IMG/VR virus record: IMGVR_UViG_2529292919_000025 | From: a virus | Taxonomy: Duplodnaviria; Heunggongvirae; Uroviricota; Caudoviricetes | Reading direction: 5' to 3' (one strand) | Length of the DNA stretch: 43,511 nucleotides | Shown here: piece by piece, positions 1 to 43,511 of the stretch | How the letters are laid out: the number at the start of each line of letters is the position of its first letter | Numbering within the stretch: the first letter of the stretch is position 1 | Program-made: the position numbers and the translations under genes | The notes under the pieces: model-generated | Seen by the model: the letters and a program-made list of their open reading frames with translations, nothing else | What the model was told of the DNA's origin: nothing | Database searches by the model: none

Positions 1-1260
1 ATGCCAAAACTCACAGATATGCAGATCCGCGCATGGATAAAGGCGGGAGACAGATTTGATGGCAAGGCAGACGGCAACGGCCTTTATATTTGCTACCCCA
101 AAAACTACACAGCCCCGTTCTGGCGATTCCGCTATAAGCTCGCAGGAAAGCAGCGGGCTATGGTTATAGGCTCTTACTCCGAACTGTCACTATCAAAAGC
201 CAGAGAAACAGCAAAAGAGCTGTCAGCCAGAGTTGCTCTTGGCTATGACGTAGCAGCAGAGAAACAGGAACGAAAAGCTGAAGCACTGGCAAAAATGGAG
301 GCTGAGAAAAACGCCATGCGTGTTTCAGATCTGGCCTCCGAATACTTCGAGCGCCAGATACTTCCGAGATGGAAACATCCCGATATCCTTCGCCGGAGAA
401 TTGATAAGGATATTAACCCCTGCATTGGGCATATGAAGGTAGAGGACGTTAAGCCACGCCACATTGACGACATGTTGAAAGGTATCGTTGACCGAGGAGC
501 ACCAACGATAGCAACAGATGTATTACGCTGGACACGCCGTATCTTTGACTACGGGATAAAACGCCACGCTCTGGAGATAAACCCTTGTTCAGCGTTTGAA
601 GTATCTGATGCTGGTGGTAAAGAGGTTTCCCGCGACCGTTGGCTAACTCGCGATGAGCTTATCAGGCTATTCGAGGCTATGCGCACCGCAAAAGGATTCA
701 GCCGCCAGAACGAACTGACATTTAAGCTATTGCTGGCACTATGCGTTCGTAAGATGGAGTTATGCGCCGCACGATGGGAAGAGTTTGATTTAGATGGTGC
801 GGTATGGCATTTGCCGGAAGAACGCAGCAAAAACGGAGACCCTATTGATATACCTCTACCTTCCCCAGCCGTTGAATGGTTGAGAGAGCTACACACCTTT
901 TCATGTAATAGCGCATGGGTGCTTCCAGCCAGGAAGATGCAAAACAGAATGATCCCACATATTCAGGAAAGCACTTTGCCCGTAGCACTGGCTAAGGTTC
1001 GCGCCGAAATGCCGGATGTGCCTAATTTCACGATTCACGACTTCCGACGCACCGCACGTACTCATTTAGCAGCGTTGGGTGTTGATCCTGTCGTGGCGGA
1101 ACGATGCCTCAATCATCGCATTAAGGGCGTAGAGGGGATTTATAACCGCCATCAGTATTTTGATGAGCGTAAAGCAGCACTGGCACAGTGGGCTGATCTG
1201 CTGGTGGCACTGGAAAGCGGAAAAGACTACAACGTAACGCCTCTCAGAAGGGCGAACTAA
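1..1260 (+). CDS. int: Tyrosine recombinase, P4-type island integrase
   Basis: 419-aa ORF starting at window base 1; C-terminal catalytic region with HDFRRTARTHL and terminal GIYNRHQY (R..H..R..Y tyrosine-recombinase pattern); N-terminal region typical of P4-family integrases. Confidence 0.85.
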   Translation: MPKLTDMQIRAWIKAGDRFDGKADGNGLYICYPKNYTAPFWRFRYKLAGKQRAMVIGSYSELSLSKARETAKELSARVALGYDVAAEKQERKAEALAKMEAEKNAMRVSDLASEYFERQILPRWKHPDILRRRIDKDINPCIGHMKVEDVKPRHIDDMLKGIVDRGAPTIATDVLRWTRRIFDYGIKRHALEINPCSAFEVSDAGGKEVSRDRWLTRDELIRLFEAMRTAKGFSRQNELTFKLLLALCVRKMELCAARWEEFDLDGAVWHLPEERSKNGDPIDIPLPSPAVEWLRELHTFSCNSAWVLPARKMQNRMIPHIQESTLPVALAKVRAEMPDVPNFTIHDFRRTARTHLAALGVDPVVAERCLNHRIKGVEGIYNRHQYFDERKAALAQWADLLVALESGKDYNVTPLRRAN

Positions 1261-1355
1261 CTGAATAGATTGAGCCTAGCTCGACGGGGCGAAAAGCGGG
1301 AAGCCTTACCGCCTGGCTCAATCACAAAATAAGGCGCAGCGTAAAAGGTGACGCA

Positions 1356-2321
1356 ATGAACGACTCTCATGAAACAACAGTGGTGCATAGAAATTTATGG
1401 CAGGAATCAGGTATTCCACCTTTGGACTACTGCACGATAGAGCGAGCATCAAAATTATTAAATTGTGAAATTGATGATATATGGCATTGGAAAGATAGAC
1501 TACATATAGACTTTTATGTCTATGCTGACTTTCTTGATTTCATTGAATCTGATGCCACCATCCACTTCAAAAAAGATGCTAATTTTATAACTGATTTATT
1601 ACTTATGTACCCAGAAGAAGTAAGGTTTACATTTCCTTTTCTTATTACCAGCGCAAGCAACGAAGTTTATATCCCAGCATCTGAAAGCGGTGCTTATGAG
1701 CTATTTTATGCACATAAACCACTGACAGTTGAAGACAGCGACAATAAAAATGTTTTTGAACAAATTGGCAAAAACTCTTTTATTGTAAGAAAATCAATTG
1801 CATGTGGATTGTTGCGTGTACGCGGTAGAACAACACGACATTATCATTCACAAGAATGTGGAGAACCATATGTGCGACTTGAAGCAACATTTGATTGTGA
1901 TCTATATAAATTCAAAATGCAAAGTTCCCAAATTCACCTGAGTAGCCTGTCAGATAAAAACATTTATATAACAAAGGCTGATTTAGAATACCTTCATGAC
2001 GCAAAGGTTAATGGAAGTTTTGACGCAGCTAAGAGCAAAAAACGATACGAAATGGCGGTAGAACAGGAACTAATACCTGAAATAAAAAATAGCAACCATA
2101 ATGCCGAGAGACATGCTGAAAACAGGGAAAAACTTTTCAAATCTGCAATATATCTTTTGTCAAAGTATCCTGATGAATGCCGTGGCAAAAAGAAAGAAAT
2201 AAGCCCTGAGAAGTGGCGGGATTGCATAGTGGCTCATAAAGACGAAATTCCACCGTTAGCAATCACAAATGAAGATGTGATTTTGAGACACTTACGTGCT
2301 GCCGCCAACGGTAAGGGGTAG
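1356..2321 (+). CDS. Hypothetical protein; AT-rich orphan island cargo gene, no recognisable motif
   Basis: 321-aa ORF, SD-like AAGGTG 5 nt upstream of ATG; visibly AT-rich compared with both flanks; stop codon TAG (2319-2321) abuts the prophage end; its probable terminator is found at 40131-40160 beyond the prophage. Confidence 0.6.
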   Translation: MNDSHETTVVHRNLWQESGIPPLDYCTIERASKLLNCEIDDIWHWKDRLHIDFYVYADFLDFIESDATIHFKKDANFITDLLLMYPEEVRFTFPFLITSASNEVYIPASESGAYELFYAHKPLTVEDSDNKNVFEQIGKNSFIVRKSIACGLLRVRGRTTRHYHSQECGEPYVRLEATFDCDLYKFKMQSSQIHLSSLSDKNIYITKADLEYLHDAKVNGSFDAAKSKKRYEMAVEQELIPEIKNSNHNAERHAENREKLFKSAIYLLSKYPDECRGKKKEISPEKWRDCIVAHKDEIPPLAITNEDVILRHLRAAANGKG

Positions 2322-2324
2322 AGT
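2319..2324. repeat. Left copy of prophage target-site duplication TAGAG(T)
   Basis: TAGAGT at 2319-2324 is identical to 40112-40117 immediately outside the other prophage end; 5-bp Mu-type duplication plus one ambiguous base. Confidence 0.55.
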
Positions 2325-2372
2325 TGATGCGCCGCGCGATAAATGCACTCTATCTTGTGCGATAAATGGCAT
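2325..2372. repeat. Prophage terminal inverted repeat, invertase-side end, with two transposase-binding-like motifs
   Basis: TGATGCGCCGCGCGATAAATGCAC...TGTGCGATAAATGGCA; the CGATAAATG motif occurs twice 23 bp apart; inverted counterpart at 40064-40111. Confidence 0.6.
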
Positions 2373-2402
2373 CCACGCGGCGTTTCATTATTTGAAAAAG
2401 AA

Positions 2403-2975
2403 TTACATTTCAGGTTGCGTTATGACAGTCCCAACAGGGTGGTAGCGGTAGATCGTTGACAGTCCAATATCATAGATAATTGCCAGCCGCTTTCTGTCAT
2501 ACCCTTTCTGGAGCAATCTTGCGATCTGCTCATGCTGCTCCTTCGTCAGTTTCGGGCGACGTCCTCCAACTCTCCCTTGTGCTCGCGCAGCAGCCAGTCC
2601 TGCCAGCGTGCGCTCAACTATCAGTTCACGCTCCATTTCTGCCAGTGCACCCATCATATGAAAAAAGAACCTTCCCATCGGAGTGCTGGTATCGATTGAA
2701 TCCGTCAGACTGCGAAAATTGACACCTTTTGCGCGTAGCTCTTCTGTGAGAGCAATGAGGTGTTTCATTCTTCTACCCAACCGATCCAGCTTCCAGACCA
2801 CCAATGTATCCCCTCTTTTAAGGCACTTTAAAGCGCGTTTCAGGCCTGGTCGTTCCGACTTGGTTCCGCTCATTTTGTCCTCAAAAATCTGTTCACATCC
2901 TGCGCACATTAATGCATTGCGTTGCAAATCTGTGTTTTGGTCATTTGCTGACACACGTATGTAGCCAATCAGCAT
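2403..2975 (-). CDS. Serine-recombinase DNA invertase, Hin/Gin/Pin/Cin family
   Basis: 190 aa; N-terminal resolvase/invertase catalytic motif (IGYIRVS...DxQ, GDTLVVWKLDRLGR) and C-terminal HTH; immediately adjacent to tail-fibre cassettes with hix/gix-like sites. Confidence 0.9.
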   Translation of the reverse strand: MLIGYIRVSANDQNTDLQRNALMCAGCEQIFEDKMSGTKSERPGLKRALKCLKRGDTLVVWKLDRLGRRMKHLIALTEELRAKGVNFRSLTDSIDTSTPMGRFFFHMMGALAEMERELIVERTLAGLAAARAQGRVGGRRPKLTKEQHEQIARLLQKGYDRKRLAIIYDIGLSTIYRYHPVGTVITQPEM

Positions 2976-3029
2976 TAAAAATACTCCCTTTTGAGTGGTT
3001 AAAGTACTGAGATAATGTGGGGAGGATTT

Positions 3030-3055
3030 GAGAGATAAACGTTGGTTTGGGGGAA
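3030..3055. other. hix/gix-like crossover site d (outer site; invertase-proximal half degenerate)
   Basis: GAGAGATAAACG-TT-GGTTTGGGGGAA; right half identical to site c. Confidence 0.55.
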
Positions 3056-3580
3056 GGCTCTGCGTTGCCCGTTGGTGTACCCGTTCCGTGGCCCTCAGCT
3101 ACACCGCCAACGGGCTGGCTGAAATGTAACGGCGCAGCATTTTCTTCTGAAGATTACCCCAAACTGGCACAGGCTTACCCCGCGAATAAATTACCGGATC
3201 TACGGGGTGAATTTATCCGTGGCTGGGATGATGGACGCGGCTTGGATGCTGGGCGTGCCTTGCTAAGTCTTCAGGATGACTCTTTTGAAGCGCACAGGCA
3301 TGAGTCCTTTTTTTATGCGGGTATTTCACGTAATGAAACCCCATTAAAAAATCTTCCAAGTTCAGACGAGATGCTGACTTTAAGTTCCACAACTAATGCC
3401 TTGTCCCCGGACGGTATTGATGCCACCAACTCGTTAATTGGTAATGACGATTACAACTGTCTTATCGAAGGGAATAAAAATAACAAACGAACAGCGACAA
3501 GACTGAGTACCAGTATTGTCGGCACAGCAGAAACACGCCCCCGCAACGTTGCATTCAATTACATCGTAAGAGCCGCATGA
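3047..3580 (+). CDS. Silent tail-fibre C-terminal cassette A (no in-frame ATG; expressed only after inversion)
   Basis: Begins with the shared GEGSALPVGVPVPWPSATPPTGWLKCNGAAFS segment and ends with the shared ETRPRNVAFNYIVRAA; track start is a TTG inside the crossover site. Confidence 0.6.
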   Translation: MGEGSALPVGVPVPWPSATPPTGWLKCNGAAFSSEDYPKLAQAYPANKLPDLRGEFIRGWDDGRGLDAGRALLSLQDDSFEAHRHESFFYAGISRNETPLKNLPSSDEMLTLSSTTNALSPDGIDATNSLIGNDDYNCLIEGNKNNKRTATRLSTSIVGTAETRPRNVAFNYIVRAA

Positions 3581-3599
3581 AAACGTTGGTTTGGGGGAA
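3574..3599. other. hix/gix-like crossover site c
   Basis: CGCATGAAAACG-TT-GGTTTGGGGGAA; exact reverse complement of site b (5135-5160). Confidence 0.6.
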
Positions 3600-4067
3600 G
3601 GCTCTGCACTGCCCGTTGGTGTGCCTGTTCCATGGCCCTCAGCCACACCACCAACGGGCTGGCTGAAATGTAACGGTGCAGCATTTTCTTCTGAAATGTA
3701 CCCCAATCTGGCAAAGGCCTACCCCACCAATAAATTACCGGATTTACGCGGTGAATTTATCCGTGGCTGGGATGATGGGCGAGGAATTGATGCGGCACGC
3801 GCTTTATTGAGCATTCAAAACGGGATGTTGGAAAAACACCGCCATATTGTTGTAGCTAACGATGGATATGACACAAAAGATGAATGGGAGTTGGCTACGA
3901 TTTTCAAAAAAACATATACACAAGGCAGGGGGCTTGATGCCACAAATACAGGAGGGAGTTTGATTCCATCACCAACGCTTCATTCACGAGGAAGTATTGG
4001 TAACACAGGTGGTAGTGAAACCCGCCCCCGCAATATTGCATTTAACTATATCGTGAGGGCGGCTTAG
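3591..4067 (+). CDS. Silent tail-fibre C-terminal cassette B
   Basis: Same conserved N- and C-terminal boundary segments as cassette A, different middle; no ATG start. Confidence 0.6.
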   Translation: MGEGSALPVGVPVPWPSATPPTGWLKCNGAAFSSEMYPNLAKAYPTNKLPDLRGEFIRGWDDGRGIDAARALLSIQNGMLEKHRHIVVANDGYDTKDEWELATIFKKTYTQGRGLDATNTGGSLIPSPTLHSRGSIGNTGGSETRPRNIAFNYIVRAA

Positions 4068-4073
4068 TTATAT

Positions 4074-4685
4074 TCAACTGGCTGCTGCCAGTGGTATTTC
4101 CGGCAAGTTGATATCTGGTACCATGTTTATATCCATTGCGTTCAGCGCGTCTATATAATCCAGCACGGCATTAAGCCGGGTGGTTTCTGCCTGCGTCAAC
4201 TTCCGCCCGGCCTGCAACTTCAACTGAATCAGACTTATGGAAGCCATTGCCGCATCAGCCAGTGACTGGCGCTTGGTTTCTGCCGCTTCTACTGCGGCAC
4301 GATGTTGTGCCTCAGTATCTGTCACCCATTTTTCACCATCCCATTTATCGTATGGTGTTAACGGGGCGATAGTGGTTGTAGTTTTCGGGTAGTCACCCAG
4401 CGCCGTGATTTCTTCGGTGTTTCCCGTGTCAGTGCTATAGACGGTTTCACCACGATGGTCTGGCGCATACTCCCATGAACTTAAATTCTCCGAACGGCGG
4501 ATAGCATAGCCCGCTTTATGTGCGCCCGGGGCATCTAAACAGGAATTTGCCGGAATACCGACACCCACAGCAAGATATTCAGTTGATTCGGAAATATATT
4601 CCCGTGTCTCACCATCATAGTTATAAACGACGATGTTTCCTGCCTGTACGGCAATAAGGTCATCATTTAATATCGCGTTATTCAT
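4074..4685 (-). CDS. Tail-fibre assembly protein (Tfa/U-like chaperone)
   Basis: 203 aa; start ATG overlaps the stop of cassette C (TAATG); typical Tfa-like sequence and position after a tail-fibre C-terminal segment. Confidence 0.75.
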   Translation of the reverse strand: MNNAILNDDLIAVQAGNIVVYNYDGETREYISESTEYLAVGVGIPANSCLDAPGAHKAGYAIRRSENLSSWEYAPDHRGETVYSTDTGNTEEITALGDYPKTTTTIAPLTPYDKWDGEKWVTDTEAQHRAAVEAAETKRQSLADAAMASISLIQLKLQAGRKLTQAETTRLNAVLDYIDALNAMDINMVPDINLPEIPLAAAS

Positions 4686-5143
4686 TATGCGGTTCTCACA
4701 ATATAATTGAAGGCAATATTGCGTGGGCGGTTTTCATTCCCATCTGAGGATTCCGTTCTGTATTGACTGGTAAATCTACCGTTAATTGCACCTTGCCGGA
4801 CGGCGTTATCTGTCGACAACAGACTATCCCCTCTTTTGTCATTTGGCACCAGTACCGTGTTATCCCACGCATCCCATGACCGAATATTATGATAATGACT
4901 TCCTGTTAACCACCCCTGCATGCTTAAGATGCCCCTTCCGGCATCCACCCCGCGCCCATCATCCCAGCCACGGATAAACTCACCGCGTAAATCAGGTAAT
5001 TTTAACGTTGGGTAAACCTTTGCCAGATTTGGGTACATTTCAGAAGAAAATGCTGCACCGTTACATTTCAGCCAGCCCGTTGGTGGTGTGGCTGAGGGCC
5101 ATGGAACAGGCACACCAACGGGCAGTGCAGAGCCTTCCCCCAA
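4685..5143 (-). CDS. Silent tail-fibre C-terminal cassette C (translationally coupled to the assembly gene)
   Basis: Shared N-terminal GEGSALPVG... and C-terminal RPRNIAFNYIVRTA; lies directly downstream of the expressed fibre gene on the same strand. Confidence 0.6.
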   Translation of the reverse strand: MGEGSALPVGVPVPWPSATPPTGWLKCNGAAFSSEMYPNLAKVYPTLKLPDLRGEFIRGWDDGRGVDAGRGILSMQGWLTGSHYHNIRSWDAWDNTVLVPNDKRGDSLLSTDNAVRQGAINGRFTSQYRTESSDGNENRPRNIAFNYIVRTA

Positions 5144-5160
5144 ACCAACGTTTTCATGCG
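5135..5160. other. hix/gix-like crossover site b
   Basis: TTCCCCCAAACC-AA-CGTTTTCATGCG; resembles hixL/gix consensus as I recall it (TTCTTGAAAACCAAGGTTTTTGATAA). Confidence 0.6.
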
Positions 5161-6650
5161 GCTCTTACGATGTAATTAAATGCAACGTTGCGAGGGCGAG
5201 TTTCTGTACCTACATTTCCACTAATTTCACCAAACCGTTTTACATTACGAGAGCTAATGGCTCGTAGTGAGGAAGGCACATTAAGACCGGGTTCGTCCGT
5301 TTTAACTATTCCCCCGTCACCGTATGTAGCCAGTATTCCTGGGTTTACTCCTTCCCGTGCACTTCCTGCGGCGAGTCCGTCCCCTGTCCATAATTCCATA
5401 TAGTGTGCATGGTCCAAAATTGTGTGTGGCTGCCAATTAAGCAAAGCGCGACCAGTATCAATCCCGCGACCGTCATCCCAGCCACGAATAAATTCACCGC
5501 GTAAATCAGGCAATTTATTGGTCGGGTAAGCCTTTGCCAGTTCCGGGTATTCTTCAGCAGAAAAAGCCGCACCGTTGCATTTCAGCCACCCCGTTGGCGG
5601 CGTGGCTGAAGGCCATGGAACGGGCACACCAACGGGCAGCGCCGAGCCTTCCCCTAAACCAAGGTAATTGAGGACTTCTTTTATACTGCCCATAGCGATA
5701 ATAGCGCGACCAATAGCTGTAAGGGTTGTCAGTGCTGCGCGGTCTGCTCCGGTAAAATAAGGCAACCGATCTGCTGCAGTGGCAAGTCCTGCCAGAGCAG
5801 TGAGCGTGGCATCTGCCGGTTGTTTTCCGTTTGCCAGATCGTATGCAGCCTTGACCGCTTTCGGTGTGGCGGCCAGTATTTCAGACGTGCTGTTGATGTC
5901 ACTGCTCAATTGTACGGTGCCTTTTGCCGTCAGCGAGGCAGCAGGCACTCCCGTTATCTGACTCCACGGGTGAGTGTGGCTGACGGGCGCCTTGCCGGCT
6001 GCAAGGTCGTATGCAGCCTTGACCGCCTTCGGTGTGGCGGCCAGTATTTCAGATTGACTGTCCGTGGCGCTGCTCAGTTGTACGGTGCCTTTTGCCGTCA
6101 GTGAAGCCGCAGGCACTCCCGTTATCTGACTCCACGGGTGAGTGTGGCTGGCAGGCGCCTTGCCGGCTGCAAGGTCGTATGCAGCCTTGACCGCCTTCGG
6201 CGTGGCAGCCTCAGTTTCTGATTGACTGTCCGTGGCGCTGCTCAGTTGTACGGTGCCTTTTGCCGTCAGCGAGGCAGCAGGCACTCCCGTTATCTGACTC
6301 CACGGGTGAGTATGGCTGACGGGGGCCTTGCCGGCAGCCAGGTCATATGCAGCCTTGACGGCCTTTGGTGTGGCGGCCAGCGTTTCAGAGGTGCTGTTGG
6401 TGGCACTGCTCAGTTGGGTGAACCCCTTAGCTGTCAGTGTCGCGTCCGGGTGGTTACGGGAACGTACGTGTTCAGCCAGTGACTGTGCGGCTTCCTCCGT
6501 TTTTTTCTTCAGCCATTTCGTCCTGTTTGCCAGTTGCCGGGGGGCTCGATTTGATATCCCGTCTGCACCACCCAGAACCGGATCTGATGTCTCCAGTTGA
6601 TAGATATTTTCTTCCCACTTTTCTGTTTCATTCAGGTTTCCCATAATCAA
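5154..6650 (-). CDS. Tail fibre protein (constant N-terminal part fused to currently expressed cassette D)
   Basis: 498 aa; N-terminal tail-fibre anchor region, 56-aa shaft repeats, then ...NYLGLGEGSALPVG crossover segment and a variable C-terminus ending ETRPRNVAFNYIVRAA. Confidence 0.85.
   Translation of the reverse strand: MIMGNLNETEKWEENIYQLETSDPVLGGADGISNRAPRQLANRTKWLKKKTEEAAQSLAEHVRSRNHPDATLTAKGFTQLSSATNSTSETLAATPKAVKAAYDLAAGKAPVSHTHPWSQITGVPAASLTAKGTVQLSSATDSQSETEAATPKAVKAAYDLAAGKAPASHTHPWSQITGVPAASLTAKGTVQLSSATDSQSEILAATPKAVKAAYDLAAGKAPVSHTHPWSQITGVPAASLTAKGTVQLSSDINSTSEILAATPKAVKAAYDLANGKQPADATLTALAGLATAADRLPYFTGADRAALTTLTAIGRAIIAMGSIKEVLNYLGLGEGSALPVGVPVPWPSATPPTGWLKCNGAAFSAEEYPELAKAYPTNKLPDLRGEFIRGWDDGRGIDTGRALLNWQPHTILDHAHYMELWTGDGLAAGSAREGVNPGILATYGDGGIVKTDEPGLNVPSSLRAISSRNVKRFGEISGNVGTETRPRNVAFNYIVRAA
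5649..5674. other. hix/gix-like crossover site a (inside the expressed fibre gene; fibre-constant-side half degenerate)
   Basis: TTCCCCTAAACC-AA-GGTAATTGAGGA; left half matches site b; encodes the LGLGEG junction. Confidence 0.55.
5811..6443. repeat. Tandem ~168-bp coding repeats (about 3.5 copies) in the tail-fibre shaft
   Basis: Protein repeat TAKGTVQLSSATDSQSE..ATPKAVKAAYDLAAGKAP.SHTHPWSQITGVPAASL recurs; accounts for the repetitive antisense ORFs at 5820-6482. Confidence 0.6.
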
Positions 6651-7225
6651 CTGCTCCCGTGGTTATAACTGCCATCATGGATGGCGGTATTGTTATAGCG
6701 AATGGCCACAGACTGATACTCCAGGCTGGCCAGATGGCAGCGGGCCGGTGCAAATGCAGCCAGCGTCTGACGCAGCATCGCGGCCTGATCGTTAGTAATG
6801 GGCTGTTTCAGAATAACGCGATAAACTGCCCAGGCGGCTGCATCTCCATGAACAAACAGTCCGTTATAGCTGCGATTGCCGTCGTAACTGAGACGACCTG
6901 TGCCTTCAATCAGATCCACTTCACCAAAGCCAAAACGGCGGATAACTTCCCGGATTGACCACGGCGTCCCTTTATACCGGTGCAGTTCGATGGCTGCTTT
7001 TATAAGCATGCGGCGAACATCGTCCGATTCCGCCAGCTCCCAGCCATCGCCAGACAGTGAGAACTGCTCGCCCAGCCATGGCAGCGCGGAACTGTCGACG
7101 ATATCGACGAGAAAGACCATCAGTACGCTCAGGTCGATGTTATCCAGCCGTCCTGCCAGTCTTCCCAGCGTCCTGAGACTGATATCACCCTCAAGCGGTG
7201 GCGGGAGTTGTAATGGCTCAGTCAT
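6647..7225 (-). CDS. Baseplate/tail protein (P2 gpI-like, Mu gp48 position)
   Basis: 192 aa between the baseplate J-like gene and the tail fibre; overlaps both neighbours by 4-8 nt. Confidence 0.6.
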   Translation of the reverse strand: MTEPLQLPPPLEGDISLRTLGRLAGRLDNIDLSVLMVFLVDIVDSSALPWLGEQFSLSGDGWELAESDDVRRMLIKAAIELHRYKGTPWSIREVIRRFGFGEVDLIEGTGRLSYDGNRSYNGLFVHGDAAAWAVYRVILKQPITNDQAAMLRQTLAAFAPARCHLASLEYQSVAIRYNNTAIHDGSYNHGSS

Positions 7226-8321
7226 CAGACACTCCAGTCATGTTAAGAGTGATTGCCGTACAGTTTGCCCATTCGTTTTCTGCCACCACCCGCAGTGCCG
7301 GTGTCACCAGTTCAACCTGGTACACCCCGGAAACGGACAATGCACTGATAATCTGGCTGGGGACAATATCGCGCCCCAGCGTGGCGGCACGTGATGCCAC
7401 CCAGTTCTGTATGGCGCTGTTAGCGGCATCTTTTACAGACCTGGCATCCTGATCACGATAGATCGTAATCCTGGCTTCAATGGTGTAATCCACCTTCACT
7501 GGTGTTTTAGCCCGCACTGTATCAGTGAGTGGCCTGACTTTCTCATCAGAGCAGAAACTCTCTACCAGCGTGAGAACACCGCCGTCCGGCAGACCGGTAC
7601 TGAGCAGCGGATACAGATCTACGGTCCCGGGAACCGGGGAAAGCACAGCAACATCGACAATGTTGGGATGGGCCTGCATGGCATGAAAGCGGTATGCGCC
7701 ACGGCTTCCGGCATTGGTGAATGACTCCGGGGCCAGCCTGATACGCTCCCGGAGCCTGTCATCGTCTTCCTGTTCTGAACCGCCGGAACTGGCCGTCAGA
7801 TTGCTCACCAGCAGGTCGACGTTATCAATCTCATCGAGTAACTGACTGACCTGCGCAGGTTGCCAGCCGTTACCAGCGGTACCGGGTTCGGTACAGGTGG
7901 ACGTGACATTGACCAGCAGCAATCCGGCCTTCAGTACCACATCTGTATCGGTGGCAAAAATAACGCTGTCGGAAGCGCTGACGCGGGTGCCTGCCGGGAT
8001 CAGCACATCAATGGCCAGTGCCTCATCTACGGAGAACTGGAGCGTGGTAGTGGCAGGCTGCGCGGCAAGACGGTATACACCGACCAGTTCACCGAGGTAA
8101 TCAATCATCGGCTCACGGGCAAAGGCGACCAGATTCTGCTTTGCTGCCTCCTGTACCGCAACCCTGACCAGCATTTCGCGATAGGCCCACAGATCAATCA
8201 GCAGACGTTCTGCCTGTGCCGGGTACAGCGTTTTGCCGGTATCCGCTTCATACTTCGCAATCATTTCTGCCGTGATTTTGTCGGCATCGCGTTCAATAAA
8301 ATCGGGTTCTGTCAGCGCCAT
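7218..8321 (-). CDS. Baseplate J-like protein (Mu gp47 / P2 gpJ-like)
   Basis: 367 aa, gene order W-J-I-fibre; sequence character of baseplate J family. Confidence 0.7.
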   Translation of the reverse strand: MALTEPDFIERDADKITAEMIAKYEADTGKTLYPAQAERLLIDLWAYREMLVRVAVQEAAKQNLVAFAREPMIDYLGELVGVYRLAAQPATTTLQFSVDEALAIDVLIPAGTRVSASDSVIFATDTDVVLKAGLLLVNVTSTCTEPGTAGNGWQPAQVSQLLDEIDNVDLLVSNLTASSGGSEQEDDDRLRERIRLAPESFTNAGSRGAYRFHAMQAHPNIVDVAVLSPVPGTVDLYPLLSTGLPDGGVLTLVESFCSDEKVRPLTDTVRAKTPVKVDYTIEARITIYRDQDARSVKDAANSAIQNWVASRAATLGRDIVPSQIISALSVSGVYQVELVTPALRVVAENEWANCTAITLNMTGVSDD

Positions 8322-8659
8322 AGCAGCTCCTGAGTCCGGGTCTGTCCGTCTGAGCCTTTCCAGCTCACCCGGAGCGTAAGATGTTCGCCGTCGACGGCGG
8401 GTTTAACTGACATAAGCTGGCAGCGGGGCTCCCAGCGCCGGATGGCATCGACGGATTCGCGCACCACATGCGGAATGGCCCGGTCTACAGGCCAGTCGAT
8501 ATAAAGATGCAGATTGCTGCCGAACTCCGGGCGATGCGGGTCGCTGCCGCGGGGAGTCCGCAGGATAATTTGAATCGCCTGCCGGATATCATCCAGCCCC
8601 CGGACAATTTCGCCGGGAGCCTGCAGGGTCGGTTGCCAGAATACTGAGGTTGTTTTCAT
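8312..8659 (-). CDS. Baseplate wedge protein (GPW/gp25-like, Mu gp46 position)
   Basis: 115 aa, size and position typical of GPW; GC-rich hairpin overlaps its start. Confidence 0.65.
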   Translation of the reverse strand: MKTTSVFWQPTLQAPGEIVRGLDDIRQAIQIILRTPRGSDPHRPEFGSNLHLYIDWPVDRAIPHVVRESVDAIRRWEPRCQLMSVKPAVDGEHLTLRVSWKGSDGQTRTQELLWR

Positions 8660-8713
8660 GGGGGCAGTATTGCCCCCGTGCGGGAACGCTGATATTAAAG
8701 GCGTTTAAAAAGC

Positions 8714-9310
8714 TCAGTGGGAGTGGTGGCTGGAGTTTTCGCCATCAGACAACATACTGCCCGTGGCATGGGCATTCCCTTTAATCTCGATATTGCCATG
8801 GATGGTCGCGGTAACACCTTCACCACCAGAACCCGCCATGCCTCCTTCGTAAATCAGCTTACCCCTGACACGCAGATCTCCGGTAAGTTCGGTTTCCGGT
8901 GCGTCAATCGTGGCTTTCTGTGTTTTCAATACCACATCAGCACCACACTCAATGACAATATGCTCAATGCCGCCCCGGATGGTCAGAGTGTGCGTCTTCC
9001 GGTTGTAGCTGTACTCTGCACCATCAGCAAACCGGGTTCCCCGGATATTTTTGTCACTGAACGGTGGTTTATCGACGTCTGAATACACCGCGCCCAGAAT
9101 AACACCATCCTCGCCGTTGGCATCGAGCAGCACCTCAACCTGCTCCCCCACGTCAGGGAGCCAGTAATCTTTGTTATCCTGGGTATTGCGCTGCAGCACG
9201 TTAAGCCAGTTTGTGCGCAGGTTATCGCATTCAGGCAGACGAACGCGGGCCTGAACCCTGTCGGCATCAACGGCACTGACCGTACCGACCTGACGAGTGA
9301 CACCAGTCAT
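8714..9310 (-). CDS. Baseplate spike/assembly protein V-like (Mu gp45 position)
   Basis: 198 aa, gpV-like N-terminal OB-like region and Gly-rich C-terminus. Confidence 0.65.
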   Translation of the reverse strand: MTGVTRQVGTVSAVDADRVQARVRLPECDNLRTNWLNVLQRNTQDNKDYWLPDVGEQVEVLLDANGEDGVILGAVYSDVDKPPFSDKNIRGTRFADGAEYSYNRKTHTLTIRGGIEHIVIECGADVVLKTQKATIDAPETELTGDLRVRGKLIYEGGMAGSGGEGVTATIHGNIEIKGNAHATGSMLSDGENSSHHSH

Positions 9311-10461
9311 TTTTTCTTCTCCTTAATCACCGTCGATGTACTGCCATCCGGGTGATAAACCGTGAGTTTCTGAGTTTTTTGTTTTTTCCCTCTTGTGACT
9401 GGCCCCCGTGCCACTTCCAGCTCTGTGGTGTAGCCGCTGTTACGGTCAAACGCATGGCGGGCAGTGGTTATGAGCCATGGCCCGGATAACTGCCCAAAAC
9501 CCACCAGTTCAATTTTGTTGCCTGCTGTCAGTTGAGGTGTTCCCGTCAGCGTCAGGGAGCCGTTCTGCTGGTATTCGTTATGTCTGGCCAGTGCTGAATC
9601 CGCTTTAATCCGGGCACTGTCCGGGTCGCTGACGCGGCTGTTAACTTGAAGTGAGTCAGCGCTGGTAACCTTACCACCTTTGAGCTTTTTGTCGCTTTCA
9701 CGGGTACCACCATCAGCTTCGTAGACGATCAGTTTTTTACTGCTGCTTTTCTGGTGTTTTACCTTTGCAGATTTATAGACCCGGTTGATGGTGTCACGCA
9801 GGGAAAAGCGGGCCACATCCTGCGGTTTTAACTGCCTGACCGGCTCCTGACTGCGCAGTGTGGCCAGATGAGAAAAAATCAGCTGGTCACTGACCACTTT
9901 CACTGCATAACCATACTCGCTGGCCAGCCGGCGCAGAAAACCCACGTCGGTTTCAGCATACTGGGTCACCCGGTCGATTCTGATGGACTCAATGCTGCCC
10001 ACCAGTTTCAGTCGGTGCTTTCTGGCAATCCGCCCCGCAACAGCTTCCAGCGTGGTGTTCTCAAAACCACGACTGGTTTTAGTCCGCAGGGCACTGTTAA
10101 CCGAGGTGGCCACCCCACGGATAGAAACAACGGAAGCGGGCGAACTCACTTCGATCTCGTCTATAGAGAACGTACCGCAGGACAGCAGCTTCTCGCCCTG
10201 ATAGCCCATTTTCAGCGTCAGCGTGTCACCCTTGCCCGGATACCATTTATCCAGCCAGCGGCCATCGGTGTCGTCCAGCTCCACCTCAATGGTATCGGAC
10301 TCATTTTTGATGTTATCGCTCCAGGTCACACGGGTGACATAAGGCGCGATATCAGAGGTGATGTTTTTCTGCAGATACCACAAAGTGAACACCGGTGTCA
10401 GCACATCGCTGACGCCGGTTAACGCTGATGTGACTTGCGCAGTGCTGTTTATCTCAGCCAT
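9307..10461 (-). CDS. Baseplate hub / tail protein D-like (P2 gpD-like, Mu gp44 position)
   Basis: 384 aa downstream of tape measure in the tail module. Confidence 0.65.
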   Translation of the reverse strand: MAEINSTAQVTSALTGVSDVLTPVFTLWYLQKNITSDIAPYVTRVTWSDNIKNESDTIEVELDDTDGRWLDKWYPGKGDTLTLKMGYQGEKLLSCGTFSIDEIEVSSPASVVSIRGVATSVNSALRTKTSRGFENTTLEAVAGRIARKHRLKLVGSIESIRIDRVTQYAETDVGFLRRLASEYGYAVKVVSDQLIFSHLATLRSQEPVRQLKPQDVARFSLRDTINRVYKSAKVKHQKSSSKKLIVYEADGGTRESDKKLKGGKVTSADSLQVNSRVSDPDSARIKADSALARHNEYQQNGSLTLTGTPQLTAGNKIELVGFGQLSGPWLITTARHAFDRNSGYTTELEVARGPVTRGKKQKTQKLTVYHPDGSTSTVIKEKKK

Positions 10462-10664
10462 GGGGCAATATCCTCTTCTGTACGGGCTTCTTCAGCCTCA
10501 ATCACCGGGATCAGTAACAACAGCCCGGAGGGCAGCACCGGCGTGATGGCCACGTGCGGATTGGCGGCAATAATCCGGGGATAGCCCAGCGGGTCACCGT
10601 AGTACTGCCATGCCAGCGAATCCCAGCGCTCTCCGTCACGGGTAACATGTTCAAGAAACATCAC
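10449..10664 (-). CDS. Tail protein X-like (LysM-like small tail protein)
   Basis: 71 aa with ...YYGDP...IIAANP... pattern reminiscent of P2 gpX; overlaps both neighbours. Confidence 0.5.
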   Translation of the reverse strand: MMFLEHVTRDGERWDSLAWQYYGDPLGYPRIIAANPHVAITPVLPSGLLLLIPVIEAEEARTEEDIAPWLR

Positions 10665-11545
10665 ACACTCCTCGTCAGTATTCTGGCGGCCATTGCACTT
10701 AATCCCGGAGACATGCGGTTGAATGCTGTGCCGGCGGCGTTAAGCTGCCCGGAAACGGTATCCAGAGCACCTGCAATATTTCTTTTGTCCACACCACTCA
10801 GCGCAGACTGTGCCTGCTGTACATACGTGACTGCTTCGCTGGCTGTTCTGGCCAGACTGATGGCATCGGGCATGGATTCAGAGAGTGCGTTAAACGCCGG
10901 AACACTTTTCCCCAGAGCCCCGGAGATATTACCCAGTCCGCTCATCAGCCCCGGCACACGGGTCAGTGCGACAACGGGGTTATCCTTCATTTTCTGTGTC
11001 ACCCGAACGGCGCTGATAGTGGTCTGGAGTACAGACTGCGCCTGTTTCGCATAGTTGACGCCGTTGCGGATGAACTGCGCCACCCCTGAAGGTGAAGGTA
11101 TGGCACCGGAGACCGCCCCGACACCCGGGAGCTTCGTGCGTATTGCCGGTGGTTGCAGAGGATTTTTCGGGTCACCGGTGTATTCCCGGAGAGACACGGT
11201 GGCACTGACAGCCAGCACGTTGCCGGTACTGTCAGTCTGCTCGCTGGTTGCAGTCACATCGGTAATCACGAACCAGCCGCGATAGTCACCGTTGCCGAAG
11301 ACCAGCGCCAGTGCCTGATGGGCTTTCATGGCTGTTCGCAGTCTCGCCAGCTCCACATCGGGTACACAATAATGCTGATGGAAAACCAGAGTTATCTGGA
11401 TTTCGTCCAGCCTGTCGCCGACGAACTGCAGGCCAGGCTTACCCCCGATGCGGGCATGCTCCGCATAATCGACGCCGAACGTGGCCTCGAAGCCGTCCCA
11501 GTAGGTAATCAGCTCAAACTCAATATCACCCAGTACGGCAAACAT
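10661..11545 (-). CDS. Tail protein (P2 gpU-like N-terminus; Mu gp43 DNA-circulation position)
   Basis: 294 aa immediately after tape measure; N-terminal ~110 aa gpU-like, Ser/Ala-rich C-terminus. Confidence 0.55.
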   Translation of the reverse strand: MFAVLGDIEFELITYWDGFEATFGVDYAEHARIGGKPGLQFVGDRLDEIQITLVFHQHYCVPDVELARLRTAMKAHQALALVFGNGDYRGWFVITDVTATSEQTDSTGNVLAVSATVSLREYTGDPKNPLQPPAIRTKLPGVGAVSGAIPSPSGVAQFIRNGVNYAKQAQSVLQTTISAVRVTQKMKDNPVVALTRVPGLMSGLGNISGALGKSVPAFNALSESMPDAISLARTASEAVTYVQQAQSALSGVDKRNIAGALDTVSGQLNAAGTAFNRMSPGLSAMAARILTRSV

Positions 11546-14496
11546 CAGCGGTACTCCTTACGTTGTTTCTGAGCCAGCAGACGCTCCAGCATTTTTTCCA
11601 GCTCATGCAGGCTCATATTCAGGGCGCCAGTCAGTCCGGCAGGCGCTGTGGTTTCCCTGCCATTGAGGAAAAACTGAGGATTAAAGCTGACCTGGATACC
11701 ACCAGACGTTCCACCGCCGGTTGCAGCTGCACCACGGCCTGAATATCCGGCAGCCATGATTTCAGGCGAGGGGATACGGGGAACATCCGGTGTCATCTCA
11801 TTTGCCAGACGTTGCCCTGGTAAAATCGATGCCCGGGTGGAGAGCGGGATAGCGGGCATGGAAGACAAACTATTGATTACGGCTCCGATCGCATTTTTAG
11901 CAGACGACATAAACCCGTTGATATCGGGCAACGGCATACTGAAGCGAACACCTGAAGTGTTATCCCGTATTTCTGGCCCCTGAATGCTCACGGGCATTCT
12001 GGGGAGCAGTTCACTGGCCATTCGCTGCCCGGCCAGAGCTGCAAGCGGAGTGGTCCGCTGCAGGCCAATGGCGGCCCCCTGCGCGATATTGTCACCAAAG
12101 CCCATAAACACGCGGCTCGGCGAATGAATACCCAGCTTTTCACTGAACCAGCCACTGATGCTGTCACCCATTCCGGTTACACTGGATTTGAGCGACTCCC
12201 ATTTGTTTTTGATACCGTTAATCAGACCGTCGACAAGATGGCCACCGAAGTCGGTGAACTTTGCCGGCAGATCAACACCAAGATATTTCAGCGCAGCTGC
12301 AAAGGCTTTATAGAGCAGACCTGCCGGCGACCAGTTAATCAGCAGCTTACCAGTTCCCGCGATACCGCCGTTAAAGGCTTCCTGAATGTCAGCCCAGCAC
12401 TGTTTAAACCAGCTACTGATGCTGTCACCCATTCCGGTTACACTGGATTTGAGCGACCCCCATTTGTTTTTGATACCGTTAATCAGACCGTCGATAAGAT
12501 GGCCACCGAAGTCGGTGAACTTTGCCGGCAGAGCAACGCCGAAATATTTCAGCGCAGCCGCAAAGGCTTTATAGAGCAGGCCTGCCGGCGACCAGTTAAT
12601 CAGCAACTTACCAATTCCCACAATGCCGCCGTTAAAGGCTTCCTGAATGTCTGCCCAGCGCTGTTTAAACCAGCCACTGACTGCCCCCCAGTTGCGGTAG
12701 ATAAGGTAAGCTGCTGCCGCGACAGCGGTGATAACGAGACCGATGGGATTCATCATCAGCGCACGTCCAATCCAGAGAACAGCACGTCCGGCGAGCATAA
12801 TTCCGCGAACCAGCCCCCCGGAGAGCACGCCACTCAGTGTTCTGGCTCCTCTGGCGACGGCGCTAAATCCGGTCACCAGCCAGCGGAGCTTACCGCCTTG
12901 CCCCAGTGCGAGCGACAGACGAAGCCAGTTGGCCCGAAGTAAAACAGCATTTTTCCAGACACTTACAAAGGGGGAAATAAGGAGATTCAGCCCCAGTTTG
13001 AGACCAACAGTCGCTATCTTAATCGCAAGGAGCGCACTGATGAGCTTAAAAGCCCCACTGACAAATTGCGGGTGAGTCGCTACCCAGTGTTTTGCCCCCT
13101 GAATGAGTGGAAGCAGTTCCTGAGTCAAAGAAATAAAAGATGGAGCTAATTGATCGCCCAGCGTAATTGCCAGATCGCGACTGCTGACCATAAGTGTTTT
13201 AGTGGCTTCAAGGGGGGATTTCAGCCGCTGATCATAAGCACTGGCAAGCAAATCGTTATCCGCAGCCCTGAGAGCACCGGCACGGATCTCTCGATATCTG
13301 TCCATGTTGGCCAGCATCGGGCGGATAAATGCCATGACCTGCATATCCGCGAACATATCGCCCAGACCAAAGTTTTTCGCCAGAGCCTGAAGTGCCTCAT
13401 CTCTTGCCGTATCATTCTTTATTTTCATGGCTGATTTGAAGCCGGCCAGCGCTTCGGGGCTTTTGGCATTGAGGTAACGTTCTATAACACTCAACATCCC
13501 TTCAATCGGAGAGATCCCCGCAGCTTTATAACTCGCAATAGATCCCTGCAAATCAATACCCAGATCAGCAAACTGTTTCTGAGTATCGCGGGCAAAAATT
13601 TTGGTAAGAAAGTTTTTAAAATTATTGGCTGCTTCGTCGGTGGAACCTGCACCGATTTTTGCTATCTGGAGACTGGCCCCGATTTCAGCAACAGCCTCTT
13701 TTCCACTGGCAATACCCGCCATCATTGGGGCCAGGGACTGCATCCACTTGACCTGATCCGGAATTTCAAATGACCCCTGGTCACCGGCATAAGCCATAAT
13801 ATTCTGAACGGCACCAAAATCTCTGGCCGCACCTTTCAGGGAGTTTTGCCAGACTGCGGCCACTTTTGCCCAGTCCTGAGCAGACGTGCGTGTTGCCGTT
13901 GCCGCGCGGGCAATATCCGGCATCAGAAAACCGATATCTGACACATTATCAATATTGTCGCTGATGAGTGAACCCACCGCCTCCTGCAACTCATCCTGAT
14001 ACTGATTGTATTTAAGCGCCCAGCCTTTTATCTGTCCGGCAAGTCCATCCCGCGTTTTATTGTCATATTTTGCGGTGATCGACATATCAATCATTTTGTC
14101 CTGAAAAGACATGGACTGCTGAACGGCAGGGGAAACCGTATGATAAACAGTCTGTGCCATGCCATACGCTTCAATCCCCTGACCATACAGCGCCATGCGG
14201 TTAGCTTTCAGCGCATCACTGGTAGCGGATGCCGCTGACAGACGGCGCTGCTGGCGCTCAATTTGCTCCATGGTGCGGCTTACCCGCAGCAGCTCGCTGT
14301 TGAGATGCTGCATCCGGGAAGAACCCAGTTGACCATAACGTTCTGTTGCACGGGTTAAAGCGTTCTGACGTTCCTGCAGGCGGCGTGAGGTATCGCTCAG
14401 GGAATCAAGCGCACGGCGGGTACCGCTCATTGCAGAACGGAATGTGCTACCAATCATCCCGCCGATAACAACGCCGACTGAAAACTGTCCCGACAT
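11545..14496 (-). CDS. Tail tape measure protein
   Basis: 983 aa, alpha-helical and Gly/Ala-rich, after the tail chaperone pair; contains an internal 88-aa tandem duplication. Confidence 0.85.
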   Translation of the reverse strand: MSGQFSVGVVIGGMIGSTFRSAMSGTRRALDSLSDTSRRLQERQNALTRATERYGQLGSSRMQHLNSELLRVSRTMEQIERQQRRLSAASATSDALKANRMALYGQGIEAYGMAQTVYHTVSPAVQQSMSFQDKMIDMSITAKYDNKTRDGLAGQIKGWALKYNQYQDELQEAVGSLISDNIDNVSDIGFLMPDIARAATATRTSAQDWAKVAAVWQNSLKGAARDFGAVQNIMAYAGDQGSFEIPDQVKWMQSLAPMMAGIASGKEAVAEIGASLQIAKIGAGSTDEAANNFKNFLTKIFARDTQKQFADLGIDLQGSIASYKAAGISPIEGMLSVIERYLNAKSPEALAGFKSAMKIKNDTARDEALQALAKNFGLGDMFADMQVMAFIRPMLANMDRYREIRAGALRAADNDLLASAYDQRLKSPLEATKTLMVSSRDLAITLGDQLAPSFISLTQELLPLIQGAKHWVATHPQFVSGAFKLISALLAIKIATVGLKLGLNLLISPFVSVWKNAVLLRANWLRLSLALGQGGKLRWLVTGFSAVARGARTLSGVLSGGLVRGIMLAGRAVLWIGRALMMNPIGLVITAVAAAAYLIYRNWGAVSGWFKQRWADIQEAFNGGIVGIGKLLINWSPAGLLYKAFAAALKYFGVALPAKFTDFGGHLIDGLINGIKNKWGSLKSSVTGMGDSISSWFKQCWADIQEAFNGGIAGTGKLLINWSPAGLLYKAFAAALKYLGVDLPAKFTDFGGHLVDGLINGIKNKWESLKSSVTGMGDSISGWFSEKLGIHSPSRVFMGFGDNIAQGAAIGLQRTTPLAALAGQRMASELLPRMPVSIQGPEIRDNTSGVRFSMPLPDINGFMSSAKNAIGAVINSLSSMPAIPLSTRASILPGQRLANEMTPDVPRIPSPEIMAAGYSGRGAAATGGGTSGGIQVSFNPQFFLNGRETTAPAGLTGALNMSLHELEKMLERLLAQKQRKEYR
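12151..12678. repeat. Tandem duplication (2 x ~264 bp) inside the tape measure gene
   Basis: Two near-identical adjacent DNA copies encoding SGWFKQ(R/C)WADIQEAFNGGI...GMGDSIS; boundaries approximate. Confidence 0.65.
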
Positions 14497-14571
14497 AGTG
14501 GTTAACCTCCGGGGAAGGTGAAAAGACGTGAGGGGATAACGCAGAACAGCCGCTACTGGCGGCTGTCTGTA

Positions 14572-14829
14572 CTATGATTTGTCGCCGTACTCGCTTTTGA
14601 TTTGCTCTTCAGCCTGCTCCAGCCACATCTCCAGATCGTCAGTATCGAGGGCATCAATCTCCCCCGGCTGAAACCGGAACCATCTCGCCAGCAGCCCCTG
14701 CGCCTGCGTCAGCGCCTTTGTCGCTCTCACCCATCCCCGTGATGAGCTGAAATCGTTTCTGTAACTGCAGGTAATCAGCCAGGTCCATATTGTCGAGATC
14801 TTCCGGGAGAAGACCAGTACTGCGGGCAA
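14572..14829 (-). CDS. Tail assembly chaperone frameshift extension (gpE'/GT-like), downstream frame
   Basis: ORF in the +1 frame relative to 14654-14989, overlapping it by 176 nt and extending 27 codons further towards the tape measure. Confidence 0.45.
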   Translation of the reverse strand: MPAVLVFSRKISTIWTWLITCSYRNDFSSSRGWVRATKALTQAQGLLARWFRFQPGEIDALDTDDLEMWLEQAEEQIKSEYGDKS

Positions 14830-14989
14830 TCAGCGGTTCGTCCCAGTCTGCCGGGTTTTTGCTGATTTTGCGCACCTGCTTCAGGTCTTTTACCGTCAGG
14901 CGTTTCAGTTCAACCTGCTCAATTCTGGTGCCTGCAGCAGTGGTGAAGGGATAAGACAATTTAAAAGTATCGGATGGGGTCTGTGACAT
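14654..14989 (-). CDS. Tail assembly chaperone (gpE/G-like), upstream frame
   Basis: 111 aa directly upstream of the tape measure; acidic C-terminus; overlapped by a second ORF in another frame. Confidence 0.6.
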   Translation of the reverse strand: MSQTPSDTFKLSYPFTTAAGTRIEQVELKRLTVKDLKQVRKISKNPADWDEPLIARSTGLLPEDLDNMDLADYLQLQKRFQLITGMGESDKGADAGAGAAGEMVPVSAGGD

Positions 14990-15086
14990 GATTGTGCTCC
15001 TGTGTAAGTTCAGGGCAGTATGTCGGGAGAAGCGCGTGACGGATATTAAAGGAGATTAAGAAGAAGGGGCCGGAGCCCCTGTGATG

Positions 15087-15368
15087 TCAGCAAGTGCGAA
15101 ACCCCTTGCAGTTACGCAGGAAAGCGATGAGAAGCGTCTTTCCCTCAGATTTGCCGATGCCGGAGAACCAGTGGTCGGGAGGCTCCCATGCTTCAATCAA
15201 ATCCGCCAGTTTGCGGGCCTTTGAACGTGTGCAGTCAATCGGGTCATTGGTTTTACGGGTATTAAAAAGGGTTTCCACCCCCGGAATATCAAGGAGGGTA
15301 AACCACGTACCATTTGACATGCCCAGTGCCGCACATCGTCCTCCTTTATCCGTCAGTTCAACACTCAC
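15087..15368 (-). CDS. Hypothetical protein between tail tube and chaperone
   Basis: 93-aa ORF starting 3 nt after the tube stop, on the late strand; no motif. Confidence 0.4.
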   Translation of the reverse strand: MSVELTDKGGRCAALGMSNGTWFTLLDIPGVETLFNTRKTNDPIDCTRSKARKLADLIEAWEPPDHWFSGIGKSEGKTLLIAFLRNCKGFRTC

Positions 15369-15370
15369 CG

Positions 15371-15892
15371 TCAGCCCCCGATATTGATACGGTAGTCAGT
15401 CAGTTGATCAACACCGCCGACCCGGAAGATGTTGGCCAGATAGTCCAGTTGCAGCAGCTCTTCACCATCCAGTACCTGTCTGATATACGTGCAGGTGAAG
15501 CTACTGGAGAACTCGGCGTTCTCGTGCTGTTTGAACGTCCCCAGCGGGTTCTTCTTGAACATAATCGTCAGGAAGGTGACCAGCGGGATTTCGTCAATCA
15601 GCCCCTGCGAGCTGTAGCGCTGGACGCTGGAACGACACTGCAGTGCCAGCGACCTGTACGGGTTCGCGGCAGACAGCATCGCATCGCGGTAAAAGCTGTT
15701 CCATTTGATTTCGCCTTCCAGTTTGTCAAAACCAGCCGGGAGTTCCACCTTACCCACCATCCCCAGCGCCTTGTGTTCCTGCATAATCATGGAGACATCG
15801 GGGAGTTTAACTTCCTCAGCCCGTCCCAGCAGGTTAGTACCATCCAGATAGATGTTGGCATTCGTGATGCGGTTTATCTCAATCTTTGACAT
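15371..15892 (-). CDS. Tail tube protein (FII-like / Mu M position)
   Basis: 173 aa immediately downstream of the sheath, 1-nt overlap. Confidence 0.75.
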   Translation of the reverse strand: MSKIEINRITNANIYLDGTNLLGRAEEVKLPDVSMIMQEHKALGMVGKVELPAGFDKLEGEIKWNSFYRDAMLSAANPYRSLALQCRSSVQRYSSQGLIDEIPLVTFLTIMFKKNPLGTFKQHENAEFSSSFTCTYIRQVLDGEELLQLDYLANIFRVGGVDQLTDYRINIGG

Positions 15893-17319
15893 CAGTTGCC
15901 CCCTTTCAGGGTTAACAGGTATTCCGAGGTGATCTCAGTCTCAAACGTCAGTCGCTCCAGCGGCGGTGGTGGCGTATATTTGTAGCTCAGCAACAGGTGC
16001 CCGGCGGCCAGCTCCGTCTCCGGATTGCGGGCCGGATCAAACCAGCAACGGAAGCCCAGTACCGCACCATCACCAGTCATTTTGCGACCGTAGGCGTTGA
16101 CCGACTCCGTCAGTGCATCAATCAGCGCCTGAGTAATCGGCATGTCGATGTACTGCTGGCTGAAATAACGAATGGACTCGTTGATCACATCACCGGTGCG
16201 GCGAACGTTCTCAAAGTTACGCATATGGGTGACCGTTGGCCATGCTGCCGTCCGGTTACCCCACAGACGAAGGCCGCTGCCGTAACTGCTGAATACCGTG
16301 GTGATCCCCTGTTCGTTAAGCAGGTTCACCTCACTCTGCGGGTCATCAATCATCGCGGACAGCTGGCGCTCCACGCCGGTGATCCCCAGAATCTCCTGAT
16401 TGGAGGATGACCACCAGTAGCCCTTGTCCAGATCGACTCTGGCACGCAGACCTGCTGCACGCTGGCTGAGCGGCTCCAGACGCTCTGTGTTTGTCACCGG
16501 GTCATATACCTTCACATGCGGATAGCACAGACGGACGCGGTCGGAGCTGGTATTGAAGTTGATGGTGCCTTCCGGGCCACGACCTGCCAGAGCCTGTGCA
16601 AAGGTGGTACCGACAGGCGCATCAATGTAGGTTACCGCGCCCAGCTTCTCTGCCATGGCGATAAGCTCAACTGCGACACTCTTCTGGGTGCAGAACACCG
16701 GCGCAATCAGAATTTTGGCGAAATAGCCGTACAGGTTGAAGCTGTCGTTAAGCAGCTTCATGCCGGTTCGGTTTCCGGCGCTGTTCACCCCGCCGATGAT
16801 GTCCGCCGCAGTCACCTTCGACGGGTCCGCGTACTCATAGCTCACCTTCACGCTGCCACCGGCCTCAATAGCCTTGCCCAGGTTCGTGAGCACACCCGCC
16901 TGCGCATCAACACGGTAGTCCGTGTTCGCCGTGTGGGTGGTGCTGCCTTCACTGTTTTTCACCACCACATTAGCGACAACCGGATGCGCCAGTCTGGCCT
17001 GCCCTGTCGATTTGTCAAAGGTAACCACCTCATCCTCGATCGCCGTTTTATGTTTCGCCGGGTCGAGGACGTTAATGACCAGAACGGTGCCTGCACCATG
17101 GTCATAAATCGCATCCAGCGCCTGCGGAATGGTAAAGCCGGTGAACTGGCTGCCAAATGCCGCTGCGTCTTTCTCAGACAGGCACTGTACCAGCGTATTG
17201 ACATCCCCCATCGGGGCGGTACCAATCAGGCCAATAACGGCAGATTTCACCGTTTTAACCGGGCGGGCTCCGTTTTCCACCTCAATGGTTTCGGGACCAT
17301 GCAGATAGTTAGCTGCCAT
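15892..17319 (-). CDS. Contractile tail sheath protein (Mu L-like)
   Basis: 475 aa, sheath-like sequence, followed by tube gene. Confidence 0.8.
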   Translation of the reverse strand: MAANYLHGPETIEVENGARPVKTVKSAVIGLIGTAPMGDVNTLVQCLSEKDAAAFGSQFTGFTIPQALDAIYDHGAGTVLVINVLDPAKHKTAIEDEVVTFDKSTGQARLAHPVVANVVVKNSEGSTTHTANTDYRVDAQAGVLTNLGKAIEAGGSVKVSYEYADPSKVTAADIIGGVNSAGNRTGMKLLNDSFNLYGYFAKILIAPVFCTQKSVAVELIAMAEKLGAVTYIDAPVGTTFAQALAGRGPEGTINFNTSSDRVRLCYPHVKVYDPVTNTERLEPLSQRAAGLRARVDLDKGYWWSSSNQEILGITGVERQLSAMIDDPQSEVNLLNEQGITTVFSSYGSGLRLWGNRTAAWPTVTHMRNFENVRRTGDVINESIRYFSQQYIDMPITQALIDALTESVNAYGRKMTGDGAVLGFRCWFDPARNPETELAAGHLLLSYKYTPPPPLERLTFETEITSEYLLTLKGGN

Positions 17320-17563
17320 GGGCGTCCTCCGTTTTCACTTCGCTGTCACTGCTGCTTCTGCGCTTTGGTGACTGCACAGCCGGTGTGACGGCGGGTTTAG
17401 TATCTTCTGGTACCGGCGTCAGATGCTTCAGCGCCACCAGTACCTTCACGTAGTCATGCTCCTCCGGCAGGGAAACCGCCTTCCCCGGCCAGAGCAGGAT
17501 TTCGGTTCCGTCCGACAGCGTGACGCCGCTGGCCGGGCCGGAATAGCGGTATGCTTTCATCAC
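17309..17563 (-). CDS. Hypothetical head-tail region protein (Mu gp38 position)
   Basis: 84 aa, overlapping neighbours in an operon-like arrangement. Confidence 0.45.
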   Translation of the reverse strand: MMKAYRYSGPASGVTLSDGTEILLWPGKAVSLPEEHDYVKVLVALKHLTPVPEDTKPAVTPAVQSPKRRSSSDSEVKTEDAHGS

Positions 17564-18024
17564 TCGCTTTCCTCATAGTTCACTTCGGTTAACAGCGGGC
17601 CGGACGGTAAATCGCTGTCTTCGATAAAGATGCTTTCAGTCGCGAAGTCGAGGGCGTATTGCCACAGCCCCCTGACTTCACCGATAAACACCTCGCGGGT
17701 CAGCCAGATACGGCGGCGGCAGCCGGGCGGGGTGTGGCCACCGAGAATGCGGCGGACAGCATCCAGGACATTAATCGCCCCTTTTTTACCGTTGAGCTGG
17801 CGGAAGACCACCGTGACGCAGAGCTGGATAGTCTGAGACTGGATCACCGCACCGGTATCATCCGGCCTGTCAAAGCGCGAACCGGCATAGCTCAGCAGCA
17901 ACGCGCCAACCGGATGGTTCAGGCGATATTCAGCCGGTTTCTCCGGGAAGTACTCCACCTGCAGTTGCGGCAGCTTCTCGCGTAACCGGGCCAGTACCGC
18001 ATCAAGGACGGGCAGAACGTTCAT
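17560..18024 (-). CDS. Head-tail connector/completion-like protein (Mu gp37 position)
   Basis: 154 aa in the head-tail joining block. Confidence 0.5.
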   Translation of the reverse strand: MNVLPVLDAVLARLREKLPQLQVEYFPEKPAEYRLNHPVGALLLSYAGSRFDRPDDTGAVIQSQTIQLCVTVVFRQLNGKKGAINVLDAVRRILGGHTPPGCRRRIWLTREVFIGEVRGLWQYALDFATESIFIEDSDLPSGPLLTEVNYEESE

Positions 18025-18470
18025 CAGTATTTCTCCAGTAAACCGTCACGACCGCCGAAAGTGGCCGGGCGACTGCGTACACGAAACTCGCCAGGCTCAG
18101 GCACATCTTTCTGAGTGGACGGCAGCCCCAGCGTGAGCCTGTTATCACGTAACTCCCTGAGTTGCCGCAGCACTTCTTTGTGGTCATCCTTCACCGTATC
18201 CGGGAGGTCACCTTCCGGGCGGCGGGCGTAGAGCCGGTAACGGACCAGCGTGATGGCAATGTCCCGCAGAACAGTCGGTATCTCTGCCAGTGGCAGGATA
18301 TAGCGTCCGCGCAGATGGGCATCAATCAGCTCGTCGGCATAGCGGATACAGCTGTCCACCACACGGGTATTCACTGTTGCAGGCGAGTCGAAGTCCATCT
18401 CTTCACTGGTGAGCTCGATAAGCGTCCGCTCCGGCACCTGCGCAAGCAAATCCTCCAGGGTGCAGTACAT
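18024..18470 (-). CDS. Head-tail joining protein (Mu gp36 position); start trimmed to internal ATG
   Basis: Track ORF 18024-18632 overlaps the upstream gene by 160 nt; in-frame ATG at 18470 (MYCTLEDLL...) abuts that gene's stop at 18472. Confidence 0.5.
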   Translation of the reverse strand: MYCTLEDLLAQVPERTLIELTSEEMDFDSPATVNTRVVDSCIRYADELIDAHLRGRYILPLAEIPTVLRDIAITLVRYRLYARRPEGDLPDTVKDDHKEVLRQLRELRDNRLTLGLPSTQKDVPEPGEFRVRSRPATFGGRDGLLEKY

Positions 18471-18471
18471 G

Positions 18472-18810
18472 TCACACCCCGCGCAGGATACGAATGACGT
18501 CGCCTTCACCCCCGGCTTCATCAAGTGCAATACCACAGGATTTACCGTCGCCGGACTGCGGCACGGCTCTGGCCTGAGCATCTGACTGAACAGCCACACC
18601 ACGGCTGACAGCGGCCCCGGCCTCGACAGCAATAATGCCCAGAACGCTCACCGGCGTGCTGTCGCCGGTAACAGCATCCACTTCGGCAACCCCGAGCGCT
18701 GCGGCACCGGCTTTACAGGGGGTATTATCTGCCCCGACAAAACGCTGCTGTGCCAGTGCTGCCCCTGCCGTTACGGTTGTGATCAGAATGACCTGCTGAG
18801 TGGTTCCCAT
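18472..18810 (-). CDS. Small Gly/Ala-rich head protein (possible decoration or head-completion protein)
   Basis: 112 aa immediately downstream of the major head gene. Confidence 0.45.
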   Translation of the reverse strand: MGTTQQVILITTVTAGAALAQQRFVGADNTPCKAGAAALGVAEVDAVTGDSTPVSVLGIIAVEAGAAVSRGVAVQSDAQARAVPQSGDGKSCGIALDEAGGEGDVIRILRGV

Positions 18811-18819
18811 AACGCCTCC

Positions 18820-19773
18820 TTATTTACTGATACCGGTAATGAGATACCCGGCATCGCCACCAACCACGGCGACTTTGTAGATATCGGTATAACGGCAGTA
18901 CTTCACCTTGCCACCGGCTCCGTCGTATTTGTCGGCAACAGGCATCCCCTTACGACGCAGGGTGTAGCCGAAGGACGGCTCGTTCTCGTCCGCGCTGTCC
19001 GCCCCCGGCTGCGGTTTGCCGACATAGTGCAGCATCAGATTGTCTCCCCAGATATCCGCCGGCACGCTGTTCTTATCCATTGCCGCTTTCATGGACGGCA
19101 GGGAGACTGGGGCACCGATGACGATCTCTTCGATCTGAAAGAGGTCCTGCAGGATTTCTGTGGTGATGCGCTTGCGTTCGTTGGCTCCGATGGCGGCCTG
19201 AATCGCCGGGTGGAACTTCAGCAGCGCCATCACGCCGGCCCCCATGGTCATCAGGTTAGGACGCAGCCCCGTGGCCGTACGGACCGCTTCCATACCGGCT
19301 TCAATCACCCCGATGGGGTCCCCCTTACCACCGGCCCAGCGATCACTGGCTGTCAGTTTTTTGACGTGCCCGGTACGGTAGACCTTTTCATCCTGAGCCA
19401 GACGGGCAGCGATAAGTTCACGGCGCAGGTTCACGCCATTCGTGGCGCGACGGATGGCCTTGCTCTCTTCGTTAAACATGGACTCCGCCTGCTCGCGATA
19501 GTCCACCGGCGCAGCCAGATCGTGTTCACCCAGCACCAGGTCCAGCGTGCCTGTTTTTTCACGGACCAGAACATTGCTGTCCGCCCCGACGGCACGCTCG
19601 GTGTCATATTCCACAAAGGCGGTTTTCCCGAAGGTCGGTACACGCACGCCTTCCTTGTCCGTCTGCACGACGGGGAAAATACGTTCGCCGATGAATGCGG
19701 CATTTTTATAGCCACGGGCGATACTGGTCAGTACCGGATCAACGACACGTTTACCTTTTAAGTAATCAGACAT
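18820..19773 (-). CDS. Major head subunit (Mu gpT-like)
   Basis: 317 aa; Mu-type major capsid sequence character; follows the protease/scaffold gene. Confidence 0.8.
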   Translation of the reverse strand: MSDYLKGKRVVDPVLTSIARGYKNAAFIGERIFPVVQTDKEGVRVPTFGKTAFVEYDTERAVGADSNVLVREKTGTLDLVLGEHDLAAPVDYREQAESMFNEESKAIRRATNGVNLRRELIAARLAQDEKVYRTGHVKKLTASDRWAGGKGDPIGVIEAGMEAVRTATGLRPNLMTMGAGVMALLKFHPAIQAAIGANERKRITTEILQDLFQIEEIVIGAPVSLPSMKAAMDKNSVPADIWGDNLMLHYVGKPQPGADSADENEPSFGYTLRRKGMPVADKYDGAGGKVKYCRYTDIYKVAVVGGDAGYLITGISK

Positions 19774-19787
19774 GCTCTCTCCTTAAA

Positions 19788-20903
19788 TTACAGGCAGCGT
19801 GCGACAGCAGCCTCATAGCTGATGCCTTCTTTTTTGGACAGGGCCACTGCTTTCTGATGCAGGGCCAGACGCTCAGGATCGGCTTCCGCAAACTCTGCCA
19901 CATCCACCTTCACCGTGTCGCCGACACGCTCTTTTGTGGCCTGTTCGGCGAAATTCATCACCGGCTCCCCGTCGGAGAGCAATGAACGAAAGGCGGTGGC
20001 CAGCGGTGTGCGGCTTTCCCCCTCAGCAAACTCCACCGGCTTGTCGCCACCGGCGACGGCATCCAGCAGGGCAACCACCACGGAGGAGGCGCGGGGAGCC
20101 AGACGGCCCTCTGCGACCAGTTTTTCTGCAAAGGCCACATTGTCCTTATGCAGTTGCTCCTGTCTGACCTGTGCATCACGCGCATCGCGATCAGCAGCCT
20201 GCTGCTTCAGGCGGCGGTTCTCCTCCTGAAGGGCTTCAATCTCTTCTTTTGTCATCGATGATTCCTCGTTACTTGCGGAAGACGGCCCCGGGCCTGTCTC
20301 ACTGAATTGTGCACCTGCTGCATCCTGCGACAGTGTGTCGCGGTACGCCTCTTCGCGCAGACTGTTGAGCTGCCATTCCGGCAGGACTTTTTCTGCCTCG
20401 TCCAGACTGAAGCGGGCGATCAGAAAATCGCGCAGCTTTCCCCACAGGGAGGCATTCGTGATGGCCTGCCAGTCGGCGAACTCCACCACACCTTCTTCCT
20501 GCTCACTGAAGGACACCTGTTTCAGCCCCTTGACGGAAGGTGGCTGTGCCCCGAGAAAGCCCACATGGCGAAGGTAGAGCACGCCGGGCTTCGGATTGGA
20601 CGGTGAATCCGGGAGGTAGAAAGAGGCGGACACTTTTTTGAATCGTCCGTCGGTGACCATCTCAGCAAACTGCGGGTCCAGCTGGGCAGGCTCTGCCATC
20701 AGATCGACGCCGCTGAGCGACAGGGCTTTCACCCAGCCCCACGCCGGGTCTTCCGTTCTGGGATGACCAATCACGAGTGGTGCTTCATGGACGGACGGGT
20801 CATAGGCTTTCACGCAGGCGGCAAGATCGTCTGGCGTGAACGGCAGTTTTTTGCCGTGCATATCGGTATGAGTACCGGCTTTAAAAATGTGAATGGCTGA
20901 CAT
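19788..20903 (-). CDS. Head protease/scaffold protein (Mu I-like)
   Basis: 371 aa; N-terminal protease-like region, C-terminal coiled-coil/acidic scaffold-like region (EEIEALQEENRRLKQQAADRDARD). Confidence 0.7.
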   Translation of the reverse strand: MSAIHIFKAGTHTDMHGKKLPFTPDDLAACVKAYDPSVHEAPLVIGHPRTEDPAWGWVKALSLSGVDLMAEPAQLDPQFAEMVTDGRFKKVSASFYLPDSPSNPKPGVLYLRHVGFLGAQPPSVKGLKQVSFSEQEEGVVEFADWQAITNASLWGKLRDFLIARFSLDEAEKVLPEWQLNSLREEAYRDTLSQDAAGAQFSETGPGPSSASNEESSMTKEEIEALQEENRRLKQQAADRDARDAQVRQEQLHKDNVAFAEKLVAEGRLAPRASSVVVALLDAVAGGDKPVEFAEGESRTPLATAFRSLLSDGEPVMNFAEQATKERVGDTVKVDVAEFAEADPERLALHQKAVALSKKEGISYEAAVARCL

Positions 20904-21117
20904 TTTGCTGTCCCGCGTTATGTTGTCGGAGACAGTTTGTGAGAAATGCAGGCCCGGCGATTTTAATCTGCTTTAGAAAACATCAGGGGAGAAGGACAGG
21001 GAAAGCAATGCGGTGAACCGGAGGCGGTTATAAAACAGAGGCTGTAAAGCCTTTATAAAGGTAATACAGCCCCTCATTCGCTGGCAATGATAAATCACCC
21101 GCCTGAAGAGAGAAAAC
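20904..21117 (-). promoter_or_regulatory. Candidate late promoter region upstream of the protease/scaffold gene
   Basis: Only sizeable gap in the head cluster; contains ATTAAAATC-N23-CTGTCTCC, the same arrangement found upstream of the lysis operon. Confidence 0.4.
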
Positions 21118-21576
21118 TCAGCGACGGGCCGCTGATTCAAGATGGCGGACAATGGTATCGAGGATGGGGATTACCACTTCAGGCTGTAGTTCTCCATCCC
21201 CTGTCACCGGCAGGAACGGGCGGGCCGGAAGTTCAACAGACTCATTACGCCCCGTTTTACCCCCGAACTGGTGAATGGCACCGTAAACAACGTTGGTCCC
21301 CACAACAGCCTGCCGGTCGTCATGGTCGGTTGATACTGACCCCATCAGACGCCCGGTATCCTGCAGTGTCTGCCCGTCACGTTCTTCCGCTGCCAGCGAG
21401 GGGATCCACCCCGGACGCCCCTCATCAAGAAAGTTAAACTGTGTTTCCGCCAGCAGGGTTCCGGCGATTTTGCGCATCGCGGGCTCCAGGTCTGTGGCAG
21501 CAAGATCCAGCGCACGGAGGCTCCGGCGCAGGGATTTATCGTTAATGGTGATACTGACCAGGTTATCGGAAGCCAT
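21118..21576 (-). CDS. Virion morphogenesis protein (Mu G-like)
   Basis: 152 aa after the F-like head morphogenesis gene. Confidence 0.65.
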   Translation of the reverse strand: MASDNLVSITINDKSLRRSLRALDLAATDLEPAMRKIAGTLLAETQFNFLDEGRPGWIPSLAAEERDGQTLQDTGRLMGSVSTDHDDRQAVVGTNVVYGAIHQFGGKTGRNESVELPARPFLPVTGDGELQPEVVIPILDTIVRHLESAARR

Positions 21577-21578
21577 TG

Positions 21579-22400
21579 TTATCCTCTCAGTTCCTGTTGT
21601 GCCAGTGGCTGAAGCGTACCCTGATAGCGGGCCAGGTCGGGACGGTATGCTGCCCCCGGTGCATAAGACCAGCCGACGTCGGTGGTCACCTTCGTGGTGC
21701 CGGTATTAAAGGTGGCCACGTTCCGCATTTCGCCGGTTTTCTCTGAGACCAGTTTCAGTTCCTGGCCCATGGCAGAGCCGGAGCTGATAACCTTCAGGCC
21801 ACGGGCACGTACATCCGCCGCACTCAGGGCAATCACACTACAGCGGCAGCGCCAGCCGTTCGGCGGGTAAAATGCCTGCCAGAACGGGTCATCCCAGCGC
21901 AGCACCAGACCATGCAGCGCCAGATGGCTCCTGCGGGTATGGCTGTCGTTGATGCCGGTATACATCCAGTACGGCCTGTCGTCGACGTTTTCCATCTGTT
22001 CCGCCCAACGACCGGCGCTGTAGAGTACGGACATATTGGTGCGAAAGATGGTATCGAGCCGCCACGGACTGCCCTGCTGAATGGTGACCGGCTCACCCGT
22101 TACCGGGTCAGTCGTGTCACGTGGTCCCCACCATCCCTTACGCTTCAGCACCGGCTCCAGCTCCTGCCGGAACCAGCGATCGGTTTTTCCTTCATCGACA
22201 GCCTGCTGCAGTGCCCCGCGAATATCTTCCAGGATATCCAGGCGGGTCACTTTAGCAACGGTAAAGGCGCGGGCATGGGCCTCCTGCCACATTTCTTCCC
22301 AGTCCCAGGTAATCTGATACCCTTTGGACTTCAGGTAACTGACTGCCCGCTTCGGGGGAAGCGTCATGCAGTACGCCAGTTCAGCCGTTGTCACGCTCAT
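21579..22400 (-). CDS. Head morphogenesis protein (Mu F-like); start set at first ATG
   Basis: Track ORF extends to 22427 from a TTG; first in-frame ATG is at 22400, 20 nt inside the portal end. Confidence 0.65.
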   Translation of the reverse strand: MSVTTAELAYCMTLPPKRAVSYLKSKGYQITWDWEEMWQEAHARAFTVAKVTRLDILEDIRGALQQAVDEGKTDRWFRQELEPVLKRKGWWGPRDTTDPVTGEPVTIQQGSPWRLDTIFRTNMSVLYSAGRWAEQMENVDDRPYWMYTGINDSHTRRSHLALHGLVLRWDDPFWQAFYPPNGWRCRCSVIALSAADVRARGLKVISSGSAMGQELKLVSEKTGEMRNVATFNTGTTKVTTDVGWSYAPGAAYRPDLARYQGTLQPLAQQELRG

Positions 22401-23877
22401 GCAGACGCCCCCGGATATTTGCCACAAAGAGAATACGGGCCAGCCGTTCCTGCAGATCGTCCGTGTTCATCTGAGGGTAGAGCTCCGCCAGTTCGCCCAG
22501 CAGCTCAGTCGGGTTAACCCCGTTTTCGACCCGCTTAAACAGAGGTGCCAGGACGGGTTCCAGCGTGCCATTTAACACACCTCCGTTCATCAGAATGTCC
22601 AGCGCGTCGTCAAGCTGCTGCTGAGCCTGAATATCGGCATCAATCGCCTCGGCAAATGACAGCGGCAGCATGTTATTCTGGCGTTCCGACGGTGATGTCT
22701 CGTCAATATCGCCGTCCTGCAGTTGGTACTCACGCTTAAAGTATTGCGGGGTCAGACGCAGACCCGCCCGGGTGAGTTTTTCGTCGCGGGTGGCGCGGGT
22801 GTCATCAATGGTCTCCTGTTCCCACATGGCCCAGACCGGACACGGCACATCGCCGAAGTTCAGGGTGACCACCGTTCTGATAACCTGATTCACTGCTGCC
22901 TGAATGATGTCCGCATCCGCATCGCGGATATCAGCCGTTACCTCCAGCCCGGCCTGTGCAGAGGCCTTGTTACTGTTCGCTTCCGTGGTCTGATTCTGAC
23001 CAAGTAATGCAATGGAGATCTCACTGCGTGACAGTGTGATCAGCTCGCGGAATACCTCGCTGCTGTCCGCCTTACCATCCGCGGCTTTGAGTTCGATGCT
23101 GCTGTCATCGGGGATGGCGGCCACCGCGTCCTCCACCATCTGCTCCATGGAGTCCAGCAGTTTTTCAATCTCTGCATCATTTGCACCCCTCGGGTGCTTA
23201 CCGATCACCCACGGGGAGCCAAACTTTTCGGCAAAGCGGAGCCAGAATTTCATCCCGCCTTTCTTGAAGGCGACCGGCCAGAAGCACATGGACAGGTCCG
23301 GGAAACCGTAAGGATTGTCATACGAGGCATCCTGTGCCGGCACCACGAATTTTGACGGTGACAGCAGCTCACCCTCCACACCCGCATCACGCGCCCGGAA
23401 GCGCAGGCAGTTGTCCGTATCAAACTGAAACCACTCAGGCGGTTTGCCGACAATATCCGTCACCGCCCACGACCTGACCGAACGGCCCCACATGATTTCA
23501 CAGGGCTGATACCCGTAGAGCACGGCATCGCTCATTTCACCGATGATGCGGGACAGATCCAGATCGTCGAGCATGTCGCGGATGAAACGGAAGACCCGGG
23601 CAGAGGCGTGACCACGCTCCAGTCCACGCTCCAGCGATTTGAGCGCTGCTTTACGTCTGCGGATACAGCCCCCGACCAGCGGGTCGGTGCGCAGTTCGCG
23701 GTAGATACGGATATCCCGTCCCTGAGCCTTGAGAATGGGATCAGGATTGGGCAGATACATGCCCAGTCCGTAAAAGTCGATCGCGCGGCTGCGGGAGGCA
23801 ATCTGCGCGGTCAGTGATTTCTGAGGCTCAGAAAAAGCAACAAATTCATCGGGTGAAACCCAGATACCCCTCGCCAT
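22381..23877 (-). CDS. Portal protein (Mu gp29-like)
   Basis: 498 aa immediately after the large terminase (1-nt overlap). Confidence 0.8.
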   Translation of the reverse strand: MARGIWVSPDEFVAFSEPQKSLTAQIASRSRAIDFYGLGMYLPNPDPILKAQGRDIRIYRELRTDPLVGGCIRRRKAALKSLERGLERGHASARVFRFIRDMLDDLDLSRIIGEMSDAVLYGYQPCEIMWGRSVRSWAVTDIVGKPPEWFQFDTDNCLRFRARDAGVEGELLSPSKFVVPAQDASYDNPYGFPDLSMCFWPVAFKKGGMKFWLRFAEKFGSPWVIGKHPRGANDAEIEKLLDSMEQMVEDAVAAIPDDSSIELKAADGKADSSEVFRELITLSRSEISIALLGQNQTTEANSNKASAQAGLEVTADIRDADADIIQAAVNQVIRTVVTLNFGDVPCPVWAMWEQETIDDTRATRDEKLTRAGLRLTPQYFKREYQLQDGDIDETSPSERQNNMLPLSFAEAIDADIQAQQQLDDALDILMNGGVLNGTLEPVLAPLFKRVENGVNPTELLGELAELYPQMNTDDLQERLARILFVANIRGRLHERDNG

Positions 23878-25472
23878 CAGAATCCCTCCAGCATACGGGC
23901 CGCCTGACGACGACGGCGTGAGCTTGCCTTCACCGGCTCTTTGTTAATTTCACGGCTGGCGAAATACGCCAGCGCCAGTGCGATGGCTGAATCCCCGTGG
24001 CGTTTACCACCGTCAGCCTTTGCTTTTGAGCGTTGCTCCGGTACGCGGGGGACACCGTTCACCACCTGAACGGCCCGCAGGTCATCCAGTGTGTCTTCAT
24101 CCTTTGGTAAGTCCACCAGGTTACCGTCTTCCAGTGCAGCTTTGACCGGAGGCATATGCTCCCGGTACCAGCCTTCGGTTGGCATCACCTGCTGAATCCG
24201 GCCGGAGCCGTAGCGCTGCATGGCGTATTCAGCCAGATAGGCACCATTACCACGGGCATCAAACGCTGCACCCAGCAGACCGGGCAGGCCATCCATCAGA
24301 TACCAAGTGATTTGCTCCTGCTGTCTGAACGGCACGTTACGCAGCTCCAGTACGAATGGCACGCGTCGTACCAGGTTCTTCTCCTGCAGCAGGGGATAGT
24401 CCACCGACAAATCACCGCTACGGCCAAAGTCGCGCCCCAGGAAAGAGCGGGCATCAGTGGGGAGTGCCTCCAGCAAGGGTTTCAGATACTCATCAAGCCA
24501 GTCCTGCGTCTCGCGGAAGCGAACCTCATCAGACAGCAGTTCATAACCTTCCTTGCAGGTCAGACGCAATACCGGCGTATCAGCGGACATGCGGGACTCT
24601 ATCAGGGCACGGGACAGCCAGGCACCGCCACCGTTGGCCGGAATACAGTCAAGCTCTTCGGATGCGCCGGCACCGTAGAATTTGTACACCGATGCCATCC
24701 AGGCCTGCTCGGATGCCTCCGACCATTCCTTCCCGGTGCGCAGACAGACGCGCCGGAACAGCCCCTCAGATACGGCTTCCCGGAAAGTGATGCGATGTAT
24801 GCTGCCTCCCTGACGTCCGGCACGGATATCCCCGATAAGCGTATTGAACGGATTGTCGTCACCGTCATGGGTGGAGATAACGCGTACCTTTCCCCCCCAG
24901 ATAAGCATCGCCAGCGCCGCTTTCAGCAGTTCGTCCAGTTGCTCATGGAACGCCGCTTCGTCGATAACAATAATACCCTGACGGCCACGCAGGTTAGACG
25001 GGCGGCTGGAGAGCGCAACAATACGAAAGCCGGAGTCAGGAAATTTGATGGTGTAAGTCCTGATGTGTTTGTCGTCGTCGTCCTCTTCCCAGAATCCTTC
25101 TTCAATTTCACTGGCCGCATAGTTGAATGCCCGTGCCCACATCGCACACGCCTGAATGTATTCGACGGTCATGTCCTGGTTATAAGCGATGTAATACACA
25201 TTCATCCCGCCTGCTGGCGCAGAAGAGGCGGCGGTCAGTACGTTATCGGATGCCTCAGCCCATGTAATACCGGTACGACGGCTCTTTTCTATCACCTTAA
25301 GCGGAGAGGTGTCTGCCACCCAGCGCTGCTGGTAAGGCAACAGAACGGGAGGAGCATCCAGCGCCGAGGTATCAGGCAAAACGGGAGCAAGGTTATTCCT
25401 CCCGTCCATGGGACTCATCCCTTCGGGGCCACCGCCAGCGGCGTTTAAAATCACTCCGGATGATTTTGTCAT
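23877..25472 (-). CDS. Terminase large subunit
   Basis: 531 aa, ATPase/nuclease-like terminase sequence; 4-nt overlap with small-subunit gene. Confidence 0.8.
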   Translation of the reverse strand: MTKSSGVILNAAGGGPEGMSPMDGRNNLAPVLPDTSALDAPPVLLPYQQRWVADTSPLKVIEKSRRTGITWAEASDNVLTAASSAPAGGMNVYYIAYNQDMTVEYIQACAMWARAFNYAASEIEEGFWEEDDDDKHIRTYTIKFPDSGFRIVALSSRPSNLRGRQGIIVIDEAAFHEQLDELLKAALAMLIWGGKVRVISTHDGDDNPFNTLIGDIRAGRQGGSIHRITFREAVSEGLFRRVCLRTGKEWSEASEQAWMASVYKFYGAGASEELDCIPANGGGAWLSRALIESRMSADTPVLRLTCKEGYELLSDEVRFRETQDWLDEYLKPLLEALPTDARSFLGRDFGRSGDLSVDYPLLQEKNLVRRVPFVLELRNVPFRQQEQITWYLMDGLPGLLGAAFDARGNGAYLAEYAMQRYGSGRIQQVMPTEGWYREHMPPVKAALEDGNLVDLPKDEDTLDDLRAVQVVNGVPRVPEQRSKAKADGGKRHGDSAIALALAYFASREINKEPVKASSRRRRQAARMLEGF

Positions 25473-26014
25473 GTGGCAATCCCCAGAATCTCGCGACGAA
25501 GCGCCTGTACTGCGTCGCTTGACAGTCCCCCCTTACGGGCAATTTTCTCGGCGTTGCTGGCTGCCTGCTGCGCTCTGGCCCGTACTTCAGACTGGAACTT
25601 TTTGAGGTTGACGGACGCGCGGGACAGCGTAGCCACATTCTTCGCCACCTTCGACAGCAGGGCCACGCGTTCTTTAGGATCGACTTCGCCTTCTTCCGCC
25701 TCCTGCAACTGGACAATACTCTCGAACAGCTCGGTCTGAATAAGGGCTATCACAGCCTCCGAACGCGCATCCTGATCGTCTGCTGCGCCTTCGGTCAGCA
25801 TGCGGGCCGCTTCTGTTGCCGCACGGATAGCACCATAGCGGCGCTCAATCTTCTGTCCATAGCGATGGATAGCGGATTTGCTGATAACGTACCCCCGCTC
25901 ACGCAGCAGGGACTCCAGCTCGTTATACCCGCTGAAGCCGGATTCAGTCAGCGCCCGTTCAAGCCAGCGGCGCACATCTTCCGGCAGCTTTTCTATTGTG
26001 CTGCGTCTGGCCAT
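25469..26014 (-). CDS. Terminase small subunit-like protein (Mu gp27 position)
   Basis: 181 aa basic/helical protein directly upstream of the large terminase. Confidence 0.6.
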   Translation of the reverse strand: MARRSTIEKLPEDVRRWLERALTESGFSGYNELESLLRERGYVISKSAIHRYGQKIERRYGAIRAATEAARMLTEGAADDQDARSEAVIALIQTELFESIVQLQEAEEGEVDPKERVALLSKVAKNVATLSRASVNLKKFQSEVRARAQQAASNAEKIARKGGLSSDAVQALRREILGIAT

Positions 26015-26325
26015 TATTCACTCCAGTACTTTTCCGGGCGGGCAATACCCGGACCACATTCCACGGTGTATTCCACCAGGTCTACGCCGAGGCGGGTCAG
26101 GTCAGCAAACCAGTCGCCAGAAGGTTTTTTCTCCAGATCAACCATTTTACGGTCAGCCAGATAATCCAGTTCGCGGCGCAGTTCCAGCGGTGTGGTGTCC
26201 GGGTAGATGGCACGGGACACATCCAGCAGCAGCGTCTCGCTGGCGGTGTAAGGGCGGGTCTTGTTCAGGGCAACCAGCAGACTCCAGCGCAGGGATTCGC
26301 GGCGTACCCGGGTAATATCGACCAT
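26014..26325 (-). CDS. Hypothetical protein (Mu gp26 position)
   Basis: 103 aa, overlapping neighbours within the late operon. Confidence 0.45.
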   Translation of the reverse strand: MVDITRVRRESLRWSLLVALNKTRPYTASETLLLDVSRAIYPDTTPLELRRELDYLADRKMVDLEKKPSGDWFADLTRLGVDLVEYTVECGPGIARPEKYWSE

Positions 26326-26651
26326 TATTGACCTCCGGTATTGCGGTACTGCTGTACCACTTCCAGTTTGTTATAAAGCGCGTCCAGTTTGGCCTCAATG
26401 ACTGTCTGGCCACGGATATAATCCTCTCGACGGACATAATTCAGCGGTAAATCCGCTTTAAATCGCATAAATTCTTTTTCCAGCTCGCCCCAGTTGGAGG
26501 CGGATTGTTGCAGGGCCTGTTCAAGGGAGGCGAATCGTGCCGCCTGGCGTTCTTCTGTTTTACTGAACAACCATTTGGCGAGCCCTCCCACAAACCCCAT
26601 GAAGGTGAGCAGAAAACTCACCACCGTCCAGAATTCAACCTGCAGTGTCAT
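26325..26651 (-). CDS. Hypothetical membrane protein (Mu gp25 position)
   Basis: 108 aa with N-terminal hydrophobic segment VVSFLLTFMGFVGGLAKWLF. Confidence 0.45.
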   Translation of the reverse strand: MTLQVEFWTVVSFLLTFMGFVGGLAKWLFSKTEERQAARFASLEQALQQSASNWGELEKEFMRFKADLPLNYVRREDYIRGQTVIEAKLDALYNKLEVVQQYRNTGGQ

Positions 26652-27298
26652 TTCTGTAATCCTTCCCGTTCATCCAGTAACGCGTTTATCTGGTTCCGCC
26701 AGCGACGACATTGTCCTGCGTTGTCGATGATGTTGGCGAGAACGTCACGCTGGGAGACACCCGAATCGCGTAACCGGGTGTCAGTGGTTTCAGGTTGCCC
26801 GGTCGCTGTGCCAGAGCGGGTGCCAGCGGCGGCAACTGAGTCTGAATGACCGGTGTCGACGGATGCGTTGTCATATCCGAGTGCGGCGTTGTACTGGCGC
26901 ACGAAACCGCGAGTAAACACGCACTCAATGGGATGGCTCTTACCTTTTTCATCAATCCAGCGCTGTGTGACATCGTTAATTTGCCCCTGTAGTTGTTTAT
27001 TCCGGCTCTCCAGTTGAGCAATCTGCTCAAGATAACCGGCTTCAGCCCGCTGCCCGGCGGCCACCTGCTCCTGATACCGTCTGGCCCAGGCCCGCAGCGC
27101 AGCATTCTCAAGCGTTGCCTGCTCCGTTTTGTACGCGTCAAATGCTGACTGCAACTGACTGAGCGCGGTATCACCGTCACGCTTTGCAGAGTCATGACCA
27201 CTTCTGTATCCCATGGCATAAAGGCCGACCAGAAAGGCATTGATAAGAATGGCCAGCAGAATGCCGCGCCACGGCAGCTTTTTAACCAGATGCCACAC
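26648..27298 (-). CDS. i-spanin (Rz-like); start uncertain
   Basis: N-terminal TM (WRGILLAILINAFLVGLYAMGY) then coiled coil; GTG start at 27298 preceded by GGGAGG; contains embedded Rz1-like ORF. Confidence 0.55.
   Translation of the reverse strand: MWHLVKKLPWRGILLAILINAFLVGLYAMGYRSGHDSAKRDGDTALSQLQSAFDAYKTEQATLENAALRAWARRYQEQVAAGQRAEAGYLEQIAQLESRNKQLQGQINDVTQRWIDEKGKSHPIECVFTRGFVRQYNAALGYDNASVDTGHSDSVAAAGTRSGTATGQPETTDTRLRDSGVSQRDVLANIIDNAGQCRRWRNQINALLDEREGLQK
26686..26952 (-). CDS. o-spanin (Rz1-like lipoprotein) embedded in the +1 frame of Rz
   Basis: MKKVRAIPLSACLLAVSCAS lipobox-like signal followed by a Pro-rich short protein, fully inside the Rz-like gene. Confidence 0.55.
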   Translation of the reverse strand: MKKVRAIPLSACLLAVSCASTTPHSDMTTHPSTPVIQTQLPPLAPALAQRPGNLKPLTPGYAIRVSPSVTFSPTSSTTQDNVVAGGTR

Positions 27299-28022
27299 AA
27301 CTGCTGCCTCCCCATGTGAGATATCGCGGTGCCAGTTCGCGCAGGATGCGCTGCGGATAATGGCGGTTCTCCCGCCAGCTGGCCGCATTGCGTCCGGCAT
27401 TCACCGTGGCGACATGTCCGAACCAGCGGGTGCTGTCCAGACCTTTCTGTGATGCAAGCCGCCTGTCCCGTTGTACCCAGCCCAGACCACCGTTATAGCC
27501 CGACAGTGTCATGGCCATACGCTCGCAGTCACTGGCGGCGCTGACACGCTGCCACAGCCAGCGGTCATAGCTGACCAGCGCCCGGATAGCCCATGCCGGA
27601 TTAAACGGCTCACGACTGCTCAGCATCGGTATCAACTGGCTTATCCAGTCGGCAGTGGCAGGCATGAACTGCGCCAGTCCCTGAGCGCCAGCCGGCGAGA
27701 TCGCATCAGGTCGCCAGCCGCTTTCCTGATGCAGTTGCGCGGCGAAATCGGCCACCGGCGCAGACAGTCCCCATTCAAGCCGGGCATTACGGATCACATC
27801 ATCGCGATACTGCAGCGCAGCCTGCGGAGGTTGTGCTGCGCATGCCTGGCTGAAAAAGCCGCCACACCAGAGCAACATTGCGACAAAGAATACCCATGCC
27901 ATATGAACCAGAAAGGTCCCGGCGCGGACTGACAGGCGTTCGGTTCTGATGAAGACCCGAAAGGCTTCGAAAGCCAGTTTCAGGGACATGCATACAATCC
28001 AGGTGATCTGCGGCCAGTTCAT
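27282..28022 (-). CDS. Endolysin, lytic transglycosylase (SLT domain) with N-terminal signal-anchor
   Basis: LHQESGW...GAQGLAQFMPATA motif; hydrophobic N-terminus; ATG overlaps stop of upstream membrane protein (TAATCATG). Confidence 0.75.
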   Translation of the reverse strand: MNWPQITWIVCMSLKLAFEAFRVFIRTERLSVRAGTFLVHMAWVFFVAMLLWCGGFFSQACAAQPPQAALQYRDDVIRNARLEWGLSAPVADFAAQLHQESGWRPDAISPAGAQGLAQFMPATADWISQLIPMLSSREPFNPAWAIRALVSYDRWLWQRVSAASDCERMAMTLSGYNGGLGWVQRDRRLASQKGLDSTRWFGHVATVNAGRNAASWRENRHYPQRILRELAPRYLTWGGSSCVASG

Positions 28023-28024
28023 GA

Positions 28025-28376
28025 TTAAAGCCCCATCGCAACAGCCAGGCAGACCGCTGCAACAATCAGTGCACGGCGGATTAACGCAGCAGAAAACACC
28101 AGGTGAAGGCCGGTCTGTACCGGGAAACGCCCTTCAGCCATCAGCCTGTCGTCATGTTTCAGGTACTGACCGGGACGGGCTTTGGGGAAGAGCGAACGGT
28201 CAAGCCAGTAACCCAGCACTGCTGCCAGCGTGATAAGTGCCAGCTTGTAGATCACAACAGGCAATTGCTGTGGCGAGACCAGAGCGATGATGCCCAGCAA
28301 CAGCACTGAGGTCAGCAGCCAGCCGCTGAGGCGAGGTTTTTTAACAGGGGGAATGAATTTTTTCAGGTTTTTCATG
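28025..28376 (-). CDS. Holin-like membrane protein (two predicted TM segments); start trimmed to ATG at 28376
   Basis: ATG at 28376 preceded by GAGGAG; conserved promoter-like motif lies inside the longer track ORF (to 28423). Confidence 0.5.
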
Positions 28377-28505
28377 TGTGTCTCCTCGTTTGGTGGAGAC
28401 AGCATCACAAATACAGGGCGCAAAGGATTTTAAAGCGCGTTAAGAGAGCCGGGGATACGGGATGTGCAGGATAAACGATGAATTATTCACAGAGGAGAAT
28501 ACGAT
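28377..28505. promoter_or_regulatory. Divergent promoter region: late (lysis) promoter candidate and promoter of the P-loop gene
   Basis: TTTAAAATC-N23-CTGTCTCC on the minus strand 18 nt upstream of the holin-like ATG, matching the motif upstream of the protease/scaffold gene. Confidence 0.4.
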
Positions 28506-29234
28506 ATGACGCAGACACTGAATCCGGTCATCACTGTCACCGTGTCCGGTCCTGTGGGCAGCGGTAAAAGTTACATATTGGCGCAGATAGAGGAAGTGGT
28601 GAAACAGGAATTCGGAAACAGCGTCATTGTCGACGCCGCAGACGTGGACGGTGAGCGCCGTATGAGTGGGGATGATCTGAGCACATGGCAGAAACCACGG
28701 GCTGGCACAGTGATCAGGCTGGAGGAATACACGGGACAGGGCCTGTTGTCATACGGCGAGGAGCGTATCTGTCGGACGAATGAGCTGCTGGATGTTATAT
28801 GCCCCACGGGCCGGCAACCCTGGATACTGCCCGATGCACTGCATGCCACCATTGCGGCACTGATGACAGTTTACGATCAGGAGCTGCTCATGAAGGAGTT
28901 ACGTAAACTCACCGGTCAGCCAACAGAATGTTGTTCGTCTCCGAAGTACGGCAAACAGGAACACATCCCGATTAACCAGCCTCCCCGGTTCTTCGACGAA
29001 TACCTTCTGACACCGGAAAATAAAGCTGAGCATGAAGAGATCAAAGCGGCGTTGTTCCGGGAAATCAGGAAGATTGCTGAAATGCAACTGGAGGGCGGGC
29101 TGGACAGAGTGATGGCGAGAGGAGAATGGGAATCGCTGTTTGAAAGAACTTCCCCGGAATTACTTCCCCTCGCACTGGCCATCGGGATTATGCAGACAGC
29201 GGATAAACCTCACTTACGTTCATTAAACACGTAA
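28506..29234 (+). CDS. P-loop NTPase/kinase-like protein, unknown function
   Basis: 242 aa; Walker A GPVGSGKS at residues 15-22, candidate Walker B VIVD; SD GAGGAG 9 nt upstream; on the strand opposite to the late operon. Confidence 0.6.
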   Translation: MTQTLNPVITVTVSGPVGSGKSYILAQIEEVVKQEFGNSVIVDAADVDGERRMSGDDLSTWQKPRAGTVIRLEEYTGQGLLSYGEERICRTNELLDVICPTGRQPWILPDALHATIAALMTVYDQELLMKELRKLTGQPTECCSSPKYGKQEHIPINQPPRFFDEYLLTPENKAEHEEIKAALFREIRKIAEMQLEGGLDRVMARGEWESLFERTSPELLPLALAIGIMQTADKPHLRSLNT

Positions 29235-29614
29235 CTCATAATCCGGGATACGCGTTCAGCGATGACTGCATTTTCACCGGTTTTTACTGCATCCAGAAGT
29301 GACTCTTTAAATGGTGCGGGCCGGGGCTGCAGAAGGGTCGGCGTGGCATTGAGCAGACGGAGCGTTTTTTCCGTGAGGACGACATCAGCCGCTCCCACAG
29401 CCAGCAACTGAGAGTAACGAATATAGCTGTTATCCCGAAGCCATATCAGCGTATCAATAAAATACCGGCACTTTTTCTGGTCGTGATCAACCTGGTCCGG
29501 AATATCGAAAAAACCAGAATAAATCAAAACCTGAGGTGCCGGATGCGTGTTCAGTAATCGGCAGAATATTTTGCCGGTGAGTGCATAAAAATCATCATTT
29601 AAGGAGTGCATCAT
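29210..29614 (-). CDS. Hypothetical protein
   Basis: 134-aa ORF convergent with and overlapping the P-loop gene by 25 nt; no motif recognised. Confidence 0.4.
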   Translation of the reverse strand: MMHSLNDDFYALTGKIFCRLLNTHPAPQVLIYSGFFDIPDQVDHDQKKCRYFIDTLIWLRDNSYIRYSQLLAVGAADVVLTEKTLRLLNATPTLLQPRPAPFKESLLDAVKTGENAVIAERVSRIMSYVFNERK

Positions 29615-29828
29615 GAATCCCCGATTAACGTTAACAGAACATCAGCGCCGTGCTGAAGCAGTGAACAATGTTCTGGAAGATATTATCCGGTTACATCGCG
29701 GAGAACTGAGTGTCTGTCGTGCCGCTTTTCATTTTCAGGGAATACAAAAGCAGTTTGATACTTCTGTTTTTGCAGAAGGTATTACTTATGCCCTGGACCG
29801 GATAAGGTCAGAAAATCGCCCCGGATAA
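29613..29828 (+). CDS. Hypothetical small protein
   Basis: 71 aa; strong SD AAGGAG 6 nt upstream of ATG; followed by a GC-rich hairpin (29885-29912) and then the methyltransferase gene. Confidence 0.5.
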   Translation: MNPRLTLTEHQRRAEAVNNVLEDIIRLHRGELSVCRAAFHFQGIQKQFDTSVFAEGITYALDRIRSENRPG

Positions 29829-30018
29829 TCCCTAAACCACATTAACAGAAATCCCGCCATCCCTGCCGCATCATGAAAGAACGACCAGCCCGGCACCCGA
29901 AAGCCGGGCTGGTCATCGCCCCACAGGAATGCGCTGTGAGCCGACCAAGGTTCAGTCAGTCTCGCGAGACCTGACCAGACTGCCATATTTTTTAATAATT
30001 GTAAAAGGCTTACAGATT

Positions 30019-30783
30019 ATGAAAATGCAGACATTACCCATCGTGCCGTGGATTGGTGGCAAACGCCGCCTTGCAAAACACATTCTGCCGCTGTTTCCGG
30101 CGCATGAATGTTATGTGGAGCCGTTTTGTGGGGCAGCAGCGCTCTATTTTCTTAAGACACCCGGCAAGATCGAAGTCATCAATGATATCAACGGTGAACT
30201 GGTGAATCTGTACCGGGTGGTAAAGCATCACCTGGAAGAATTTGTCCGCCAGTTCAAATGGGCGCTGGTCAGCCGTCAGATCTACAAATGGCTGCAGATC
30301 ACCCCGGAAGAAACACTGACGGATATCCAGCGTGCGGCACGGTTCTACTACCTTCAGAAGCAGGCGTTTGGCGGCAAGGTGGCAGAGCACAGCTTCGGTA
30401 CCTCCACCACATCCCCGCCACGCTTCAACCTGCTGCGTATTGAAGAAGAACTGTCAGCGGCACACCTGCGGCTTTCCAGAACAGTCATAGAACACATGGA
30501 CTGGCAACAGTGCATTGAGCGTTATGATCGTCCGCACACGCTGTTCTACTGCGACCCACCGTACCTGGGTACGGAAGGCTATGGTGTGGATTTTCCTGAA
30601 GGGAACTACTCGCGGCTGGCAGAGCTGGCCCGGTGCATCAGAGGAAAAATGATAATTTCGGTGAACGACATCCCGCAGATGCGCGAGGTGTTCACTGGAC
30701 TGAACATACAGACAGTGAATATCAACTACAGTCTGGCGGGTAAACCCACGCCGCGCCGTGAACTGCTAATCTGCAACTTCTGA
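30019..30783 (+). CDS. Orphan DNA adenine methyltransferase (Dam-like, DPPY motif)
   Basis: N-terminal VPWIGGKRRL, FxGxAA (EPFCGAAA) and catalytic DPPY (FYCDPPYLGTEG); no adjacent restriction endonuclease gene visible. Confidence 0.8.
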   Translation: MKMQTLPIVPWIGGKRRLAKHILPLFPAHECYVEPFCGAAALYFLKTPGKIEVINDINGELVNLYRVVKHHLEEFVRQFKWALVSRQIYKWLQITPEETLTDIQRAARFYYLQKQAFGGKVAEHSFGTSTTSPPRFNLLRIEEELSAAHLRLSRTVIEHMDWQQCIERYDRPHTLFYCDPPYLGTEGYGVDFPEGNYSRLAELARCIRGKMIISVNDIPQMREVFTGLNIQTVNINYSLAGKPTPRRELLICNF

Positions 30784-30790
30784 AACAAAA

Positions 30791-30813
30791 CCGGAAAGCA
30801 CAATGCTTTCCGG
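30791..30813 (-). terminator. Rho-independent terminator candidate downstream of the repressor gene
   Basis: Perfect hairpin CCGGAAAGC-acaat-GCTTTCCGG followed on the minus strand by TTTTGTTTC. Confidence 0.5.
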
Positions 30814-30899
30814 TAAACCAAACAACTTCCACTATGTCACTGGCGATGTTTTCTGAAAGCATCCAGATCAACCACCTGTCCTTTGTGTCCGGGTCAGTA

Positions 30900-31256
30900 T
30901 CAGCCTGCGATTTTTCCTGGTTTTGGCTGAGTATAGAATCGCCCAATCTCAAGAAATGAGCGTTGTTGGTCTGGTGTCATGTCGTCAAAAGTATCTATTA
31001 GTTTTTGTTTTTCTGGGGAAATTTGATTCTGGTTTCTAGTCATACCATCTGTGCTCATTCCAGTGAGCAACCAATTTACATCAACATTAAACTCTTGATG
31101 CATCTTTAACAGAAACTCCCCTCCAGGCATCGCCTTTCCATTTTCAATCTGACTGATACCACCATTAGAAATACCTAAACGAGCTGCAAATTCTCTCTGG
31201 TTCAACCCTGCTTTCTTCCTCACAGAAATAACGCGCTCTCCTATATCTTTGCTCAT
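30900..31256 (-). CDS. Prophage repressor, XRE-family HTH
   Basis: 118 aa; HTH QREFAARLGISNGGISQIENGK; divergent from the Cro-like gene with a palindromic operator between them. Confidence 0.75.
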   Translation of the reverse strand: MSKDIGERVISVRKKAGLNQREFAARLGISNGGISQIENGKAMPGGEFLLKMHQEFNVDVNWLLTGMSTDGMTRNQNQISPEKQKLIDTFDDMTPDQQRSFLEIGRFYTQPKPGKIAG

Positions 31257-31280
31257 AAAAGTGAATCTCTATCTTGATAT

Positions 31281-31296
31281 GCTCATAATTATGAGC
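31281..31296. promoter_or_regulatory. Operator candidate: perfect 16-bp palindrome GCTCATAATTATGAGC
   Basis: Lies in the 93-bp divergent intergenic region; an extra half-site GCTCATAA (31251-31258) overlaps the repressor start codon. Confidence 0.5.
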
Positions 31297-31349
31297 AATA
31301 ATCTAACACATATAAGGCAAACATCATTGCATCAACAAAGGAGACAACG

Positions 31350-31538
31350 ATGACTGCAGAACAAGTCAAAGCTCTCTTCCGCCAGCGCGGGATCACTTTC
31401 ACCCGCTGGGCAGAAGAAAACGGCTACAACCGCAATGAGGTATACCGCGTTCTCAACGGGCAGACCAAAGCCCGTTACGGTAAATCCCATGAAATCGCCG
31501 TGAAGTTGGGACTGAAATCAACAGCTCAGGCGGCCTAA
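31350..31538 (+). CDS. Cro/Ner-position small HTH DNA-binding protein
   Basis: 62 aa, first gene of the rightward early operon, HTH-like ITFTRWAEENGYNRNEVYRVLNG; does not carry the WPxRY signature I associate with Mu Ner. Confidence 0.6.
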   Translation: MTAEQVKALFRQRGITFTRWAEENGYNRNEVYRVLNGQTKARYGKSHEIAVKLGLKSTAQAA

Positions 31539-31584
31539 ATATTTTGAGTCTTTGTAAAAGGTTATCACATATCGCAAAAGAGGT

Positions 31585-31899
31585 ATGCAGATGAGTAAGA
31601 CGAATGTTTCAAGCTCCGGCAGTCGCATCCTCCGGGTACTCAAAGCGCTGCGCGGTCATGCCCTGAACGGTATTTCTAACGGTGAACTGGCGACAGCACT
31701 GCACGAGTCACCGGCAAACATCAACCGGGCACTCAACACCCTCATTGAAGAAGGGCTGGCTCTGAAACTGGAGAACGGACGTTTTGCACCGGGCATCCAG
31801 TTACTGCAGATCGCCATGGCCCACAGTAACGAGATGGCACGTGCACAGGATCGTATTAACGAAATTAACCAACGTGTCATTTCAGGTAGTCGTTTGTAA
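31585..31899 (+). CDS. Winged-helix DNA-binding protein, hypothetical regulator
   Basis: 104 aa; ILRVLKALRGHALNGISNGELATALHESPANINRALNTLIEEGL resembles IclR/MarR-like wHTH. Confidence 0.5.
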   Translation: MQMSKTNVSSSGSRILRVLKALRGHALNGISNGELATALHESPANINRALNTLIEEGLALKLENGRFAPGIQLLQIAMAHSNEMARAQDRINEINQRVISGSRL

Positions 31900-31909
31900 G
31901 GAGTAATCA

Positions 31910-32830
31910 ATGGGACGTACCAAATCACCGATTAACACTGAACTGAACGCCGATGTACCGCTGTCGGATGATCTCAACGTCAGCCTGAATGCCATGACAC
32001 AGCATCGCATGGAGATCATGCAGCAGTTTGGTGATGGACTGCCTTATGAACGTGAACGCATCGTTCACGAAGCACGTTTTTATATGGCGCAGAGTGCTGA
32101 ATCTATGTTGGAAGCGGGTAAGCGGCTGATCATCTTAAAAGAAAATGAACCGCATGGTGATTTCACAAATATTCTGGAAAACGACCTCGGATTAGCACCA
32201 CAGGTAGCTCGTCGCATGATGCAGGCCAGCGTGAAATTTCTCGGCAATGGAGATGAACAGCCAAAACGCTCAGCGCTGAGCGTTTTGGGAAAAACCAAGT
32301 TATATGAACTGATGGTTCTGGATGACGAAGAACTCGACGCATTAGCTGATGGTGGAACCGTCGCCGGTGCAACGCTTGATGATATTGATCGCATGACCAG
32401 CCGCGAACTGAAGGCCGCCCTGCGTGAAGCGCGCGAAACCAACGCAGCTCAGCAACAGGTGCTTGCCGGAAAGGACGAAAAAATCAACGAACTGGCCACA
32501 AAACTGGAGAAGAAATCGCGCCTGCAACCTCCGCCGCCAGACGAAGAACTGAAAAAATTGCGGGCGGAAGTGATGGCATTAGCGGTTGAGGCCGAATCGG
32601 CTATCGCCGTCCAGCTGTCCAGTGTTTTTGAGACCCTGTGTGAATACTGCACCAAAAACATGATCGATACCCCCAGAGATTTCATGGCCGGTCTGGTCTG
32701 CCAGATTGAACGCAGTGTTCATGCATTACGTGAGACGTTTGACCTTGAGGCCGCTCCATCGGGTAACGATGCCCCCGCCTGGCTGACCGAACCGGAACCT
32801 GAAATCAACCGACCGGAGGATATGCAGTAA
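31910..32830 (+). CDS. Hypothetical early protein with coiled-coil and Pro-rich segment
   Basis: 306 aa between the regulators and the transposase; no catalytic motif recognised. Confidence 0.5.
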   Translation: MGRTKSPINTELNADVPLSDDLNVSLNAMTQHRMEIMQQFGDGLPYERERIVHEARFYMAQSAESMLEAGKRLIILKENEPHGDFTNILENDLGLAPQVARRMMQASVKFLGNGDEQPKRSALSVLGKTKLYELMVLDDEELDALADGGTVAGATLDDIDRMTSRELKAALREARETNAAQQQVLAGKDEKINELATKLEKKSRLQPPPPDEELKKLRAEVMALAVEAESAIAVQLSSVFETLCEYCTKNMIDTPRDFMAGLVCQIERSVHALRETFDLEAAPSGNDAPAWLTEPEPEINRPEDMQ

Positions 32831-33147
32831 TGAATACGAATAACACACAAAATACCCTGATGGACAGCCCGGAGGCACTGGGGCACGCACTGTGTAATCT
32901 GCTGCCGGAGATGGTGCAGGGTTTCCGCGTGGTGACCCCTTCCGGTGAAATCTGCGTACCCGCACAGGAGACGCACCCGTTTGTACTGACGATGGAGGTG
33001 ATGCTGATGCAGCAGATAAGACGTCTGCAGAATCAGTCAGCATTACGCCCGGTAGTTGCACCGCAACCGGTAAATACCGTGGTGAAAACCTGCGATGGCG
33101 AAACACTGTGCGACCTCGCCAGAAAAATTGCCGCCAGAATCGGATAA
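32830..33147 (+). CDS. Hypothetical early protein
   Basis: 105 aa, start overlaps upstream stop (ATGA-type coupling). Confidence 0.45.
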   Translation: MNTNNTQNTLMDSPEALGHALCNLLPEMVQGFRVVTPSGEICVPAQETHPFVLTMEVMLMQQIRRLQNQSALRPVVAPQPVNTVVKTCDGETLCDLARKIAARIG

Positions 33148-33162
33148 CAGGGAAGACAAGCT

Positions 33163-34932
33163 ATGACCCCGGCACTGACTGAAAAACTGGTTGAAACAGC
33201 CCGCGCGGCACGTGACGCGGGGCATGGTAAACGCGGTGCAATATACGACGCTGCCTGTGCTGAACTTGGCATGTCCCGCGCCACTCTGCTGCGCAGGCTG
33301 AAGGAGGTCTCTGTGACTGATAAACGCAAAAAACGCGCCGATGCCGGGCGCAGCGCCCTGACCCGCGACGAAGCCGCGCTGATATCTGCCACACTGCGTG
33401 AGGCCACCCGCAAGAACGGTAAGCGTCTCTATTCCATCGCGGATGCAGTGGAAACCCTGCGGGCTAACGGCTTTATATCCGCAGGCAGAACAGATGAAAC
33501 CACCGGTGAGTTTTTCCCGTTGTCCGAAGATGCCATCAGCCGAGCCCTGCGTAACTATGGCCTGCACCCGGAACAACTGGATGCCCCTGCGCCGCATACC
33601 GAAGTGGCCAGTCTGCATCCCAATCATGTCTGGCAGATTGATGCCTCGCTCTGCACGCTTTACTACCTGAGTAATGGACACAAAGGACTGCAGGTGATGG
33701 ACAGCGCGAAGTTCTACAAGAACAAGCCCGCTAACCTTGCCCGTATCGCCAGTGACCGCGTGTGGAGTTACGAGATTACCGACCATGCCAGCGGCTGGAT
33801 TTACGTTGAGTATGTGACGGGTGCGGAATCCGGTGAGAACCTGTGTTCTGTGCTTATCAACGCCATGCAGGAGCGTGGCGGCGCAGACGTGCTGCACGGC
33901 GTGCCGAAAATACTCTATCTCGACCCCGGCTCGGCAAACACCGCGGGTATGACGAAAAACATGTGCCGCTCACTGGGCATCGACCTGATAGCACACAAGC
34001 CGCATAACGCCCGCGCCACCGGACAGGTGGAAAAGGCGCGTGACATTATCGAACGCAAGCTGGAGCCGGGTCTGAAGTTCCGGCCGGTTCACAGTCTGGA
34101 AGAACTCAACGCGCTGGCCGCGAAATGGCGCAGCCACTTTAACGCCACGGCTGTTCACAGCCGCCACGGTAAAACCCGCACGGATATCTGGCTGAAGATT
34201 ACTGCTGAGCAGCTGAAAAAAGCGCCTTCCGTTGAGGTATGCCGTGAACTGGCTGTGGCGACACCAGAACTCCGCAAAGTCACGCCAAAACTTCGTGTCT
34301 CGTTCCGGGGCACTGAATTTGACGTATCAACGGTACCGGGCGTACTGGTCGGTGAAAAACTGATGATTACCCGTAACCCGTGGCGCAGCGATGTGGCACA
34401 GGTGGTTCTGACCGGTGAGGACGGCCACGAGGCGTTCTTCCTGGTCGAAGAGGTCAGAAAGAACGAGTTTGGCTTTGCTGAAAGCGCGGCGGTATTTGGC
34501 GAAAGTTACAAAGCCCTGCCGGAAACCCCGGCGCAGATGGCGGCAAAAGAAACCGAAGCGCTGGTCACCGGTACAGACAACGCCGCAGATGCAGCTGCCG
34601 CACGCAAGGCGAAGGCGCTGCCGTTCGGCGGGCGGCTTGACCCATATAAACATATTGATGACGCCACACTTCCGGCCTGTATACCGAAGCGAGGTCAGGC
34701 CTCTGACGTACGCGGGCTGCGCACTGAACAACGTCCCATGACTCATGTGGAGGCCGCGAAAGCCCTGCGCGATAAGTTCAGCGCCGACGGCCTTACCTGG
34801 ACGCCGGAACATTACCGCCAGTTAACGGCACAGTATCCGGACGGCGTACCGGAAGCCGCACTGGATGAAGTCATGGCCACGCTGACCACGCCGGCCCGCA
34901 GCAGCGTTATCAGCATTGTTAACGGCAACTGA
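33163..34932 (+). CDS. DDE transposase (MuA-like function)
   Basis: 589 aa; N-terminal HTH, central integrase-core-like region with candidate catalytic D residues (HVWQIDAS, ILYLDPGSANT) and a downstream E; followed by AAA+ ATPase, as in transposable phages. Confidence 0.75.
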   Translation: MTPALTEKLVETARAARDAGHGKRGAIYDAACAELGMSRATLLRRLKEVSVTDKRKKRADAGRSALTRDEAALISATLREATRKNGKRLYSIADAVETLRANGFISAGRTDETTGEFFPLSEDAISRALRNYGLHPEQLDAPAPHTEVASLHPNHVWQIDASLCTLYYLSNGHKGLQVMDSAKFYKNKPANLARIASDRVWSYEITDHASGWIYVEYVTGAESGENLCSVLINAMQERGGADVLHGVPKILYLDPGSANTAGMTKNMCRSLGIDLIAHKPHNARATGQVEKARDIIERKLEPGLKFRPVHSLEELNALAAKWRSHFNATAVHSRHGKTRTDIWLKITAEQLKKAPSVEVCRELAVATPELRKVTPKLRVSFRGTEFDVSTVPGVLVGEKLMITRNPWRSDVAQVVLTGEDGHEAFFLVEEVRKNEFGFAESAAVFGESYKALPETPAQMAAKETEALVTGTDNAADAAAARKAKALPFGGRLDPYKHIDDATLPACIPKRGQASDVRGLRTEQRPMTHVEAAKALRDKFSADGLTWTPEHYRQLTAQYPDGVPEAALDEVMATLTTPARSSVISIVNGN

Positions 34933-34942
34933 GGAGGGAAAC

Positions 34943-36109
34943 ATGCTGGTACTGAAGCAGCAACTGAAAGAGGCCCGTATTCCACAGGCGGTGGTGGCGA
35001 GAGCTGTCGATGTTTCTGAGGCCACGCTGGCCCAGATTGTGAATCATAACGCGTGGCCCCGCACCAGCCCCGGAGAAGTGCGCCGGCGTCTTGCGTCCTG
35101 GCTGGAAAGTCAGGGGATTGATACAGCGAAGAGTTTTGATGCTGTACAGGGCGCGGCCACGCCCCGTACAGCGGGTACCACAGATAAAACGAGCCTCAGT
35201 GAGGAAGAGAATATGTTACTCAAAAAACAGGTGTTATTTCCAGCAACCAAAAAAGCGTTTGGTCTTTTCCGTGACCCGTTCGCCGACGAAGCCATGCAGG
35301 GTTCTGATGATGTGTTCACCACACCAGACATTCGCTACGTGCGTGAGGCGTTGTACCAGACAGCCCGTCATGGTGGGTTTATGGCCGTCATCGGTGAGTC
35401 CGGTGCGGGTAAATCCACGCTGCGCCGTGACCTGACTGAACGTATCAACCGCGAGAATGCGCCGGTAATTGTTATCGAGCCATACATCATTGCCATGGAA
35501 GACAACGATGTGAAAGGGAAAACCCTGAAGGCAGCAGCTATTGCCGAAGCCATTATCAGTACCATCGCGCCACTGGAAAGCATCAGACGCAGTCAGGACG
35601 CCCGCTTTCGCCAGTTGCATCGCGTCCTGAAAGACAGCAGCCAGGCGGGGTTCAGCCACGTTCTGGTGATTGAGGAGGCCCACAGTCTGCCCATTCCGAC
35701 ACTGAAACACCTCAAACGCTTTTTTGAGCTGGAGTCCGGTTTCAAAAAACTGCTGTCCATCGTGCTGATTGGCCAGCCGGAACTGGCGACAAAACTGTCT
35801 GAACGCAACATGGAAGTCCGCGAAGTCGTTCAGCGCTGTGAGGTGGTCGAACTTCTGCCTCTGGACAATCACCTTGAAGAATTTCTGACGTTCAAACTGC
35901 AACGGGCCGGTAAACAACTGACGGACATTATGGACGCCAGCGCAGTGGATGCCATACGTACCCGCCTGAGCAATCCGGGAAGTCATCGTAAAAATATGGT
36001 TAGCCTGCTGTATCCGCTGGCCGTCAGTAACCTGGTAATAGCCGCCATGAATCTGGCCGCTGAAATCGGGGTTCCACAGGTCAACGCTGACGTTGTCAAA
36101 GGGGTTTAA
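34943..36109 (+). CDS. MuB-like AAA+ ATPase, transposition target-DNA activator
   Basis: Walker A GESGAGKST, Walker B VLVIEEAH; ATG at 34943 preceded by GAGGAGGG; N-terminal HTH-like region. Confidence 0.75.
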   Translation: MLVLKQQLKEARIPQAVVARAVDVSEATLAQIVNHNAWPRTSPGEVRRRLASWLESQGIDTAKSFDAVQGAATPRTAGTTDKTSLSEEENMLLKKQVLFPATKKAFGLFRDPFADEAMQGSDDVFTTPDIRYVREALYQTARHGGFMAVIGESGAGKSTLRRDLTERINRENAPVIVIEPYIIAMEDNDVKGKTLKAAAIAEAIISTIAPLESIRRSQDARFRQLHRVLKDSSQAGFSHVLVIEEAHSLPIPTLKHLKRFFELESGFKKLLSIVLIGQPELATKLSERNMEVREVVQRCEVVELLPLDNHLEEFLTFKLQRAGKQLTDIMDASAVDAIRTRLSNPGSHRKNMVSLLYPLAVSNLVIAAMNLAAEIGVPQVNADVVKGV

Positions 36110-36111
36110 TA

Positions 36112-36381
36112 ATGAAATCCACCACAGGTATCAACCAGCAAATCAGTAAAGTGCAGTCAGCCATTATGGCGCTTAAGGCGACGAACACGGATGTACAAAG
36201 CATCACCATCAGGGGTAACAAACCTGTCATCCGCGTTTCCAGGAGTGCGCATTGCATGCGCATGCTTGAGCAGGGAAAGGCCTGTTATCTGTATACCGGA
36301 CATGACCACAGGGGATATTTCCGTCAGGGCGTTTTCGAACTGCACGGCTGTCGCGTCGTGTGGCCGGAATCTTTGTGGTAA
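36112..36381 (+). CDS. Hypothetical early protein (Mu kil-region position)
   Basis: 89-aa ORF directly after the ATPase gene. Confidence 0.4.
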   Translation: MKSTTGINQQISKVQSAIMALKATNTDVQSITIRGNKPVIRVSRSAHCMRMLEQGKACYLYTGHDHRGYFRQGVFELHGCRVVWPESLW

Positions 36382-36408
36382 TCAGCACAACTGGAGAAAT
36401 CATAAAAA

Positions 36409-36939
36409 ATGGCAAAAAGTACAAAAGGTGCAAAACGTATCAAGGCCGCAGCAGCACTCTGGGTGCCGGGGACACGTGAAGAGGTCATTGAGGGCATCAG
36501 ACTGCTCGGTGACGCACACCGTGAACTGGTCAGGGCTGAAACAGAAATGAATGACGCCATTGGCGATATCACCGCACGTTATGCCCCGCTCACCGAGAGC
36601 CTGAAAAAACGCATGGCCGAACTGCAGTCCGGTATTCAGACATGGTGTGAGGCACACCGTGATGAACTGACCGGCAACGGGAAGGTGAAGTTCGCTAACC
36701 TCACCACCGGCGAGGTGCAGTGGCGAAACCGTCCGCCATCAGTCAGTATCCGTGGGGCGGATAATGTTATTGAATTACTGAGACGTCTGGGGCTTGAGCG
36801 CTTTATCCGTGTAAAGGAGGAAATAAATAAAGACGCTATCCTGAATGAAAAGGACGCCGTGAAAAATATTCCCGGTATTACCATAAAAAGTGATATTGAG
36901 GATTTTTCAATAATTCCTTTTGAGCAGGATGTGCAGTAA
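36409..36939 (+). CDS. gam: Gam-like host-nuclease inhibitor (DNA-end binding protein)
   Basis: 176 aa with Mu Gam-like sequence character (coiled-coil N-terminus, Ku-like core); SD GGAG upstream. Confidence 0.7.
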   Translation: MAKSTKGAKRIKAAAALWVPGTREEVIEGIRLLGDAHRELVRAETEMNDAIGDITARYAPLTESLKKRMAELQSGIQTWCEAHRDELTGNGKVKFANLTTGEVQWRNRPPSVSIRGADNVIELLRRLGLERFIRVKEEINKDAILNEKDAVKNIPGITIKSDIEDFSIIPFEQDVQ

Positions 36940-37036
36940 ACACACCACGTTAATTATTTAATAAAAACATTTTCTTTTTTATTCCGGCGTCAGCGCCGTG
37001 GGCTTCTGCACGCCGGAAACAGAGGAGAATTAAATT

Positions 37037-37231
37037 ATGATATTTAAATGTATTCAGTGCGAGAGGGATATAACAGCCCTGCGTTTTCACAGCGCCATCG
37101 CCGTGATGTCCGGTAAGTACCACGTACCTGCAGTACGTGTCACCCTGGTCTGCCCGTACTGCAGCCAGCATTTTTCGGCAGACGTGCCCGTCATGGAATT
37201 CTCCCGCCCTGACAGGGAGGACTCGCAATGA
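37037..37231 (+). CDS. Zinc-ribbon small protein
   Basis: 64 aa with CIQC...CPYC pair of CxxC motifs. Confidence 0.5.
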   Translation: MIFKCIQCERDITALRFHSAIAVMSGKYHVPAVRVTLVCPYCSQHFSADVPVMEFSRPDREDSQ

Positions 37232-37500
37232 TTACCCCACAGGAAGCACGACAGCGCACCCGAACCCTTGTTGAACACTATGTCAACGAGTGTGAATGCC
37301 GCGACCTCACCGATGTGAAGCACGTCCTGACGGCGCTAATCAGCATGACCGCTCAGGCCATTGTGGCGACCAACGGAAAGGCGGCTGCCCTGCAGGTACT
37401 GGTGAACACACTCACCCACACGGCAGAGCATGAGGTGTCGTACCGGATGGAAACCACTGCAGAAGGCGGCCTGCACATCACCGTCAGCCGGAAGCACTGA
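37228..37500 (+). CDS. Hypothetical early protein
   Basis: 90 aa, 4-nt overlap with upstream gene. Confidence 0.45.
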   Translation: MITPQEARQRTRTLVEHYVNECECRDLTDVKHVLTALISMTAQAIVATNGKAAALQVLVNTLTHTAEHEVSYRMETTAEGGLHITVSRKH

Positions 37501-37509
37501 GGGCGCGGC

Positions 37510-37806
37510 ATGACACGGAACACCATACTCACCCGCACCGCCCTCTACCGTCTGGCCCTGCAGCGTTTCGGGCCGGACGCACAGGCCCTGAAACTGACAG
37601 AAGAGGCCGCAGAACTGGCGGCCAGTGCTGCCCGCAATCTGAACGGACAGGGCAGCGAAAGTGACCTCGCGGCAGAGCTGGCAGACGTGGAAATCATGAC
37701 AGAGCAATTGCGCCTTCAGGGGATGGACCGGCTGATTGACTTCCACAAACAGAAAAAACTGGAACGTCTGGCTGCACGACTGGGCGTGATTTACACGAAC
37801 GAGTAA
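37510..37806 (+). CDS. MazG-like nucleotide pyrophosphohydrolase domain protein
   Basis: 98 aa; EEAAELAAS and ELADVEIMTEQL acidic helix motifs typical of all-alpha NTP pyrophosphatases. Confidence 0.55.
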   Translation: MTRNTILTRTALYRLALQRFGPDAQALKLTEEAAELAASAARNLNGQGSESDLAAELADVEIMTEQLRLQGMDRLIDFHKQKKLERLAARLGVIYTNE

Positions 37807-37820
37807 CCGGGAGGCATTCA

Positions 37821-38036
37821 ATGGCTGACATACTCAGGGAAATCACCGCATGGACACTGATTCTTACTGGCCTGGCGACATGCCTCAGTGCGGGGGCAGC
37901 CCTGGCTGCCCTGCTGATGCACATAACAACACAGTGGTTATGGGAAAAGCTTAAAGCAGCATACAGCCTGAAAGAGCTGTCCGACGCTGTCCGGGCATGG
38001 AAACGGCAGAAAAATACCGGAGATACAGAACAATGA
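37821..38036 (+). CDS. Small membrane protein
   Basis: 71 aa with hydrophobic helix WTLILTGLATCLSAGAALAALLM. Confidence 0.4.
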   Translation: MADILREITAWTLILTGLATCLSAGAALAALLMHITTQWLWEKLKAAYSLKELSDAVRAWKRQKNTGDTEQ

Positions 38037-38716
38037 CAGACCAGAATAAACACATTGAGAAACTGAAAAAGTTGCTGGCGCTGGCCGCATCCGGCAACCC
38101 GCACGAGGCCGCTCTGGCACTGCGCCGAGCCCGTAAACTGATGGATGTTCACGGCATCACACATTCCGACATTGCTATGAGTGATATTGATGAAACCATC
38201 AGTCATTACTGGCCGACAGGCAGTCTCCGTCCACCGCGCTACATGCTGGGCCTGATGAACATCATCCGCGAGGCATTTGGTGTTAACTCCATCATTCACC
38301 CCGGCACGCATCCGTCTGTGGGGTTCTACGGTAACCGGGAACGAGCGGCACTGGCTGCGTACACCTGGGAAGTGCTGGTCCGCCAACTGAAAAAGGCGCG
38401 TCAGCAGTATATCAGCGCACAGAACAAAAGAATAAAAAACGCCACCCGTACCAGCCGTGGAAACCAGTTTGCTGAAGGCTGGGTACTGGCCGTTATCAGT
38501 GAAATACAGTCCTTTGCCCTGACCGATGATGAGCGTGAACTGATGCAACAGTGGCTGGAACATAAATACCCGCAAACGCAAACCACCAGGGCGCGTAAAC
38601 CGGGAAGAAGCCGCAATGGCGACGCCTCGCGCTATGCGGGGTTTCGTGAAGGGCAGAACGTCAGACTGCACCGCCCGGTCAGTGGGCAGGAACAACAGAA
38701 ACTGGAGGCCAGATGA
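38033..38716 (+). CDS. Hypothetical early protein (conserved phage N-terminal helical domain)
   Basis: ATG at 38033 (MTDQNKHIEKLKKLLALA...); track ORF starts earlier at 37997. Confidence 0.5.
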   Translation: MTDQNKHIEKLKKLLALAASGNPHEAALALRRARKLMDVHGITHSDIAMSDIDETISHYWPTGSLRPPRYMLGLMNIIREAFGVNSIIHPGTHPSVGFYGNRERAALAAYTWEVLVRQLKKARQQYISAQNKRIKNATRTSRGNQFAEGWVLAVISEIQSFALTDDERELMQQWLEHKYPQTQTTRARKPGRSRNGDASRYAGFREGQNVRLHRPVSGQEQQKLEAR

Positions 38717-38943
38717 TTACGCTATCAGGTAACAGCCGGAAATTAAAAGCCTGCCGAATATCTGCCAGATACCTTTTTGCCCGCGCCTTTTTTAAGAACG
38801 TCAGGCCGGGGATCACAATTGGTGTTATTGCCGGACGCGAACAGGTTGAAAAATACATGTCAGGTGCATGGTGGAATAACGACCCTGTCATTGCTGCCCG
38901 TAATATTCATATCAGTTGGGGGGATATTCAGAATGACGGCTGA
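38713..38943 (+). CDS. Hypothetical small protein
   Basis: 76 aa, start overlaps upstream stop. Confidence 0.35.
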   Translation: MITLSGNSRKLKACRISARYLFARAFFKNVRPGITIGVIAGREQVEKYMSGAWWNNDPVIAARNIHISWGDIQNDG

Positions 38944-39148
38944 ATCTGTTGTATGTGCCCTGTTCTGGTATTGTTTTGTCGGTTGGTGTACTGCTGAACT
39001 GCACCGCCGTTCAGGGTTTTATTCACGTTACAGTGGTGCCGGCTACTGGATTAGCTGGTCGGTGATGTTCCTGTGCTGGCCTGTGGCGCTTCCTTTATAT
39101 GTCGATTATATCGGTGGCGCAGGTAAAAGGAGCAACGATGATGACTAA
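38933..39148 (+). CDS. Small membrane protein; start trimmed to internal ATG
   Basis: ATG at 38933 (MTAESVVCALFWYCFVGW...), two hydrophobic segments; track ORF 38777-39148 overlaps the previous gene in another frame. Confidence 0.4.
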   Translation: MTAESVVCALFWYCFVGWCTAELHRRSGFYSRYSGAGYWISWSVMFLCWPVALPLYVDYIGGAGKRSNDDD

Positions 39149-39590
39149 ACAACGTCTTATCCAGCTCATTCATATTGCCCGTAATGAACTGGGTATGGAT
39201 GAAGACACCTACCGCCAGATGTTACAGGGGCTGACCGGTAAAGCCTCAACCAAAGGAATGGATACCACACAACTAAACTGCGTGCTGGAATCCATGAAAA
39301 GGAAAGGCTTTCGCGTTAAGCCTGCCGGAAAAGCCAGCTCAGGTTTACCGCTGGATAACCATCCGCAGTCCAGGAAAATCCGTGCGCTATGGCTTGAAAT
39401 GGCTGCTGCCGGCATTGTTCGTGACCGTTCAGAAAATGCATTAGCGCGGTGGATCAAGCGGGAAACGGGCATCAGCGCCCTGCGCTGGCTCAATACTGAA
39501 CAGGCAAGCAGTGTTATTGAGAAACTGAAGAAGTGGCAGCACAGAGCTGCGGGAGTAAAACATGAGCGACCTGAATCAGTTTCGAAGTAA
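39138..39590 (+). CDS. gemA: GemA-like protein (Mu gp16 family)
   Basis: ATG at 39138 preceded by AAAGGAG; GemA-like sequence and position immediately before Mor. Confidence 0.6.
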   Translation: MMTKQRLIQLIHIARNELGMDEDTYRQMLQGLTGKASTKGMDTTQLNCVLESMKRKGFRVKPAGKASSGLPLDNHPQSRKIRALWLEMAAAGIVRDRSENALARWIKRETGISALRWLNTEQASSVIEKLKKWQHRAAGVKHERPESVSK

Positions 39591-39951
39591 AGGGCCGGAA
39601 CTCCTGGTGGAACTGGCACAGCATACCTCTGAGACCGTTCGCGAGATTATTGATATTGAGCCCGCAATTGCCGACCAGATTGGTCAGGCCGTCGCGAACC
39701 GCATGATGCAGGTCTGGGGCGGGCAAAACGTTTATTTCCCGATGGGCATGGTATGGAAGGTCAGTCAGCGCGACCGGGAAATCTTCAGGGAGTTTAACGG
39801 ACGTAACCACCATGAACTGGCCCGCAAATTTGGTGTTTCGCTTCAGTGGGTCTACAGCGTGGTTAAGCGGGTAAGAAAAGAAGAACTGGATCGGATGCAG
39901 GGCAAGCTATTTGCTGATGAACCCGATGTAGATACGGAGAAAAAAGAGTAA
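39562..39951 (+). CDS. mor: Mor/C-family transcription activator
   Basis: 129 aa with C-terminal HTH ELARKFGVSLQWVYSVVKR; last gene before the prophage end. Confidence 0.7.
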   Translation: MSDLNQFRSKGPELLVELAQHTSETVREIIDIEPAIADQIGQAVANRMMQVWGGQNVYFPMGMVWKVSQRDREIFREFNGRNHHELARKFGVSLQWVYSVVKRVRKEELDRMQGKLFADEPDVDTEKKE

Positions 39952-39980
39952 TATCTGCAATCAGGCTGGAGCGAGTTCTG

Positions 39981-40117
<137 letters not shown>

Positions 40118-40130
40118 TAGCTAACTATTC

Positions 40131-40160
40131 AGGCACAGTATCATTACTGTGCCTTTTTAT
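40131..40160 (+). terminator. Rho-independent terminator, probably of the orphan island gene 1356-2321 displaced by the prophage
   Basis: GGCACAGTA-tcat-TACTGTGCC followed by TTTTTATT; lies 20 nt past the orphan gene's stop in the reconstructed empty site. Confidence 0.6.
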
Positions 40161-40227
40161 TGTTCATATATGTACAGATACTTCCTCCCGTAACGAAGCA
40201 ACAACTATCGCTAAGAGGTTACGGGAA

Positions 40228-40235
40228 GCATGAAC
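40228..40235. repeat. IS66 target-site duplication GCATGAAC, left copy
   Basis: Identical 8-mer at 42937-42944 immediately outside the other IS end. Confidence 0.6.
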
Positions 40236-40265
40236 GTAAGCGACTCGTCAGAACCGTATTGATAT

Positions 40266-41837
40266 TTACTGAGAGCTCAGATCAACTTTCCAGGGCAACA
40301 GATCGCGTACCCGGTTTGCCGGCCAGTCCTGGATATGTTCAATGACGTAACGCAGCCACTTTTCTGGCTCCACATTGTTCAGACGGCATGTGCCGATCAG
40401 CGAGTACAACACCGCCGCATGTTCACCACCGCTGTCGGAACCCGCGAACATCCAGTTTTTCCGGCCTACGGCCACTCCCCGTAAGGCGTTCTCTGCGATG
40501 TTGTTGTCGATTTCCACCCAGCCATTACTGCAGTACACGTTCAGTGCATCCCACTGTTTCAGCAGGTATGCGAACGCTTTTGCCGTATCTGAGTGACGCG
40601 ACAGTGTTTTCATCTGTTGCTGTATCCAGTCATACAGTGACTGCATCAGTGGCGCGGCTCTGGCTTTTCTTGCCGCCAGACGCTGTTCTGCTGAACAGCC
40701 CCGGACCTCTGCCTCGATGGCATACAGTTCACCGATACGCTGCAGGGCTTCCGTGGTGATGTAGGTGGGCGCTCTTGCATGCACATCGTGGATTTTTCTC
40801 CGGGCATGAGCCATACACGCGGCTTCCGTTATTCTGCCGGATTCGTATAACGCCCGGTAACCACCGTAAGCATCGGCCTGAAGCACACCGCTGTAACCGG
40901 CCAGGTGATTTTGTGGATGGATACCTTTCCGGTCCGGACTGTACGCGAACCAGACCGCCGGGGGCATCTGTGAACCGGCGTTACGGTCATCACGGACGTA
41001 GACCCACAGCCGGGCTGTCCGGGTTTTACCGCTGCCCGGCTCCTGGACCGGGACGGGGATATCATCAGCATGGACTTTACCGGGCATCAGCACATACTGG
41101 CGCAGGACGTCATACAGCGGCTCCAGCAGTTCAGCAACAGCACCTGTCCAGCGCCCCAGTGTGGCACGGCTCAGCTCCACTCCCTGACGACGGTATATTT
41201 CTGACTGGCGGTATAACGGCAGATGGTCTGCATATTTCCCGGTGACAACATGGGCCAGAAGCCCCGCTCCGGCATAACTGCGTGCAATGGGTTTTGAAGG
41301 TACTGGTGCCTGCACGATATGGTCGCACCGGCAACAGGCCTGTTTCGGACGTTGTGTTTCGATAACCTTAAAGGCGCTGCTGATAAGCTCCAGTTGCTCT
41401 GACACATCACATCCCAGAGAACTGAGTTCACCACCACAGGCAGGACAGCATTCCTCTTCCGGCCGGATAACCCGGGTTTCACGGGGAAGTGAGGCCGGTA
41501 ACGGTTTACGGGCTGAAGACTGGCGCAGGGCGGATGGCAGTACCGGGTCATATTGCTCACCCAGCGTTTCCGCCATTTCTTCCTGAAGTGCGCTGATTCG
41601 CTCCTGTGCTTCCTGTATCTGCCGTTCGGTTTTTGCACGAAGTTTTTCTGAGCTTTTACCGAACTGCATACGTTGCAGTTTCGCAACCAGCGCCTTCAGC
41701 CGGTTGATTTCGGAAGCATAAGCCGCCACCCGCTGTGAGAGCAGGCGGTTGTATTCAGCCATCTGGCGGATGGTGTCCTGTTGCGTCTGCAACAGTGCCC
41801 GCAGGCGGGCGTTCTCATGAGCAAGTGAGGTGTCCAT
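40266..41837 (-). CDS. tnpC: IS66-family transposase TnpC
   Basis: 523 aa, N-terminal coiled coil/leucine zipper, Cys-rich zinc-finger-like segment, IS66 transposase sequence character. Confidence 0.8.
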
Positions 41838-41856
41838 ATCCTCACTTTACAACGGG

Positions 41857-42204
41857 TTATATGCGGATTCCAGCGCGTTCCGTTCGTTTCGGGTGCTTCC
41901 AGTTGATACCTTCAAGAAGCATGGATAACTGAGCCGGAGTAAGGTGCACCTTGCCGTCACGGGTGACTGGCCAGACGAAGCGGCCCCGCTCCAGGCGTTT
42001 GGTGAAGAGGCACAGTCCGTCACTGTCAGCCCACAACACTTTTATCTGGTCACCCCGGCGTCCGCGGAAGATGAACAGGTGTCCGGAGAACGGGTCATCC
42101 TTCAGGACGTTCTGAACTTTTGATGCCAGGCCGTTAAAGCCATTTCGCATATCGGTGATACCTGCAACCAGCCAGATACGCGAACCTGCAGGGAGAGATA
42201 TCAT
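41857..42204 (-). CDS. tnpB: IS66-family TnpB (Orf2)
   Basis: 115 aa with sequence character of IS66 Orf2 proteins. Confidence 0.75.
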   Translation of the reverse strand: MISLPAGSRIWLVAGITDMRNGFNGLASKVQNVLKDDPFSGHLFIFRGRRGDQIKVLWADSDGLCLFTKRLERGRFVWPVTRDGKVHLTPAQLSMLLEGINWKHPKRTERAGIRI

Positions 42205-42366
42205 CAGTGGCTGCTCCCTTTTATTTCGCGGATAAGTGTCTGTAATAACGCCGGCGTCAGTTTACCTTTAAGCCTGAGAGTTCCGGCCGGCAGAACCAGC
42301 TCACAACACAGACTGTCGGACGGTGTATTTATCTGCTCTGGTTCCTGTGCGGGGGCCGGGATTTTA

Positions 42367-42786
42367 TTATTCCGGCTCCGGCGTTAACGTCACGGGAAGC
42401 AGTGCCGGCATATTTTTTCCGGAAGGCAGCAGGCCACCTTTCCGGTATTGATGGCGCCAGTTGAAGAGCAGGTTATCGTTGATTCCGTTTTCCCGGGCGA
42501 TCTGCGCCACACAGGCTCCGGGCTGCAGTGACTGCTCCACTAAGGCGATTTTAAACTCATAAGGGAAGTTGGGCCGCCGGGGACGTTTTTTTACCACGGG
42601 GGCTTCGGATATAACGGTGCTTTCAGGACGTACGACTGGTACCGTGGAAAATTGTCCGTAAAGGCAGGCATCAAGTTCCTGCTCCGACATGCCTGCGGGC
42701 AAAGGCCACGAAAGGCCAGCTCTCCGAAAGCGCACGAACATACTACAAACTGTTGATTTTGGTACACCCAGGCGACGCCCGGCCAC
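42367..42786 (-). CDS. tnpA: IS66-family TnpA (Orf1); true start uncertain
   Basis: C-terminal RRPNFPYEFKIALVEQSLQPGACVAQIARENGINDNLLFNWR HTH pattern. Confidence 0.6.
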   Translation of the reverse strand: MAGRRLGVPKSTVCSMFVRFRRAGLSWPLPAGMSEQELDACLYGQFSTVPVVRPESTVISEAPVVKKRPRRPNFPYEFKIALVEQSLQPGACVAQIARENGINDNLLFNWRHQYRKGGLLPSGKNMPALLPVTLTPEPE

Positions 42787-42936
42787 AACCCGGGGTAAAT
42801 GTTCTTCAAAGTGTAAGACGTAAAGCTTCAGTGATCCAGGTCCGGTGTTTCATACGATAGTGTCCATTAAAAATGATGGACATTATTTTTGTAGAGCCGG
42901 AGGAAACAGACCAGACGGTTTAAATGAGCCGGTTAC

Positions 42937-42944
42937 GCATGAAC
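42937..42944. repeat. IS66 target-site duplication GCATGAAC, right copy (contains alpA ATG)
   Basis: See 40228-40235. Confidence 0.6.
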
Positions 42945-43142
42945 ACCGACACTATTCCTACAAAAGGCTATATCAGACGCTTCCGCCTGGCTGAATTGCT
43001 GGGCGTTAGTGTATCCACCATCGACCGTAAAGTAAGAAACGGTTCACTACCACGTCCGGTAAAGCTGGGAGAAAAAATAACTGCGTTTGATGCGGTTGAG
43101 ATTCACAACTGGCTGGCAGAACGCCGCGGGAAGGTGGCCTGA
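42939..43142 (+). CDS. alpA: AlpA-family phage/island transcriptional regulator (excisionase-like)
   Basis: RLAELLGVSVSTIDRKVRNGSLPRPVKLGEKITAFDAVEIHNWL; ATG at 42939 lies in the IS66 target duplication; track start 42924 is inside the IS end. Confidence 0.7.
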   Translation: MNTDTIPTKGYIRRFRLAELLGVSVSTIDRKVRNGSLPRPVKLGEKITAFDAVEIHNWLAERRGKVA

Positions 43143-43208
43143 TGGAAAAGAAAAACCGCCCATTACAGGCGGCTAATTCAGATATTCGCGTATCTGATGT
43201 TACGCCCC

Positions 43209-43511
<303 letters not shown>

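Follow-up and report, generated by a model that had tools for sequence, protein, structure and literature searches.

AlpA is both an excisionase and a regulator, and the int-alpA RNA motif takes its name from its place between int and alpA. In the Gram-positive PICIs (SaPIs) the helix-turn-helix proteins Stl/Rpr are encoded between int and the excision/regulation gene, and the diversity of Stl reflects recognition of different helper-phage proteins (PMC6092414). Gram-negative PICIs differ in being driven by an activator, AlpA, and neither a repressor nor a helper sensor is known for them, alpA being switched on by an unidentified helper signal (PMC6092414). A second group of comparable systems comprises the accessory or "immune" regions of PICIs and the P4-like int-psu hotspot, which encode uncharacterised proteins that are missed by DefenseFinder and PADLOC (PMC11364771; PMC9122126). 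In the part of PMC11364771 that treats their placement (after Fillol-Salom 2022), the immune genes of PICIs lie at the integrase (5') end or at the 3' end.

We analysed a viral sequence record of 43,511 nucleotides (IMG/VR IMGVR_UViG_2529292919_000025; the whole stretch is referred to as the window), in which an uncharacterised gene, here called gene X, lies between the integrase gene of a satellite and alpA. Gene X resembles stl/rpr in this position, in the similar size of the product (approximately 250-320 aa for Stl/Rpr), in the N-terminal helix-turn-helix DNA-binding domain, which is predicted for gene X, and in the extreme sequence diversity between islands; the comparison is one of position, size and domain, not of sequence or fold. 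The two differ in that Stl/Rpr are encoded divergently from the operon that they repress, with intergenic operators, whereas gene X is co-directional with alpA and has no identified operator, and in that the family of gene X conserves its C-terminus and varies the DNA-binding part. With the PICI immune regions and the int-psu hotspot the locus shares a variable, AT-rich segment beside the integrase which is flanked by conserved backbone and exchanged between near-identical elements. Those hotspots, however, hold unrelated systems of many sizes, whereas the slot between int and alpA holds mostly one family of uniform length with conserved ends, and some pairs of its alleles have their recombination breakpoint within the coding sequence, near aa 255. 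Compared with the MerR/excisionase/AlpA (HTH_17) proteins, gene X has no MerR-type dimerisation helix or effector-binding domain, and its remaining 260 aa are unrelated to either family. The int-alpA RNA (Rfam RF02996) is matched at full length and above threshold in the 95-nt spacer that follows int, but here, as in two related islands (L014 and L007), gene X or its allele intervenes between the RNA and alpA.

The island and the expression signals of gene X

Once the Mu-like prophage and the IS66-family element (Table 1) are left out, what remains of the window aligns at 99.9% identity along 2.64 kb with E. coli islands that are uninterrupted and have the order int - gene X - terminator - alpA. 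This is the ancestral order proposed in the initial annotation, which also called gene X an orphan, a label that did not hold (see below). Positions 1261-2324 are 100% identical to many complete E. coli chromosomes, in which the gene X protein (WP_001000004.1) is annotated as a hypothetical protein. The order in intact relatives is yicC - int - gene X - terminator - alpA-type HTH - hypothetical - antA/B antirepressor - DUF4222 - ash/icd. Further downstream of ash/icd, these islands, whose sequence in this segment is identical, encode a primase of the Toprim/DUF927 type or of the P4 family. The window itself begins at int, which in the uninterrupted relatives is integrated downstream of yicC; yicC lies directly 5' of int in the E. 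coli, Salmonella and Pantoea relatives. A preprint from the Williams laboratory mentions reference PICIs with yicC as their integration site (bioRxiv 10.1101/2022.07.18.500453). The leftmost gene is int, followed by alpA and, further along the same strand, by a primase gene (int and alpA in the window, the primase in its relatives); this layout is that of a PICI, and by its gene order and content the island carrying gene X is a Gram-negative PICI-type satellite.

C4 antisense RNA and isrK are P4/P1-type immunity RNAs. The Bro/ash zone, which lies beyond the end of the window, contains a C4 antisense RNA in six related islands (L003 8006-8231, L009 8607-8834, L011 7953-8168, L014 6074-6262, L015 5923-6150 and L020 8903-8990) and isrK in five of the six (not in L020).

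Table 1. Positions of the features discussed, numbered from the first letter of the window
Feature	Position	Strand	Details
int, P4-type tyrosine integrase of the satellite	1..1260	+	419 aa; Pfam Arm-DNA-bind_3, Phage_int_M, Phage_integrase
int-alpA RNA motif (Rfam RF02996)	1269..1335	+	Inside the 95-nt spacer between int and gene X; 60.6 bits by cmscan (gathering score 35.8)
Shine-Dalgarno AAGGTG	1345..1350	+	5 nt 5' of the gene X ATG; read off the sequence
Gene X ORF	1356..2321	+	ATG start, 321 aa; 100% match to WP_001000004.1; intact
N-terminal winged helix-turn-helix of gene X (aa 20-57)	1413..1526	+	MerR/excisionase/AlpA-like; predicted structure
Hypervariable centre of gene X (aa 58-245)	1527..2090	+	Beta-rich then helical in the model; unalignable between allele types
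Conserved C-terminal helical domain of gene X (aa 246-321)	2091..2318	+	24 invariant columns among 38 homologues
Target-site duplication TAGAG(T), left copy	2319..2324		Includes the gene X stop TAG; from walk against uninterrupted island L002
Transposable Mu-like prophage	2325..40112		Ends TGATG...AATCA; at the gene X stop codon; junctions from walk against L002
Target-site duplication TAGAG(T), right copy	40113..40118		From walk against L002
Displaced intrinsic terminator of gene X	40131..40164	+	10-bp stem AGGCACAGTA/TACTGTGCCT plus T-run; terminator scan on the uninterrupted island
Conserved hairpin CCCGTAAC-N23-GTTACGGG	40187..40225	+	Buries the alpA Shine-Dalgarno; kept in E. coli, Salmonella and Pantoea islands
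IS66-family element	40236..42936	-	At the alpA start codon; 8-bp duplication GCATGAAC at 40228-40235 and 42937-42944; transposase ORFs present
alpA	42939..43142	+	67 aa, ORF intact; Pfam Phage_AlpA, HTH_17

Two statements of the initial annotation, that gene X has a good ribosome-binding site of its own and that it is AT-rich relative to its surroundings, were confirmed. The former is the AAGGTG of Table 1; as to the latter, the GC content of gene X is 36.9% (GC3 29.2%) against 49.8% for int (GC3 48.6%), 50.5% for alpA and 54.5% for the prophage. The segment matching the int-alpA RNA folds at -32.4 kcal/mol (z -3.0), and the motif is found also 5' of the alleles in E. coli C8 and in Salmonella; in the window, as in L014 and L007, it directly precedes gene X or its allele rather than alpA. 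A promoter scan found no sigma-70-like site in the 95-nt spacer, several alleles in other islands start only 11-18 nt after int, and a clean terminator follows gene X, which together suggest that gene X is probably co-transcribed with int.

The Mu-like prophage, the IS elements and alpA

A walk against the uninterrupted island showed the window to be colinear with it through 2324 (...GGGGTAGAGT) and again after the second TAGAGT. The target-site duplication is 5 or 6 bp long, as one T is ambiguous: it may be read as TAGAG with a phage end TTGATG, or as TAGAGT with canonical TG...CA ends. Because the duplication contains the TAG stop codon, gene X is intact and only its terminator was moved, 37.8 kb away. 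The initial annotation had named gene X as the exact target of the prophage, and this is correct in so far as the insertion lies at the stop codon, but the gene was neither disrupted nor inactivated and its protein is full length.

The prophage is Mu-like in mechanism, and among its genes are those for an rve transposase, an AAA_22 MuB-like ATPase, Mor, a Dam methylase and a Gin-like invertase. In the late-gene half (window positions 2325-22000), 84% of the sequence matches phage PhiKM at 98.6% identity. The early genes (transposase, MuB-like and Mor; 29929-39951) point to the 40112 end and are encoded on the other strand from the late genes, unlike those of Mu. The Gin-like invertase (2403-2975) adjoins the tail-fibre region, the whole segment spanning 2403-6650. 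This region contains four copies of a junction of approximately 240-290 nt (protein motif GEGSALPVGVPVPWPSATPPTGWLKCNGAAFS), two direct and two inverted, and the inverted-repeat pairs are 84-91% complementary, so that from its sequence the region beside the invertase looks like a multi-cassette invertible host-range segment.

The palindrome 3' of gene X was considered as an operator for the gene X protein and rejected, as it is conserved between alleles with differing winged helices; more simply, it is a terminator inherited with the backbone. Upstream of alpA, the conserved hairpin, whose folding z-scores range from -2.4 to -4.6, may serve alpA as an element of translational control or as a site for protein binding. 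Its spacer varies from N17 to N23 across islands (L002 13132-13170, with equivalents in L007, L009, L003 and L014), and in L020 a different stem (CCCCC/GGGGG) occupies the same position. A LexA-box reading of TTGT/ATGT-N8-ACAG 5' of alpA was also rejected, since the critical CTG is lost and the spacing differs in this island; induction of alpA is SOS-independent (PMC6092414).

The 8-bp duplication made by the IS66-family element (GCATGAAC) duplicates the alpA ATG, and the element cuts alpA off from its own leader and promoter. A further, IS21-family element begins at 43210 (window 43210-43511) and interrupts the next island gene after alpA. Prophage, IS66 and IS21-family elements together make three mobile elements within approximately 900 bp of island backbone. 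As the IS66 element severs alpA from its leader and the IS21-family element interrupts the gene that follows, this copy of the island is probably immobile.

Alleles of the int-alpA slot and distribution of the family

The initial annotation regarded the integrase-adjacent slot as a variable hotspot, and a survey of related integrase-alpA islands did find several alleles within near-identical (98-99%) flanks. Int and the 95-nt spacer of E. coli C8 are 99.3% identical to the window up to the start codon, and identity, at 98%, resumes 47 nt before alpA and continues through it; in the slot between lies a different allele, WP_000735991, of 281 aa, which is a distant relative (hhalign probability 98.3%). 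For other islands the breakpoint is within the gene, near aa 255, and the conserved C-terminus is joined there to a different head and centre. What is swapped between islands with 98-99% identical flanks is thus either the entire allele or the N-terminal two-thirds of it. The integrase was found in 320 of 5426 complete E. coli genomes, and at least four occupants of the slot were counted among these (the window allele of 321 aa in 76, the P0034 allele of 316 aa in 41, the C8/042 allele of 281 aa in 37 and an unrelated 216-aa protein, WP_001059729, in 111), the typing covering all but approximately 55 of the 320 islands. Three of the four counted occupants belong to the gene X family, and one or other of their alleles is present in at least 154 of the 5426 genomes. 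Salmonella, Klebsiella, Enterobacter, Pantoea and Pectobacterium have related alleles. The slot is thus variable, as had been proposed, but it appears to be filled mostly by one family and not by mixed cargo.

The C-termini of the 216-aa protein and of YfjH from K-12 CP4-57 looked similar by eye, but hhalign and hmmsearch gave no support for this. The yfjH gene lies between intA and alpA in CP4-57, on the opposite strand, and is likewise AT-rich (36.8% GC); in EcCICFT073, judged from the gene numbering, alpA appears directly after int (PMC6092414). In every island examined the occupant of the slot has a low GC content (30-42%), including where it stands between an int of 57% and a following gene of 62% GC (L021 5001-6143); the AT-richness of the slot is persistent and tied to position.

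Gene X is not an orphan. A word-indexed search gave 48 homologues across the Enterobacterales, from E. coli, Salmonella, Enterobacter, Cedecea, Buttiauxella, Pectobacterium, Klebsiella, Citrobacter, Pantoea, Serratia and Rosenbergiella, and a profile search of 1.84 billion cluster representatives gave 600 clusters at 50% identity with E<=1e-3 (166 with E<=1e-10); the members are 260-380 aa long in nearly all of the 150 clusters listed, and the exact gene X protein is present on at least 1000 contigs. We examined 24 genomic contexts, with members ranging from identical down to approximately 17-20% identity to gene X and with differing att sites and primase types. A P4-type (Arm-DNA-bind_3) integrase gene lies directly 5' of the family gene, on the same strand, in every one of them, an AlpA/HTH_17 gene lies directly 3' in 22, and a primase usually comes after. 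No member was found in 50,697 phage genomes. The one full-length plasmid match examined, a 21.8-kb circular Klebsiella record, has the gene order of an excised satellite. This record (L024; CP031371.2, pKpvST101_4), filed as a non-mobilizable plasmid, reads family member - AlpA - antirepressor - DUF4222, and on this order it is probably a circularised satellite and not a plasmid. In Enterobacter (L011-L013) a satellite with a family member is embedded in a prophage, immediately behind the prophage's terminase gene and its portal-like and Mu_F-like head genes, and a Bro-N gene, not alpA, lies 3' of the family gene. The fixed position of the family was seen also in an island embedded in a prophage after a Mu_F-like head gene, and this matches the configuration of helper-embedded satellites described previously (PMC10111431).

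From these comparisons gene X is one allele of a large, uncharacterised, satellite-restricted family within an int -> X -> alpA module, and the reading of it as a lone, foreign cargo gene is not supported, as the same family is found in the same position and orientation in three of the four counted occupants and in all 24 contexts. Since the slot is held mainly by one family of uniform size with conserved ends that is never found outside the int-alpA module, the pattern fits a diversifying specificity component of the module better than a hotspot for mixed cargo. The same comparisons make it very improbable that gene X is a silenced, decaying remnant of horizontally acquired DNA with no current function. 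Its low GC content would be consistent with xenogeneic silencing, and the island in the window is already crippled by the prophage, IS66 and IS21-family elements, but the ORF and its three-part architecture are kept across the 600 clusters of similar length, 24 columns of the C-terminus are invariant, and the exact protein is present on at least 1000 contigs.

The persistent position beside int also bears on whether gene X is an accessory of recombination, acting in directionality or target selection with its winged helix on att DNA and its C-terminus on the integrase. The excisionase/AlpA-like fold that is predicted for it would suit such a role, the gene is always directly 3' of int (often 11-18 nt away), and the integrase clade is known for repeated switching of att sites (bioRxiv 10.1101/2022.07.18.500453). 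However, integrases that are 98-99% identical and occupy the same yicC site are found with no fewer than three very different alleles and with one unrelated protein, so the allele does not track the target site and a target-site specificity factor in its simple form was rejected. A protein of 321 aa with a hypervariable centre is moreover unlike known directionality factors, and the role of excisionase and regulator is already filled by AlpA, which leaves a recombination accessory improbable.

Architecture of the gene X protein and its possible function

The gene X protein gave nothing significant against Pfam, NCBIfam, PHROG and PDB sequences; hits to Pfam DUF6137 (E 0.04) and DUF1140 (E 0.17) were below threshold and were discarded, and a literature search found no papers naming WP_001000004, WP_000735991 or WP_001059729. 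The absence of a recognisable motif stated in the initial annotation therefore stands for the sequence libraries, but not for the predicted structure, which shows an N-terminal winged helix of the MerR/excisionase type with the strand-helix-turn-helix-wing fold. At the sequence level this domain has no match to Pfam HTH_17, MerR or Phage_AlpA in gene X, one of 145 diverse family members reaches HTH_17 at E 0.005, and hhalign against AlpA gave E 0.0017 with a probability of 15%. The centre and the C-terminus were modelled with moderate confidence (pLDDT 50-88); structural comparison found no fold match for either, and the C-terminal domain has no match in Pfam and PDB.

The three parts of the protein differ greatly in conservation, identity between allele types being 63-89% in the C-terminus, 21-34% in the winged helix and 5-14% in the centre. 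The C-terminus carries the motif ERHAxNREKLFKSAIYLLSKYPDECRG..KEISPEKWRDCI..H..EIPPL.ITNEDVILKHLR and, to judge from its 24 invariant columns among 38 homologues, is under purifying selection. Across the 145 members only A31, D41 and G151 are near-invariant, and nothing resembling a catalytic motif is found among these residues. A distant member, P0165 (434 aa; L023 205-1509), has two tandem copies of the conserved C-terminal domain, and this duplication suggests that the domain is an independent module.

The initial annotation had put gene X forward as a candidate single-gene defence. Profile and structure searches found no known defence family: comparison with the PADLOC-DB v2 HMMs gave no credible match, a hit to PDC-S31 (E 0.002, aa 183-266) being judged to be due to chance since no more than 2 of 38 members, and 1 of 145, show it; no Pfam or PADLOC family emerged among the 145, and domain searches of the protein and its family found no effector, toxin, nuclease, NTPase or transmembrane domain.

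As the protein combines a head predicted to bind DNA with a hypervariable body and a conserved tail, and shows no catalytic motif, we propose a binding-type factor. Our tentative reading, drawn from sequence and predicted structure, is that gene X may encode a non-enzymatic, phage-facing specificity factor of the satellite which acts in regulation or interference. The protein would bind rather than catalyse; its fast-evolving winged helix and centre would recognise a phage component, either DNA or protein, and the conserved C-terminus would couple this recognition to a conserved partner of the island or host (Int, AlpA, the primase or a host factor). It would thereby serve the dealings of the satellite with its helper, by sensing the helper or by altering the expression of helper or satellite genes, in a role analogous to that of Stl/Rpr or interference proteins, and protection against competing phages could be a consequence of this and not the primary function. 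We lean towards a satellite-helper role because the family is locked to the integration/regulation module and is never seen elsewhere; its size, its uniform length, its absence from phage genomes, the domain-wise pattern of identity and the replacement of alleles also speak for it. Against it stands the fact that the family is not universal, 111 of the 320 islands carrying the unrelated 216-aa protein. A repressor like Stl is disfavoured in particular, as gene X is co-directional with alpA with a terminator between them, and as alleles whose winged helices are 23% identical share a gene X-alpA intergenic region that is approximately 79% identical, which speaks against a simple pairing of repressor and operator at the promoter of alpA.

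That gene X is instead a stand-alone anti-phage defence or abortive-infection cargo, guarding the host and the helper from competing phages, is a serious rival reading, though on balance rather unlikely. Persistent AT-richness and the exchange of cassettes are just as characteristic of defence genes carried as cargo: the slot is multi-allelic within near-identical islands and its occupants are AT-rich even beside neighbours of 57-62% GC. According to the part of PMC11364771 cited above, immune systems are found at one end of PICIs, 5' or 3', and a non-enzymatic, binding-type PICI immunity exists in the Tai proteins (PMC11364771). Gene X is also probably expressed with int from the quiescent island, as its transcriptional signals suggest. 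The defence searches, with no credible PADLOC match and none of the domains looked for, point the other way, as does confinement to the int-alpA module in 24 of 24 contexts, which is unlike the context-hopping of typical defence genes, and so does a slot held mostly by one homologous family in place of mixed cargo.

A bolder form of the phage-facing specificity factor, which we consider doubtful though conceivable, is that the family could be the missing phage-sensing component of Gram-negative PICI-type satellites, with a swappable winged helix and centre that would recognise the helper or a competitor and a C-terminus that would relay this to AlpA or Int or trigger exclusion. Even if gene X were inert, the "orphan cargo" label would be corrected and the int-alpA slot would be seen not to be a general cargo hotspot. 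How Gram-negative PICIs sense their helpers is a question of the field (PMC6092414) on which a satellite-restricted family in the regulatory module bears. If the sensor reading is true, it would explain both how these satellites detect phages and why alleles are exchanged between otherwise identical islands, and in either version, as a regulator that senses the helper or as a new single-gene defence that binds DNA, the family would be described for the first time. Its place in the regulatory module, its restriction to satellites, its three-part architecture and its allele swapping make it a concrete candidate for helper sensing or for an immunity of a new, binding type.

What the first reader, a model, noticed from the sequence alone, without database searches (positions are those of the whole stretch)
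2403..5674. Multi-cassette tail-fibre shufflon: four crossover sites, four alternative receptor-binding C-termini, one invertase
Instead of the two-state Mu G segment, there are four hix/gix-like 26-bp sites (3030-3055, 3574-3599 in one orientation; 5135-5160, 5649-5674 in the other). Each lies exactly at the conserved GLGEGSALPVG junction. Three start-less cassettes (A, B, C) and one expressed cassette (D) share conserved boundary segments but have different middles. Only the two outermost sites have a degenerate outward half. A single tail-fibre assembly gene is translationally coupled to cassette C, so successive inversions would be needed to place other cassettes in frame with the constant part and re-orient the chaperone. 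This predicts at least four host-range states.
Basis: partly seen in the sequence, partly recalled or inferred. Interest (0 to 1): 0.65.

Follow-up and report, generated by a model that had tools for sequence, protein, structure and literature searches.

The report
Four-cassette phage tail-fibre inversion switch
A Mu-like prophage of E. coli carries a Gin-type DNA invertase and four crossover sites that can shuffle four alternative tail-fibre tips; the feature is real, but it is an ordinary member of a multiple-inversion system known since 1990 (Min of plasmid p15B) and already shown to invert in sister prophages.

Summary
All share the core TT and lie in frame at the NY-L-GLGEG junction. They head four intact Collar-domain cassettes, next to a Gin-like serine invertase and a single tfa gene.

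- Related E. coli loci carry the same cassettes as signed permutations, with breakpoints at the sites.
- The outward half-sites stay in place and the head halves travel with their cassette.
- All four cassettes are under purifying selection (pN/pS 0.06-0.20).
- Published long-read and PCR data show inversion in two sister elements. EC958 Phi2 has the same outer half-sites. The EPEC P2-like prophage has the same C-tfa-B unit.

The layout is one double-headed segment (C-tfa-B) plus two single-headed cassettes (A, D). It gives 12 DNA isomers and four fibre C-termini.

Corrections:
- All four outward half-sites are degenerate, not only the outermost two.
- A and B need one inversion. Only C needs two.

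This is a new member of a known kind. Relatives have 3 to 9 sites. The one open point is how cassettes A, B and D fold when the only tfa is uncoupled or antisense.

The parts
2403..2975 (-). Gin/Min-type serine DNA invertase, 190 aa
   Evidence: Pfam Resolvase (9e-50) plus HTH_7. Matches Mu Gin structures 4m6f/3uj3 at E 1e-92 over residues 1-181. The catalytic Ser9 is present. K46/R47/K50 and Q150/R153/L154 correspond to Hin K47/R48/K51 and Q151/R154/L155, which PMC3798978 says are conserved only in Fis/enhancer-dependent invertases.
2866..2954 (-). Inferred Fis-dependent recombinational enhancer inside the 5' end of the invertase gene (approximate limits)
   Evidence: Inference. Across four divergent invertase genes, the identical-codon fraction at conserved residues is 0.63-0.69 in codons 1-40 against 0.30-0.49 elsewhere. 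Fis-consensus matches fall at gene positions 71 and 94, as in Mu gin. The s1 crossover point (central TT) lies 67 bp from the invertase start codon, the same distance as between the annotated G-segment boundary (gixR) and the gin start in Mu. No pair of Fis sites with 48-bp spacing was found.
3030..3055 (+). Crossover site s1, next to the invertase, heading cassette A
   Evidence: GAGAGATAAACG TT GGTTTGGGGGAA. It is identical to the EC958 'Phi2_3prime' site, which PacBio data showed to recombine (PMC4134206 Table 3).
3044..3580 (+). Cassette A, silent, 178 aa from GLGEG to the stop codon
   Evidence: Collar domain 1.8e-14. Open frame. pN/pS 0.10-0.13 against homologues that are 97-98% identical.
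3574..3599 (+). Crossover site s2, heading cassette B
   Evidence: CGCATGAAAACG TT GGTTTGGGGGAA. The outward half is formed by the end of cassette A plus its stop codon.
3588..4067 (+). Cassette B, silent, 159 aa, convergent with tfa
   Evidence: Collar domain 8e-15. pN/pS 0.06-0.16. It is found fused to the constant part in L006, L010 and L012.
4074..4685 (-). The only tail-fibre assembly gene (tfa), 203 aa
   Evidence: Caudo_TAP 8.9e-31. Its ATG overlaps the stop codon of C. The identical protein occurs in Mu-like and P2-like prophages. It is unrelated in sequence to Mu U.
4685..5146 (-). Cassette C, silent here, 153 aa, coupled to tfa
   Evidence: Collar domain 1.6e-14. It is fused to the constant part in HSP60 (L001/L005). 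pN/pS 0.19.
5135..5160 (-). Crossover site s3, heading cassette C
   Evidence: Exact reverse complement of s2.
5154..5660 (-). Cassette D, currently expressed, 168 aa
   Evidence: It is the C-terminal part of the fibre ORF. Collar domain 5e-15. pN/pS 0.13-0.20. It matches a solved short tail fibre, 9cuy, at E 1e-14 from the collar to the C-terminus.
5649..5674 (-). Crossover site s4, at the junction of the constant part and the cassette
   Evidence: TCCTCAATTACC TT GGTTTAGGGGAA. The outward half is identical to EC958 'Phi2_5prime'.
5661..6644 (-). Constant N-terminal part of the tail fibre (ATG at 6644, 3 nt after the gpI stop codon)
   Evidence: Phage_fiber_2 repeats, four stretches, 3e-72. 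It follows P2-I/J/W/V-type baseplate genes.

Best explanation
The locus is a Min-type (Din-family) multiple DNA-inversion switch in the tail-fibre gene of a 37.8-kb Mu-like transposable prophage of E. coli.

Proposed mechanism:
1. The Gin-like serine invertase binds as dimers to two of the four 26-bp sites that lie in opposite orientation.
2. It is probably activated by Fis bound to an enhancer in the first ~120 nt of its own gene.
3. It cuts both sites at the central TT, rotates one pair of half-sites by 180 degrees and religates. Everything between the two sites is inverted.
4. Every site lies at the same codon position (…NY-L-GLGEG…), so the constant 5' part of the fibre gene is always joined in frame to whichever cassette faces it.

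Layout: const | D | [C-tfa-B(reversed)] | A(reversed) | invertase. That is one double-headed segment plus two single-headed cassettes. It gives 12 interconvertible DNA isomers and four fibre C-termini. B and A are reached in one step and C in two.

Shuffling in the lysogen population means that induced phage carry different receptor-binding tips.

Status of the steps:
- Shown here: the anatomy, the intactness of the cassettes, selection on them, and natural isomers with breakpoints at the sites.
- Shown by others for sister elements: actual inversion.
- Inferred: activity in this strain, dependence on Fis, and the effect on host range.
For: Anatomy and significance.

Invertase: E 1e-92 to Gin, with the catalytic Ser and the Fis-contact residues. 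There is extra synonymous constraint in codons 1-40.

Natural isomers:
- 13 loci are signed permutations of shared cassettes.
- L004 and L005 differ by a 2,038-bp block that is bounded by the two sites, 99.95% identical and inverted relative to the flanks.
- L003 and L010 share the same host junction but have a different cassette order.
- Outward half-sites stay with the backbone and head halves move. D's variant head GGTTTAGGGGAA is joined to TCCTCAATTACC in the window and L009, and to GAGAGATAAACG in L006 and L012. This places the crossover within a short interval (about 7 nt) around the central TT, bounded by the last base of the outward half and D's variant base in the head half.

Isomer count: breadth-first search gives 12 isomers. 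The formula 2(n+1)! reproduces the four variants seen with three sites (PMC4272514).

Selection: pN/pS is 0.06-0.20 for A, B, C and D.

Experiments by others:
- EC958 Phi2 has 99.3% nt identity in the invertase and 100% in gpI. PacBio reads showed inversion between sites with the same outward halves as s4 and s1 (PMC4134206).
- The EPEC P2-like prophage carries B (100%), C (95%) and Tfa (99%). Its four variants were confirmed by PCR.
- In FRphi, deleting gin locks the tail-fibre shufflon, and only one of its three tips infects the tested host (PMC13418256).
Against: - No read-level data exist for this strain, so current activity is inferred.
- No pair of Fis sites with the canonical 48-bp spacing could be identified.
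- A const-A junction on this Mu-like backbone was not found in 5,426 complete E. coli genomes. The only other Mu-like loci with A (L003, L010) have a one-T core at A's site, which would be out of frame.
- The single tfa is coupled only to C and is antisense to the fibre gene in 6 of 12 isomers. No promoter signal rises above chance. It is therefore unclear whether fibres ending in A, B or D assemble efficiently.
Confidence: 0.9

Rival explanations
1. The four cassettes are a frozen record of past shuffling. In this strain the arrangement is fixed, for example because the invertase is not expressed or the prophage is defective, so no phase variation occurs now.
For: There are no population data for this strain. 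Some relatives show decay. EC958's fibre gene is annotated as fragments. L003 and L010 each have two sites with a one-T core. The prophage sits beside an IS66 insertion.
Against: The invertase ORF is full length and 99.8% identical at the nucleotide level to those of loci found in other arrangements. All four sites have intact cores and all cassettes are open. The nearly identical invertase of EC958 Phi2 gave an alternative-orientation contig during ordinary culture (PMC4134206).
Confidence: 0.07
2. The isomers arise by RecA-dependent homologous recombination between the ~230-bp inverted cassette heads, not by site-specific recombination.
For: The heads are 84-91% identical over 210-290 nt. 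That is long enough for some homologous exchange.
Against: Crossovers map to the core. Whole heads travel with their cassettes, and homology ends exactly at the central TT. Alignments to a synthetic const-A junction break at query positions 233-239, which is the site. Deleting gin abolished rearrangement in FRphi. Homologous exchange would leave mosaic heads, and none was seen in the L004/L005 pair (one mismatch in 2,038 bp).
Confidence: 0.03
3. Cassettes A, B and C are decaying pseudogene fragments left by duplication. Only D is a working fibre tip.
For: They lack start codons. Annotation pipelines sometimes mark such fragments as partial.
Against: There are no frameshifts or stop codons, and the C-terminal motif is conserved in all. 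pN/pS is 0.06-0.20. B and C are fused to the same Mu-like constant part in other genomes, and A is fused to the constant part of a P2-like fibre.
Confidence: 0.02

Closest known systems
Min multiple-inversion system of plasmid p15B (Sandmeier, Iida, Arber 1990-1992). Described in PMC6109161 and cited in PMC4134206. Details of site number are from my own memory.
   Same: A serine Din-family invertase, 26-bp crossover sites inside a tail-fibre gene, one constant 5' part and several alternative 3' cassettes. The topology is one double-headed segment plus single-headed segments. The formula 2(n+1)! gives 240 isomers for six sites, the figure I recall for p15B. P1/p15B-type phage-plasmids carry homologues of cassettes B, C and D at 87-98%.
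   Different: This locus has four sites rather than six, and sits on a Mu-like transposable prophage rather than a P1-like plasmid. The invertase is 84% identical in protein to that of a P1-like plasmid. The p15B sequence itself could not be compared here.
Phi2 prophage of E. coli ST131 EC958 (Forde et al. 2014, PMC4134206)
   Same: The same prophage family. gpI is 100% and the invertase 99.3% identical at the nucleotide level. The outward half-sites are the same, TCCTCAATTACC and GAGAGATAAACG. Inversion was seen directly in PacBio reads.
   Different: EC958 has three sites and three different cassettes (F, G, H), with a Tfa only 58% identical. The paper's Table 3 lists only the two outer sites.
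Three-site 'shufflon' in a P2-like prophage of EPEC E2348/69 (Goldberg et al. 2014, PMC4272514)
   Same: The same C-tfa-B unit. B is 100%, C 95% and Tfa 99% identical, and the head half-site and TT core are the same. Four variants were confirmed by PCR, as the model predicts for three sites.
   Different: It has a P2-type backbone and a 199-aa invertase about 83% identical in protein. It has three sites rather than four.
G segment / Gin of phage Mu
   Same: The invertase is about 75% identical. The site lies 67 bp from the invertase start codon in both. The head half GGTTTGGGGGAA resembles Mu's GGTTTACAGGAA. The host-range logic and the phage lifestyle are the same.
   Different: Mu has two sites with core TC, two variable parts and a chaperone for each (U, U'). 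This locus has four sites with core TT, Collar-type cassettes and one tfa unrelated to U.
FRphi tail-fibre shufflon of Enterobacter (PMC13418256)
   Same: A gin-dependent shuffle of three tail-fibre C-termini, with a demonstrated effect on infectivity. The authors mention related loci with up to six paralogues.
   Different: The phage and host are different. Sequence relatedness to this locus was not tested.
R64 / IncI shufflon (Rci)
   Same: Multiple inversions select one of several C-termini of an adhesin (PilV).
   Different: It uses a tyrosine recombinase and 19-bp sfx sites. The resemblance is in function only.

Membership tests
Din-family (Gin/Cin/Pin/Hin/Min) DNA inversion system | A small serine recombinase with a catalytic Ser near residue 9-10 and a C-terminal HTH, closely related to Gin or Hin | tested here: met
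   Resolvase plus HTH_7. E 1e-92 to Gin structures, with Ser9 present.
Din-family (Gin/Cin/Pin/Hin/Min) DNA inversion system | 26-bp crossover sites made of two imperfect 12-bp inverted half-sites around a 2-bp core that is identical in partner sites | tested here: met
   All four sites are 12+2+12 with core TT. The conserved half is GGTTT(G/A)GGGGAA and the outward halves keep AAACG or TTACC next to the core. They match the sites and consensus tabulated in PMC4134206.
Din-family (Gin/Cin/Pin/Hin/Min) DNA inversion system | A Fis-dependent recombinational enhancer, normally in the 5' end of the invertase gene | tested here: inconclusive
   The invertase-specific Fis/enhancer contact residues are conserved. 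Synonymous conservation is raised in codons 1-40. Fis-consensus matches fall at the same positions as in gin. No site pair with 48-bp spacing was identified, and there is no binding data.
Din-family (Gin/Cin/Pin/Hin/Min) DNA inversion system | The segment is actually found in both orientations | tested here: met
   Met for the element family, through natural isomers with breakpoints at the sites and published read and PCR evidence. It cannot be tested for this particular strain with these tools.
Min-type multiple inversion system (tail-fibre 'shufflon') | More than two crossover sites, overlapping invertible segments, and one constant 5' gene part joined in frame to alternative 3' cassettes | tested here: met
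   Four sites, two per orientation, with an in-frame junction at every site. There are 12 reachable isomers and four C-termini.
Mu G segment proper | Two gix sites flanking Sv-U and S'v-U', each variable part with its own chaperone | tested here: not met
   This locus has four sites and one tfa. The Tfa shows no detectable similarity to Mu U. The cassettes are Collar-type. Only the fibre's N-terminal repeats resemble Mu S weakly (5yvq/8ju3, E about 5e-6).
R64-type shufflon | The tyrosine recombinase Rci acting on sfx repeats | tested here: not met
   The only recombinase adjacent to the locus is a serine recombinase.

The most novel reading that the evidence does not exclude
The switch may have two layers. 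The only tfa lies inside the double-headed segment and is translationally coupled to cassette C alone. The 12 DNA isomers would then differ in two ways: which tip is fused to the fibre, and whether Tfa is made. Tfa is coupled in 2 isomers, co-transcribed but uncoupled in 4, and antisense in 6. Two things could follow. Either Collar-type tips A, B and D fold without a dedicated chaperone, or Tfa is a detachable add-on or adhesin used only with C. Phenotypic states would then exceed the four C-termini. Loci with one tfa for three to nine cassettes, as seen here, would then point to a class of chaperone-independent fibre tips.
Probability: 0.12. Interest if true: 0.5.

Novelty: new member of a known kind. 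Interest (0 to 1): 0.25.

Why it matters
The locus is a clean, correctly read example of a programmed multiple inversion that diversifies phage host range. It is not a new mechanism.

Practical value:
- Such loci are often mis-annotated as several 'phage tail protein' genes or as pseudogenes.
- They cause assembly ambiguity.
- They show that one cassette pool is shared by Mu-like, P2-like and P1-like elements of E. coli. This matters for predicting prophage host range and for engineering phage or tailocin specificity.

The one biologically open point is how several tips are served by a single chaperone gene that can itself be inverted.

Tried and rejected
- Same-insertion isomers. I looked up the exact 321-aa flanking protein to find sister strains with this insertion. 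All ten places have the uninterrupted target, so this insertion is rare and gave no isomers. It did fix the prophage ends.
- Predicted const-A junction. I searched for it in 5,426 complete E. coli genomes. No contiguous match was found, and alignments stop at the crossover point.
- Fis sites. I scanned for two sites 48 bp apart in the invertase gene. No convincing pair was found in the window sequence. I replaced this with a test of synonymous constraint.
- Promoter and terminator scan of 2300-6800, to explain tfa expression in inverted isomers. Nothing rose above the shuffled expectation.
- Solved-structure search with Tfa. No hit.
- Original p15B papers and Johnson's review (PMC53420, PMC206102, PMC4384473). 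They are not held, so the p15B details rest on memory and on secondary citations.
- Exchange of the C-tfa-B unit between phage backbones. I asked whether it has breakpoints exactly at the sites. The identity blocks run slightly past the sites into the conserved cassette tails, so the test cannot discriminate.
- Structure prediction of the four tips. I did not run it. A monomer model of a trimeric fibre tip would not bear on any claim made here.

Full report
**Observation**

- ORFs and domains. On the minus strand lie a 190-aa Resolvase+HTH_7 protein (2403-2975), a Caudo_TAP tail-fibre assembly gene (4074-4685), a start-less Collar-domain ORF (4685-5146, cassette C) and a tail-fibre gene of about 496 aa (5154-6644). 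The fibre gene has four Phage_fiber_2 repeat matches and a C-terminal Collar domain (cassette D). On the plus strand lie two more start-less Collar-domain ORFs, A (3044-3580) and B (3588-4067).
- Repeats. The four cassette heads are repeats of about 230 nt at 84-91% identity. The tails are repeats of about 50 nt at about 80% identity.
- Sites. Read in cassette orientation they are s1 GAGAGATAAACG-TT-GGTTTGGGGGAA, s2 = s3 CGCATGAAAACG-TT-GGTTTGGGGGAA and s4 TCCTCAATTACC-TT-GGTTTAGGGGAA.
- Chance. A 24-nt core pattern occurs three times against 0.00 expected.
- Frame. Exchange at the central TT always recreates ...N-Y-L-G-L-G-E-G.
- Cassette structure. The four cassettes share residues 1-75 almost perfectly, an invariant HxH and the end ETRPRN(V/I)AFNYIVR. 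Their middles cannot be aligned.

One sub-claim fails. All four outward half-sites are equally degenerate, at 4-6 of 12 matches to the ideal palindrome. This is not a feature of the outermost two only.

**Context**

The element is a Mu-like transposable prophage.

- It encodes an rve transposase, an AAA+ MuB-like protein, Gam and a Mu-type portal. P2 I/J/W/V-type baseplate genes precede the fibre gene.
- Comparison with an uninterrupted target (L015) sets the ends at window 2325 and 40112, a length of 37,788 bp. The termini are TGAT...ATCA and TAGAGT is duplicated at the two flanks.
- The prophage is inserted in a P4-like integrase island next to yicC in E. coli.
- As in Mu, the invertase is the last gene. 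The s1 crossover point lies 67 bp from its start codon, the same distance as between the G-segment boundary at gixR and the gin start.

**What it is**

The invertase matches Mu Gin structures at E 1e-92, about 75% identity. It has the catalytic Ser9. It also has the residues that McLean et al. (PMC3798978) describe as conserved only in Fis/enhancer-dependent invertases. These are K46/R47/K50 and Q150/R153/L154 here, matching Hin K47/R48/K51 and Q151/R154/L155.

I could not find a canonical pair of Fis sites. However, across four divergent invertase genes the fraction of identical codons at conserved residues is 0.63-0.69 in codons 1-40 and 0.30-0.49 elsewhere. This fits an overlapping cis element in the place where the Gin and Hin enhancers lie. 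That location is from my own knowledge.

**Evidence that the segments really move**

An exact-sequence look-up of the Tfa protein returned E. coli contigs carrying the same tfa with three to six cassettes. Mapping sites and cassettes shows that each locus is a signed permutation of shared cassettes around an invariant unit, C>tfa><B.

- L004 and L005 differ by a 2,038-bp block. The block is bounded by the two crossover sites, is 99.95% identical and is inverted relative to flanks that are 99.5% identical.
- L003 and L010 have the same host junction but different cassette orders.
- Outward half-sites stay with the backbone and head halves travel with the cassette. D's variant head GGTTTAGGGGAA is joined to the fibre's TCCTCAATTACC in the window and L009. 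It is joined to the invertase-side GAGAGATAAACG in L006 and L012. This confines the crossover to a short interval (about 7 nt) around the central TT and argues against homologous recombination within the heads.
- None of the cassettes is decayed. All are open, and pN/pS is 0.06-0.20 for A, B, C and D.

**Published experiments on sister elements**

- EC958 Phi2 (Forde et al. 2014, PMC4134206). PacBio reads of E. coli EC958 assembled the tail-fibre segment of prophage Phi2 in the alternative orientation as a separate contig. The tabulated sites are TCCTCAATTACCTT GGTTTAGGAGAA and GAGAGATAAACGTT GGTTTGGGGGAA. Their outward halves are the same as those of s4 and s1. EC958 Phi2 is the same prophage family, with gpI 100% and the invertase 99.3% identical at the nucleotide level.
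- EPEC E2348/69 (Goldberg et al. 2014, PMC4272514). The authors found a 'shufflon' with three inverted repeats and four PCR-confirmed variants in a P2-like prophage. That locus carries cassette B (100%), C (95%) and Tfa (99%) of the window.
- FRphi (PMC13418256). This Enterobacter phage has a gin-dependent tail-fibre shufflon in which only one of three tips infects the tested host. The paper notes relatives with up to six paralogues.

**Mechanism and state space**

I modelled the locus as const | D | [C-tfa-B(reversed)] | A(reversed) | invertase and allowed inversion between any oppositely oriented pair of sites. A breadth-first search reaches 12 isomers.

- D is expressed in 4 isomers, A in 4, B in 2 and C in 2.
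- B and A are one inversion away (s4 x s2, s4 x s1). C needs two.
- The general count is 2(n+1)!. This gives 4 for three sites, as observed in EPEC, and 240 for six sites, the number I recall for p15B Min.

The layout is therefore the Min layout. PMC6109161 summarises Min as a serine-recombinase shufflon that generates variable tail fibres.

P1-like phage-plasmids carry the same module. One of them, L014, has nine sites and homologues of B (96%), C (87%) and D (98%).

**Open point**

There is only one tfa. It is coupled to C, it is antisense to the fibre gene in 6 of the 12 isomers, and no promoter signal rises above chance. It is unrelated in sequence to Mu U.

Whether A, B and D need it is unknown. 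Its co-variation with C across loci could be explained by physical linkage alone.

A const-A junction on this backbone was not found in 5,426 complete genomes. In L003 and L010, A's site has a one-T core.

**Verdict**

This is a new member of a well-known kind, with direct experimental precedent in near-identical elements. It is of low to moderate interest.

Noticed in passing
window 2325-40112 (flanks 2319-2324 and 40113-40118): The element holding the switch is a 37,788-bp Mu-like transposable prophage. It encodes an rve transposase, an AAA+ MuB-like protein, Gam and a Mu portal. Its ends are TGAT...ATCA and it is flanked by a duplicated TAGAGT. The uninterrupted target is seen in ten other E. 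coli genomes. It is inserted into a P4-like integrase island next to yicC (window 1-2324 holds the integrase and an unknown 321-aa ORF).
   Followed up: yes
window 40236-42936: An IS66-family element (a 523-aa DDE_Tnp_IS66 transposase plus two small upstream ORFs). Its inverted repeat starts GTAAGCG and it has an 8-bp target duplication GCATGAAC. It is inserted in the same island, 123 bp beyond the prophage end.
   Followed up: partly
window 4074-4685 and 4685-5146: There is a single tfa for four cassettes, translationally coupled only to C. In 6 of the 12 predicted isomers it is antisense to the fibre gene. Relatives have one tfa for three to nine cassettes. How the other tips fold is unexplained.
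   Followed up: partly
window cassettes A 3293-3301, B 3837-3845, C 4888-4896(-), D 5402-5410(-) (approximate): An invariant His-x-His lies just after the collar domain in all four cassettes (AHRHE, KHRHI, SHYHN, DHAHY). It resembles the metal-binding HxH motifs of T4 fibre proteins, a comparison drawn from memory.
   Followed up: no
L003 3994 and 6585; L010 2518 and 3516: In two independent assemblies of a six-cassette relative, two of the six sites have a one-T core (AAACG-T-GGTTT). They would be out of frame and probably cannot recombine with TT sites, so those cassettes look locked.
   Followed up: partly
L014 (plasmid NZ_CP138414.1) 3599-8559: A P1-like phage-plasmid carries nine crossover sites and cassettes with one tfa. 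The cassettes include homologues of the window's B, C and D. In theory this allows 2 x 8! = 80,640 isomers.
   Followed up: partly
window 3583-5151 versus L007, L008, L011 and L025: The C-tfa-B unit is about 99% identical at the nucleotide level over the whole unit (Tfa protein 99-100%) between this Mu-like prophage and P2-like prophages. Their invertase genes are only 73% identical in nucleotides and their fibre constant parts differ. This indicates recent exchange of the invertible module between unrelated phage backbones.
   Followed up: partly
window 2856-2975 (invertase codons 1-40): Synonymous sites are markedly more conserved here than in the rest of the gene across four divergent invertases (0.63-0.69 against 0.30-0.49 identical codons). 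This fits an embedded recombinational enhancer.
   Followed up: yes
window 5675-6644 and fibre genes of L003-L012: The constant part of the fibre consists of tandem Phage_fiber_2 repeat units. Total fibre length among Mu-like relatives varies from 370 to 537 aa. This suggests gain and loss of repeat units, and so variation in fibre length. EC958's copy is annotated as broken fragments.
   Followed up: no

Follow-up and report, generated by a model that had tools for sequence, protein, structure and literature searches.

Genomic context of the tape measure gene

The DNA analysed here (the window) is a 43,511-nucleotide stretch, IMG/VR record IMGVR_UViG_2529292919_000025, whose minus strand carries a tail cassette in the order sheath, tube, assembly chaperone, tape measure, gpU and gpD (Table 1). 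The product of the 983-aa open reading frame matches Pfam PF10145 with 74 bits (cut-off 33.2) and PHROG 28, 'tail length tape measure protein', with E=7e-134, PHROG 5690 being matched as well, and RefSeq genomes label the gene 'phage tail tape measure protein' at 99.9% identity. A DDE transposase and a MuB-like ATPase are encoded elsewhere in the window, and Mu-type portal and gp27 domains (Portal_Mu, Phage_Mu_Gp27) are present alongside the P2-type tail module. The closest phage record is PhiKM (96%), which is classified as a Bcepmuvirus. By its gene content, the host element is a BcepMu-like transposable prophage of Escherichia coli with a P2-type contractile tail.

Table 1. Features of the tape measure locus and of the prophage, in window positions
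Feature	Residues	Position	Strand	Basis
gpD		9307-10461	-	gene order
gpU-like tail protein, directly downstream of tape measure		10661-11545	-	Pfam
Tape measure protein gene	983 aa	11545-14496	-	ORF; PF10145; PHROG 28 and 5690; RefSeq annotation
71-aa segment missing in 821-aa outgroup tape measures	aa 823-893	11818-12030	-	sequence comparison
Conserved GIHSPSRVF motif, just downstream of array	aa 789-797	12106-12132	-	sequence comparison
Full tandem array, 2.05 copies		12146-12680	.	Tandem Repeats Finder
Repeat unit B, downstream copy	aa 696-782	12151-12411	-	repeat finders, alignment, reading frame
Repeat unit A, upstream copy	aa 609-695	12412-12672	-	repeat finders, alignment, reading frame
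Second hydrophobic segment	aa 572-600	12697-12783	-	Kyte-Doolittle scan
First hydrophobic, transmembrane-like segment	aa 477-513	12958-13068	-	Kyte-Doolittle scan
PF10145 'phage minor tail protein' domain, N-terminal part	aa 159-340	13477-14022	-	Pfam
Tail assembly chaperone, gpE-like, PF10109, upstream of tape measure		14654-14989	-	Pfam, PHROG
Tail tube protein, PF04985		15371-15892	-	Pfam
Contractile tail sheath protein		15892-17319	-	Pfam, PHROG
rve-domain protein (DDE transposase)		33163-34932
AAA ATPase (MuB-like)		34916-36109

Geometry of the repeat

Within the tape measure gene, Tandem Repeats Finder reports a single array with a period of 261, about 2.05 copies, 93% matches, no indels and a score of 958, and a second repeat search places two copies of 261 nt, 94% identical, at 12146-12406 and 12407-12667. 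When the in-frame units are aligned they differ by 16 substitutions and no gaps (94% identical), and 8 amino acids differ; an adjacent repeat of this length and identity is far beyond chance. The first-pass annotation of this DNA was right in seeing an in-frame tandem duplication, since the two copies keep the reading frame. Its unit of 264 bp or 88 aa was one codon too large, the actual unit being 261 bp or 87 aa, and of the limits it gave, 12151-12678, the start is the exact in-frame unit edge while the end lies two codons beyond the array. At the protein level the array edges read VSGWF, ISSWF and ISGWF and thus have an S-[GS]-W-F motif in common, which is why the reported extent of the array runs beyond two units; this motif is likely the microhomology of the original duplication.

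The array begins 8 residues past the second hydrophobic segment, in the C-terminal third of the protein, and the GIHSPSRVF motif forms a fixed right-hand anchor in every allele. Glycine accounts for 13 of the 87 residues of the unit, which is amphipathic, and aromatic residues fall at unit positions 1, 2, 6, 13, 27, 34, 37, 43, 44, 52, 55 and 71, without a periodicity of 11 residues. A substructure of 11 aa within the unit was considered and rejected, as 87 is not a multiple of 11 and the aromatics are irregularly spaced. An AlphaFold2 model of the whole protein, built with 24 close homologues, is mostly helix to about aa 830; its mean pLDDT of 31.6 is unreliable, so that a helical state of the unit is weakly indicated. 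A sequence search against solved structures returned a marginal match alone (9m8o chain M, 'Gp14', E=0.17). Further towards the C-terminus, the 71-aa segment is flanked by a repeated 21-aa motif and represents a second, older length change within the same gene.

Copy-number alleles among relatives

A search with the full gene matched 636 complete E. coli genomes, a count inflated by clonal sampling (ST131, for example), and the best 60 of the 636 are all exactly 2952 bp. Closely related alleles, with 95% identity or more, number roughly 590 in the complete genomes. Length classes of 896, 983 and 1070 aa occur in the protein collection, and intact 896- and 1070-aa open reading frames are present in closed genomes. 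Among strains with a closed genome, FCI23, UPEC129 and F1140 carry one unit, IAI39, CE10 and E-1246 two, and 2016C-3878 and GPEC172 three. Copy number was read from the span in each of 60 evenly spaced records out of 634, of which 39 have two copies, 14 three, 2 one and 5 another structure; counts of records at 80% coverage or more with queries of one, two and three units are unusable, as matches that overlap are cut back and merged. Two copies, showing the same differences between A and B, form the majority allele among the complete E. coli genomes sampled, and it is this common two-unit allele that the window carries. One-copy alleles match at 98–99% identity, the uninterrupted form being found in 13 records, and a synthetic four-unit query found no four-copy allele in complete E. 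coli genomes. The earlier reading had set the window against relatives with a single copy, and relatives of other copy number do exist, although the comparison shows one, two or three units and the three-copy alleles had been overlooked.

These alleles lie on closely similar backgrounds. Over the 809 aa outside the array, alleles of unlike copy number differ by 0–2 residues and are often identical, each of the three core lineages contains two or three copy-number states, and strain 18044 has both a two-unit and a three-unit gene. Several states have thus arisen repeatedly on the same genetic background. The expectation that the repeat would be troublesome to assemble is borne out elsewhere, in that PhiKM has a 100-N gap inside it and, out of six three-copy alleles that are intact, four are entered in RefSeq as split pseudogenes. 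Part of the one-copy proteins in the collection derive from short-read or Logan assemblies and may have arisen by collapse of the repeat, and one-unit alleles from short-read assemblies should be treated with caution. At the protein level the breakpoints coincide with the longest stretches of identity, where genuine recombination and assembly collapse are both favoured, and the argument for unequal crossover made below therefore rests on closed genomes.

Unequal crossing-over between the units

The 16 nucleotide sites that separate unit A from unit B serve as markers, whose a or b state was scored in each allele. Each one-copy allele joins the head of A to the tail of B, and three different junction points occur, namely those of aaaaaaaabbbbbbbb (L002 and L006), aaaaaaaaaaaaaaab (L012) and abbbbbbbbbbbbbbb (L013). 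Patterns with a single a-to-b switch make up 17 of the 65,536 possible ones, and the direction of the switch is always that predicted by unequal crossover. In the three-copy alleles, either the middle unit is a B-head/A-tail chimera, bbbbbbaaaaaaaaaa between A and B and free of further mutations compared with the units of the window (L003, L004 and L014), or the A unit is repeated, A'|A'|B (L005, L007 and L015). The contraction chimeras predicted by unequal homologous recombination and the reciprocal expansion chimeras are thus both present.

The chimeric units, together with flanks that are often identical across copy-number classes, point to recurrent unequal crossing-over as the process that made the copy-number variants. 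The two-unit array has acted as a substrate for homologous, out-of-register recombination, in which unit A of one DNA copy recombines with unit B of a second copy to leave a one-unit gene with an A-head/B-tail chimera, and the reciprocal event yields a three-unit gene with a B-head/A-tail chimera in the middle. As judged from the marker patterns, the complete genomes show at least three independent contractions and at least two independent expansions.

Age and origin of the duplication

The duplication had been called recent. However, dS between units A and B is 0.148 (dN/dS 0.28), exceeding the 0.087 (dN/dS 0.20) found for the remainder of the gene between the main prophage lineages, and the A/B marker states are common to all prophage lineages of the group, two-copy alleles being the majority; the duplication is therefore old. 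The outgroup is provided by 821-aa tape measures (from E. coli strains 3-72 and NCTC_13148, and from Klebsiella phage KP12), which have one unit and lack the 71-aa segment. Their single units are interleaved in A/B states (ababbabbabaabaxb and abbbaabbabaababb), as expected of an ancestral single copy. The one-copy alleles within the group, on the other hand, are secondary deletions, because their 16 markers change cleanly from A to B at a single point; ancestral status for them was considered and rejected, given clean switches at three positions and an interleaved outgroup. Close single-copy relatives thus do not provide the baseline that the first-pass annotation had assumed. The duplication arose in an ancestor with one unit, once its lineage had separated from that of the 821-aa tape measures, and purifying selection has acted on the two copies while they accumulated a nucleotide divergence of 6%.

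Three other accounts of the array have to be weighed against this history. That assembly spuriously expanded a single unit in the window, making the duplication an artefact, is a natural suspicion with repeats of this size, which do break assemblies, as the gap in PhiKM illustrates. It has next to no probability here, because the identical two-copy gene of 2952 bp recurs in E. coli genomes that were closed independently and number in the hundreds, and because the 16 differences between A and B are fixed and conserved across them, which an artefactual expansion would not give; the outcome that the earlier note had named as fatal to the duplication has thus not come about. A real duplication that is recent and private to this prophage, with the close single-copy relatives as the ancestral state, would explain why adjacent copies are 94% identical and why one-copy alleles exist at such high identity. 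It is nonetheless very improbable in view of the markers shared by all lineages, the excess of dS between copies over that between lineages, and the single switches of the one-copy alleles set against the interleaved outgroup. Somewhat less remote, though still improbable, is the idea that A and B had diverged elsewhere and that the array was built by recombining two diverged alleles, in which case the 6% would carry no information on its age. Phage tail genes are mosaic, and the first unit of one allele (L008) has a patch of B states that shows exchange between units; however, the 16 differences polarised with the outgroup are split about 9:7 between A and B and are intermixed along the unit instead of forming blocks, which fits mutation after in-place duplication, and no fully B-type single-unit allele was seen among the alleles compared.

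Predicted consequences for tail length

In textbook accounts, how long a phage tail grows depends on the length of the tape measure, the quantity that it sets being the length of the tube polymer. If the protein acts as a ruler at about 0.145–0.15 nm per residue, each unit would change the tail by about 13 nm, corresponding to 3–4 tube and sheath rings if a ring rises by about 4 nm, and three discrete tail lengths would be predicted within one prophage group. The scale follows work on TP901-1, in which deletions, including one of a hydrophobic region, shorten the tail linearly by 0.145 nm/aa and tail length depends on about 810 of the 937 residues (PMC5099701). For comparison, KS10, a transposable myophage, combines a tape measure of 811 aa with a tail about 140 nm long (PMC2628397). 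We also note that the Gly-rich unit lies near the C-terminal, tail-tip end, and that part of it might be folded or lie in the hub rather than form extended ruler.

The copy-number change may, on the other hand, be real and leave tail length as it is, if the module resides in the baseplate hub or in an expelled membrane or periplasmic conduit, in which case extra units would alter DNA delivery or be near-neutral. The array does follow directly on two transmembrane-like segments in the C-terminal third, its unit is amphipathic and rich in glycine, near-identical backgrounds carry all three copy numbers as if their cost were small, and the literature gives tape measure hydrophobic regions channel-forming roles (PMC5099701). 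We regard this as unlikely, though a good deal less so than the alternative histories above, since in TP901-1 deletion of a hydrophobic region shortened the tail too and most residues count toward its length, both units are under purifying selection, and the structural model, for all its low confidence, is mostly helix through the units. An effect on length that is also selected, the array being a natural switch between three forms of one widespread E. coli prophage species in steps of about 13 nm, interconverted by unequal crossover and maintained by selection, is doubtful. If true, the reach of the tail or its DNA conduit might, for example, match the envelope or capsule thickness of different hosts, and the array would be one of few documented examples of length tuning by tandem repeats in a contractile-tailed phage.

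Overall, we consider it probable that an old in-frame duplication diverged in place, gave rise to further alleles by unequal crossover and would act on tail length through the ruler. Natural variation of the tape measure within one phage group is seldom documented, and the alleles with one, two and three units, on near-identical backgrounds in available sequenced strains, constitute a natural experiment for the ruler model of contractile tails.

Comparison with known systems

The tape measure described here has the PF10145/PHROG 28 domain and the sheath-tube-E/E'-T-U-D order in common with those of the P2 gpT and BcepMu type. The array resembles tandem gene and domain arrays in general that undergo unequal crossing-over, in the orientation of its chimeric junctions, in showing both contraction and expansion, and in its multiple breakpoints. 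The module itself is widespread, a search matching 604 cluster representatives; among the 150 matches listed, together with the window, a single full copy is present in 123, two in 25, three in 2 and four in 1. The period of the module depends on the lineage, and some proteins have copies that are closer to each other than to any other representative. The distant multi-copy representatives are metagenomic proteins, and the single-copy P0145 cluster is from Serratia.

Length changes have reportedly been introduced experimentally into lambda gpH (Katsura and Hendrix, in 1984), the TP901-1 tape measure (Pedersen, in 2000) and T4 gp29 (Abuladze, in 1994), the last being cited as the contractile-tail precedent. 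These systems share with the present one the in-frame duplication or deletion within a ruler of about 0.145–0.15 nm per residue (for TP901-1, Mahony 2016, PMC5099701). Their changes were engineered or laboratory-selected, whereas the alleles described here, with one, two and three units, are natural variants within a single prophage group. Belcaid et al. (2011) described 11-aa tandem repeats marked by aromatic residues in the tape measures of mycobacteriophage, staphylococcal and lactococcal siphophages (PMC3271669), which resemble the present array in their variable number of tandem units and in duplication and loss. With a period of 87 aa, irregular aromatics and a contractile tail, however, the tape measure of the window falls outside that class, and a 2026 survey finds myovirus tape measures to be typically without tandem repeats (PMC13585406). 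Duplication within a tape measure is thus a known kind of event, and it is well documented in this prophage group.

The tape measure gene and its repeat

The repeat array lies within a 983-aa ORF. Profile searches assign this ORF to Pfam PF10145 (score 74 bits, cut-off 33.2) and to PHROG 28 ('tail length tape measure protein'), and it occupies the tape measure position in a P2-type cassette, where it comes after the sheath, tube and gpE-like chaperone genes and before gpU and gpD. Other genes in the window specify a portal and gp27 of Mu type, a Dam methylase, a transposase with an rve domain and a MuB-like ATPase, and its nearest phage record, at 96% identity, is Escherichia phage PhiKM, classified as Bcepmuvirus; the element is a contractile-tailed transposable prophage of the BcepMu-like kind. 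At the left edge of the window a tyrosine integrase ORF runs from base 1, and close to the right end there is a transposase of the IS66 family. The chaperone ORF is overlapped in another frame by an ORF matching PHROG 8286, such an overlap being the usual layout where a programmed frameshift precedes a tape measure gene.

Tandem Repeats Finder returns a single array in the window (period 261, 2.0 copies, 93% matches, 0 indels), a separate repeat search finds two copies of 261 nt that are 94% identical, and pairwise alignment of unit A with unit B shows 16 substitutions, 8 differing residues and no gaps. The first-pass annotation had thus located the duplication essentially correctly, according to the repeat search and alignment, at 12151-12678, while its unit of 264 bp and 88 aa is in fact 261 bp and 87 aa. 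Transmembrane-like stretches at aa 477-513 and 572-600 are N-terminal to the array, and a conserved GIHSPSRVF motif comes after it. The 272-aa antisense ORF spanning the array is most likely a mechanical ORF opposite the tape measure gene. Further along the protein, a 71-aa segment missing in more distant, 821-aa tape measures is flanked by a repeated 21-aa motif (GQRMASELLPRMPVSIQGPEI / GQRLANEMTPDVPRIPSPEI, spacing 71 aa) and is a second, older length change within the gene. Elsewhere, window 2403-5210 is likely an invertible tail-fibre segment; it holds several short tail-collar-domain ORFs on opposite strands, adjoining the tail fibre and fibre assembly genes.

Features of the window discussed in the text
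Feature	Window position	Strand	Remarks
Tyrosine integrase ORF	1-1260
Gin/Hin-type serine invertase	2403-2975	minus
Second inverted repeat pair	3037-3275 / 4915-5153
Long inverted repeat pair	3528-3817 / 4917-5206		290 nt, 91%
Fibre assembly gene	4074-4685
Tail fibre gene	5154-6650
Tape measure ORF	11545-14496	minus	983 aa; contains array
71-aa segment	11818-12030	minus	aa 823-893
Antisense ORF	12124-12942	plus	272 aa
Repeat array	12146-12680
Unit B	12151-12411	minus	aa 696-782; in-frame unit
Unit A	12412-12672	minus	aa 609-695; in-frame unit
ORF overlapping chaperone	14572-14829	minus	PHROG 8286
gpE-like chaperone ORF	14654-14989	minus
IS66-family transposase	40266-41837

Reality and copy number of the array

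An assembly artefact, a doubt raised in the first-pass annotation, is ruled out for the window by the uninterrupted gene in complete genomes. Among 5,426 complete E. coli genomes, 636 match the gene, each of the 60 best rows runs uninterrupted over 2952 bp at 98.8-99.9% identity, and the same 16 A/B differences are seen again in other genomes. The repeat is nonetheless troublesome for assembly, as had been anticipated: PhiKM (PQ738613.1) is the sole phage record that is closely related, and a 100-N gap (4915-5014) falls within its array; its tape measure is annotated in two pieces. Annotation is also affected, in that four of six intact three-unit genes are given as two partial pseudogenes in RefSeq (NZ_CP146591.1 and NZ_CP142930.1, with complete 1070-aa ORFs; NZ_CP107184.1 and NZ_CP119734.1, where the retrieved stretches are open from end to end), apparently since the added unit disrupts the protein alignment on which the annotation relies.

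In the protein collection, length classes of 896, 983 and 1070 aa correspond to one, two and three units, and all three are present as intact ORFs in closed genomes, on which the copy-number argument is based; several one-unit entries in the collection, drawn from short-read or Logan assemblies, may be collapse artefacts. Of sixty records spaced evenly across 634 matching genome records, 39 had two units, 14 had three, 2 had one and 5 were of other kinds. An uninterrupted one-unit allele occurs in 13 genome records, and querying complete E. coli genomes with a synthetic four-unit sequence brought up no allele of that size. Clonal sampling affects these counts. Relatives differing in copy number, as the first-pass annotation proposed comparing, thus do exist. 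E. coli O25:H4 strain 18044 (NZ_AP022326.1) carries two tape measure genes in related prophages (matches H76 and H231), with two units at ~3.14 Mb and three at ~1.46 Mb, so that recombination between the two resident copies is conceivable. Two further proteins, each from one contig and possibly artefactual, have an out-of-register ~101-aa duplication spanning the second of the hydrophobic segments and the beginning of unit A (P0018, 1084 aa) and a 12-aa duplication (GDSISSWFKQCW) at the junction between units (P0034, 995 aa).

Recombination between units

Every unit was scored at the 16 A/B marker sites (a or b). Unequal crossing-over out of a two-unit array would give one-unit alleles by contraction and three-unit alleles by expansion, and predicts a switch from A to B for the former and the reverse for the latter. 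The one-unit alleles of closed genomes have the predicted A-to-B orientation, with one switch apiece at three distinct breakpoints: aaaaaaaabbbbbbbb in FCI23 and UPEC129, aaaaaaaaaaaaaaab in F1140 and abbbbbbbbbbbbbbb in AVS0947; just 17 of the 65,536 possible patterns contain a single switch of this kind. The three-unit alleles of A1.S1.65, B20123 and R3 consist of A, bbbbbbaaaaaaaaaa and B, with no further mutations relative to the window's units, and those of 2016C-3878, GPEC172 and E92 of A', A' and B. Outside the array, the 809-aa core has 0-2 residue differences between alleles differing in copy number, and each of three core lineages includes two or three copy-number states. Taken together, the distinct junctions, near-identical cores and several states per lineage mean that at least three contractions and at least two expansions occurred independently. 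In the two-unit allele of Ecol_276, unit A carries a patch of B states, indicating conversion or an earlier expansion-contraction cycle.

Age of the duplication and recurrence in the family

The more distant 821-aa tape measures (E. coli 3-72, NCTC_13148 and Klebsiella phage KP12) have one unit with interleaved states, ababbabbabaabaxb and abbbaabbabaababb, as would be expected of an ancestral single copy. The close one-unit relatives, with their clean switches, are derived instead and were rejected as the ancestral state. Later changes, polarised with this outgroup, divide ~9:7 between A and B. The interleaved states, and a dS of 0.148 between the units against 0.087 when the remainder of the gene is compared across the two main lineages, place the duplication before this prophage group diversified, contrary to the 'recent' origin first assigned to it. 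With a dN/dS of 0.28 in the units (0.20 in the rest of the gene), both are under purifying selection.

With unit A as query against 1.84 billion cluster representatives, 604 proteins matched at E<=0.001, and 323 of them reached E<=1e-10. Among the 150 matches listed plus the window, 123 proteins have one full copy, 25 two, two three and one four; copy spacing among the matches listed is lineage-dependent (76 aa commonest, then 87 and 113-114), and one listed protein repeats a 42-44-aa sub-unit. Four representatives (P0143, P0132, P0122 and P0123) have copies closer to each other than to any other representative's unit, which indicates separate duplications and makes the stretch preceding GIHSPSRVF a place where tandem duplication recurs within this family of tape measures. 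Among the representatives listed, the A/B pair of the window is the youngest.

Predicted consequences for tail length

In TP901-1 the tail shortens linearly with tape measure deletions, by 0.145 nm per residue, a hydrophobic-region deletion included (PMC5099701); T4 gp29 is cited as a contractile-tail precedent. The transposable myophage KS10 combines an 811-aa tape measure with a tail of ~140 nm (PMC2628397). On the TP901-1 scale, one 87-aa unit would correspond to ~13 nm of tail. At a rise of ~4 nm per tube and sheath ring, one unit would equal 3-4 rings. The main rival reading is that the units form a distal Gly-rich module rather than an extended ruler, copy number then affecting DNA delivery or being nearly neutral. 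An AlphaFold2 model of the protein, mostly helical, is too poor for use (pLDDT 31.6), a sequence search found no informative homologue among solved structures, and the literature yielded no published morphology for a phage with this tape measure protein. The alleles themselves allow the ruler model to be tested on natural variants, and the repeat is a warning for assembly and annotation.

Comparison with known tape measures

In-frame length changes (TP901-1, PMC5099701) and variable tandem units (PMC3271669) are known in tape measures, and the window's gene shares both. Its 87-aa unit, on the other hand, lacks the 11-residue rhythm of the 11-aa tape measure repeats (PMC3271669), and it occurs in a contractile-tailed phage, whereas myovirus tape measures are reported as typically without tandem repeats (PMC13585406). 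A third difference is that the variation is a population-level polymorphism of one, two and three units, with recombination junctions that can be traced.

Follow-up and report, generated by a model that had tools for sequence, protein, structure and literature searches.

Sequence comparison points to a likely programmed +1 frameshift at a conserved UUU_C motif in the tail assembly chaperone genes of a BcepMu-like prophage

Frameshifts in tail-chaperone genes are a textbook case of recoding. Among them is the -2 frameshift of phage Mu, for which Xu, Hendrix & Duda 2004 is reportedly the source. In Mu, gp41 and Mu_56 are joined by this shift on CGG_GGG_CGA, which is annotated as verified (PMC5009743; GenBank AF083977 note). 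Tail-chaperone frameshifts of -1, -2, and +1 are known in general (PMC5009743). In phage lambda, a -1 shift at G_GGA_AAG gives two products, gpG and gpGT, that have a common N-terminus, are made in a fixed low ratio, and are encoded between the major tail and tape-measure genes; neither is present in the virion (PMC5009743). Phage P2 also uses a -1 frameshift, which occurs at TTTTTTG (Christie et al. 2002, via PMC3091744; GenBank AF063097). The E' frame of P2 is annotated only within the resulting fusion, and its shift site is without a downstream RNA structure (PMC3091744). Many cases of forward frameshifting have been annotated in actinophages, and forward (+1) sites are without an agreed motif (PMC10885494), which is why they usually go unannotated.

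Here, we describe a tail-chaperone locus in a window of 43,511 nt, the whole stretch of viral DNA that was analysed (IMG/VR record IMGVR_UViG_2529292919_000025). The features of the locus and its surroundings are collected in Table 1. Two overlapping minus-strand ORFs lie between the tail tube and tape-measure genes, which are on the minus strand as well, and the pair is thus placed as in the lambda G/GT class. This order of tube, chaperone, and tape measure is canonical. ORF2 extends 82 nt (27 codons) beyond the ORF1 stop and its TTG is merely the first start codon after a stop. The first-pass annotation of this DNA had described the overlap, the additional codons, and the position upstream of the tape measure, and recomputing the coordinates showed that it was right in every detail. 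It had also placed the second frame at +1 (or, equivalently, -2) relative to the first. This holds for the window, where (14989-14829) mod 3 = 1, and the same frame is found in 151 of 157 related loci.

Table 1. Positions of the chaperone locus, its candidate shift sites, and neighboring features in the window
Feature	Position	Strand	Remarks
ORF1	14654..14989	-	ATG start; 111 aa, 12.0 kDa; TGA stop 14656..14654
ORF2	14572..14829	-	mechanical TTG start; 85 aa; TAG stop 14574..14572
ORF1/ORF2 overlap	14654..14829	-	176 nt
Upstream part of mechanical ORF2	14752..14829	-	open in +1 frame, from TTG 14829 up to slip site
Proposed +1 shift site, CGA_UUU_C	14749..14755	-	CGA 14755..14753 (Arg79), UUU 14752..14750 (Phe80), C 14749
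+1-frame segment, E'/'T'-like domain	14572..14751	-	TTC, then 58 codons (SSSRGWVR...LLARWFRFQPGEIDAL...GDKS), TAG
Secondary candidate, ACG_GGG_A	14740..14734	-	GGG_A at Gly85; conserved part of E' starts with Trp codon 14733..14731
GGGGG run	14661..14665	-	near ORF1 3' end, two codons before stop; decoy
Tape-measure gene	11545..14496	-	983 aa; PF10145, E=2e-20; directly downstream of ORF1/ORF2
Tail tube gene (P2 FII type)	15371..15892	-	PF04985, E=2.9e-53; upstream of chaperone pair
Sheath gene	15892..17319	-	upstream of chaperone pair
93-aa ORF	15087..15368	-	separates tube gene and chaperone gene
Terminator-like hairpin	15065..15080	-	GC hairpin and T-rich tail (AGGGGCTCCGGCCCCT TCTTCTT)
Inverted repeat	14546..14566	-	perfect, 8 bp: ACAGCCGC-cagta-GCGGCTGT; between E' stop and tape-measure start
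Tandem repeat	12146..12680	-	261 bp, 2.0 copies, 93% identity; within tape-measure gene

Residues 8-81 of ORF1 match PF10109 (E=3.5e-22, 78.7 bits, cut-off 25). This family, 'Phage tail assembly chaperone proteins, E, or 41 or 14' (Phage_TAC_7), is that of P2 gpE and Mu gp41. ORF1 also matches phrog_166 (tail) and is, by these matches, a zero-frame tail assembly chaperone of the gpE/gp41 type. Beyond about residue 87, the ORF1 tail is low-complexity and differs in length among relatives, in which the stop lies 6 to 108 nt past the codon for Phe80; a 90-aa variant of ORF1 (P0013) is present on 914 contigs. The C-terminal half encoded by the +1 frame has a sub-threshold match to PF06528, the E' part of P2 GpE (E=0.036, 14 bits against a cut-off of 23), and the frame strongly matches phrog_8286 (E=8e-34). 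A profile built from +1-frame segments taken from 14 diverse relatives aligned with a P2-type E' profile (hhalign 97.6%, E=4.3e-12), and five of the 14 segments matched PF06528 individually (best E=6.4e-6). Taken together, the PF10109 match of ORF1 and the E' profile match indicate that the locus is an E/E' pair, with a predicted homologue of P2 E' encoded in the +1 frame. Searches of ORF1, ORF2, and the predicted fusion against NCBIfam returned no meaningful match, the one sub-threshold match being spurious, and a sequence search of the PDB returned no match.

The arrangement of the two frames was compared across 157 loci from IMG/VR and from phage records. Five chaperone queries had retrieved them, namely the type found in the window and the Salmonella, Ralstonia, BcepMu, and Pseudomonas types. 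Using HMMs for the chaperone and E' domains, for which Mu is too distant, E' was located in the +1 frame in all but six of these loci. Of these six, three have a -1-frame E' (P2, a Pasteurella phage, and a further locus), one is joined in frame through a 1-nt deletion, and two are poor matches. In a second, independent sample, which consists of loci found by the E' motif alone with one genome per species, 54 of 56 usable species genomes have E' in the +1 frame. Relatives with as little as 26-45% protein identity share the +1 arrangement, which spans the enteric, Ralstonia, Burkholderia, and Pseudomonas types. Among phage records, Escherichia phage PhiKM (Bcepmuvirus) is the closest, with 99.3% identity. 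The locus with its split arrangement is also present in E. coli, in 641 out of 5426 complete genomes, and in 558 of these the identity is at least 99%. From these comparisons, we consider it very probable that the locus uses a programmed frameshift. An unusual programmed frameshift was one of the two explanations that the first-pass annotation had offered, and it gains support from the PF10109 match of ORF1, the E' homologue in the +1 frame, and the preservation of the +1 relationship across clades.

The stops found in relatives confine the shift to -8 to +6 nt around the TTT of the Phe codon, a bracketing that presumes a homologous shift site across clades. On the upstream side, the +1 frame opens merely 8 nt before the codon aligned with Phe80 in Ralstonia- and Pseudomonas-type loci. 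On the downstream side, the zero frame ends 6 nt (L201), 18-27 nt (L203, L210, L200, and L097), or more past the Phe codon. TTT_C is the sole invariant slip-prone motif within this bracket. The aligned codon is TTT followed by C in every locus with a +1-frame E' (151/151 in the first sample and 54/54 in the second, 205/205 in all), a count that overstates the number of independent observations as the loci are phylogenetically related. The first-pass annotation had pointed to the overlap as the place to look for a slippery site, and this conserved TTT_C (14752..14749) is what the search of the overlap found; no heptamer is present there.

The choice of codons at the motif is conserved beyond what is seen in its surroundings. 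The motif is invariant also in GC-rich clades, where TTT accounts for 19-25% of Phe codons; elsewhere, the TTT fraction of Phe codons is 0.19-0.55, and CGA makes up 7-17% of the Arg codons nearby. CGA precedes TTT in 114/114 distinct IMG/VR loci of the enteric and Ralstonia-type clades, and one locus of the species sample (L185) has CGG in its place. Among 55 distinct close relatives, CGA and TTT are without synonymous variation, whereas 74 of 78 upstream third positions vary. It should be noted that Phe80 itself is conserved in the chaperone domain and that the nucleotide-level conservation is that of the codon choice and the following C alone. In the same 55 relatives, 55% of substitutions in ORF1 codons 1-78 fall at third positions of frame 0, and after about codon 82, 55% fall at third positions of the +1 frame. 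Since the periodicity of codons 1-78 is that of frame 0 and the +1 frame of relatives is closed by stops 26, 14, or just 8 nt upstream of TTT, the upstream part of ORF2 is probably not translated. The part of the +1 frame that looks translated is only that from 14751 downstream. Of the sites considered, UUU_C is the best supported, and a +1 slip at this position is the likely origin of a tail-assembly chaperone pair.

In the proposed mechanism, one start codon would serve both products of a pair of the P2 E/E+E' (lambda G/GT) type. Most ribosomes would stay in frame and produce the 111-aa chaperone. A minority would slip +1 with tRNA-Phe in the P site on UUU, the tRNA would re-pair with the overlapping UUC (14751..14749), and reading would resume at AGC in the +1 frame and continue to the TAG at 14574..14572. 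The predicted fusion consists of ORF1 residues 1-80 and a 58-aa E'-like domain, amounting to 138 aa and 15.8 kDa, and its predicted tryptic junction peptides are R/FSSSR/GWVR. If the pair works as lambda gpG/gpGT do, the N-terminal domain shared by both products would bind the presumed client, the tape-measure protein, and tube subunits would be recruited by the rare C-terminal domain. What we infer from the sequences is the slip as such, that it goes +1 rather than -2, how efficient it is, and what each product does. With regard to direction, the +1 re-pairing from UUU to UUC is perfect because tRNA-Phe reads both codons, and a -2 slip from UUU, which would land on GAU, CCU, or UGU, is not credible. 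The zero-frame codon in the A site is CAG, which is common and not rare, and the efficiency of the slip may be low. As a speculation, the conserved CGA could perhaps act through a weakly paired tRNA in the E site.

A UUU codon followed by a pyrimidine is reportedly prone to +1 shifts in E. coli, as is said to follow from Fu & Parker 1994 (argI) and Schwartz & Curran 1997. The locus has the same in-frame UUU followed by C (14752..14750 and 14749) and the same perfect +1 pairing of tRNA-Phe. The E. coli sites were described as translational errors or in engineered contexts, whereas the site here would be evolutionarily fixed and used. No stimulatory element was found with the methods applied. 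RNAfold of the region around the site (14640..14775) gave no significant structure upstream or downstream (z=0.30), RNAalifold gave no consensus structure over 88 distinct sequences, and z-scores calculated per lineage were inconsistent. Upstream, no general SD-like stimulator motif is present across the loci, with GAGG occurring only in the Pseudomonas-type clade. Transcriptional slippage was considered as a separate route and rejected, the run of three T being too short.

By function, the locus would be a lambda G/GT or P2 E/E+E' system, and homology groups it with P2 E/E' and Mu gp41. Like P2 gpE/gpE+E', it combines PF10109 in the chaperone with an E' domain of the PF06528 type, and it occupies the same slot between the tube (FII) and tape-measure (T) genes. 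The product sizes are 91/142 aa in P2 and 111/138 aa here, the 138 aa being predicted. In addition, the P2 shift occurs, like the one proposed here, at a Phe codon/T tract that ends the chaperone domain, and in an alignment it falls within ~3 residues of Phe80. The two differ in that E' is in the -1 frame in P2 and in the +1 frame in the family of the window. The T_TTT_TTG heptamer of P2 is without a counterpart of the form X_XXY_YYZ in the overlap, and the (CGA_)UUU_C motif needs a +1 slip by a single tRNA, whereas P2 uses a tandem -1 slip.

Mu and the locus agree in the +1/-2 relationship of the extension to the chaperone and in gene position, and both belong to a Mu-like transposable-phage backbone, the closest phage, PhiKM, being placed in Bcepmuvirus. 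In Mu, however, the slip takes place on a G run, where tRNA-Gly re-pairs 2 nt upstream, and no G run is conserved family-wide here. The comparison with lambda is one of function, as no sequence similarity was seen, the direction and site of the shift differ, and the tail is contractile here and non-contractile in lambda. Thus, the locus lacks the -1 heptamer of P2 and the -2 G run of Mu and, as read from its sequence, uses a third solution.

In three genome contigs (L201, L209, and L212), the shift site reads TTT_TTT_C; although these six consecutive T recall the TTTTTTG of P2, E' occupies the +1 frame. The zero frame of L201 ends two codons past the site (TTT CGC TGA). The occurrence of TTT_TTT_C in three relatives and the alignment of the P2 T tract to within ~3 residues of Phe80 suggest that the -1 solution of P2 and the +1 solution at TTT_C may descend from one ancestral T tract. 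We are mildly inclined to extend this to a whole lineage of P2/Mu-type chaperone genes, that of the BcepMu-like prophages of Enterobacterales, Burkholderiales, Pseudomonas, and others. This lineage would use a structure-independent programmed +1 frameshift on (CGA_)UUU_C, at or near the -1 T tract of P2, and the frame of E' would decide whether the ancestral T tract gives -1 or +1.

An alternative position for a programmed slip is ACG_GGG_A, five codons downstream of the Phe codon, where tRNA-Gly could move +1 from GGG to GGA or where a Mu-like -2 slip could take place. The GGG at codon 85 is conserved in the clade of the window while the next base varies freely as a third position of the +1 frame, and its placement is comparable to that of the annotated -2 site of Mu, CGG_GGG_CGA, which precedes a similar GGEWLR. 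The switch in frame periodicity maps to codons 82-86, which fits a slip at codon 85; within the clade of the window, periodicity does not separate this site from codon 80. The GGG is, however, clade-specific. It is missing in the Salmonella type (AGC ATG G), the BcepMu type (AGC A TGG), the Lonsdalea type, and other clades that keep the +1 arrangement, and the zero frame of L201, L203, L210, and L200 does not extend past the corresponding position. Furthermore, the GGG is preceded by ACG or ACT, unlike in Mu, and a -2 re-pairing would hit CGG or CTG with one or two mismatches. A slip at GGG_A would also leave the invariance of CGA_TTT_C unexplained, and we regard it as improbable. The predicted junctions differ from that of UUU_C, being FQLITGWVR for +1 and FQLITGGWVR for -2 at GGG_A, with ...VSAGEIDALDTDDLEMWLEQAEEQIK as another example of a junction not formed at UUU_C.

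Gene callers give a ~54-aa ORF at this position (phrog_8286), and the BcepMu record treats gp42, which it begins at an internal ATG, as a gene in its own right that slips -1 into gp43. Both would fit a model in which E' is a small separate protein, made from its own +1-frame start or by re-initiation and not fused to the chaperone. Against this, a +1-frame start codon with an SD-like motif before E' is lacking in 103 of the 112 distinct loci, and the conserved +1-frame residues set in directly behind TTT_C (the Ralstonia type reads FW...), at a place that offers no start. The annotated homologues in P2 and Mu are frameshift fusions, and the gp43 frame of BcepMu is a low-complexity, GC-rich read that overlaps the start of the tape-measure gene. 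Independent initiation of E' is disfavoured on these grounds and appears quite unlikely.

The site that would be chosen first by eye is the GGGGG run near the ORF1 stop. Its five G would allow perfect +1 or -2 re-pairing, the stop two codons downstream could slow ribosomes, and Mu does slip on a G run; the predicted junctions would be ...VSAG(G)EIDALDTDDLEMWLEQAEEQIK or ...VSAG(G)EIDAL.... The run was rejected as a slip site and is very improbable. It cannot be the general site because ORF1 of most relatives ends upstream of it, at a TAG 21 nt before the run or, in the 90-aa variant, 63 nt before it. The run is broken by changes that are synonymous in the +1 frame (CCT/CCA GGG), the conserved E' motif W..LLARWFRF precedes it, and purifying selection already acts on the +1 frame there, as in the change of TTC CGG TTT to TTT AGA TTT, both of which encode FRF. 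The rare database 'fusion' ORFs with a junction at GGGGG look like homopolymer indels.

The second explanation offered by the first-pass annotation, a sequencing indel, is rejected as next to impossible, as are an assembly indel and the decay of one original gene into a pseudogene: the split arrangement is present in the 641 E. coli genomes (at 99% identity or above in the 558) and across proteobacterial clades, and selection is frame-specific on either side of the site. Orthologues with one uninterrupted ORF, which the first-pass annotation had named as evidence for an indel, do exist as 138-aa ORFs in a few relatives and database proteins (L075, L169, and L199; P0001-P0005, P0007, and P0011, within the range P0001-P0011), but they are rare (2/56 and 1/57 sequences), with junctions at scattered places, most of them in G runs, as sporadic indels would produce. 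When the predicted fusion was searched against 5.8 billion proteins, a few uninterrupted 138-aa ORFs were likewise found, whose scattered junctions are mostly in G runs, and no annotated joined product was among the matches.

Public protein sets also hold chimeric 'fusion' or doubly frameshifted versions of the gene (P0001-P0012, P0015, and P0023). Their junctions lie at G runs and scattered positions, and the majority derive from Logan or ENA assemblies, pointing to sporadic indels introduced in sequencing or assembly. A probable artifact of a different kind is seen in L159 (NZ_PJIO01000028.1, 'Arthrobacter sp. GMC3'), in which this enterobacterial prophage region occupies an 8241-bp contig of an actinobacterial draft genome. 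Its E' segment is 98% identical to that of the window at the protein level, its slip-site context is identical, and its 8241 bp are the same as those of the IMG/VR contig UViG_2865794485_000001 (L002). L159 is probably assembly contamination.

Returning to the +1 slip at UUU_C, its predicted product is missing from the annotations that we inspected. The E+E' product is not annotated in the PhiKM record, which lists 'tail protein E' only, in the RefSeq record examined, which lists ORF1 only, or in the BcepMu record; a prior description of the site in Xu et al. 2004 or Summer et al. 2004 is possible. The BcepMu record (L082, AY539836, 4603..5364) equates gp42 with lambda G and derives gp43 from it by a -1 slip. 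By homology, the real pair would be gp41, which is of the PF10109 type, and gp42, the +1-frame counterpart of E', whose TTT_C is found at TCC TTT CGC. It thus appears that the record assigns the G/T pair to the wrong ORFs. For KS10, no frameshift site was found (PMC2628397).

If the lineage-wide reading is true, a defined and widely conserved +1 slippery motif would be available for phage tail chaperones, the E+E' product would be absent from the RefSeq/GenBank annotations examined, and the gp42/gp43 assignment of BcepMu would be wrong. The predicted essential E+E'-like protein is unannotated in a prophage of ~12% of complete E. coli genomes, as well as in phage PhiKM and Klebsiella phage KP12. 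The proposed +1 shift at UUU_C would be a variant of the well-known recoding of phage tail chaperones and not a new kind. Regardless, the family provides a clean comparative case, with a shift window of ~15 nt, one invariant 4-nt motif in 205 loci, and no RNA structure detected, and the homologues that use -1 (P2) and -2 (Mu) add to its comparative value. It would also be a convenient system for studying how a bare UUU_C, possibly aided by the preceding CGA, sets a useful low rate of frameshifting.

Several further features were observed around the chaperone pair. The 93-aa ORF next to the tube gene has a weak match to DUF7739 (E=3.5e-5, under the cut-off) and a strong match to phrog_1239, whose function is unknown. 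It is listed as 'hypothetical' in PhiKM and RefSeq, and P2 is without a counterpart at that position. The terminator-like hairpin lies inside the 97-nt gap between this ORF and the chaperone start; the number of such hairpins is not above the shuffled expectation (two found, 1.0 expected). The inverted repeat ahead of the tape-measure gene has no T tail after it and is kept in many aligned orthologues. Within the tape-measure gene, the tandem repeat duplicates ~87 aa (SWFKQ.WADIQEAFNGGI...GMGDSIS). The tape-measure gene of PhiKM contains a sequencing gap, possibly owing to this repeat, and the duplication in the tape-measure protein could make the tail longer.

Follow-up and report, generated by a model that had tools for sequence, protein, structure and literature searches.

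The sequence shared by the regions upstream of the lysis operon and of the protease/scaffold gene is very probably part of a group of late promoters that require the one Mor-family activator encoded by the prophage. The shared element is real, of an expected kind, and is now precisely mapped. What is conserved in it is a dyad box of 18 bp, (T/C)TAA-N6-TTAAAA(T/G)C, followed exactly 19 nt later by a -10 element (nAnnCT). The window (the whole 43,511-nt stretch analysed) is predicted to carry at least four such activator-dependent late promoters of a common E. coli Mu-like prophage.

Late-strand dyad boxes and their -10 elements

The original prediction described a two-part sequence at two sites, and the composite TTAAAATC-N23-CTGTCTCC is indeed present in exact form on the minus strand at both 28395-28433 and 20928-20966. 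Read along that strand, 28434-28395 is TTTAAAATC, 23 nt and CTGTCTCC, and 20967-20928 is ATTAAAATC, 23 nt and CTGTCTCC. The proposed ending, CTGTCTCC(A/G)ACAA, fails at the holin site, which reads CTGTCTCCACCAA; similarly, of the distances to the start codon (18 and 24 nt), the 24 nt of the protease gene is correct and that of the holin gene is 19 nt, counted from CTGTCTCC to the ATG. The internal likeness 'GCCCTG-ATTT' is weak; at the protease site the letters are GGCCTGcATTT, offset by 2 nt, and the spacer is unconserved in relatives. The composite has 2 exact matches, and 4 with up to 3 mismatches compared with 0.22 expected from shuffles; none of 100 shuffles contained 4 such matches. A motif scan of the window and relatives had been called for, and the motif is not frequent at random (about 0.2 expected by shuffling). 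A 3-mismatch composite match at 39968-40006 lies at about the apparent prophage end and was read as chance.

The likeness between the two sites runs 9-10 nt further upstream than the boundaries first drawn (TTAACGCGCTTTAAAATC versus CTAAAGCAGATTAAAATC). As an activator site, the earlier motif covered only the 3' half of this upstream dyad, and its CTGTCTCC block is better described as the end of the -10 element plus the discriminator. At all four sites the half-sites are two inverted 5-bp repeats forming an imperfect dyad, (n)YTAA-N6-TTAAW, centred some 43.5 bp before the predicted start, and the -10 hexamers are GATGCT, CAAACT, CATACT and AATACT. A consensus scan predicts no sigma-70 promoter at any of the four, and by eye the hexamers 16-18 nt before the -10 element match TTGACA at 0-1 bases. 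When the window is ranked with a matrix trained on other phages only, the four late-strand intergenic sites come first (25.5, 24.6, 22.6 and 19.6 bits). Markov simulations of the window, scored with a smaller matrix likewise trained on other phages only, gave a mean of 0.23 matches at or above 14 bits. All four predicted promoters are on the late strand, upstream of the genes for holin, protease/scaffold, tail chaperone and baseplate gpW; only the first two had been named originally, and the further two, with boxes at 15042-15059 and 8691-8708, are of the same kind.

The holin promoter, Plys, has its box TTAACGCGCTTTAAAATC (dyad TAA-N6-TTA) at 28426..28443 on the minus strand, scoring 24.5-25.5 bits with the other-phage matrix; TTTAAAATC is the 3' half of this box. 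The -10 element GATGCT (28401..28406, minus strand) follows 19 nt past the box, and Mu Pm geometry predicts a transcript start at 28394/28393. Downstream on the same strand are the holin gene (28025..28375; Pfam Holin_2-3, 6e-42), which is the first of the lysis/head operon, and then genes for an SLT endolysin (27282-28022) and a spanin (26648-27400). The palindromic Plys box can also be read in reverse, as a candidate of about 16 bits at 28430..28447 on the plus strand, with CAGGAT (28467-28472) 19 nt past it. This reading faces a divergent ORF (28506-29234) here and the dam gene in many relatives, and it is possible that the one dyad is used in both directions.

The protease/scaffold promoter, PI, comprises the box CTAAAGCAGATTAAAATC (20959..20976, minus strand, 24.6-24.8 bits) and the -10 element CAAACT (20934..20939, minus strand), with a predicted start at 20927/20926, ahead of the head maturation protease/scaffold gene (19788..20903, minus strand; phrog_976, 2e-163). 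Between the G-like gene and PI is an intrinsic-terminator-like hairpin with a T tract (21039..21052, minus strand), and BcepMu has an equivalent hairpin. The third promoter has a weaker box, TTAATCTCCTTTAATATC (15042..15059, minus strand, 14.9-19.6 bits), with CATACT at 15017-15022 and a predicted start at about 15010; it precedes the tail assembly chaperone gene (14654-14989; Pfam Phage_TAC_7). Directly upstream of this box, at 15065..15080, is a terminator-like hairpin, the top-ranked site of this type on the minus strand. The fourth box, TTAAACGCCTTTAATATC (8691..8708, minus strand, 22.6 bits), is followed by AATACT at 8666-8671, and transcription is predicted to start at 8659, on the A of the gpW (gp25-like) ATG. 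A weaker candidate box, CTAAACCACATTAACAGA, lies on the plus strand at 29832..29849 (17-18 bits) and is followed after 19 nt by CATCAT (29869-29874), upstream of a Dam-type methyltransferase gene (29929-30783; Pfam MethyltransfD12, 9e-29). Sites akin to this candidate are present in relatives.

Conservation in relatives and the probable binding protein

In KP12, Pasteurella phage AFS-2018a and Pseudomonas phage Komp_PAO1_1, boxes lie ahead of the holin, protease, tail-chaperone and gpW genes; BcepMu and phiE255 have them ahead of the holin, protease and gpW genes. Boxes were also counted in related loci, which are not independent of one another, so that the counts overstate the number of independent observations. 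Of 80 loci from different species, 63 have a box at the protease position, lying 50-100 nt ahead of the protease match; the lysis position has one in 59 of 71 loci and the tail position in 59 of 77. Late-strand matches in the 80 loci number 205, compared with 30 on the opposite strand, and about one fifth of related loci have no detectable box. A set of 89 promoters with less than 80% pairwise identity, drawn from Gamma- and Betaproteobacteria and from four gene positions, shows peaks of information at TAA (index 2-4) and TTAAAA (index 11-16), with A at index 39 in 85 and T at index 43 in 84, and a spacer that carries no information. The -10 positions played no part in selecting a set of 169 strong box matches, of which 164 carry, from index 38 exactly, a hexamer whose second base is A and whose sixth is T.

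The box might instead be an operator or architectural site for some other protein (a CI-type repressor, an IclR/Ner-like early regulator or a host factor), and the window does encode other DNA-binding proteins (HTH_3 repressor, 30900-31256; HTH_IclR, 31585-31899). We consider this improbable. In the early control region (31257-31584), the expected place for repressor operators, a matrix scan found no box reaching 9 bits. The box is A/T-rich and sits at the place of an UP element (about -50 to -33), but it stays A/T-rich in hosts of 41 to 66% GC, a sign that its partner is phage-encoded. Moreover, in both half-sites and register it agrees with the Mor site mapped in Mu Pm. The helix-turn-helix of the Mor homologue, ELARKFGVSLQWVY, is conserved in phages sharing the box, whereas phage B3, with a divergent Mor helix, has a different dyad (TTTTCGG...CGAAAAGC) at the same places: before the tape-measure gene it has the same 19-nt geometry, and the dyad is also present before the protease gene.

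Predicted hairpins at the transcript starts and possible leaderless mRNAs

Across the family, promoter sites are associated with predicted RNA hairpins (median z -2.5 versus -0.06 for control segments, p = 6e-27), with values of -2.1 to -4.6 in the window. The 5' arm occupies index 41-49 and pairing falls sharply at index 50, the predicted start. This arm lies upstream of that start, so RNA made from the promoter should lack it. The hairpins would thus block read-through RNA, which on reading in from upstream would fold shut over the ribosome-binding site, while promoter-started RNA would stay open. At Plys, a 7-bp stem (TGTCTCC-N9-GGAGACA; 28379..28401, minus strand) has the -10 end and discriminator (CTGTCTCC) as its 5' arm and the holin Shine-Dalgarno as its 3' arm; the read-through RNA is predicted to fold at -13.3 kcal/mol (z -4.6), and RNA from 28394 at -0.5 kcal/mol. 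The stem is retained in 27 Enterobacterales relatives, with C-G, U.G and U-A variants. The PI repeat (CTGTCTC...GGGACAG; 20908..20935, minus strand; -10.7 kcal/mol, z -2.1) covers the protease Shine-Dalgarno, and its stem changes from U.G to C-G in KP12 and from U-A to C-G or U.G in Photorhabdus. For the hairpin of the third promoter the predicted folding energy is -12.1 kcal/mol (z -3.6). The hairpins of Pasteurellaceae and Neisseria have a terminator-like U tract.

A different arrangement is seen in the units that look leaderless, where the hairpin arms flank the -10 element. At gpW the inverted repeat GGGGGCA-ATAC-TGCCCCC (8660..8677, minus strand; -15.8 kcal/mol, z -3.4) flanks the -10 element and ends at the ATG; the repeat is conserved in 80 viral contigs and the spacer upstream of it varies. 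The gpW ATG is at box index 50 or 51 in the window, KP12, BcepMu, phiE255, the Pasteurella phage and the Pseudomonas phage, as is the protease start codon, with no Shine-Dalgarno, at 13 Betaproteobacteria loci; in these six phages and 13 loci the ATG is 6-7 nt past the -10 element. The position of the start codon in genes lacking a Shine-Dalgarno agrees with the predicted transcript start. Some late mRNAs therefore look leaderless, and that of gpW is probably so. Leaderless phage mRNAs are known for lambda cI transcribed from PRM and for P2 gene V. The case resembles these in that the predicted start is the A of the ATG, there is no Shine-Dalgarno and the gene belongs to a P2-type baseplate module; unlike in P2, the gene is W and not V, and the start is a predicted one.

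The hairpins raise a second alternative, in which the functional part is the CTGTCTCC/ribosome-binding-site hairpin acting in the mRNA leader to control translation or message stability, a Com-like translational activator being one conceivable agent, with the upstream likeness secondary. There is precedent in Mu itself, where Com opens a hairpin at the mom start; the strong over-representation of hairpins and the occurrence of G.U-compatible and compensatory changes in their stems fit such a role. We regard it as distinctly improbable nonetheless, since the 5' arm falls between the conserved -10 positions and the predicted start and would be absent from promoter-made RNA, the ATG itself is at index 50 or 51 in the genes without a Shine-Dalgarno, and no other part of the region is nearly as conserved as the upstream box. 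It is very unlikely that the two intergenic regions resemble each other only as a functionless remnant of duplication or common descent: the holin and protease sites here do share a lineage-specific CTGTCTCC block that is not conserved family-wide, but a fixed box and -10 element around a free spacer, in 89 divergent promoters at four gene positions, is a classic footprint.

A parallel for the predicted hairpins at the late promoters is the fold-back inhibition reported for IS10 and IS50, in which read-through RNA hides the transposase start. As there, the 5' arm lies upstream of the promoter's own (here predicted) start and only incoming RNA could hide the ribosome-binding site. Here, unlike in IS10/IS50, the fold-back is deduced from sequence and would operate at several promoters within one phage.

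The Mor-family activator and comparison with Mu

The activator gene (39562..39951, plus strand; Pfam Mor PF08765, 1.3e-43) overlaps gemA (39099-39590), is the last gene of the early strand and adjoins the apparent prophage end (about 40007). With Mu Mor, Mu C and four relatives as queries, tblastn found no second Mor/C copy in the window, and the original claim of a sole Mor/C homologue at the end of the early operon is borne out. The protein is 31% identical to Mu Mor and 37% identical, over a shorter stretch, to Mu C, and is thus no closer to Mor; the label 'Mor-like' rests on the DNA site and not on the protein. With a single homologue placed last among the early genes, an early-to-late cascade with no middle step is the simplest reading, and the one-step cascade first proposed gains computational support. 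After induction, the early operon would be transcribed through to its last gene, mor. A Mor dimer or tetramer would then bind the dyad beside RNA polymerase and recruit the host sigma-70 holoenzyme, turning on four late units (holin to the G-like gene, protease to tail tube, tail chaperone to baseplate V, and gpW to tail fibres), and neither a middle operon nor a second, C-type activator would be involved. Mor binding, the transcript starts and the timing of the late units are what we infer from these predictions. For a BcepMu lysogen (B. cenocepacia J2315 biofilm), differential RNA-seq lists no starts at the predicted positions, which says little because a lysogen should keep its late genes silent.

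In Mu Pm the Mor site is a dyad from -51 to -36, centred at -43.5, with permanganate-reactive bases mapped (PMC4287176), and consists of 5-bp inverted repeats (PMC4390567). The corresponding Mu sequence, 9174-9191, is GTAAAGCCGGTTAATCCG, followed after 19 nt by TATCCT, and the BcepMu box is identical to it at 12 of 13 positions over index 2-14. The original reading of a Mor/C-type promoter is sustained by these features: as in Pm, TAA-N6-TTA inverted repeats lie in a 16-bp element in the same register (dyad centre -43.5), 19 nt separate the 18-bp box from a recognisable -10, and there is neither a -35 nor an extended -10 element. In both phages, too, the early operon ends with gemA and then the activator gene. 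In contrast to Pm, which is single in Mu and drives the C-encoding middle operon, at least four such promoters here would drive late operons directly; the 3' flank is AAAA(T/G)C where Pm has TCCG, and the protein has diverged from Mu Mor to the extent noted above.

The C-dependent late promoters of Mu, served by an activator of the same family, also have a dyad centred at -43.5, a -10 element and no typical -35 (PMC2582627; PMC4461284). A C box of the Mu type was considered for the present sites and rejected, with Mu's late promoters unscored by the family matrix and the dyads differing by eye. As far as sequence can tell, the dyad and its spacing match the Mor site of Pm and not Mu's C-dependent promoters, whose sites have another sequence (Pmom: TTAT-N6-ATAA). 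The layout of the late genome is nevertheless similar, with four late units in each phage, one promoter before a lysis gene and one before protease gene I. The remaining two precede P and mom in Mu and the tail chaperone and gpW genes here, and where Mu needs a third tier, in which Mor acts on the late genes by way of C, the present prophage would go from Mor to its late genes directly.

Box and -10 elements before the late genes

The window carries a transposable Mu-like prophage of E. coli, of the BcepMu/SalMu type. Its late genes lie on the minus strand and run from the holin (28025-28375) through SLT endolysin, spanin, terminase, portal, F-like and G-like genes to the protease/scaffold (19788-20903), capsid, sheath, tube and tail chaperone (14654-14989), and then to tape measure, baseplate V, gpW (8312-8659) and the fibres. 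The early genes, on the plus strand, begin with a CI-type repressor/early control region (30900-31584) and continue from the transposase to gemA (39099-39590). BcepMu shares this early/late arrangement. Read inward, the sequences at the apparent prophage ends (~2357 and ~40007) both begin TGTG (left, TGTGCGATAAATGG; right, reverse complement, TGTGAAAATCAGACC), and no clear 5-bp target duplication was seen there. This type of prophage is common in E. coli, with DNA at least 80% identical to a 10-kb query (19700-29700) in 642 of 5426 complete genomes, and has relatives across Gamma- and Betaproteobacteria; the query matches part of phage PhiKM at 99% identity, and Klebsiella phage KP12 and Escherichia phage Phi06_2974 B at ~85%.

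The original prediction described an element of two blocks, 23 nt apart, shared by the regions upstream of the holin and protease/scaffold genes. Both sites are present: TTAAAATC, 23 nt and CTGTCTCC match the minus strand exactly at 28395-28433 and 20928-20966, and when up to three mismatches are allowed the composite pattern gives four matches against 0.22 expected, a number reached in none of 100 shuffles. One three-mismatch match (39968-40006), at about the apparent prophage end where the minus strand begins TGTGAAAATC, was set aside as chance. Some small errors required correction: the block at the holin site reads CTGTCTCCACCAA, the holin ATG lies 19 nt from it and not 18, and the proposed internal GCCCTG-ATTT likeness is weak and not conserved in relatives. 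The shared element stands but its boundaries do not: comparison with KP12 and BcepMu shows that the conserved part reaches upstream of the first block, forming an 18-bp dyad, (T/C)TAA-N6-TTAAAA(T/G)C, here called the box, from whose start positions are indexed.

Boxes are found on the minus strand before the holin gene (promoter Plys; TTAACGCGCTTTAAAATC, 28426-28443, 25.5 bits), the protease gene (PI; CTAAAGCAGATTAAAATC, 20959-20976, 24.6 bits), the gp25-like baseplate gene gpW (8691-8708, 22.6 bits) and the tail assembly chaperone gene (15042-15059, 19.6 bits). Exactly 19 nt past the box lies the candidate -10 element, a hexamer whose second base is A and whose sixth is T (GATGCT for the holin, CAAACT for the protease). 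The second block of the original element, CTGTCTCC, corresponds to index 42-49, that is, the last two -10 bases and the discriminator, and within it family-wide conservation is limited to C42, T43 and G44. The top four window matches of a position matrix trained on other phages only are all intergenic, on the late strand and followed by such a hexamer at this offset; in simulated sequences a smaller matrix, likewise trained on other phages only, found on average 0.23 matches of at least 14 bits per window. A scan for the sigma-70 consensus predicted no promoter at any of the four late sites. Terminator-like hairpins directly upstream of the protease (21052-21039) and tail (15080-15065) promoters fit separate transcription units.

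A matrix match at 2814-2831, inside the Gin-type invertase gene (2403-2975), was rejected as chance: no -10 follows it at the required spacing, and its conserved counterpart in the gin sequence of Mu scores as well. This gene adjoins inverted repeats of up to 290 nt (84-91% complementary) among the tail-fibre and fibre-assembly ORFs at 3037-5665, which looks like a multi-cassette invertible host-range segment.

Conservation, start codons and divergent readings

A motif scan of the prophage and its relatives, the check put forward with the original prediction, returned the four window promoters and showed the box recurring at the same gene positions. KP12, Pasteurella phage AFS-2018a and Pseudomonas phage Komp_PAO1_1 carry it before the lysis, protease, tail-chaperone and gpW genes, and BcepMu and phiE255 before the lysis, protease and gpW genes. 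A protease-alignment scan with one genome per species extended this to 80 loci from Enterobacterales, Pseudomonas, Burkholderiales, Pasteurellaceae, Neisseria and others, in which 205 box matches fall on the late strand and 30 on the opposite strand; a viral-contig scan with gpW recovered close relatives only (78-100% identity) and thus shows footprint, not diversity. Of the 80 loci, 63 have a box 50-100 nt ahead of the protease match; for the lysis and tail positions the counts are 59 of 71 and 59 of 77. Among 89 promoters with less than 80% mutual identity, information peaks at TAA (index 2-4) and TTAAAA (11-16), the spacer is uninformative, and A occupies index 39 in 85 and T index 43 in 84. 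The hexamer starts at exactly index 38 in 164 of 169 strong box matches. Because the -10 positions played no role in site selection, they support a promoter independently.

In all six phages examined the gpW ATG lies at index 50 or 51, 6-7 nt past the -10, with no Shine-Dalgarno sequence (window 8659-8677, minus; BcepMu, L002, 30811-30825; other phages L004, 28240-28255, and L005, 17467-17482). The protease ATG is also at index 50 or 51 in 13 Betaproteobacteria loci (L039-L041, L044, L048-L053, L055, L057 and L078). An ATG in this position without a ribosome-binding site suggests that the gpW mRNA, and the protease mRNA of these 13 loci, are leaderless. In the BcepMu region 18850-18870, the annotated start of the protease gp32, at 18850, overlaps the predicted -10, and the real start is therefore probably 18868, 18 nt downstream. 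The -10 of gpW forms part of the loop between the arms of a GC-rich inverted repeat (8660-8677 in the window, minus).

Two further candidates lie on the plus strand. A weaker Mor-type box (29832-29849) followed by CATCAT (29832-29874 in all) precedes a Dam-type N6-adenine methyltransferase gene (29929-30783), as does a conserved GC-rich hairpin (~29889-29921), and could be a counterpart of the Mu late mom promoter. When the palindromic holin box is read in reverse, CAGGAT follows at 19 nt (28430-28472), and the box so read faces the divergent ORF 28506-29234 (phrog_3787); the same reverse reading faces dam in many relatives. On this sequence pattern, one dyad may serve two divergent promoters, for the holin on one side and a Dam methylase or another gene on the other. 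Between the lysis promoter and dam, ORF 28506-29234 overlaps a convergent minus-strand ORF (29210-29614, phrog_2266), transcription of which would run toward the holin gene.

Hairpins at the late promoters

Family-wide, the stretch from the -10 to the predicted start is nearly always one arm of a hairpin; those of the window lie at 28379-28401, 20908-20935, 14985-15024 and 8660-8677 on the minus strand. For 154 unique promoters from the 80 loci (L007-L086), folded sequence by sequence with shuffles, the median z-score for RNA of index 28-95 is -2.5, compared with -0.06 for control segments (p = 6e-27). Between 84 and 95% of these folds pair index 44-49, and pairing drops from index 50; the median folding energy is -17.3 kcal/mol, and RNA that starts at index 50 gives -4.1. 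In the window, read-through and promoter-started RNAs give -13.3 versus -0.5 kcal/mol at the holin and -10.7 versus -5.9 at the protease, and the gpW and tail hairpins reach -15.8 and -12.1 kcal/mol. Across Enterobacterales, 187 of 189 cells preserve the holin stem, with C-G, U.G and U-A variants at one pair, and Photorhabdus protease sites show U-A to C-G changes. The layout depends on lineage: the hairpin lies over the ribosome-binding site, is followed by a U tract (Pasteurellaceae and Neisseria) or flanks the -10. RNAalifold found no consensus structure in the protease-promoter alignment, because the hairpins differ between sub-lineages and the alignment is a non-structural one.

A hairpin within the mature leader was rejected on grounds of the predicted geometry. 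The 5' arm would comprise the last -10 bases and the discriminator, which promoter-started transcripts would lack; because the hairpin could form only in RNA entering from upstream, it is most simply read as a guard against read-through, by analogy with IS10. In read-through RNA the hairpin would hide the ribosome-binding site in Enterobacterales and Pseudomonas and act as a terminator in Pasteurellaceae and Neisseria, and in leaderless units its arms would flank the -10. That the late promoters allow only activator-started RNA to be expressed, and that one symmetric Mor box may also fire both ways, is a tentative proposal to which we give somewhat less than an even chance. If true, it would amount to a device that insulates lysis and structural genes throughout the family, and the hairpin layout would explain how holin and head genes stay silent against read-through in lysogens. 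We found no description of an insulation hairpin of this kind for Mor/C promoters.

The activator and comparison with B3 and Mu

As originally predicted, the window encodes a single Mor/C homologue (39562-39951, plus), located after gemA at the end of the early genes, with the apparent prophage end ~55 nt further on; its BcepMu homologue is gp01. The protein shares 31% identity with Mu Mor and, across a shorter stretch, 37% with Mu C. BcepMu and the Pasteurella and Pseudomonas phages, which all share the box, have conserved its helix-turn-helix, ELARKFGVSLQWVY. In phage B3 the genome layout is the same, but the helix diverges (VTEDWIY) and the box is missing; B3 carries instead another dyad, TTTTCGG-N5/6-CGAAAAGC (~19835-19854 and ~26800-26860), which precedes its protease gene and, before the tape-measure gene, lies the same 19 nt from a -10-like hexamer, GAGGAT. 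The pattern points to co-variation of the box with the Mor recognition helix among Mu-like phages. The matrix scan found no box in the early control region of the window, and this, together with the co-variation, argues for Mor, rather than a repressor or host protein, as the factor acting at the box. Early transcription would reach mor, and Mor would bind the dyads and recruit host polymerase to the four late promoters, with no middle tier in the cascade. The box and -10 rule offers a ready annotation of late operons, transcript-start prediction and start-codon correction in such prophages, and could be used for designing mor-dependent reporters of prophage induction.

By the geometry of Pm, the Mor-dependent middle promoter of Mu, late transcripts should start near 28394, 20927, 15010 and 8659 on the minus strand. 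Differential RNA-seq of the BcepMu lysogen B. cenocepacia J2315, from uninduced biofilm and mapped to BcepMu by y = 609955 - x, showed no start at the predicted late positions, a result that is uninformative for uninduced cells. The literature searched contained no description of the box, of which the BcepMu (Summer 2004) or B3 (Braid 2004) papers may contain a prior account.

Pm itself carries the box: Mu 9174-9191 reads GTAAAGCCGGTTAATCCG and is followed by 19 nt and then TATCCT. The Mor dyad of Pm spans -51 to -36, centred on -43.5 (PMC4287176), with two 5-bp inverted repeats (PMC4390567), and permanganate-reactive positions have been mapped at -12, -4, -1, +1, +3 and +4 (PMC4287176). These positions fit only with TATCCT at -13 to -8, which makes the Mor dyad AGTAA-N6-TTAAT. 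The window boxes share both half-sites and register with Pm, and 12 of 13 positions agree between the BcepMu box and Pm. The C-dependent late promoters of Mu lack the box, so that a Pm/Mor-type assignment is preferred to a C-type one. Mor/C-dependent promoters are well known from Mu; what is new here, as read from sequence, is a set in which a Pm-like site serves late genes, and such placement would allow the three-tier cascade of Mu to be reduced to two.

What the first reader, a model, noticed from the sequence alone, without database searches (positions are those of the whole stretch)
28377..29912. Central accessory block of the prophage: P-loop NTPase/kinase-like gene plus two small unknown ORFs
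Between the lysis genes and the immunity region sit three genes that are not part of any Mu-type module I recognise. One is a 242-aa protein with an N-terminal Walker A (GPVGSGKS), transcribed opposite to the late operon from a shared 129-bp divergent region. A 134-aa ORF is convergent with it and overlaps it by 25 nt. A 71-aa ORF has a near-ideal RBS and is followed by a 10-bp-stem GC hairpin (29885-29912). Expression from its own promoter, facing away from late genes, is what one expects of a lysogeny-expressed moron such as superinfection exclusion, defence or anti-defence.
Basis: partly seen in the sequence, partly recalled or inferred. Interest (0 to 1): 0.65.

Follow-up and report, generated by a model that had tools for sequence, protein, structure and literature searches.

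The report
Mosaic accessory genes in Mu-like prophage
Three real but uncharacterised genes sit at a swap-prone spot of a Mu-like prophage common in E. coli: one carries a tiny, phage-only P-loop domain fused to shuffled modules and is probably switched on together with the lysis genes, and the other two form a head-to-head gene pair that also occurs in the antiviral hotspot of P2-like prophages.

Summary
All three ORFs, the Walker A motif, the 25-nt convergent overlap, the strong RBS and the GC hairpin are present. The element is a BcepMu-like transposable prophage, found in about 12% of complete E. coli genomes.

The block is two independent accessory units, not one.

(1) orf242 has an autonomous ~75-aa "mini P-loop" domain. 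This is a rare, apparently phage-associated family with no Pfam model and no structural neighbour. It is fused to helical modules that are shuffled between relatives. The gene always sits opposite the holin. The shared intergenic region holds a Mor-type dyad with symmetric -10-like hexamers. orf242 is therefore more likely activator-dependent and expressed in the lytic phase than a lysogeny-expressed moron.

(2) orf134 and orf71 form an AT-richer head-to-head cassette whose start codons overlap in CATG. The same architecture occurs in P2-like prophages at the tin/old hotspot, in one case next to a type VI retron.

The hairpin fits better as a terminator for leftward transcription. No known defence, anti-defence, toxin-antitoxin or morphogenesis family matches. 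Function is inferred only.

The "P-loop NTPase/kinase, own lysogenic promoter" reading is not. Interest is moderate.

The parts
28380..28400 (-). Holin leader hairpin (GUCUCC...GGAGAC) that pairs the holin Shine-Dalgarno sequence. Context element.
   Evidence: -14.2 kcal/mol, z -3.4. Conserved in 10 diverged loci; Serratia carries a different pairing (CTCCAT...ATGGAG) at the same place.
28401..28406 (-). -10-like hexamer GATGCT of the late (holin) promoter, 23 nt from the dyad.
   Evidence: Same spacing as AATACT and CATACT at the dyads at 8695 and 15046.
28430..28443 (.). Mor-type dyad TTAAAGCGCGTTAA. Can also be read as 5-bp inverted repeats around a G/C-rich hexamer. Shared by both divergent promoters.
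   Evidence: 5 matches in the window against 0.76 expected.. A Mor-family gene lies at 39562-39951. Mu Mor site architecture from PMC4390567.
28467..28472 (+). -10-like hexamer CAGGAT of the rightward promoter serving orf242. Puts the dyad centre at about -42.5.
   Evidence: hexamer CA(G/T/A)(G/A)AT sits 23 nt from the dyad in the loci counted by hand (24 nt in DLI.5a), while the spacer sequence varies.
28506..29234 (+). orf242: mini P-loop N-domain (residues 1-76) plus shuffled modules M (about 77-136), C1 (137-180) and C2 (181-242).
28506..28733 (+). Autonomous ~75-aa mini P-loop domain. Walker A GPVGSGKS is at 28548-28571. Conserved E74 ends the last hydrophobic stretch.
   Evidence: G20 and K21 invariant; G15, G18, I28, P64, E74 at 90% or more. 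AF2 pLDDT 87.4. No structural neighbour; one 82-aa phage relative.
29210..29614 (-). orf134: the conserved larger protein of the head-to-head cassette. A winged-helix-like sequence pattern is my reading only.
29612..29615 (.). CATG: overlapping divergent start codons of orf134 and orf71.
   Evidence: Same CATG in at least 30 loci, including P2-like phages.
29613..29828 (+). orf71: the small partner of the cassette. Its RBS TAAGGAG at 29600-29606 lies inside orf134 codons 3-5.
29883..29914 (-). 12-bp GC hairpin, most likely an intrinsic terminator or insulator for leftward transcription. It sits in the dam leader.
   Evidence: more stable on the - strand. The Serratia counterpart has a U-run only on the equivalent strand. 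Compensatory C-G to T-A change in DLI.5a.
30019..30783 (+). dam (D12-class adenine methylase): the next rightward gene downstream of the cargo. Context.
   Evidence: In DLI.5a the rightward promoter is followed directly by the hairpin and dam.

Best explanation
The interval between the lysis cassette and the immunity region of this BcepMu-like prophage is a cargo site. It holds two unrelated accessory units.

Unit 1, orf242. It is the first gene of a rightward transcription unit that starts at a bidirectional promoter shared with the holin/late operon. The promoter appears to depend on the phage's single Mor-family activator. orf242 would therefore be made during lytic development, possibly on the same transcript as orf71 and dam, much as Mu's C-dependent Pmom drives a DNA-modification operon. 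The protein is a ~75-aa autonomous mini P-loop domain with a Walker A motif and a conserved terminal acidic residue. It probably binds a nucleotide or phosphate. This domain is fused to short helical modules that are swapped and reordered between relatives. I infer a lytic-phase conflict factor (counter-defence or host takeover), in which the conserved domain supplies ligand binding or docking and the variable modules supply target specificity.

Unit 2, orf134/orf71. It is a horizontally acquired, AT-richer, self-contained head-to-head cassette with overlapping start codons. Each gene's ribosome-binding site, and presumably its promoter, lies inside the other gene. The two 5' ends would then be mutually antisense and could act as a toggle. 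The cassette also occupies the tin/old antiviral hotspot of P2-like prophages. It is most likely lysogen-side cargo: a candidate defence or exclusion module, or a regulatory switch.

The hairpin at 29883-29914 and the holin RBS hairpin insulate the lysis genes from leftward read-through.

Shown: gene reality, mosaicism, domain boundaries, motif geometry, synteny. Inferred: timing of expression, ligand binding, biological role.
For: Identity and mosaicism:
- 98.5% identical to Bcepmuvirus PhiKM.
- The interval differs among relatives.

orf242:
- An exhaustive HMMER search found 57 hits among 1.84 billion representatives. Almost all share only residues 1-76, either alone (74-90 aa) or fused to different C-termini.
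- Module M lies at the C-terminus in P0051 and P0053. Module C2 stands alone as the 89-aa Serratia ORF.
- The gene sits in the same place opposite the holin in E. coli, Salmonella and Citrobacter genomes and in two further viral contigs, L052 and L053.
- It is present at 620 of 693 prophage copies in E. coli.

Promoter:
- No sigma-70 site was found in the 130-bp region.
- Dyads lie at 28430, 8695 and 15046. On the late strand each is followed, after 23 nt, by GATGCT, AATACT or CATACT.
- On the + strand a hexamer lies 23 nt from the 28430 dyad. This spacing holds in the diverged loci I counted, 24 nt in DLI.5a.
- A Mor-family gene is present (1.3e-43).
- In Mu, Mor binds 5-bp inverted repeats around a G/C-rich hexamer, centred at -43.5, at a promoter with a -10 but no -35 element (PMC4390567; C-dependent late promoters including Pmom, PMC2582627 abstract).

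Cassette:
- GC is 44-47%.
- 31%-identical homologues occur in P2-like phages with the same CATG head-to-head partner, in one case next to a type VI retron (RT_VI 5e-104).
- E. coli variants exist that lack orf134 but keep orf242 and orf71.

Hairpin strand preference.
Against: - There are no transcript or transcription-start data. CAGGAT matches the -10 consensus at only 3 of 6 positions.
- dam has its own promoter-like site at 29971-29999, so the rightward promoter need not serve dam.
- The counter-defence role is pure inference. There is no hit to any known anti-defence or defence family.
- The N-domain model shows no beta-strands by DSSP and matches nothing in the PDB. Even nucleotide binding is unproven.
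- Some relatives have GKN instead of GKS/T.
- No promoter was found for orf134. Its within-E. coli pN/pS is about 1.1 on only 14 variant codons, and it is deleted in some copies. It may be under weak selection.
Confidence: 0.45

Rival explanations
1. The whole block is a lysogeny-expressed moron in which the P-loop protein is an NTPase or kinase acting in superinfection exclusion, defence or abortive infection, with the two small ORFs as helpers.
For: - The location is a variable hotspot next to the immunity region.
- The orf134/orf71 cassette recurs in the P2 tin/old hotspot beside a retron.
- A KwaA-like gene lies at the same junction in DLI.5a.
- The Walker A motif is invariant.
Against: - No sigma-70 promoter was found for orf242. 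The Mor-type geometry suggests lytic-phase control.
- The P-loop domain is only ~75 aa, below every NTPase family cut-off, with no fold match.
- No PADLOC model matches any of the three proteins.
- orf242 and the cassette occur independently of each other.
Confidence: 0.22
2. orf242 is a quasi-core lytic function of enterobacterial BcepMu-like phages. Examples would be a lysis-timing or holin regulator, or a partner of the Dam methylase. On this view it is not conflict cargo.
For: - Present at about 89% of copies in E. coli.
- Positional conservation across genera, opposite the holin and upstream of dam.
- Predicted co-regulation with the late operon.
Against: - Absent from about 11% of copies, from phage KP12 and from BcepMu itself.
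- In Serratia only the C2 module is present.
- The C-terminal modules are shuffled, which is unlike a housekeeping partner.
- EBJ003-type prophages have the gene but no dam downstream.
Confidence: 0.15
3. orf134/orf71 is an addiction-type pair, similar to a toxin-antitoxin system or a regulator with its target. It would stabilise the prophage rather than act against other phages.
For: - A compact two-gene unit with a conserved larger protein and a non-homologous small partner.
- Horizontal mobility between phage lineages.
- The mutually antisense 5' ends could give bistable expression (inference).
Against: - The head-to-head orientation is unlike type II toxin-antitoxin operons.
- No toxin or antitoxin family hit was found in Pfam, NCBIfam or PADLOC.
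- orf134 is cleanly deleted in some prophages that keep orf71. This argues against an indispensable antitoxin role for orf134.
Confidence: 0.12
4. The ORFs, especially orf134 and orf71, are non-functional remnants or gene-calling artefacts of recombination at a hotspot.
For: - Weak purifying selection within E. coli: pN/pS is 1.14 for orf134 and 0.62 for orf71, on few sites.
- PhiKM's annotators did not call orf134.
Against: - Both reading frames are kept open with in-frame indels at 30-52% protein identity in Serratia. orf134 homologues at about 31% identity persist in P2-like phages.
- The CATG start arrangement is conserved in at least 30 loci.
- Strong RBSs are present.
- Each protein belongs to a PHROG family.
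Confidence: 0.05

Closest known systems
Mu Mor/C-dependent middle and late promoters, especially Pmom driving com-mom
   Same: - A dimer-type dyad of 5-bp inverted repeats around a G/C-rich spacer, centred about 43 bp upstream.
- A recognisable -10-like hexamer and no -35 element.
- A Mor-family gene at the end of the early operon.
- The rightward unit leads toward a DNA methylase, as Pmom leads to a DNA-modification gene.
   Different: - A single dyad here appears to serve two divergent promoters symmetrically.
- This phage has one Mor/C-family gene rather than two.
- The methylase is a Dam-type enzyme, not Mom.
- There is no Com-like zinc-finger protein.
- Activation by Mor is untested.
P-loop NTPases, including the Walker A segment of ABC ATPases, and minimal designed P-loop proteins (PDB 6c2u, 9jix)
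   Same: - A hydrophobic stretch, then GxxGxGK[ST], then a helix.
- Profile matches to the Walker A region of ABC nucleotide-binding domains.
- Profile matches to designed phosphate-loop proteins.
   Different: - The domain ends after about 75 residues.
- It has no Q-loop, signature motif, canonical Walker B or H-loop.
- Pfam ABC_tran scores 17-19 bits against a cut-off of 25, covering about the first third of the model (profile positions 5-56 of 137).
- RefSeq's name 'ABC transporter ATPase' for truncated variants is not justified.
Cargo of the tin/old antiviral hotspot of P2-like prophages (hotspot concept from my own knowledge of the P2/P4 literature)
   Same: - orf134 homologues, each with a CATG head-to-head small partner, lie near the cos-proximal genome end in phage Midge, downstream of gpA and a dinI-like gene.
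- In Klebsiella phage ST147-VIM1phi7.1 they lie beside a type VI retron.
   Different: - Here the cassette is inserted in a BcepMu-like phage, between a late promoter and dam.
- No defence phenotype has been shown for it anywhere that I could find.
- The small partners are not detectably homologous.
Classical phage morons, i.e. an autonomous promoter-gene-terminator insert with atypical GC (concept from my own knowledge)
   Same: - Atypical, lower GC for orf134/orf71.
- Presence or absence polymorphism.
- A stem-loop at the border.
   Different: - No autonomous sigma-70 promoter was detected.
- The stem-loop is oriented for the other strand.
- orf242 appears to be wired into the phage's own activator circuit.

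Membership tests
P-loop NTPase (generic) | Walker A motif GxxxxGK[ST] after a beta-strand | tested here: met
   GPVGSGKS at residues 15-22. G20 and K21 are invariant across 28 diverse relatives. Three relatives have GKN instead.
P-loop NTPase (generic) | Walker B motif (hhhhD/E) on a strand of the core sheet | tested here: inconclusive
   A conserved E74 ends a hydrophobic stretch (VIRLEE or IFKLEE). Its placement relative to the P-loop cannot be verified. The AF2 model has no DSSP strands.
P-loop NTPase (generic) | Complete alpha/beta core of at least five strands, recognisable by family profile or by fold | tested here: not met
   - The conserved domain is about 75 aa.
- All Pfam and NCBIfam NTPase hits are below cut-off.
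ABC transporter ATPase (RefSeq name of truncated variants) | Q-loop, LSGGQ signature, Walker B and H-loop in addition to Walker A | tested here: not met
   Matches cover only the Walker A segment: profile positions 5-56 of 137, 17-19 bits against a cut-off of 25. PDB profile matches have per-domain E-values of about 1.
Known anti-phage defence systems (PADLOC v2) | Significant match of a component protein to a system model | tested here: not met
   The best hit for orf242 is 16 bits (Csx3, E 1e-3, Walker A only). orf134, orf71 and their P2-like counterparts have none.
Mor/C-dependent promoter | Dyad-symmetric activator site centred near -43.5, a -10 hexamer present, a -35 hexamer absent, and a Mor/C-family gene in the phage | tested here: met
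   The geometry gives a centre at about -42.5, assuming the hexamer occupies -12 to -7. Reference architecture from PMC4390567.
Mor/C-dependent promoter | Transcription requires the activator | not testable with these tools
   This needs reporter fusions or in vitro transcription with and without the Mor homologue.
Phage moron | Own promoter and own terminator flanking the insert; atypical base composition | tested here: inconclusive
   GC is atypical for orf134/orf71 only. No promoter was detected. The hairpin favours the opposite strand.
DUF2513 (source-given name of the Serratia homologue of orf134) | Match to the Pfam DUF2513 model | tested here: not met
   orf134, P0030 and the P2-like homologues have no DUF2513 hit, even at E up to 5.
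Type II toxin-antitoxin module | Co-directional two-gene operon with recognisable toxin and antitoxin families | tested here: not met
   The genes are divergent with overlapping starts. There are no toxin or antitoxin family hits.
T7 gp5.5/5.7-like (suggested by the annotators of phage Midge for the orf134 homologue) | Profile similarity to T7 gp5.5 or gp5.7 | tested here: not met
   hhalign probability is 0.1% and 1.0%, using shallow profiles.

The most novel reading that the evidence does not exclude
The ~75-aa mini P-loop domain defines a new class of phage conflict proteins. In this reading it is a stand-alone nucleotide-binding or Walker-A-mimicking unit made late in infection. It would dock onto and poison host ATPases of the ABC/SMC/RecN type, including defence ATPases, or sequester a nucleotide signal. 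The shuffled C-terminal modules would set target specificity. Separately, the CATG head-to-head orf134/small-partner cassette would be a new two-gene, antisense-toggled defence or exclusion system shared by Mu-like and P2-like prophages.
Probability: 0.12. Interest if true: 0.8.

Novelty: new variant of a known kind. Interest (0 to 1): 0.45.

Why it matters
This prophage is present in about one in nine complete E. coli genomes, many of them from human isolates. Its cargo genes are therefore widespread, yet they are unnamed.

The analysis yields three testable leads:
1. A very small, apparently phage-associated P-loop domain with no structural relatives. It could show how little of a P-loop protein is enough for a biological role.
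2. A head-to-head two-gene cassette that moves between the hotspots of unrelated temperate phages. It is a candidate for a new defence or switch module.
3. A compact bidirectional, activator-dependent promoter, together with an RBS-sequestering hairpin that would keep lysis genes silent under read-through transcription.

The work also corrects a misleading database name ("ABC transporter ATPase").

Tried and rejected
- **Family libraries.** Pfam, NCBIfam, PADLOC and PHROGs scans of all three proteins gave only unknown-function PHROGs.
- **PDB sequence searches.** Profile searches for both families gave only Walker A matches for orf242 and nothing for orf134.
- **Full-length structure.** The AF2 model of orf242 was too poor to use (pLDDT 43).
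- **Rfam.** Nothing in 28000-31400.
- **DUF2513.** The name attached to the Serratia homologue was not reproduced. The only paper mentioning DUF2513 is irrelevant.
- **T7 gp5.5/5.7.** The similarity claimed in phage Midge's annotation was not reproduced.
- **Small partners.** Homology between orf71 and the P2-like 63-aa partner was not detected.
- **Literature.** Searches for the protein accessions or PHROG ids found nothing. Searches on BcepMu or Mu-like prophages in E. coli gave no functional data on these genes.
- **Distant N-domain loci.** The Nostoc locus and the 116-258 kb phage contigs gave no informative neighbours. The Woeseiaceae hit was a spurious full-size ExeA-like ATPase.
- **Promoter for orf134.** None found.
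- **DNA-mimic idea for orf242.** It is only mildly acidic (pI 5.0), so the idea has no real support.
Full report
**1. The observation**

PGAP annotates all three as hypothetical proteins in a 99.8% identical E. coli chromosome.

- The Walker A motif GPVGSGKS is residues 15-22 of orf242.
- The 25-nt convergent overlap is at 29210-29234.
- The RBS TAAGGAG lies 6 nt before the orf71 start codon.
- The GC hairpin is a perfect 12-bp stem at 29883-29914.
- With the holin start at ATG 28375, the divergent intergenic region is 130 bp.

**2. Identity of the element**

The region is 98.5% identical to Escherichia phage PhiKM, classified in Bcepmuvirus. It occurs in 633 of 5426 complete E. coli genomes.

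The neighbours are:
- a Holin_2-3 holin, an SLT endolysin and a spanin, running leftward;
- a D12-class Dam methylase, an HTH repressor, a Ner-like protein and the transposase, to the right.

The early operon ends with Gam, GemA and a single Mor-family activator at 39562-39951.

**3. The interval is a cargo site**

The content between the holin and the repressor differs among relatives:
- Nothing before dam in strain DLI.5a, which carries a KwaA-like gene on the repressor side.
- A DUF2441 protein in strain 503829 and in Klebsiella phage KP12.
- A truncated P-loop gene plus other genes in EBJ003.
- Further sets in Salmonella diarizonae and Citrobacter braakii.
- BcepMu itself has three unrelated genes there.

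In complete E. coli genomes the holin is found at 693 places, the P-loop N-domain at 620, and the orf134/orf71 segment at 529. The block is therefore accessory, not a morphogenesis component.

**4. orf242**

- Word-indexed searching found only E. coli relatives, including 182-aa and 141-aa deletion forms.
- The exhaustive HMMER search found 57 proteins among 1.84 billion representatives. Almost all share only residues 1-76. They occur either as stand-alone proteins of 74-90 aa or fused to unrelated C-termini of up to 364 aa.
- Across 28 diverse members G20 and K21 are invariant. G15, G18, I28, P64 and E74 are conserved in at least 90%.
- Module M (about 85-135) sits at the C-terminus of other members. 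Module C2 (about 177-228) exists alone as the 89-aa ORF at the same position in Serratia. The protein is a mosaic.
- The domain is not a conventional NTPase. Every Pfam and NCBIfam NTPase hit is below cut-off and limited to the Walker A segment. PDB profile hits are to the Walker A stretch of ABC domains and to designed minimal phosphate-loop proteins.
- More distant members lie in viral contigs of 15-258 kb, five of them over 100 kb, and in a Nostoc genome region that looked phage-like to me.
- RefSeq's name "ABC transporter ATPase" for the truncated variants is unjustified.

**5. Regulation of orf242**

No sigma-70-type promoter is detected in the intergenic region. I aligned that region from ten diverged loci. 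Four conserved features stand out:
- a dyad, TTAAAGnnCTTTAA, at 28430-28443 in the window;
- on the holin strand, the hexamer GATGCT 23 nt from the dyad;
- on the orf242 strand, the hexamer CA(G/T/A)(G/A)AT, also 23 nt from the dyad (24 nt in DLI.5a), although the spacer sequence varies;
- a hairpin around the holin Shine-Dalgarno sequence.

The dyad pattern occurs five times in the window against 0.76 expected. Two further copies lie in intergenic gaps of the late region, at 8695 and 15046. On the late strand these are followed after exactly 23 nt by AATACT and CATACT.

This is the architecture described for Mu. Mor binds as a dimer to 5-bp inverted repeats around a G/C-rich hexamer, centred at -43.5, at a promoter with a -10 but no -35 element (PMC4390567). 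The C-dependent late promoters, including Pmom, are built alike (PMC2582627 abstract).

I conclude, by inference, that one Mor-type site serves two divergent promoters. orf242 would then be expressed in the lytic phase. In DLI.5a the rightward promoter is followed directly by the hairpin and dam, so the cargo lies in the dam leader.

Caveats:
- There are no transcription-start data.
- CAGGAT is a weak -10 element.
- dam also has its own promoter-like site.

**6. The hairpin**

The hairpin is more stable on the minus strand (-36.3 against -30.6 kcal/mol). Its Serratia counterpart has a mismatch that becomes a G-U pair on the strand equivalent to the window's minus strand, and a U-run on that strand only. 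DLI.5a shows a compensatory C-G to T-A change in the stem. It therefore fits a terminator or insulator for leftward transcription better than a terminator for orf71.

**7. The orf134/orf71 cassette**

- In Serratia BcepMu-like prophages the same arrangement is kept at 52% (orf134) and about 30% (orf71) protein identity. That includes the convergent 3' overlap and the back-to-back starts.
- tblastn found 31%-identical, full-length orf134 homologues of 143 aa in the P2-like phages Midge and ST147-VIM1phi7.1, and in Salmonella phage FSL SP-004, whose context I did not inspect.
- In the two loci inspected, the homologue is paired head to head with a 63-64-aa ORF whose start overlaps in CATG.
- An automatic scan found this CATG arrangement in at least 30 loci.
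- In Midge the cassette lies near the cos-proximal end of the genome, downstream of gpA and a dinI-like gene, which I take to be the tin/old position. In ST147-VIM1phi7.1 it is adjacent to a type VI retron (RT_VI 5e-104, HTH_VI 4e-31).
- The cassette is AT-richer than the phage: 44-47% GC against 54-58%.
- Some E. coli prophages have lost orf134 but keep orf242 and orf71.
- The small partners of the two lineages are not detectably homologous.
- No family, toxin-antitoxin, defence or solved-structure match exists. The T7 gp5.5/5.7 similarity noted by Midge's annotators was not reproduced.
- I found no promoter for orf134. Within-E. coli polymorphism shows little purifying selection.

I regard it as a self-contained, horizontally mobile hotspot cassette. 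Its mutually antisense 5' ends could act as a toggle. Its role (defence or exclusion, regulatory switch, or addiction) is open.

**8. Verdict**

The block is accessory, hotspot-borne and of unknown function. It is two units rather than one. The "NTPase/kinase" is a novel mini P-loop domain that fails the tests for an NTPase family. orf242 is more likely wired into the late activator circuit than expressed from a lysogenic promoter.

Function remains inferred. I favour a lytic-phase conflict factor for orf242 and lysogen-side cargo for the cassette, with an overall confidence of about 0.45. The novelty level is a new variant of a known kind, namely prophage hotspot cargo. Interest is moderate (0.45). 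The main value is as a set of well-defined experimental leads.

Noticed in passing
window 28380-28406: The holin Shine-Dalgarno sequence is paired in a conserved hairpin (GUCUCC...GGAGAC). The predicted late -10 hexamer abuts the 5' arm of that hairpin. A transcript started at the late promoter (about 28394) would therefore lack that arm and be translatable. Leftward read-through RNA would carry the full hairpin and keep the holin untranslated. This resembles the fold-back inhibition known for IS10 (my own knowledge).
   Followed up: partly
window 8695-8708 and 15046-15059: Two more copies of the Mor-type dyad lie in intergenic gaps of the late (tail) region. On the late strand each is followed after 23 nt by AATACT or CATACT. 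They are probably late promoters. At 8695 the hexamer sits in the loop of a GGGGGC/GCCCCC stem just before the ATG.
   Followed up: partly
window 29560-29575: A 16-bp near-palindrome, GGCAGAATATTTTGCC, lies inside orf134 (codons for GKIFC). It is 40-55 bp upstream of the orf71 start and is identical in Serratia despite 52% protein identity. It may be an operator or promoter element, or simply reflect protein constraint.
   Followed up: partly
window 29971-29999: A promoter-like site directly upstream of dam: CTGACC-17-AATAAT here, and a perfect TATAAT in strain DLI.5a. Dam may also be made independently of the Mor-type promoter.
   Followed up: no
L005 (E. coli DLI.5a) 3572-5023; L006 and L003: Alternative cargo at the same junction in relatives: a 401-aa protein with a weak KwaA (Kiwa) match next to a nucleoid-associated protein, and DUF2441 proteins in strain 503829 and phage KP12. 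In those two loci a short + strand ORF (MTEPKQ...) starts at the position where orf242 starts here.
   Followed up: partly
L004 (E. coli EBJ003) 5207-5683 and proteins P0016-P0018: RefSeq names the truncated 141- and 158-aa variants of the orf242 family 'ABC transporter ATPase'. Only the Walker A segment supports this name.
   Followed up: yes
L054-L062 (viral contigs of 15-258 kb): Distant members of the mini P-loop family occur in viral contigs, several of them over 100 kb. In the loci listed they usually lie where a + strand gene run meets minus-strand ORFs that I did not identify. L061 is an exception.
   Followed up: no
window 2403-2975: A Gin/Hin-type serine invertase (Pfam Resolvase 9e-50) lies near the tail-fibre end of the prophage. 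This suggests an invertible host-range segment as in Mu. One dyad-pattern match (2818) falls inside this gene and is probably chance.
   Followed up: no
L065 (Klebsiella phage ST147-VIM1phi7.1) 3556-4792: A type VI retron (RT_VI plus HTH_VI) lies immediately beside the orf134-like cassette in a P2-like phage.
   Followed up: yes
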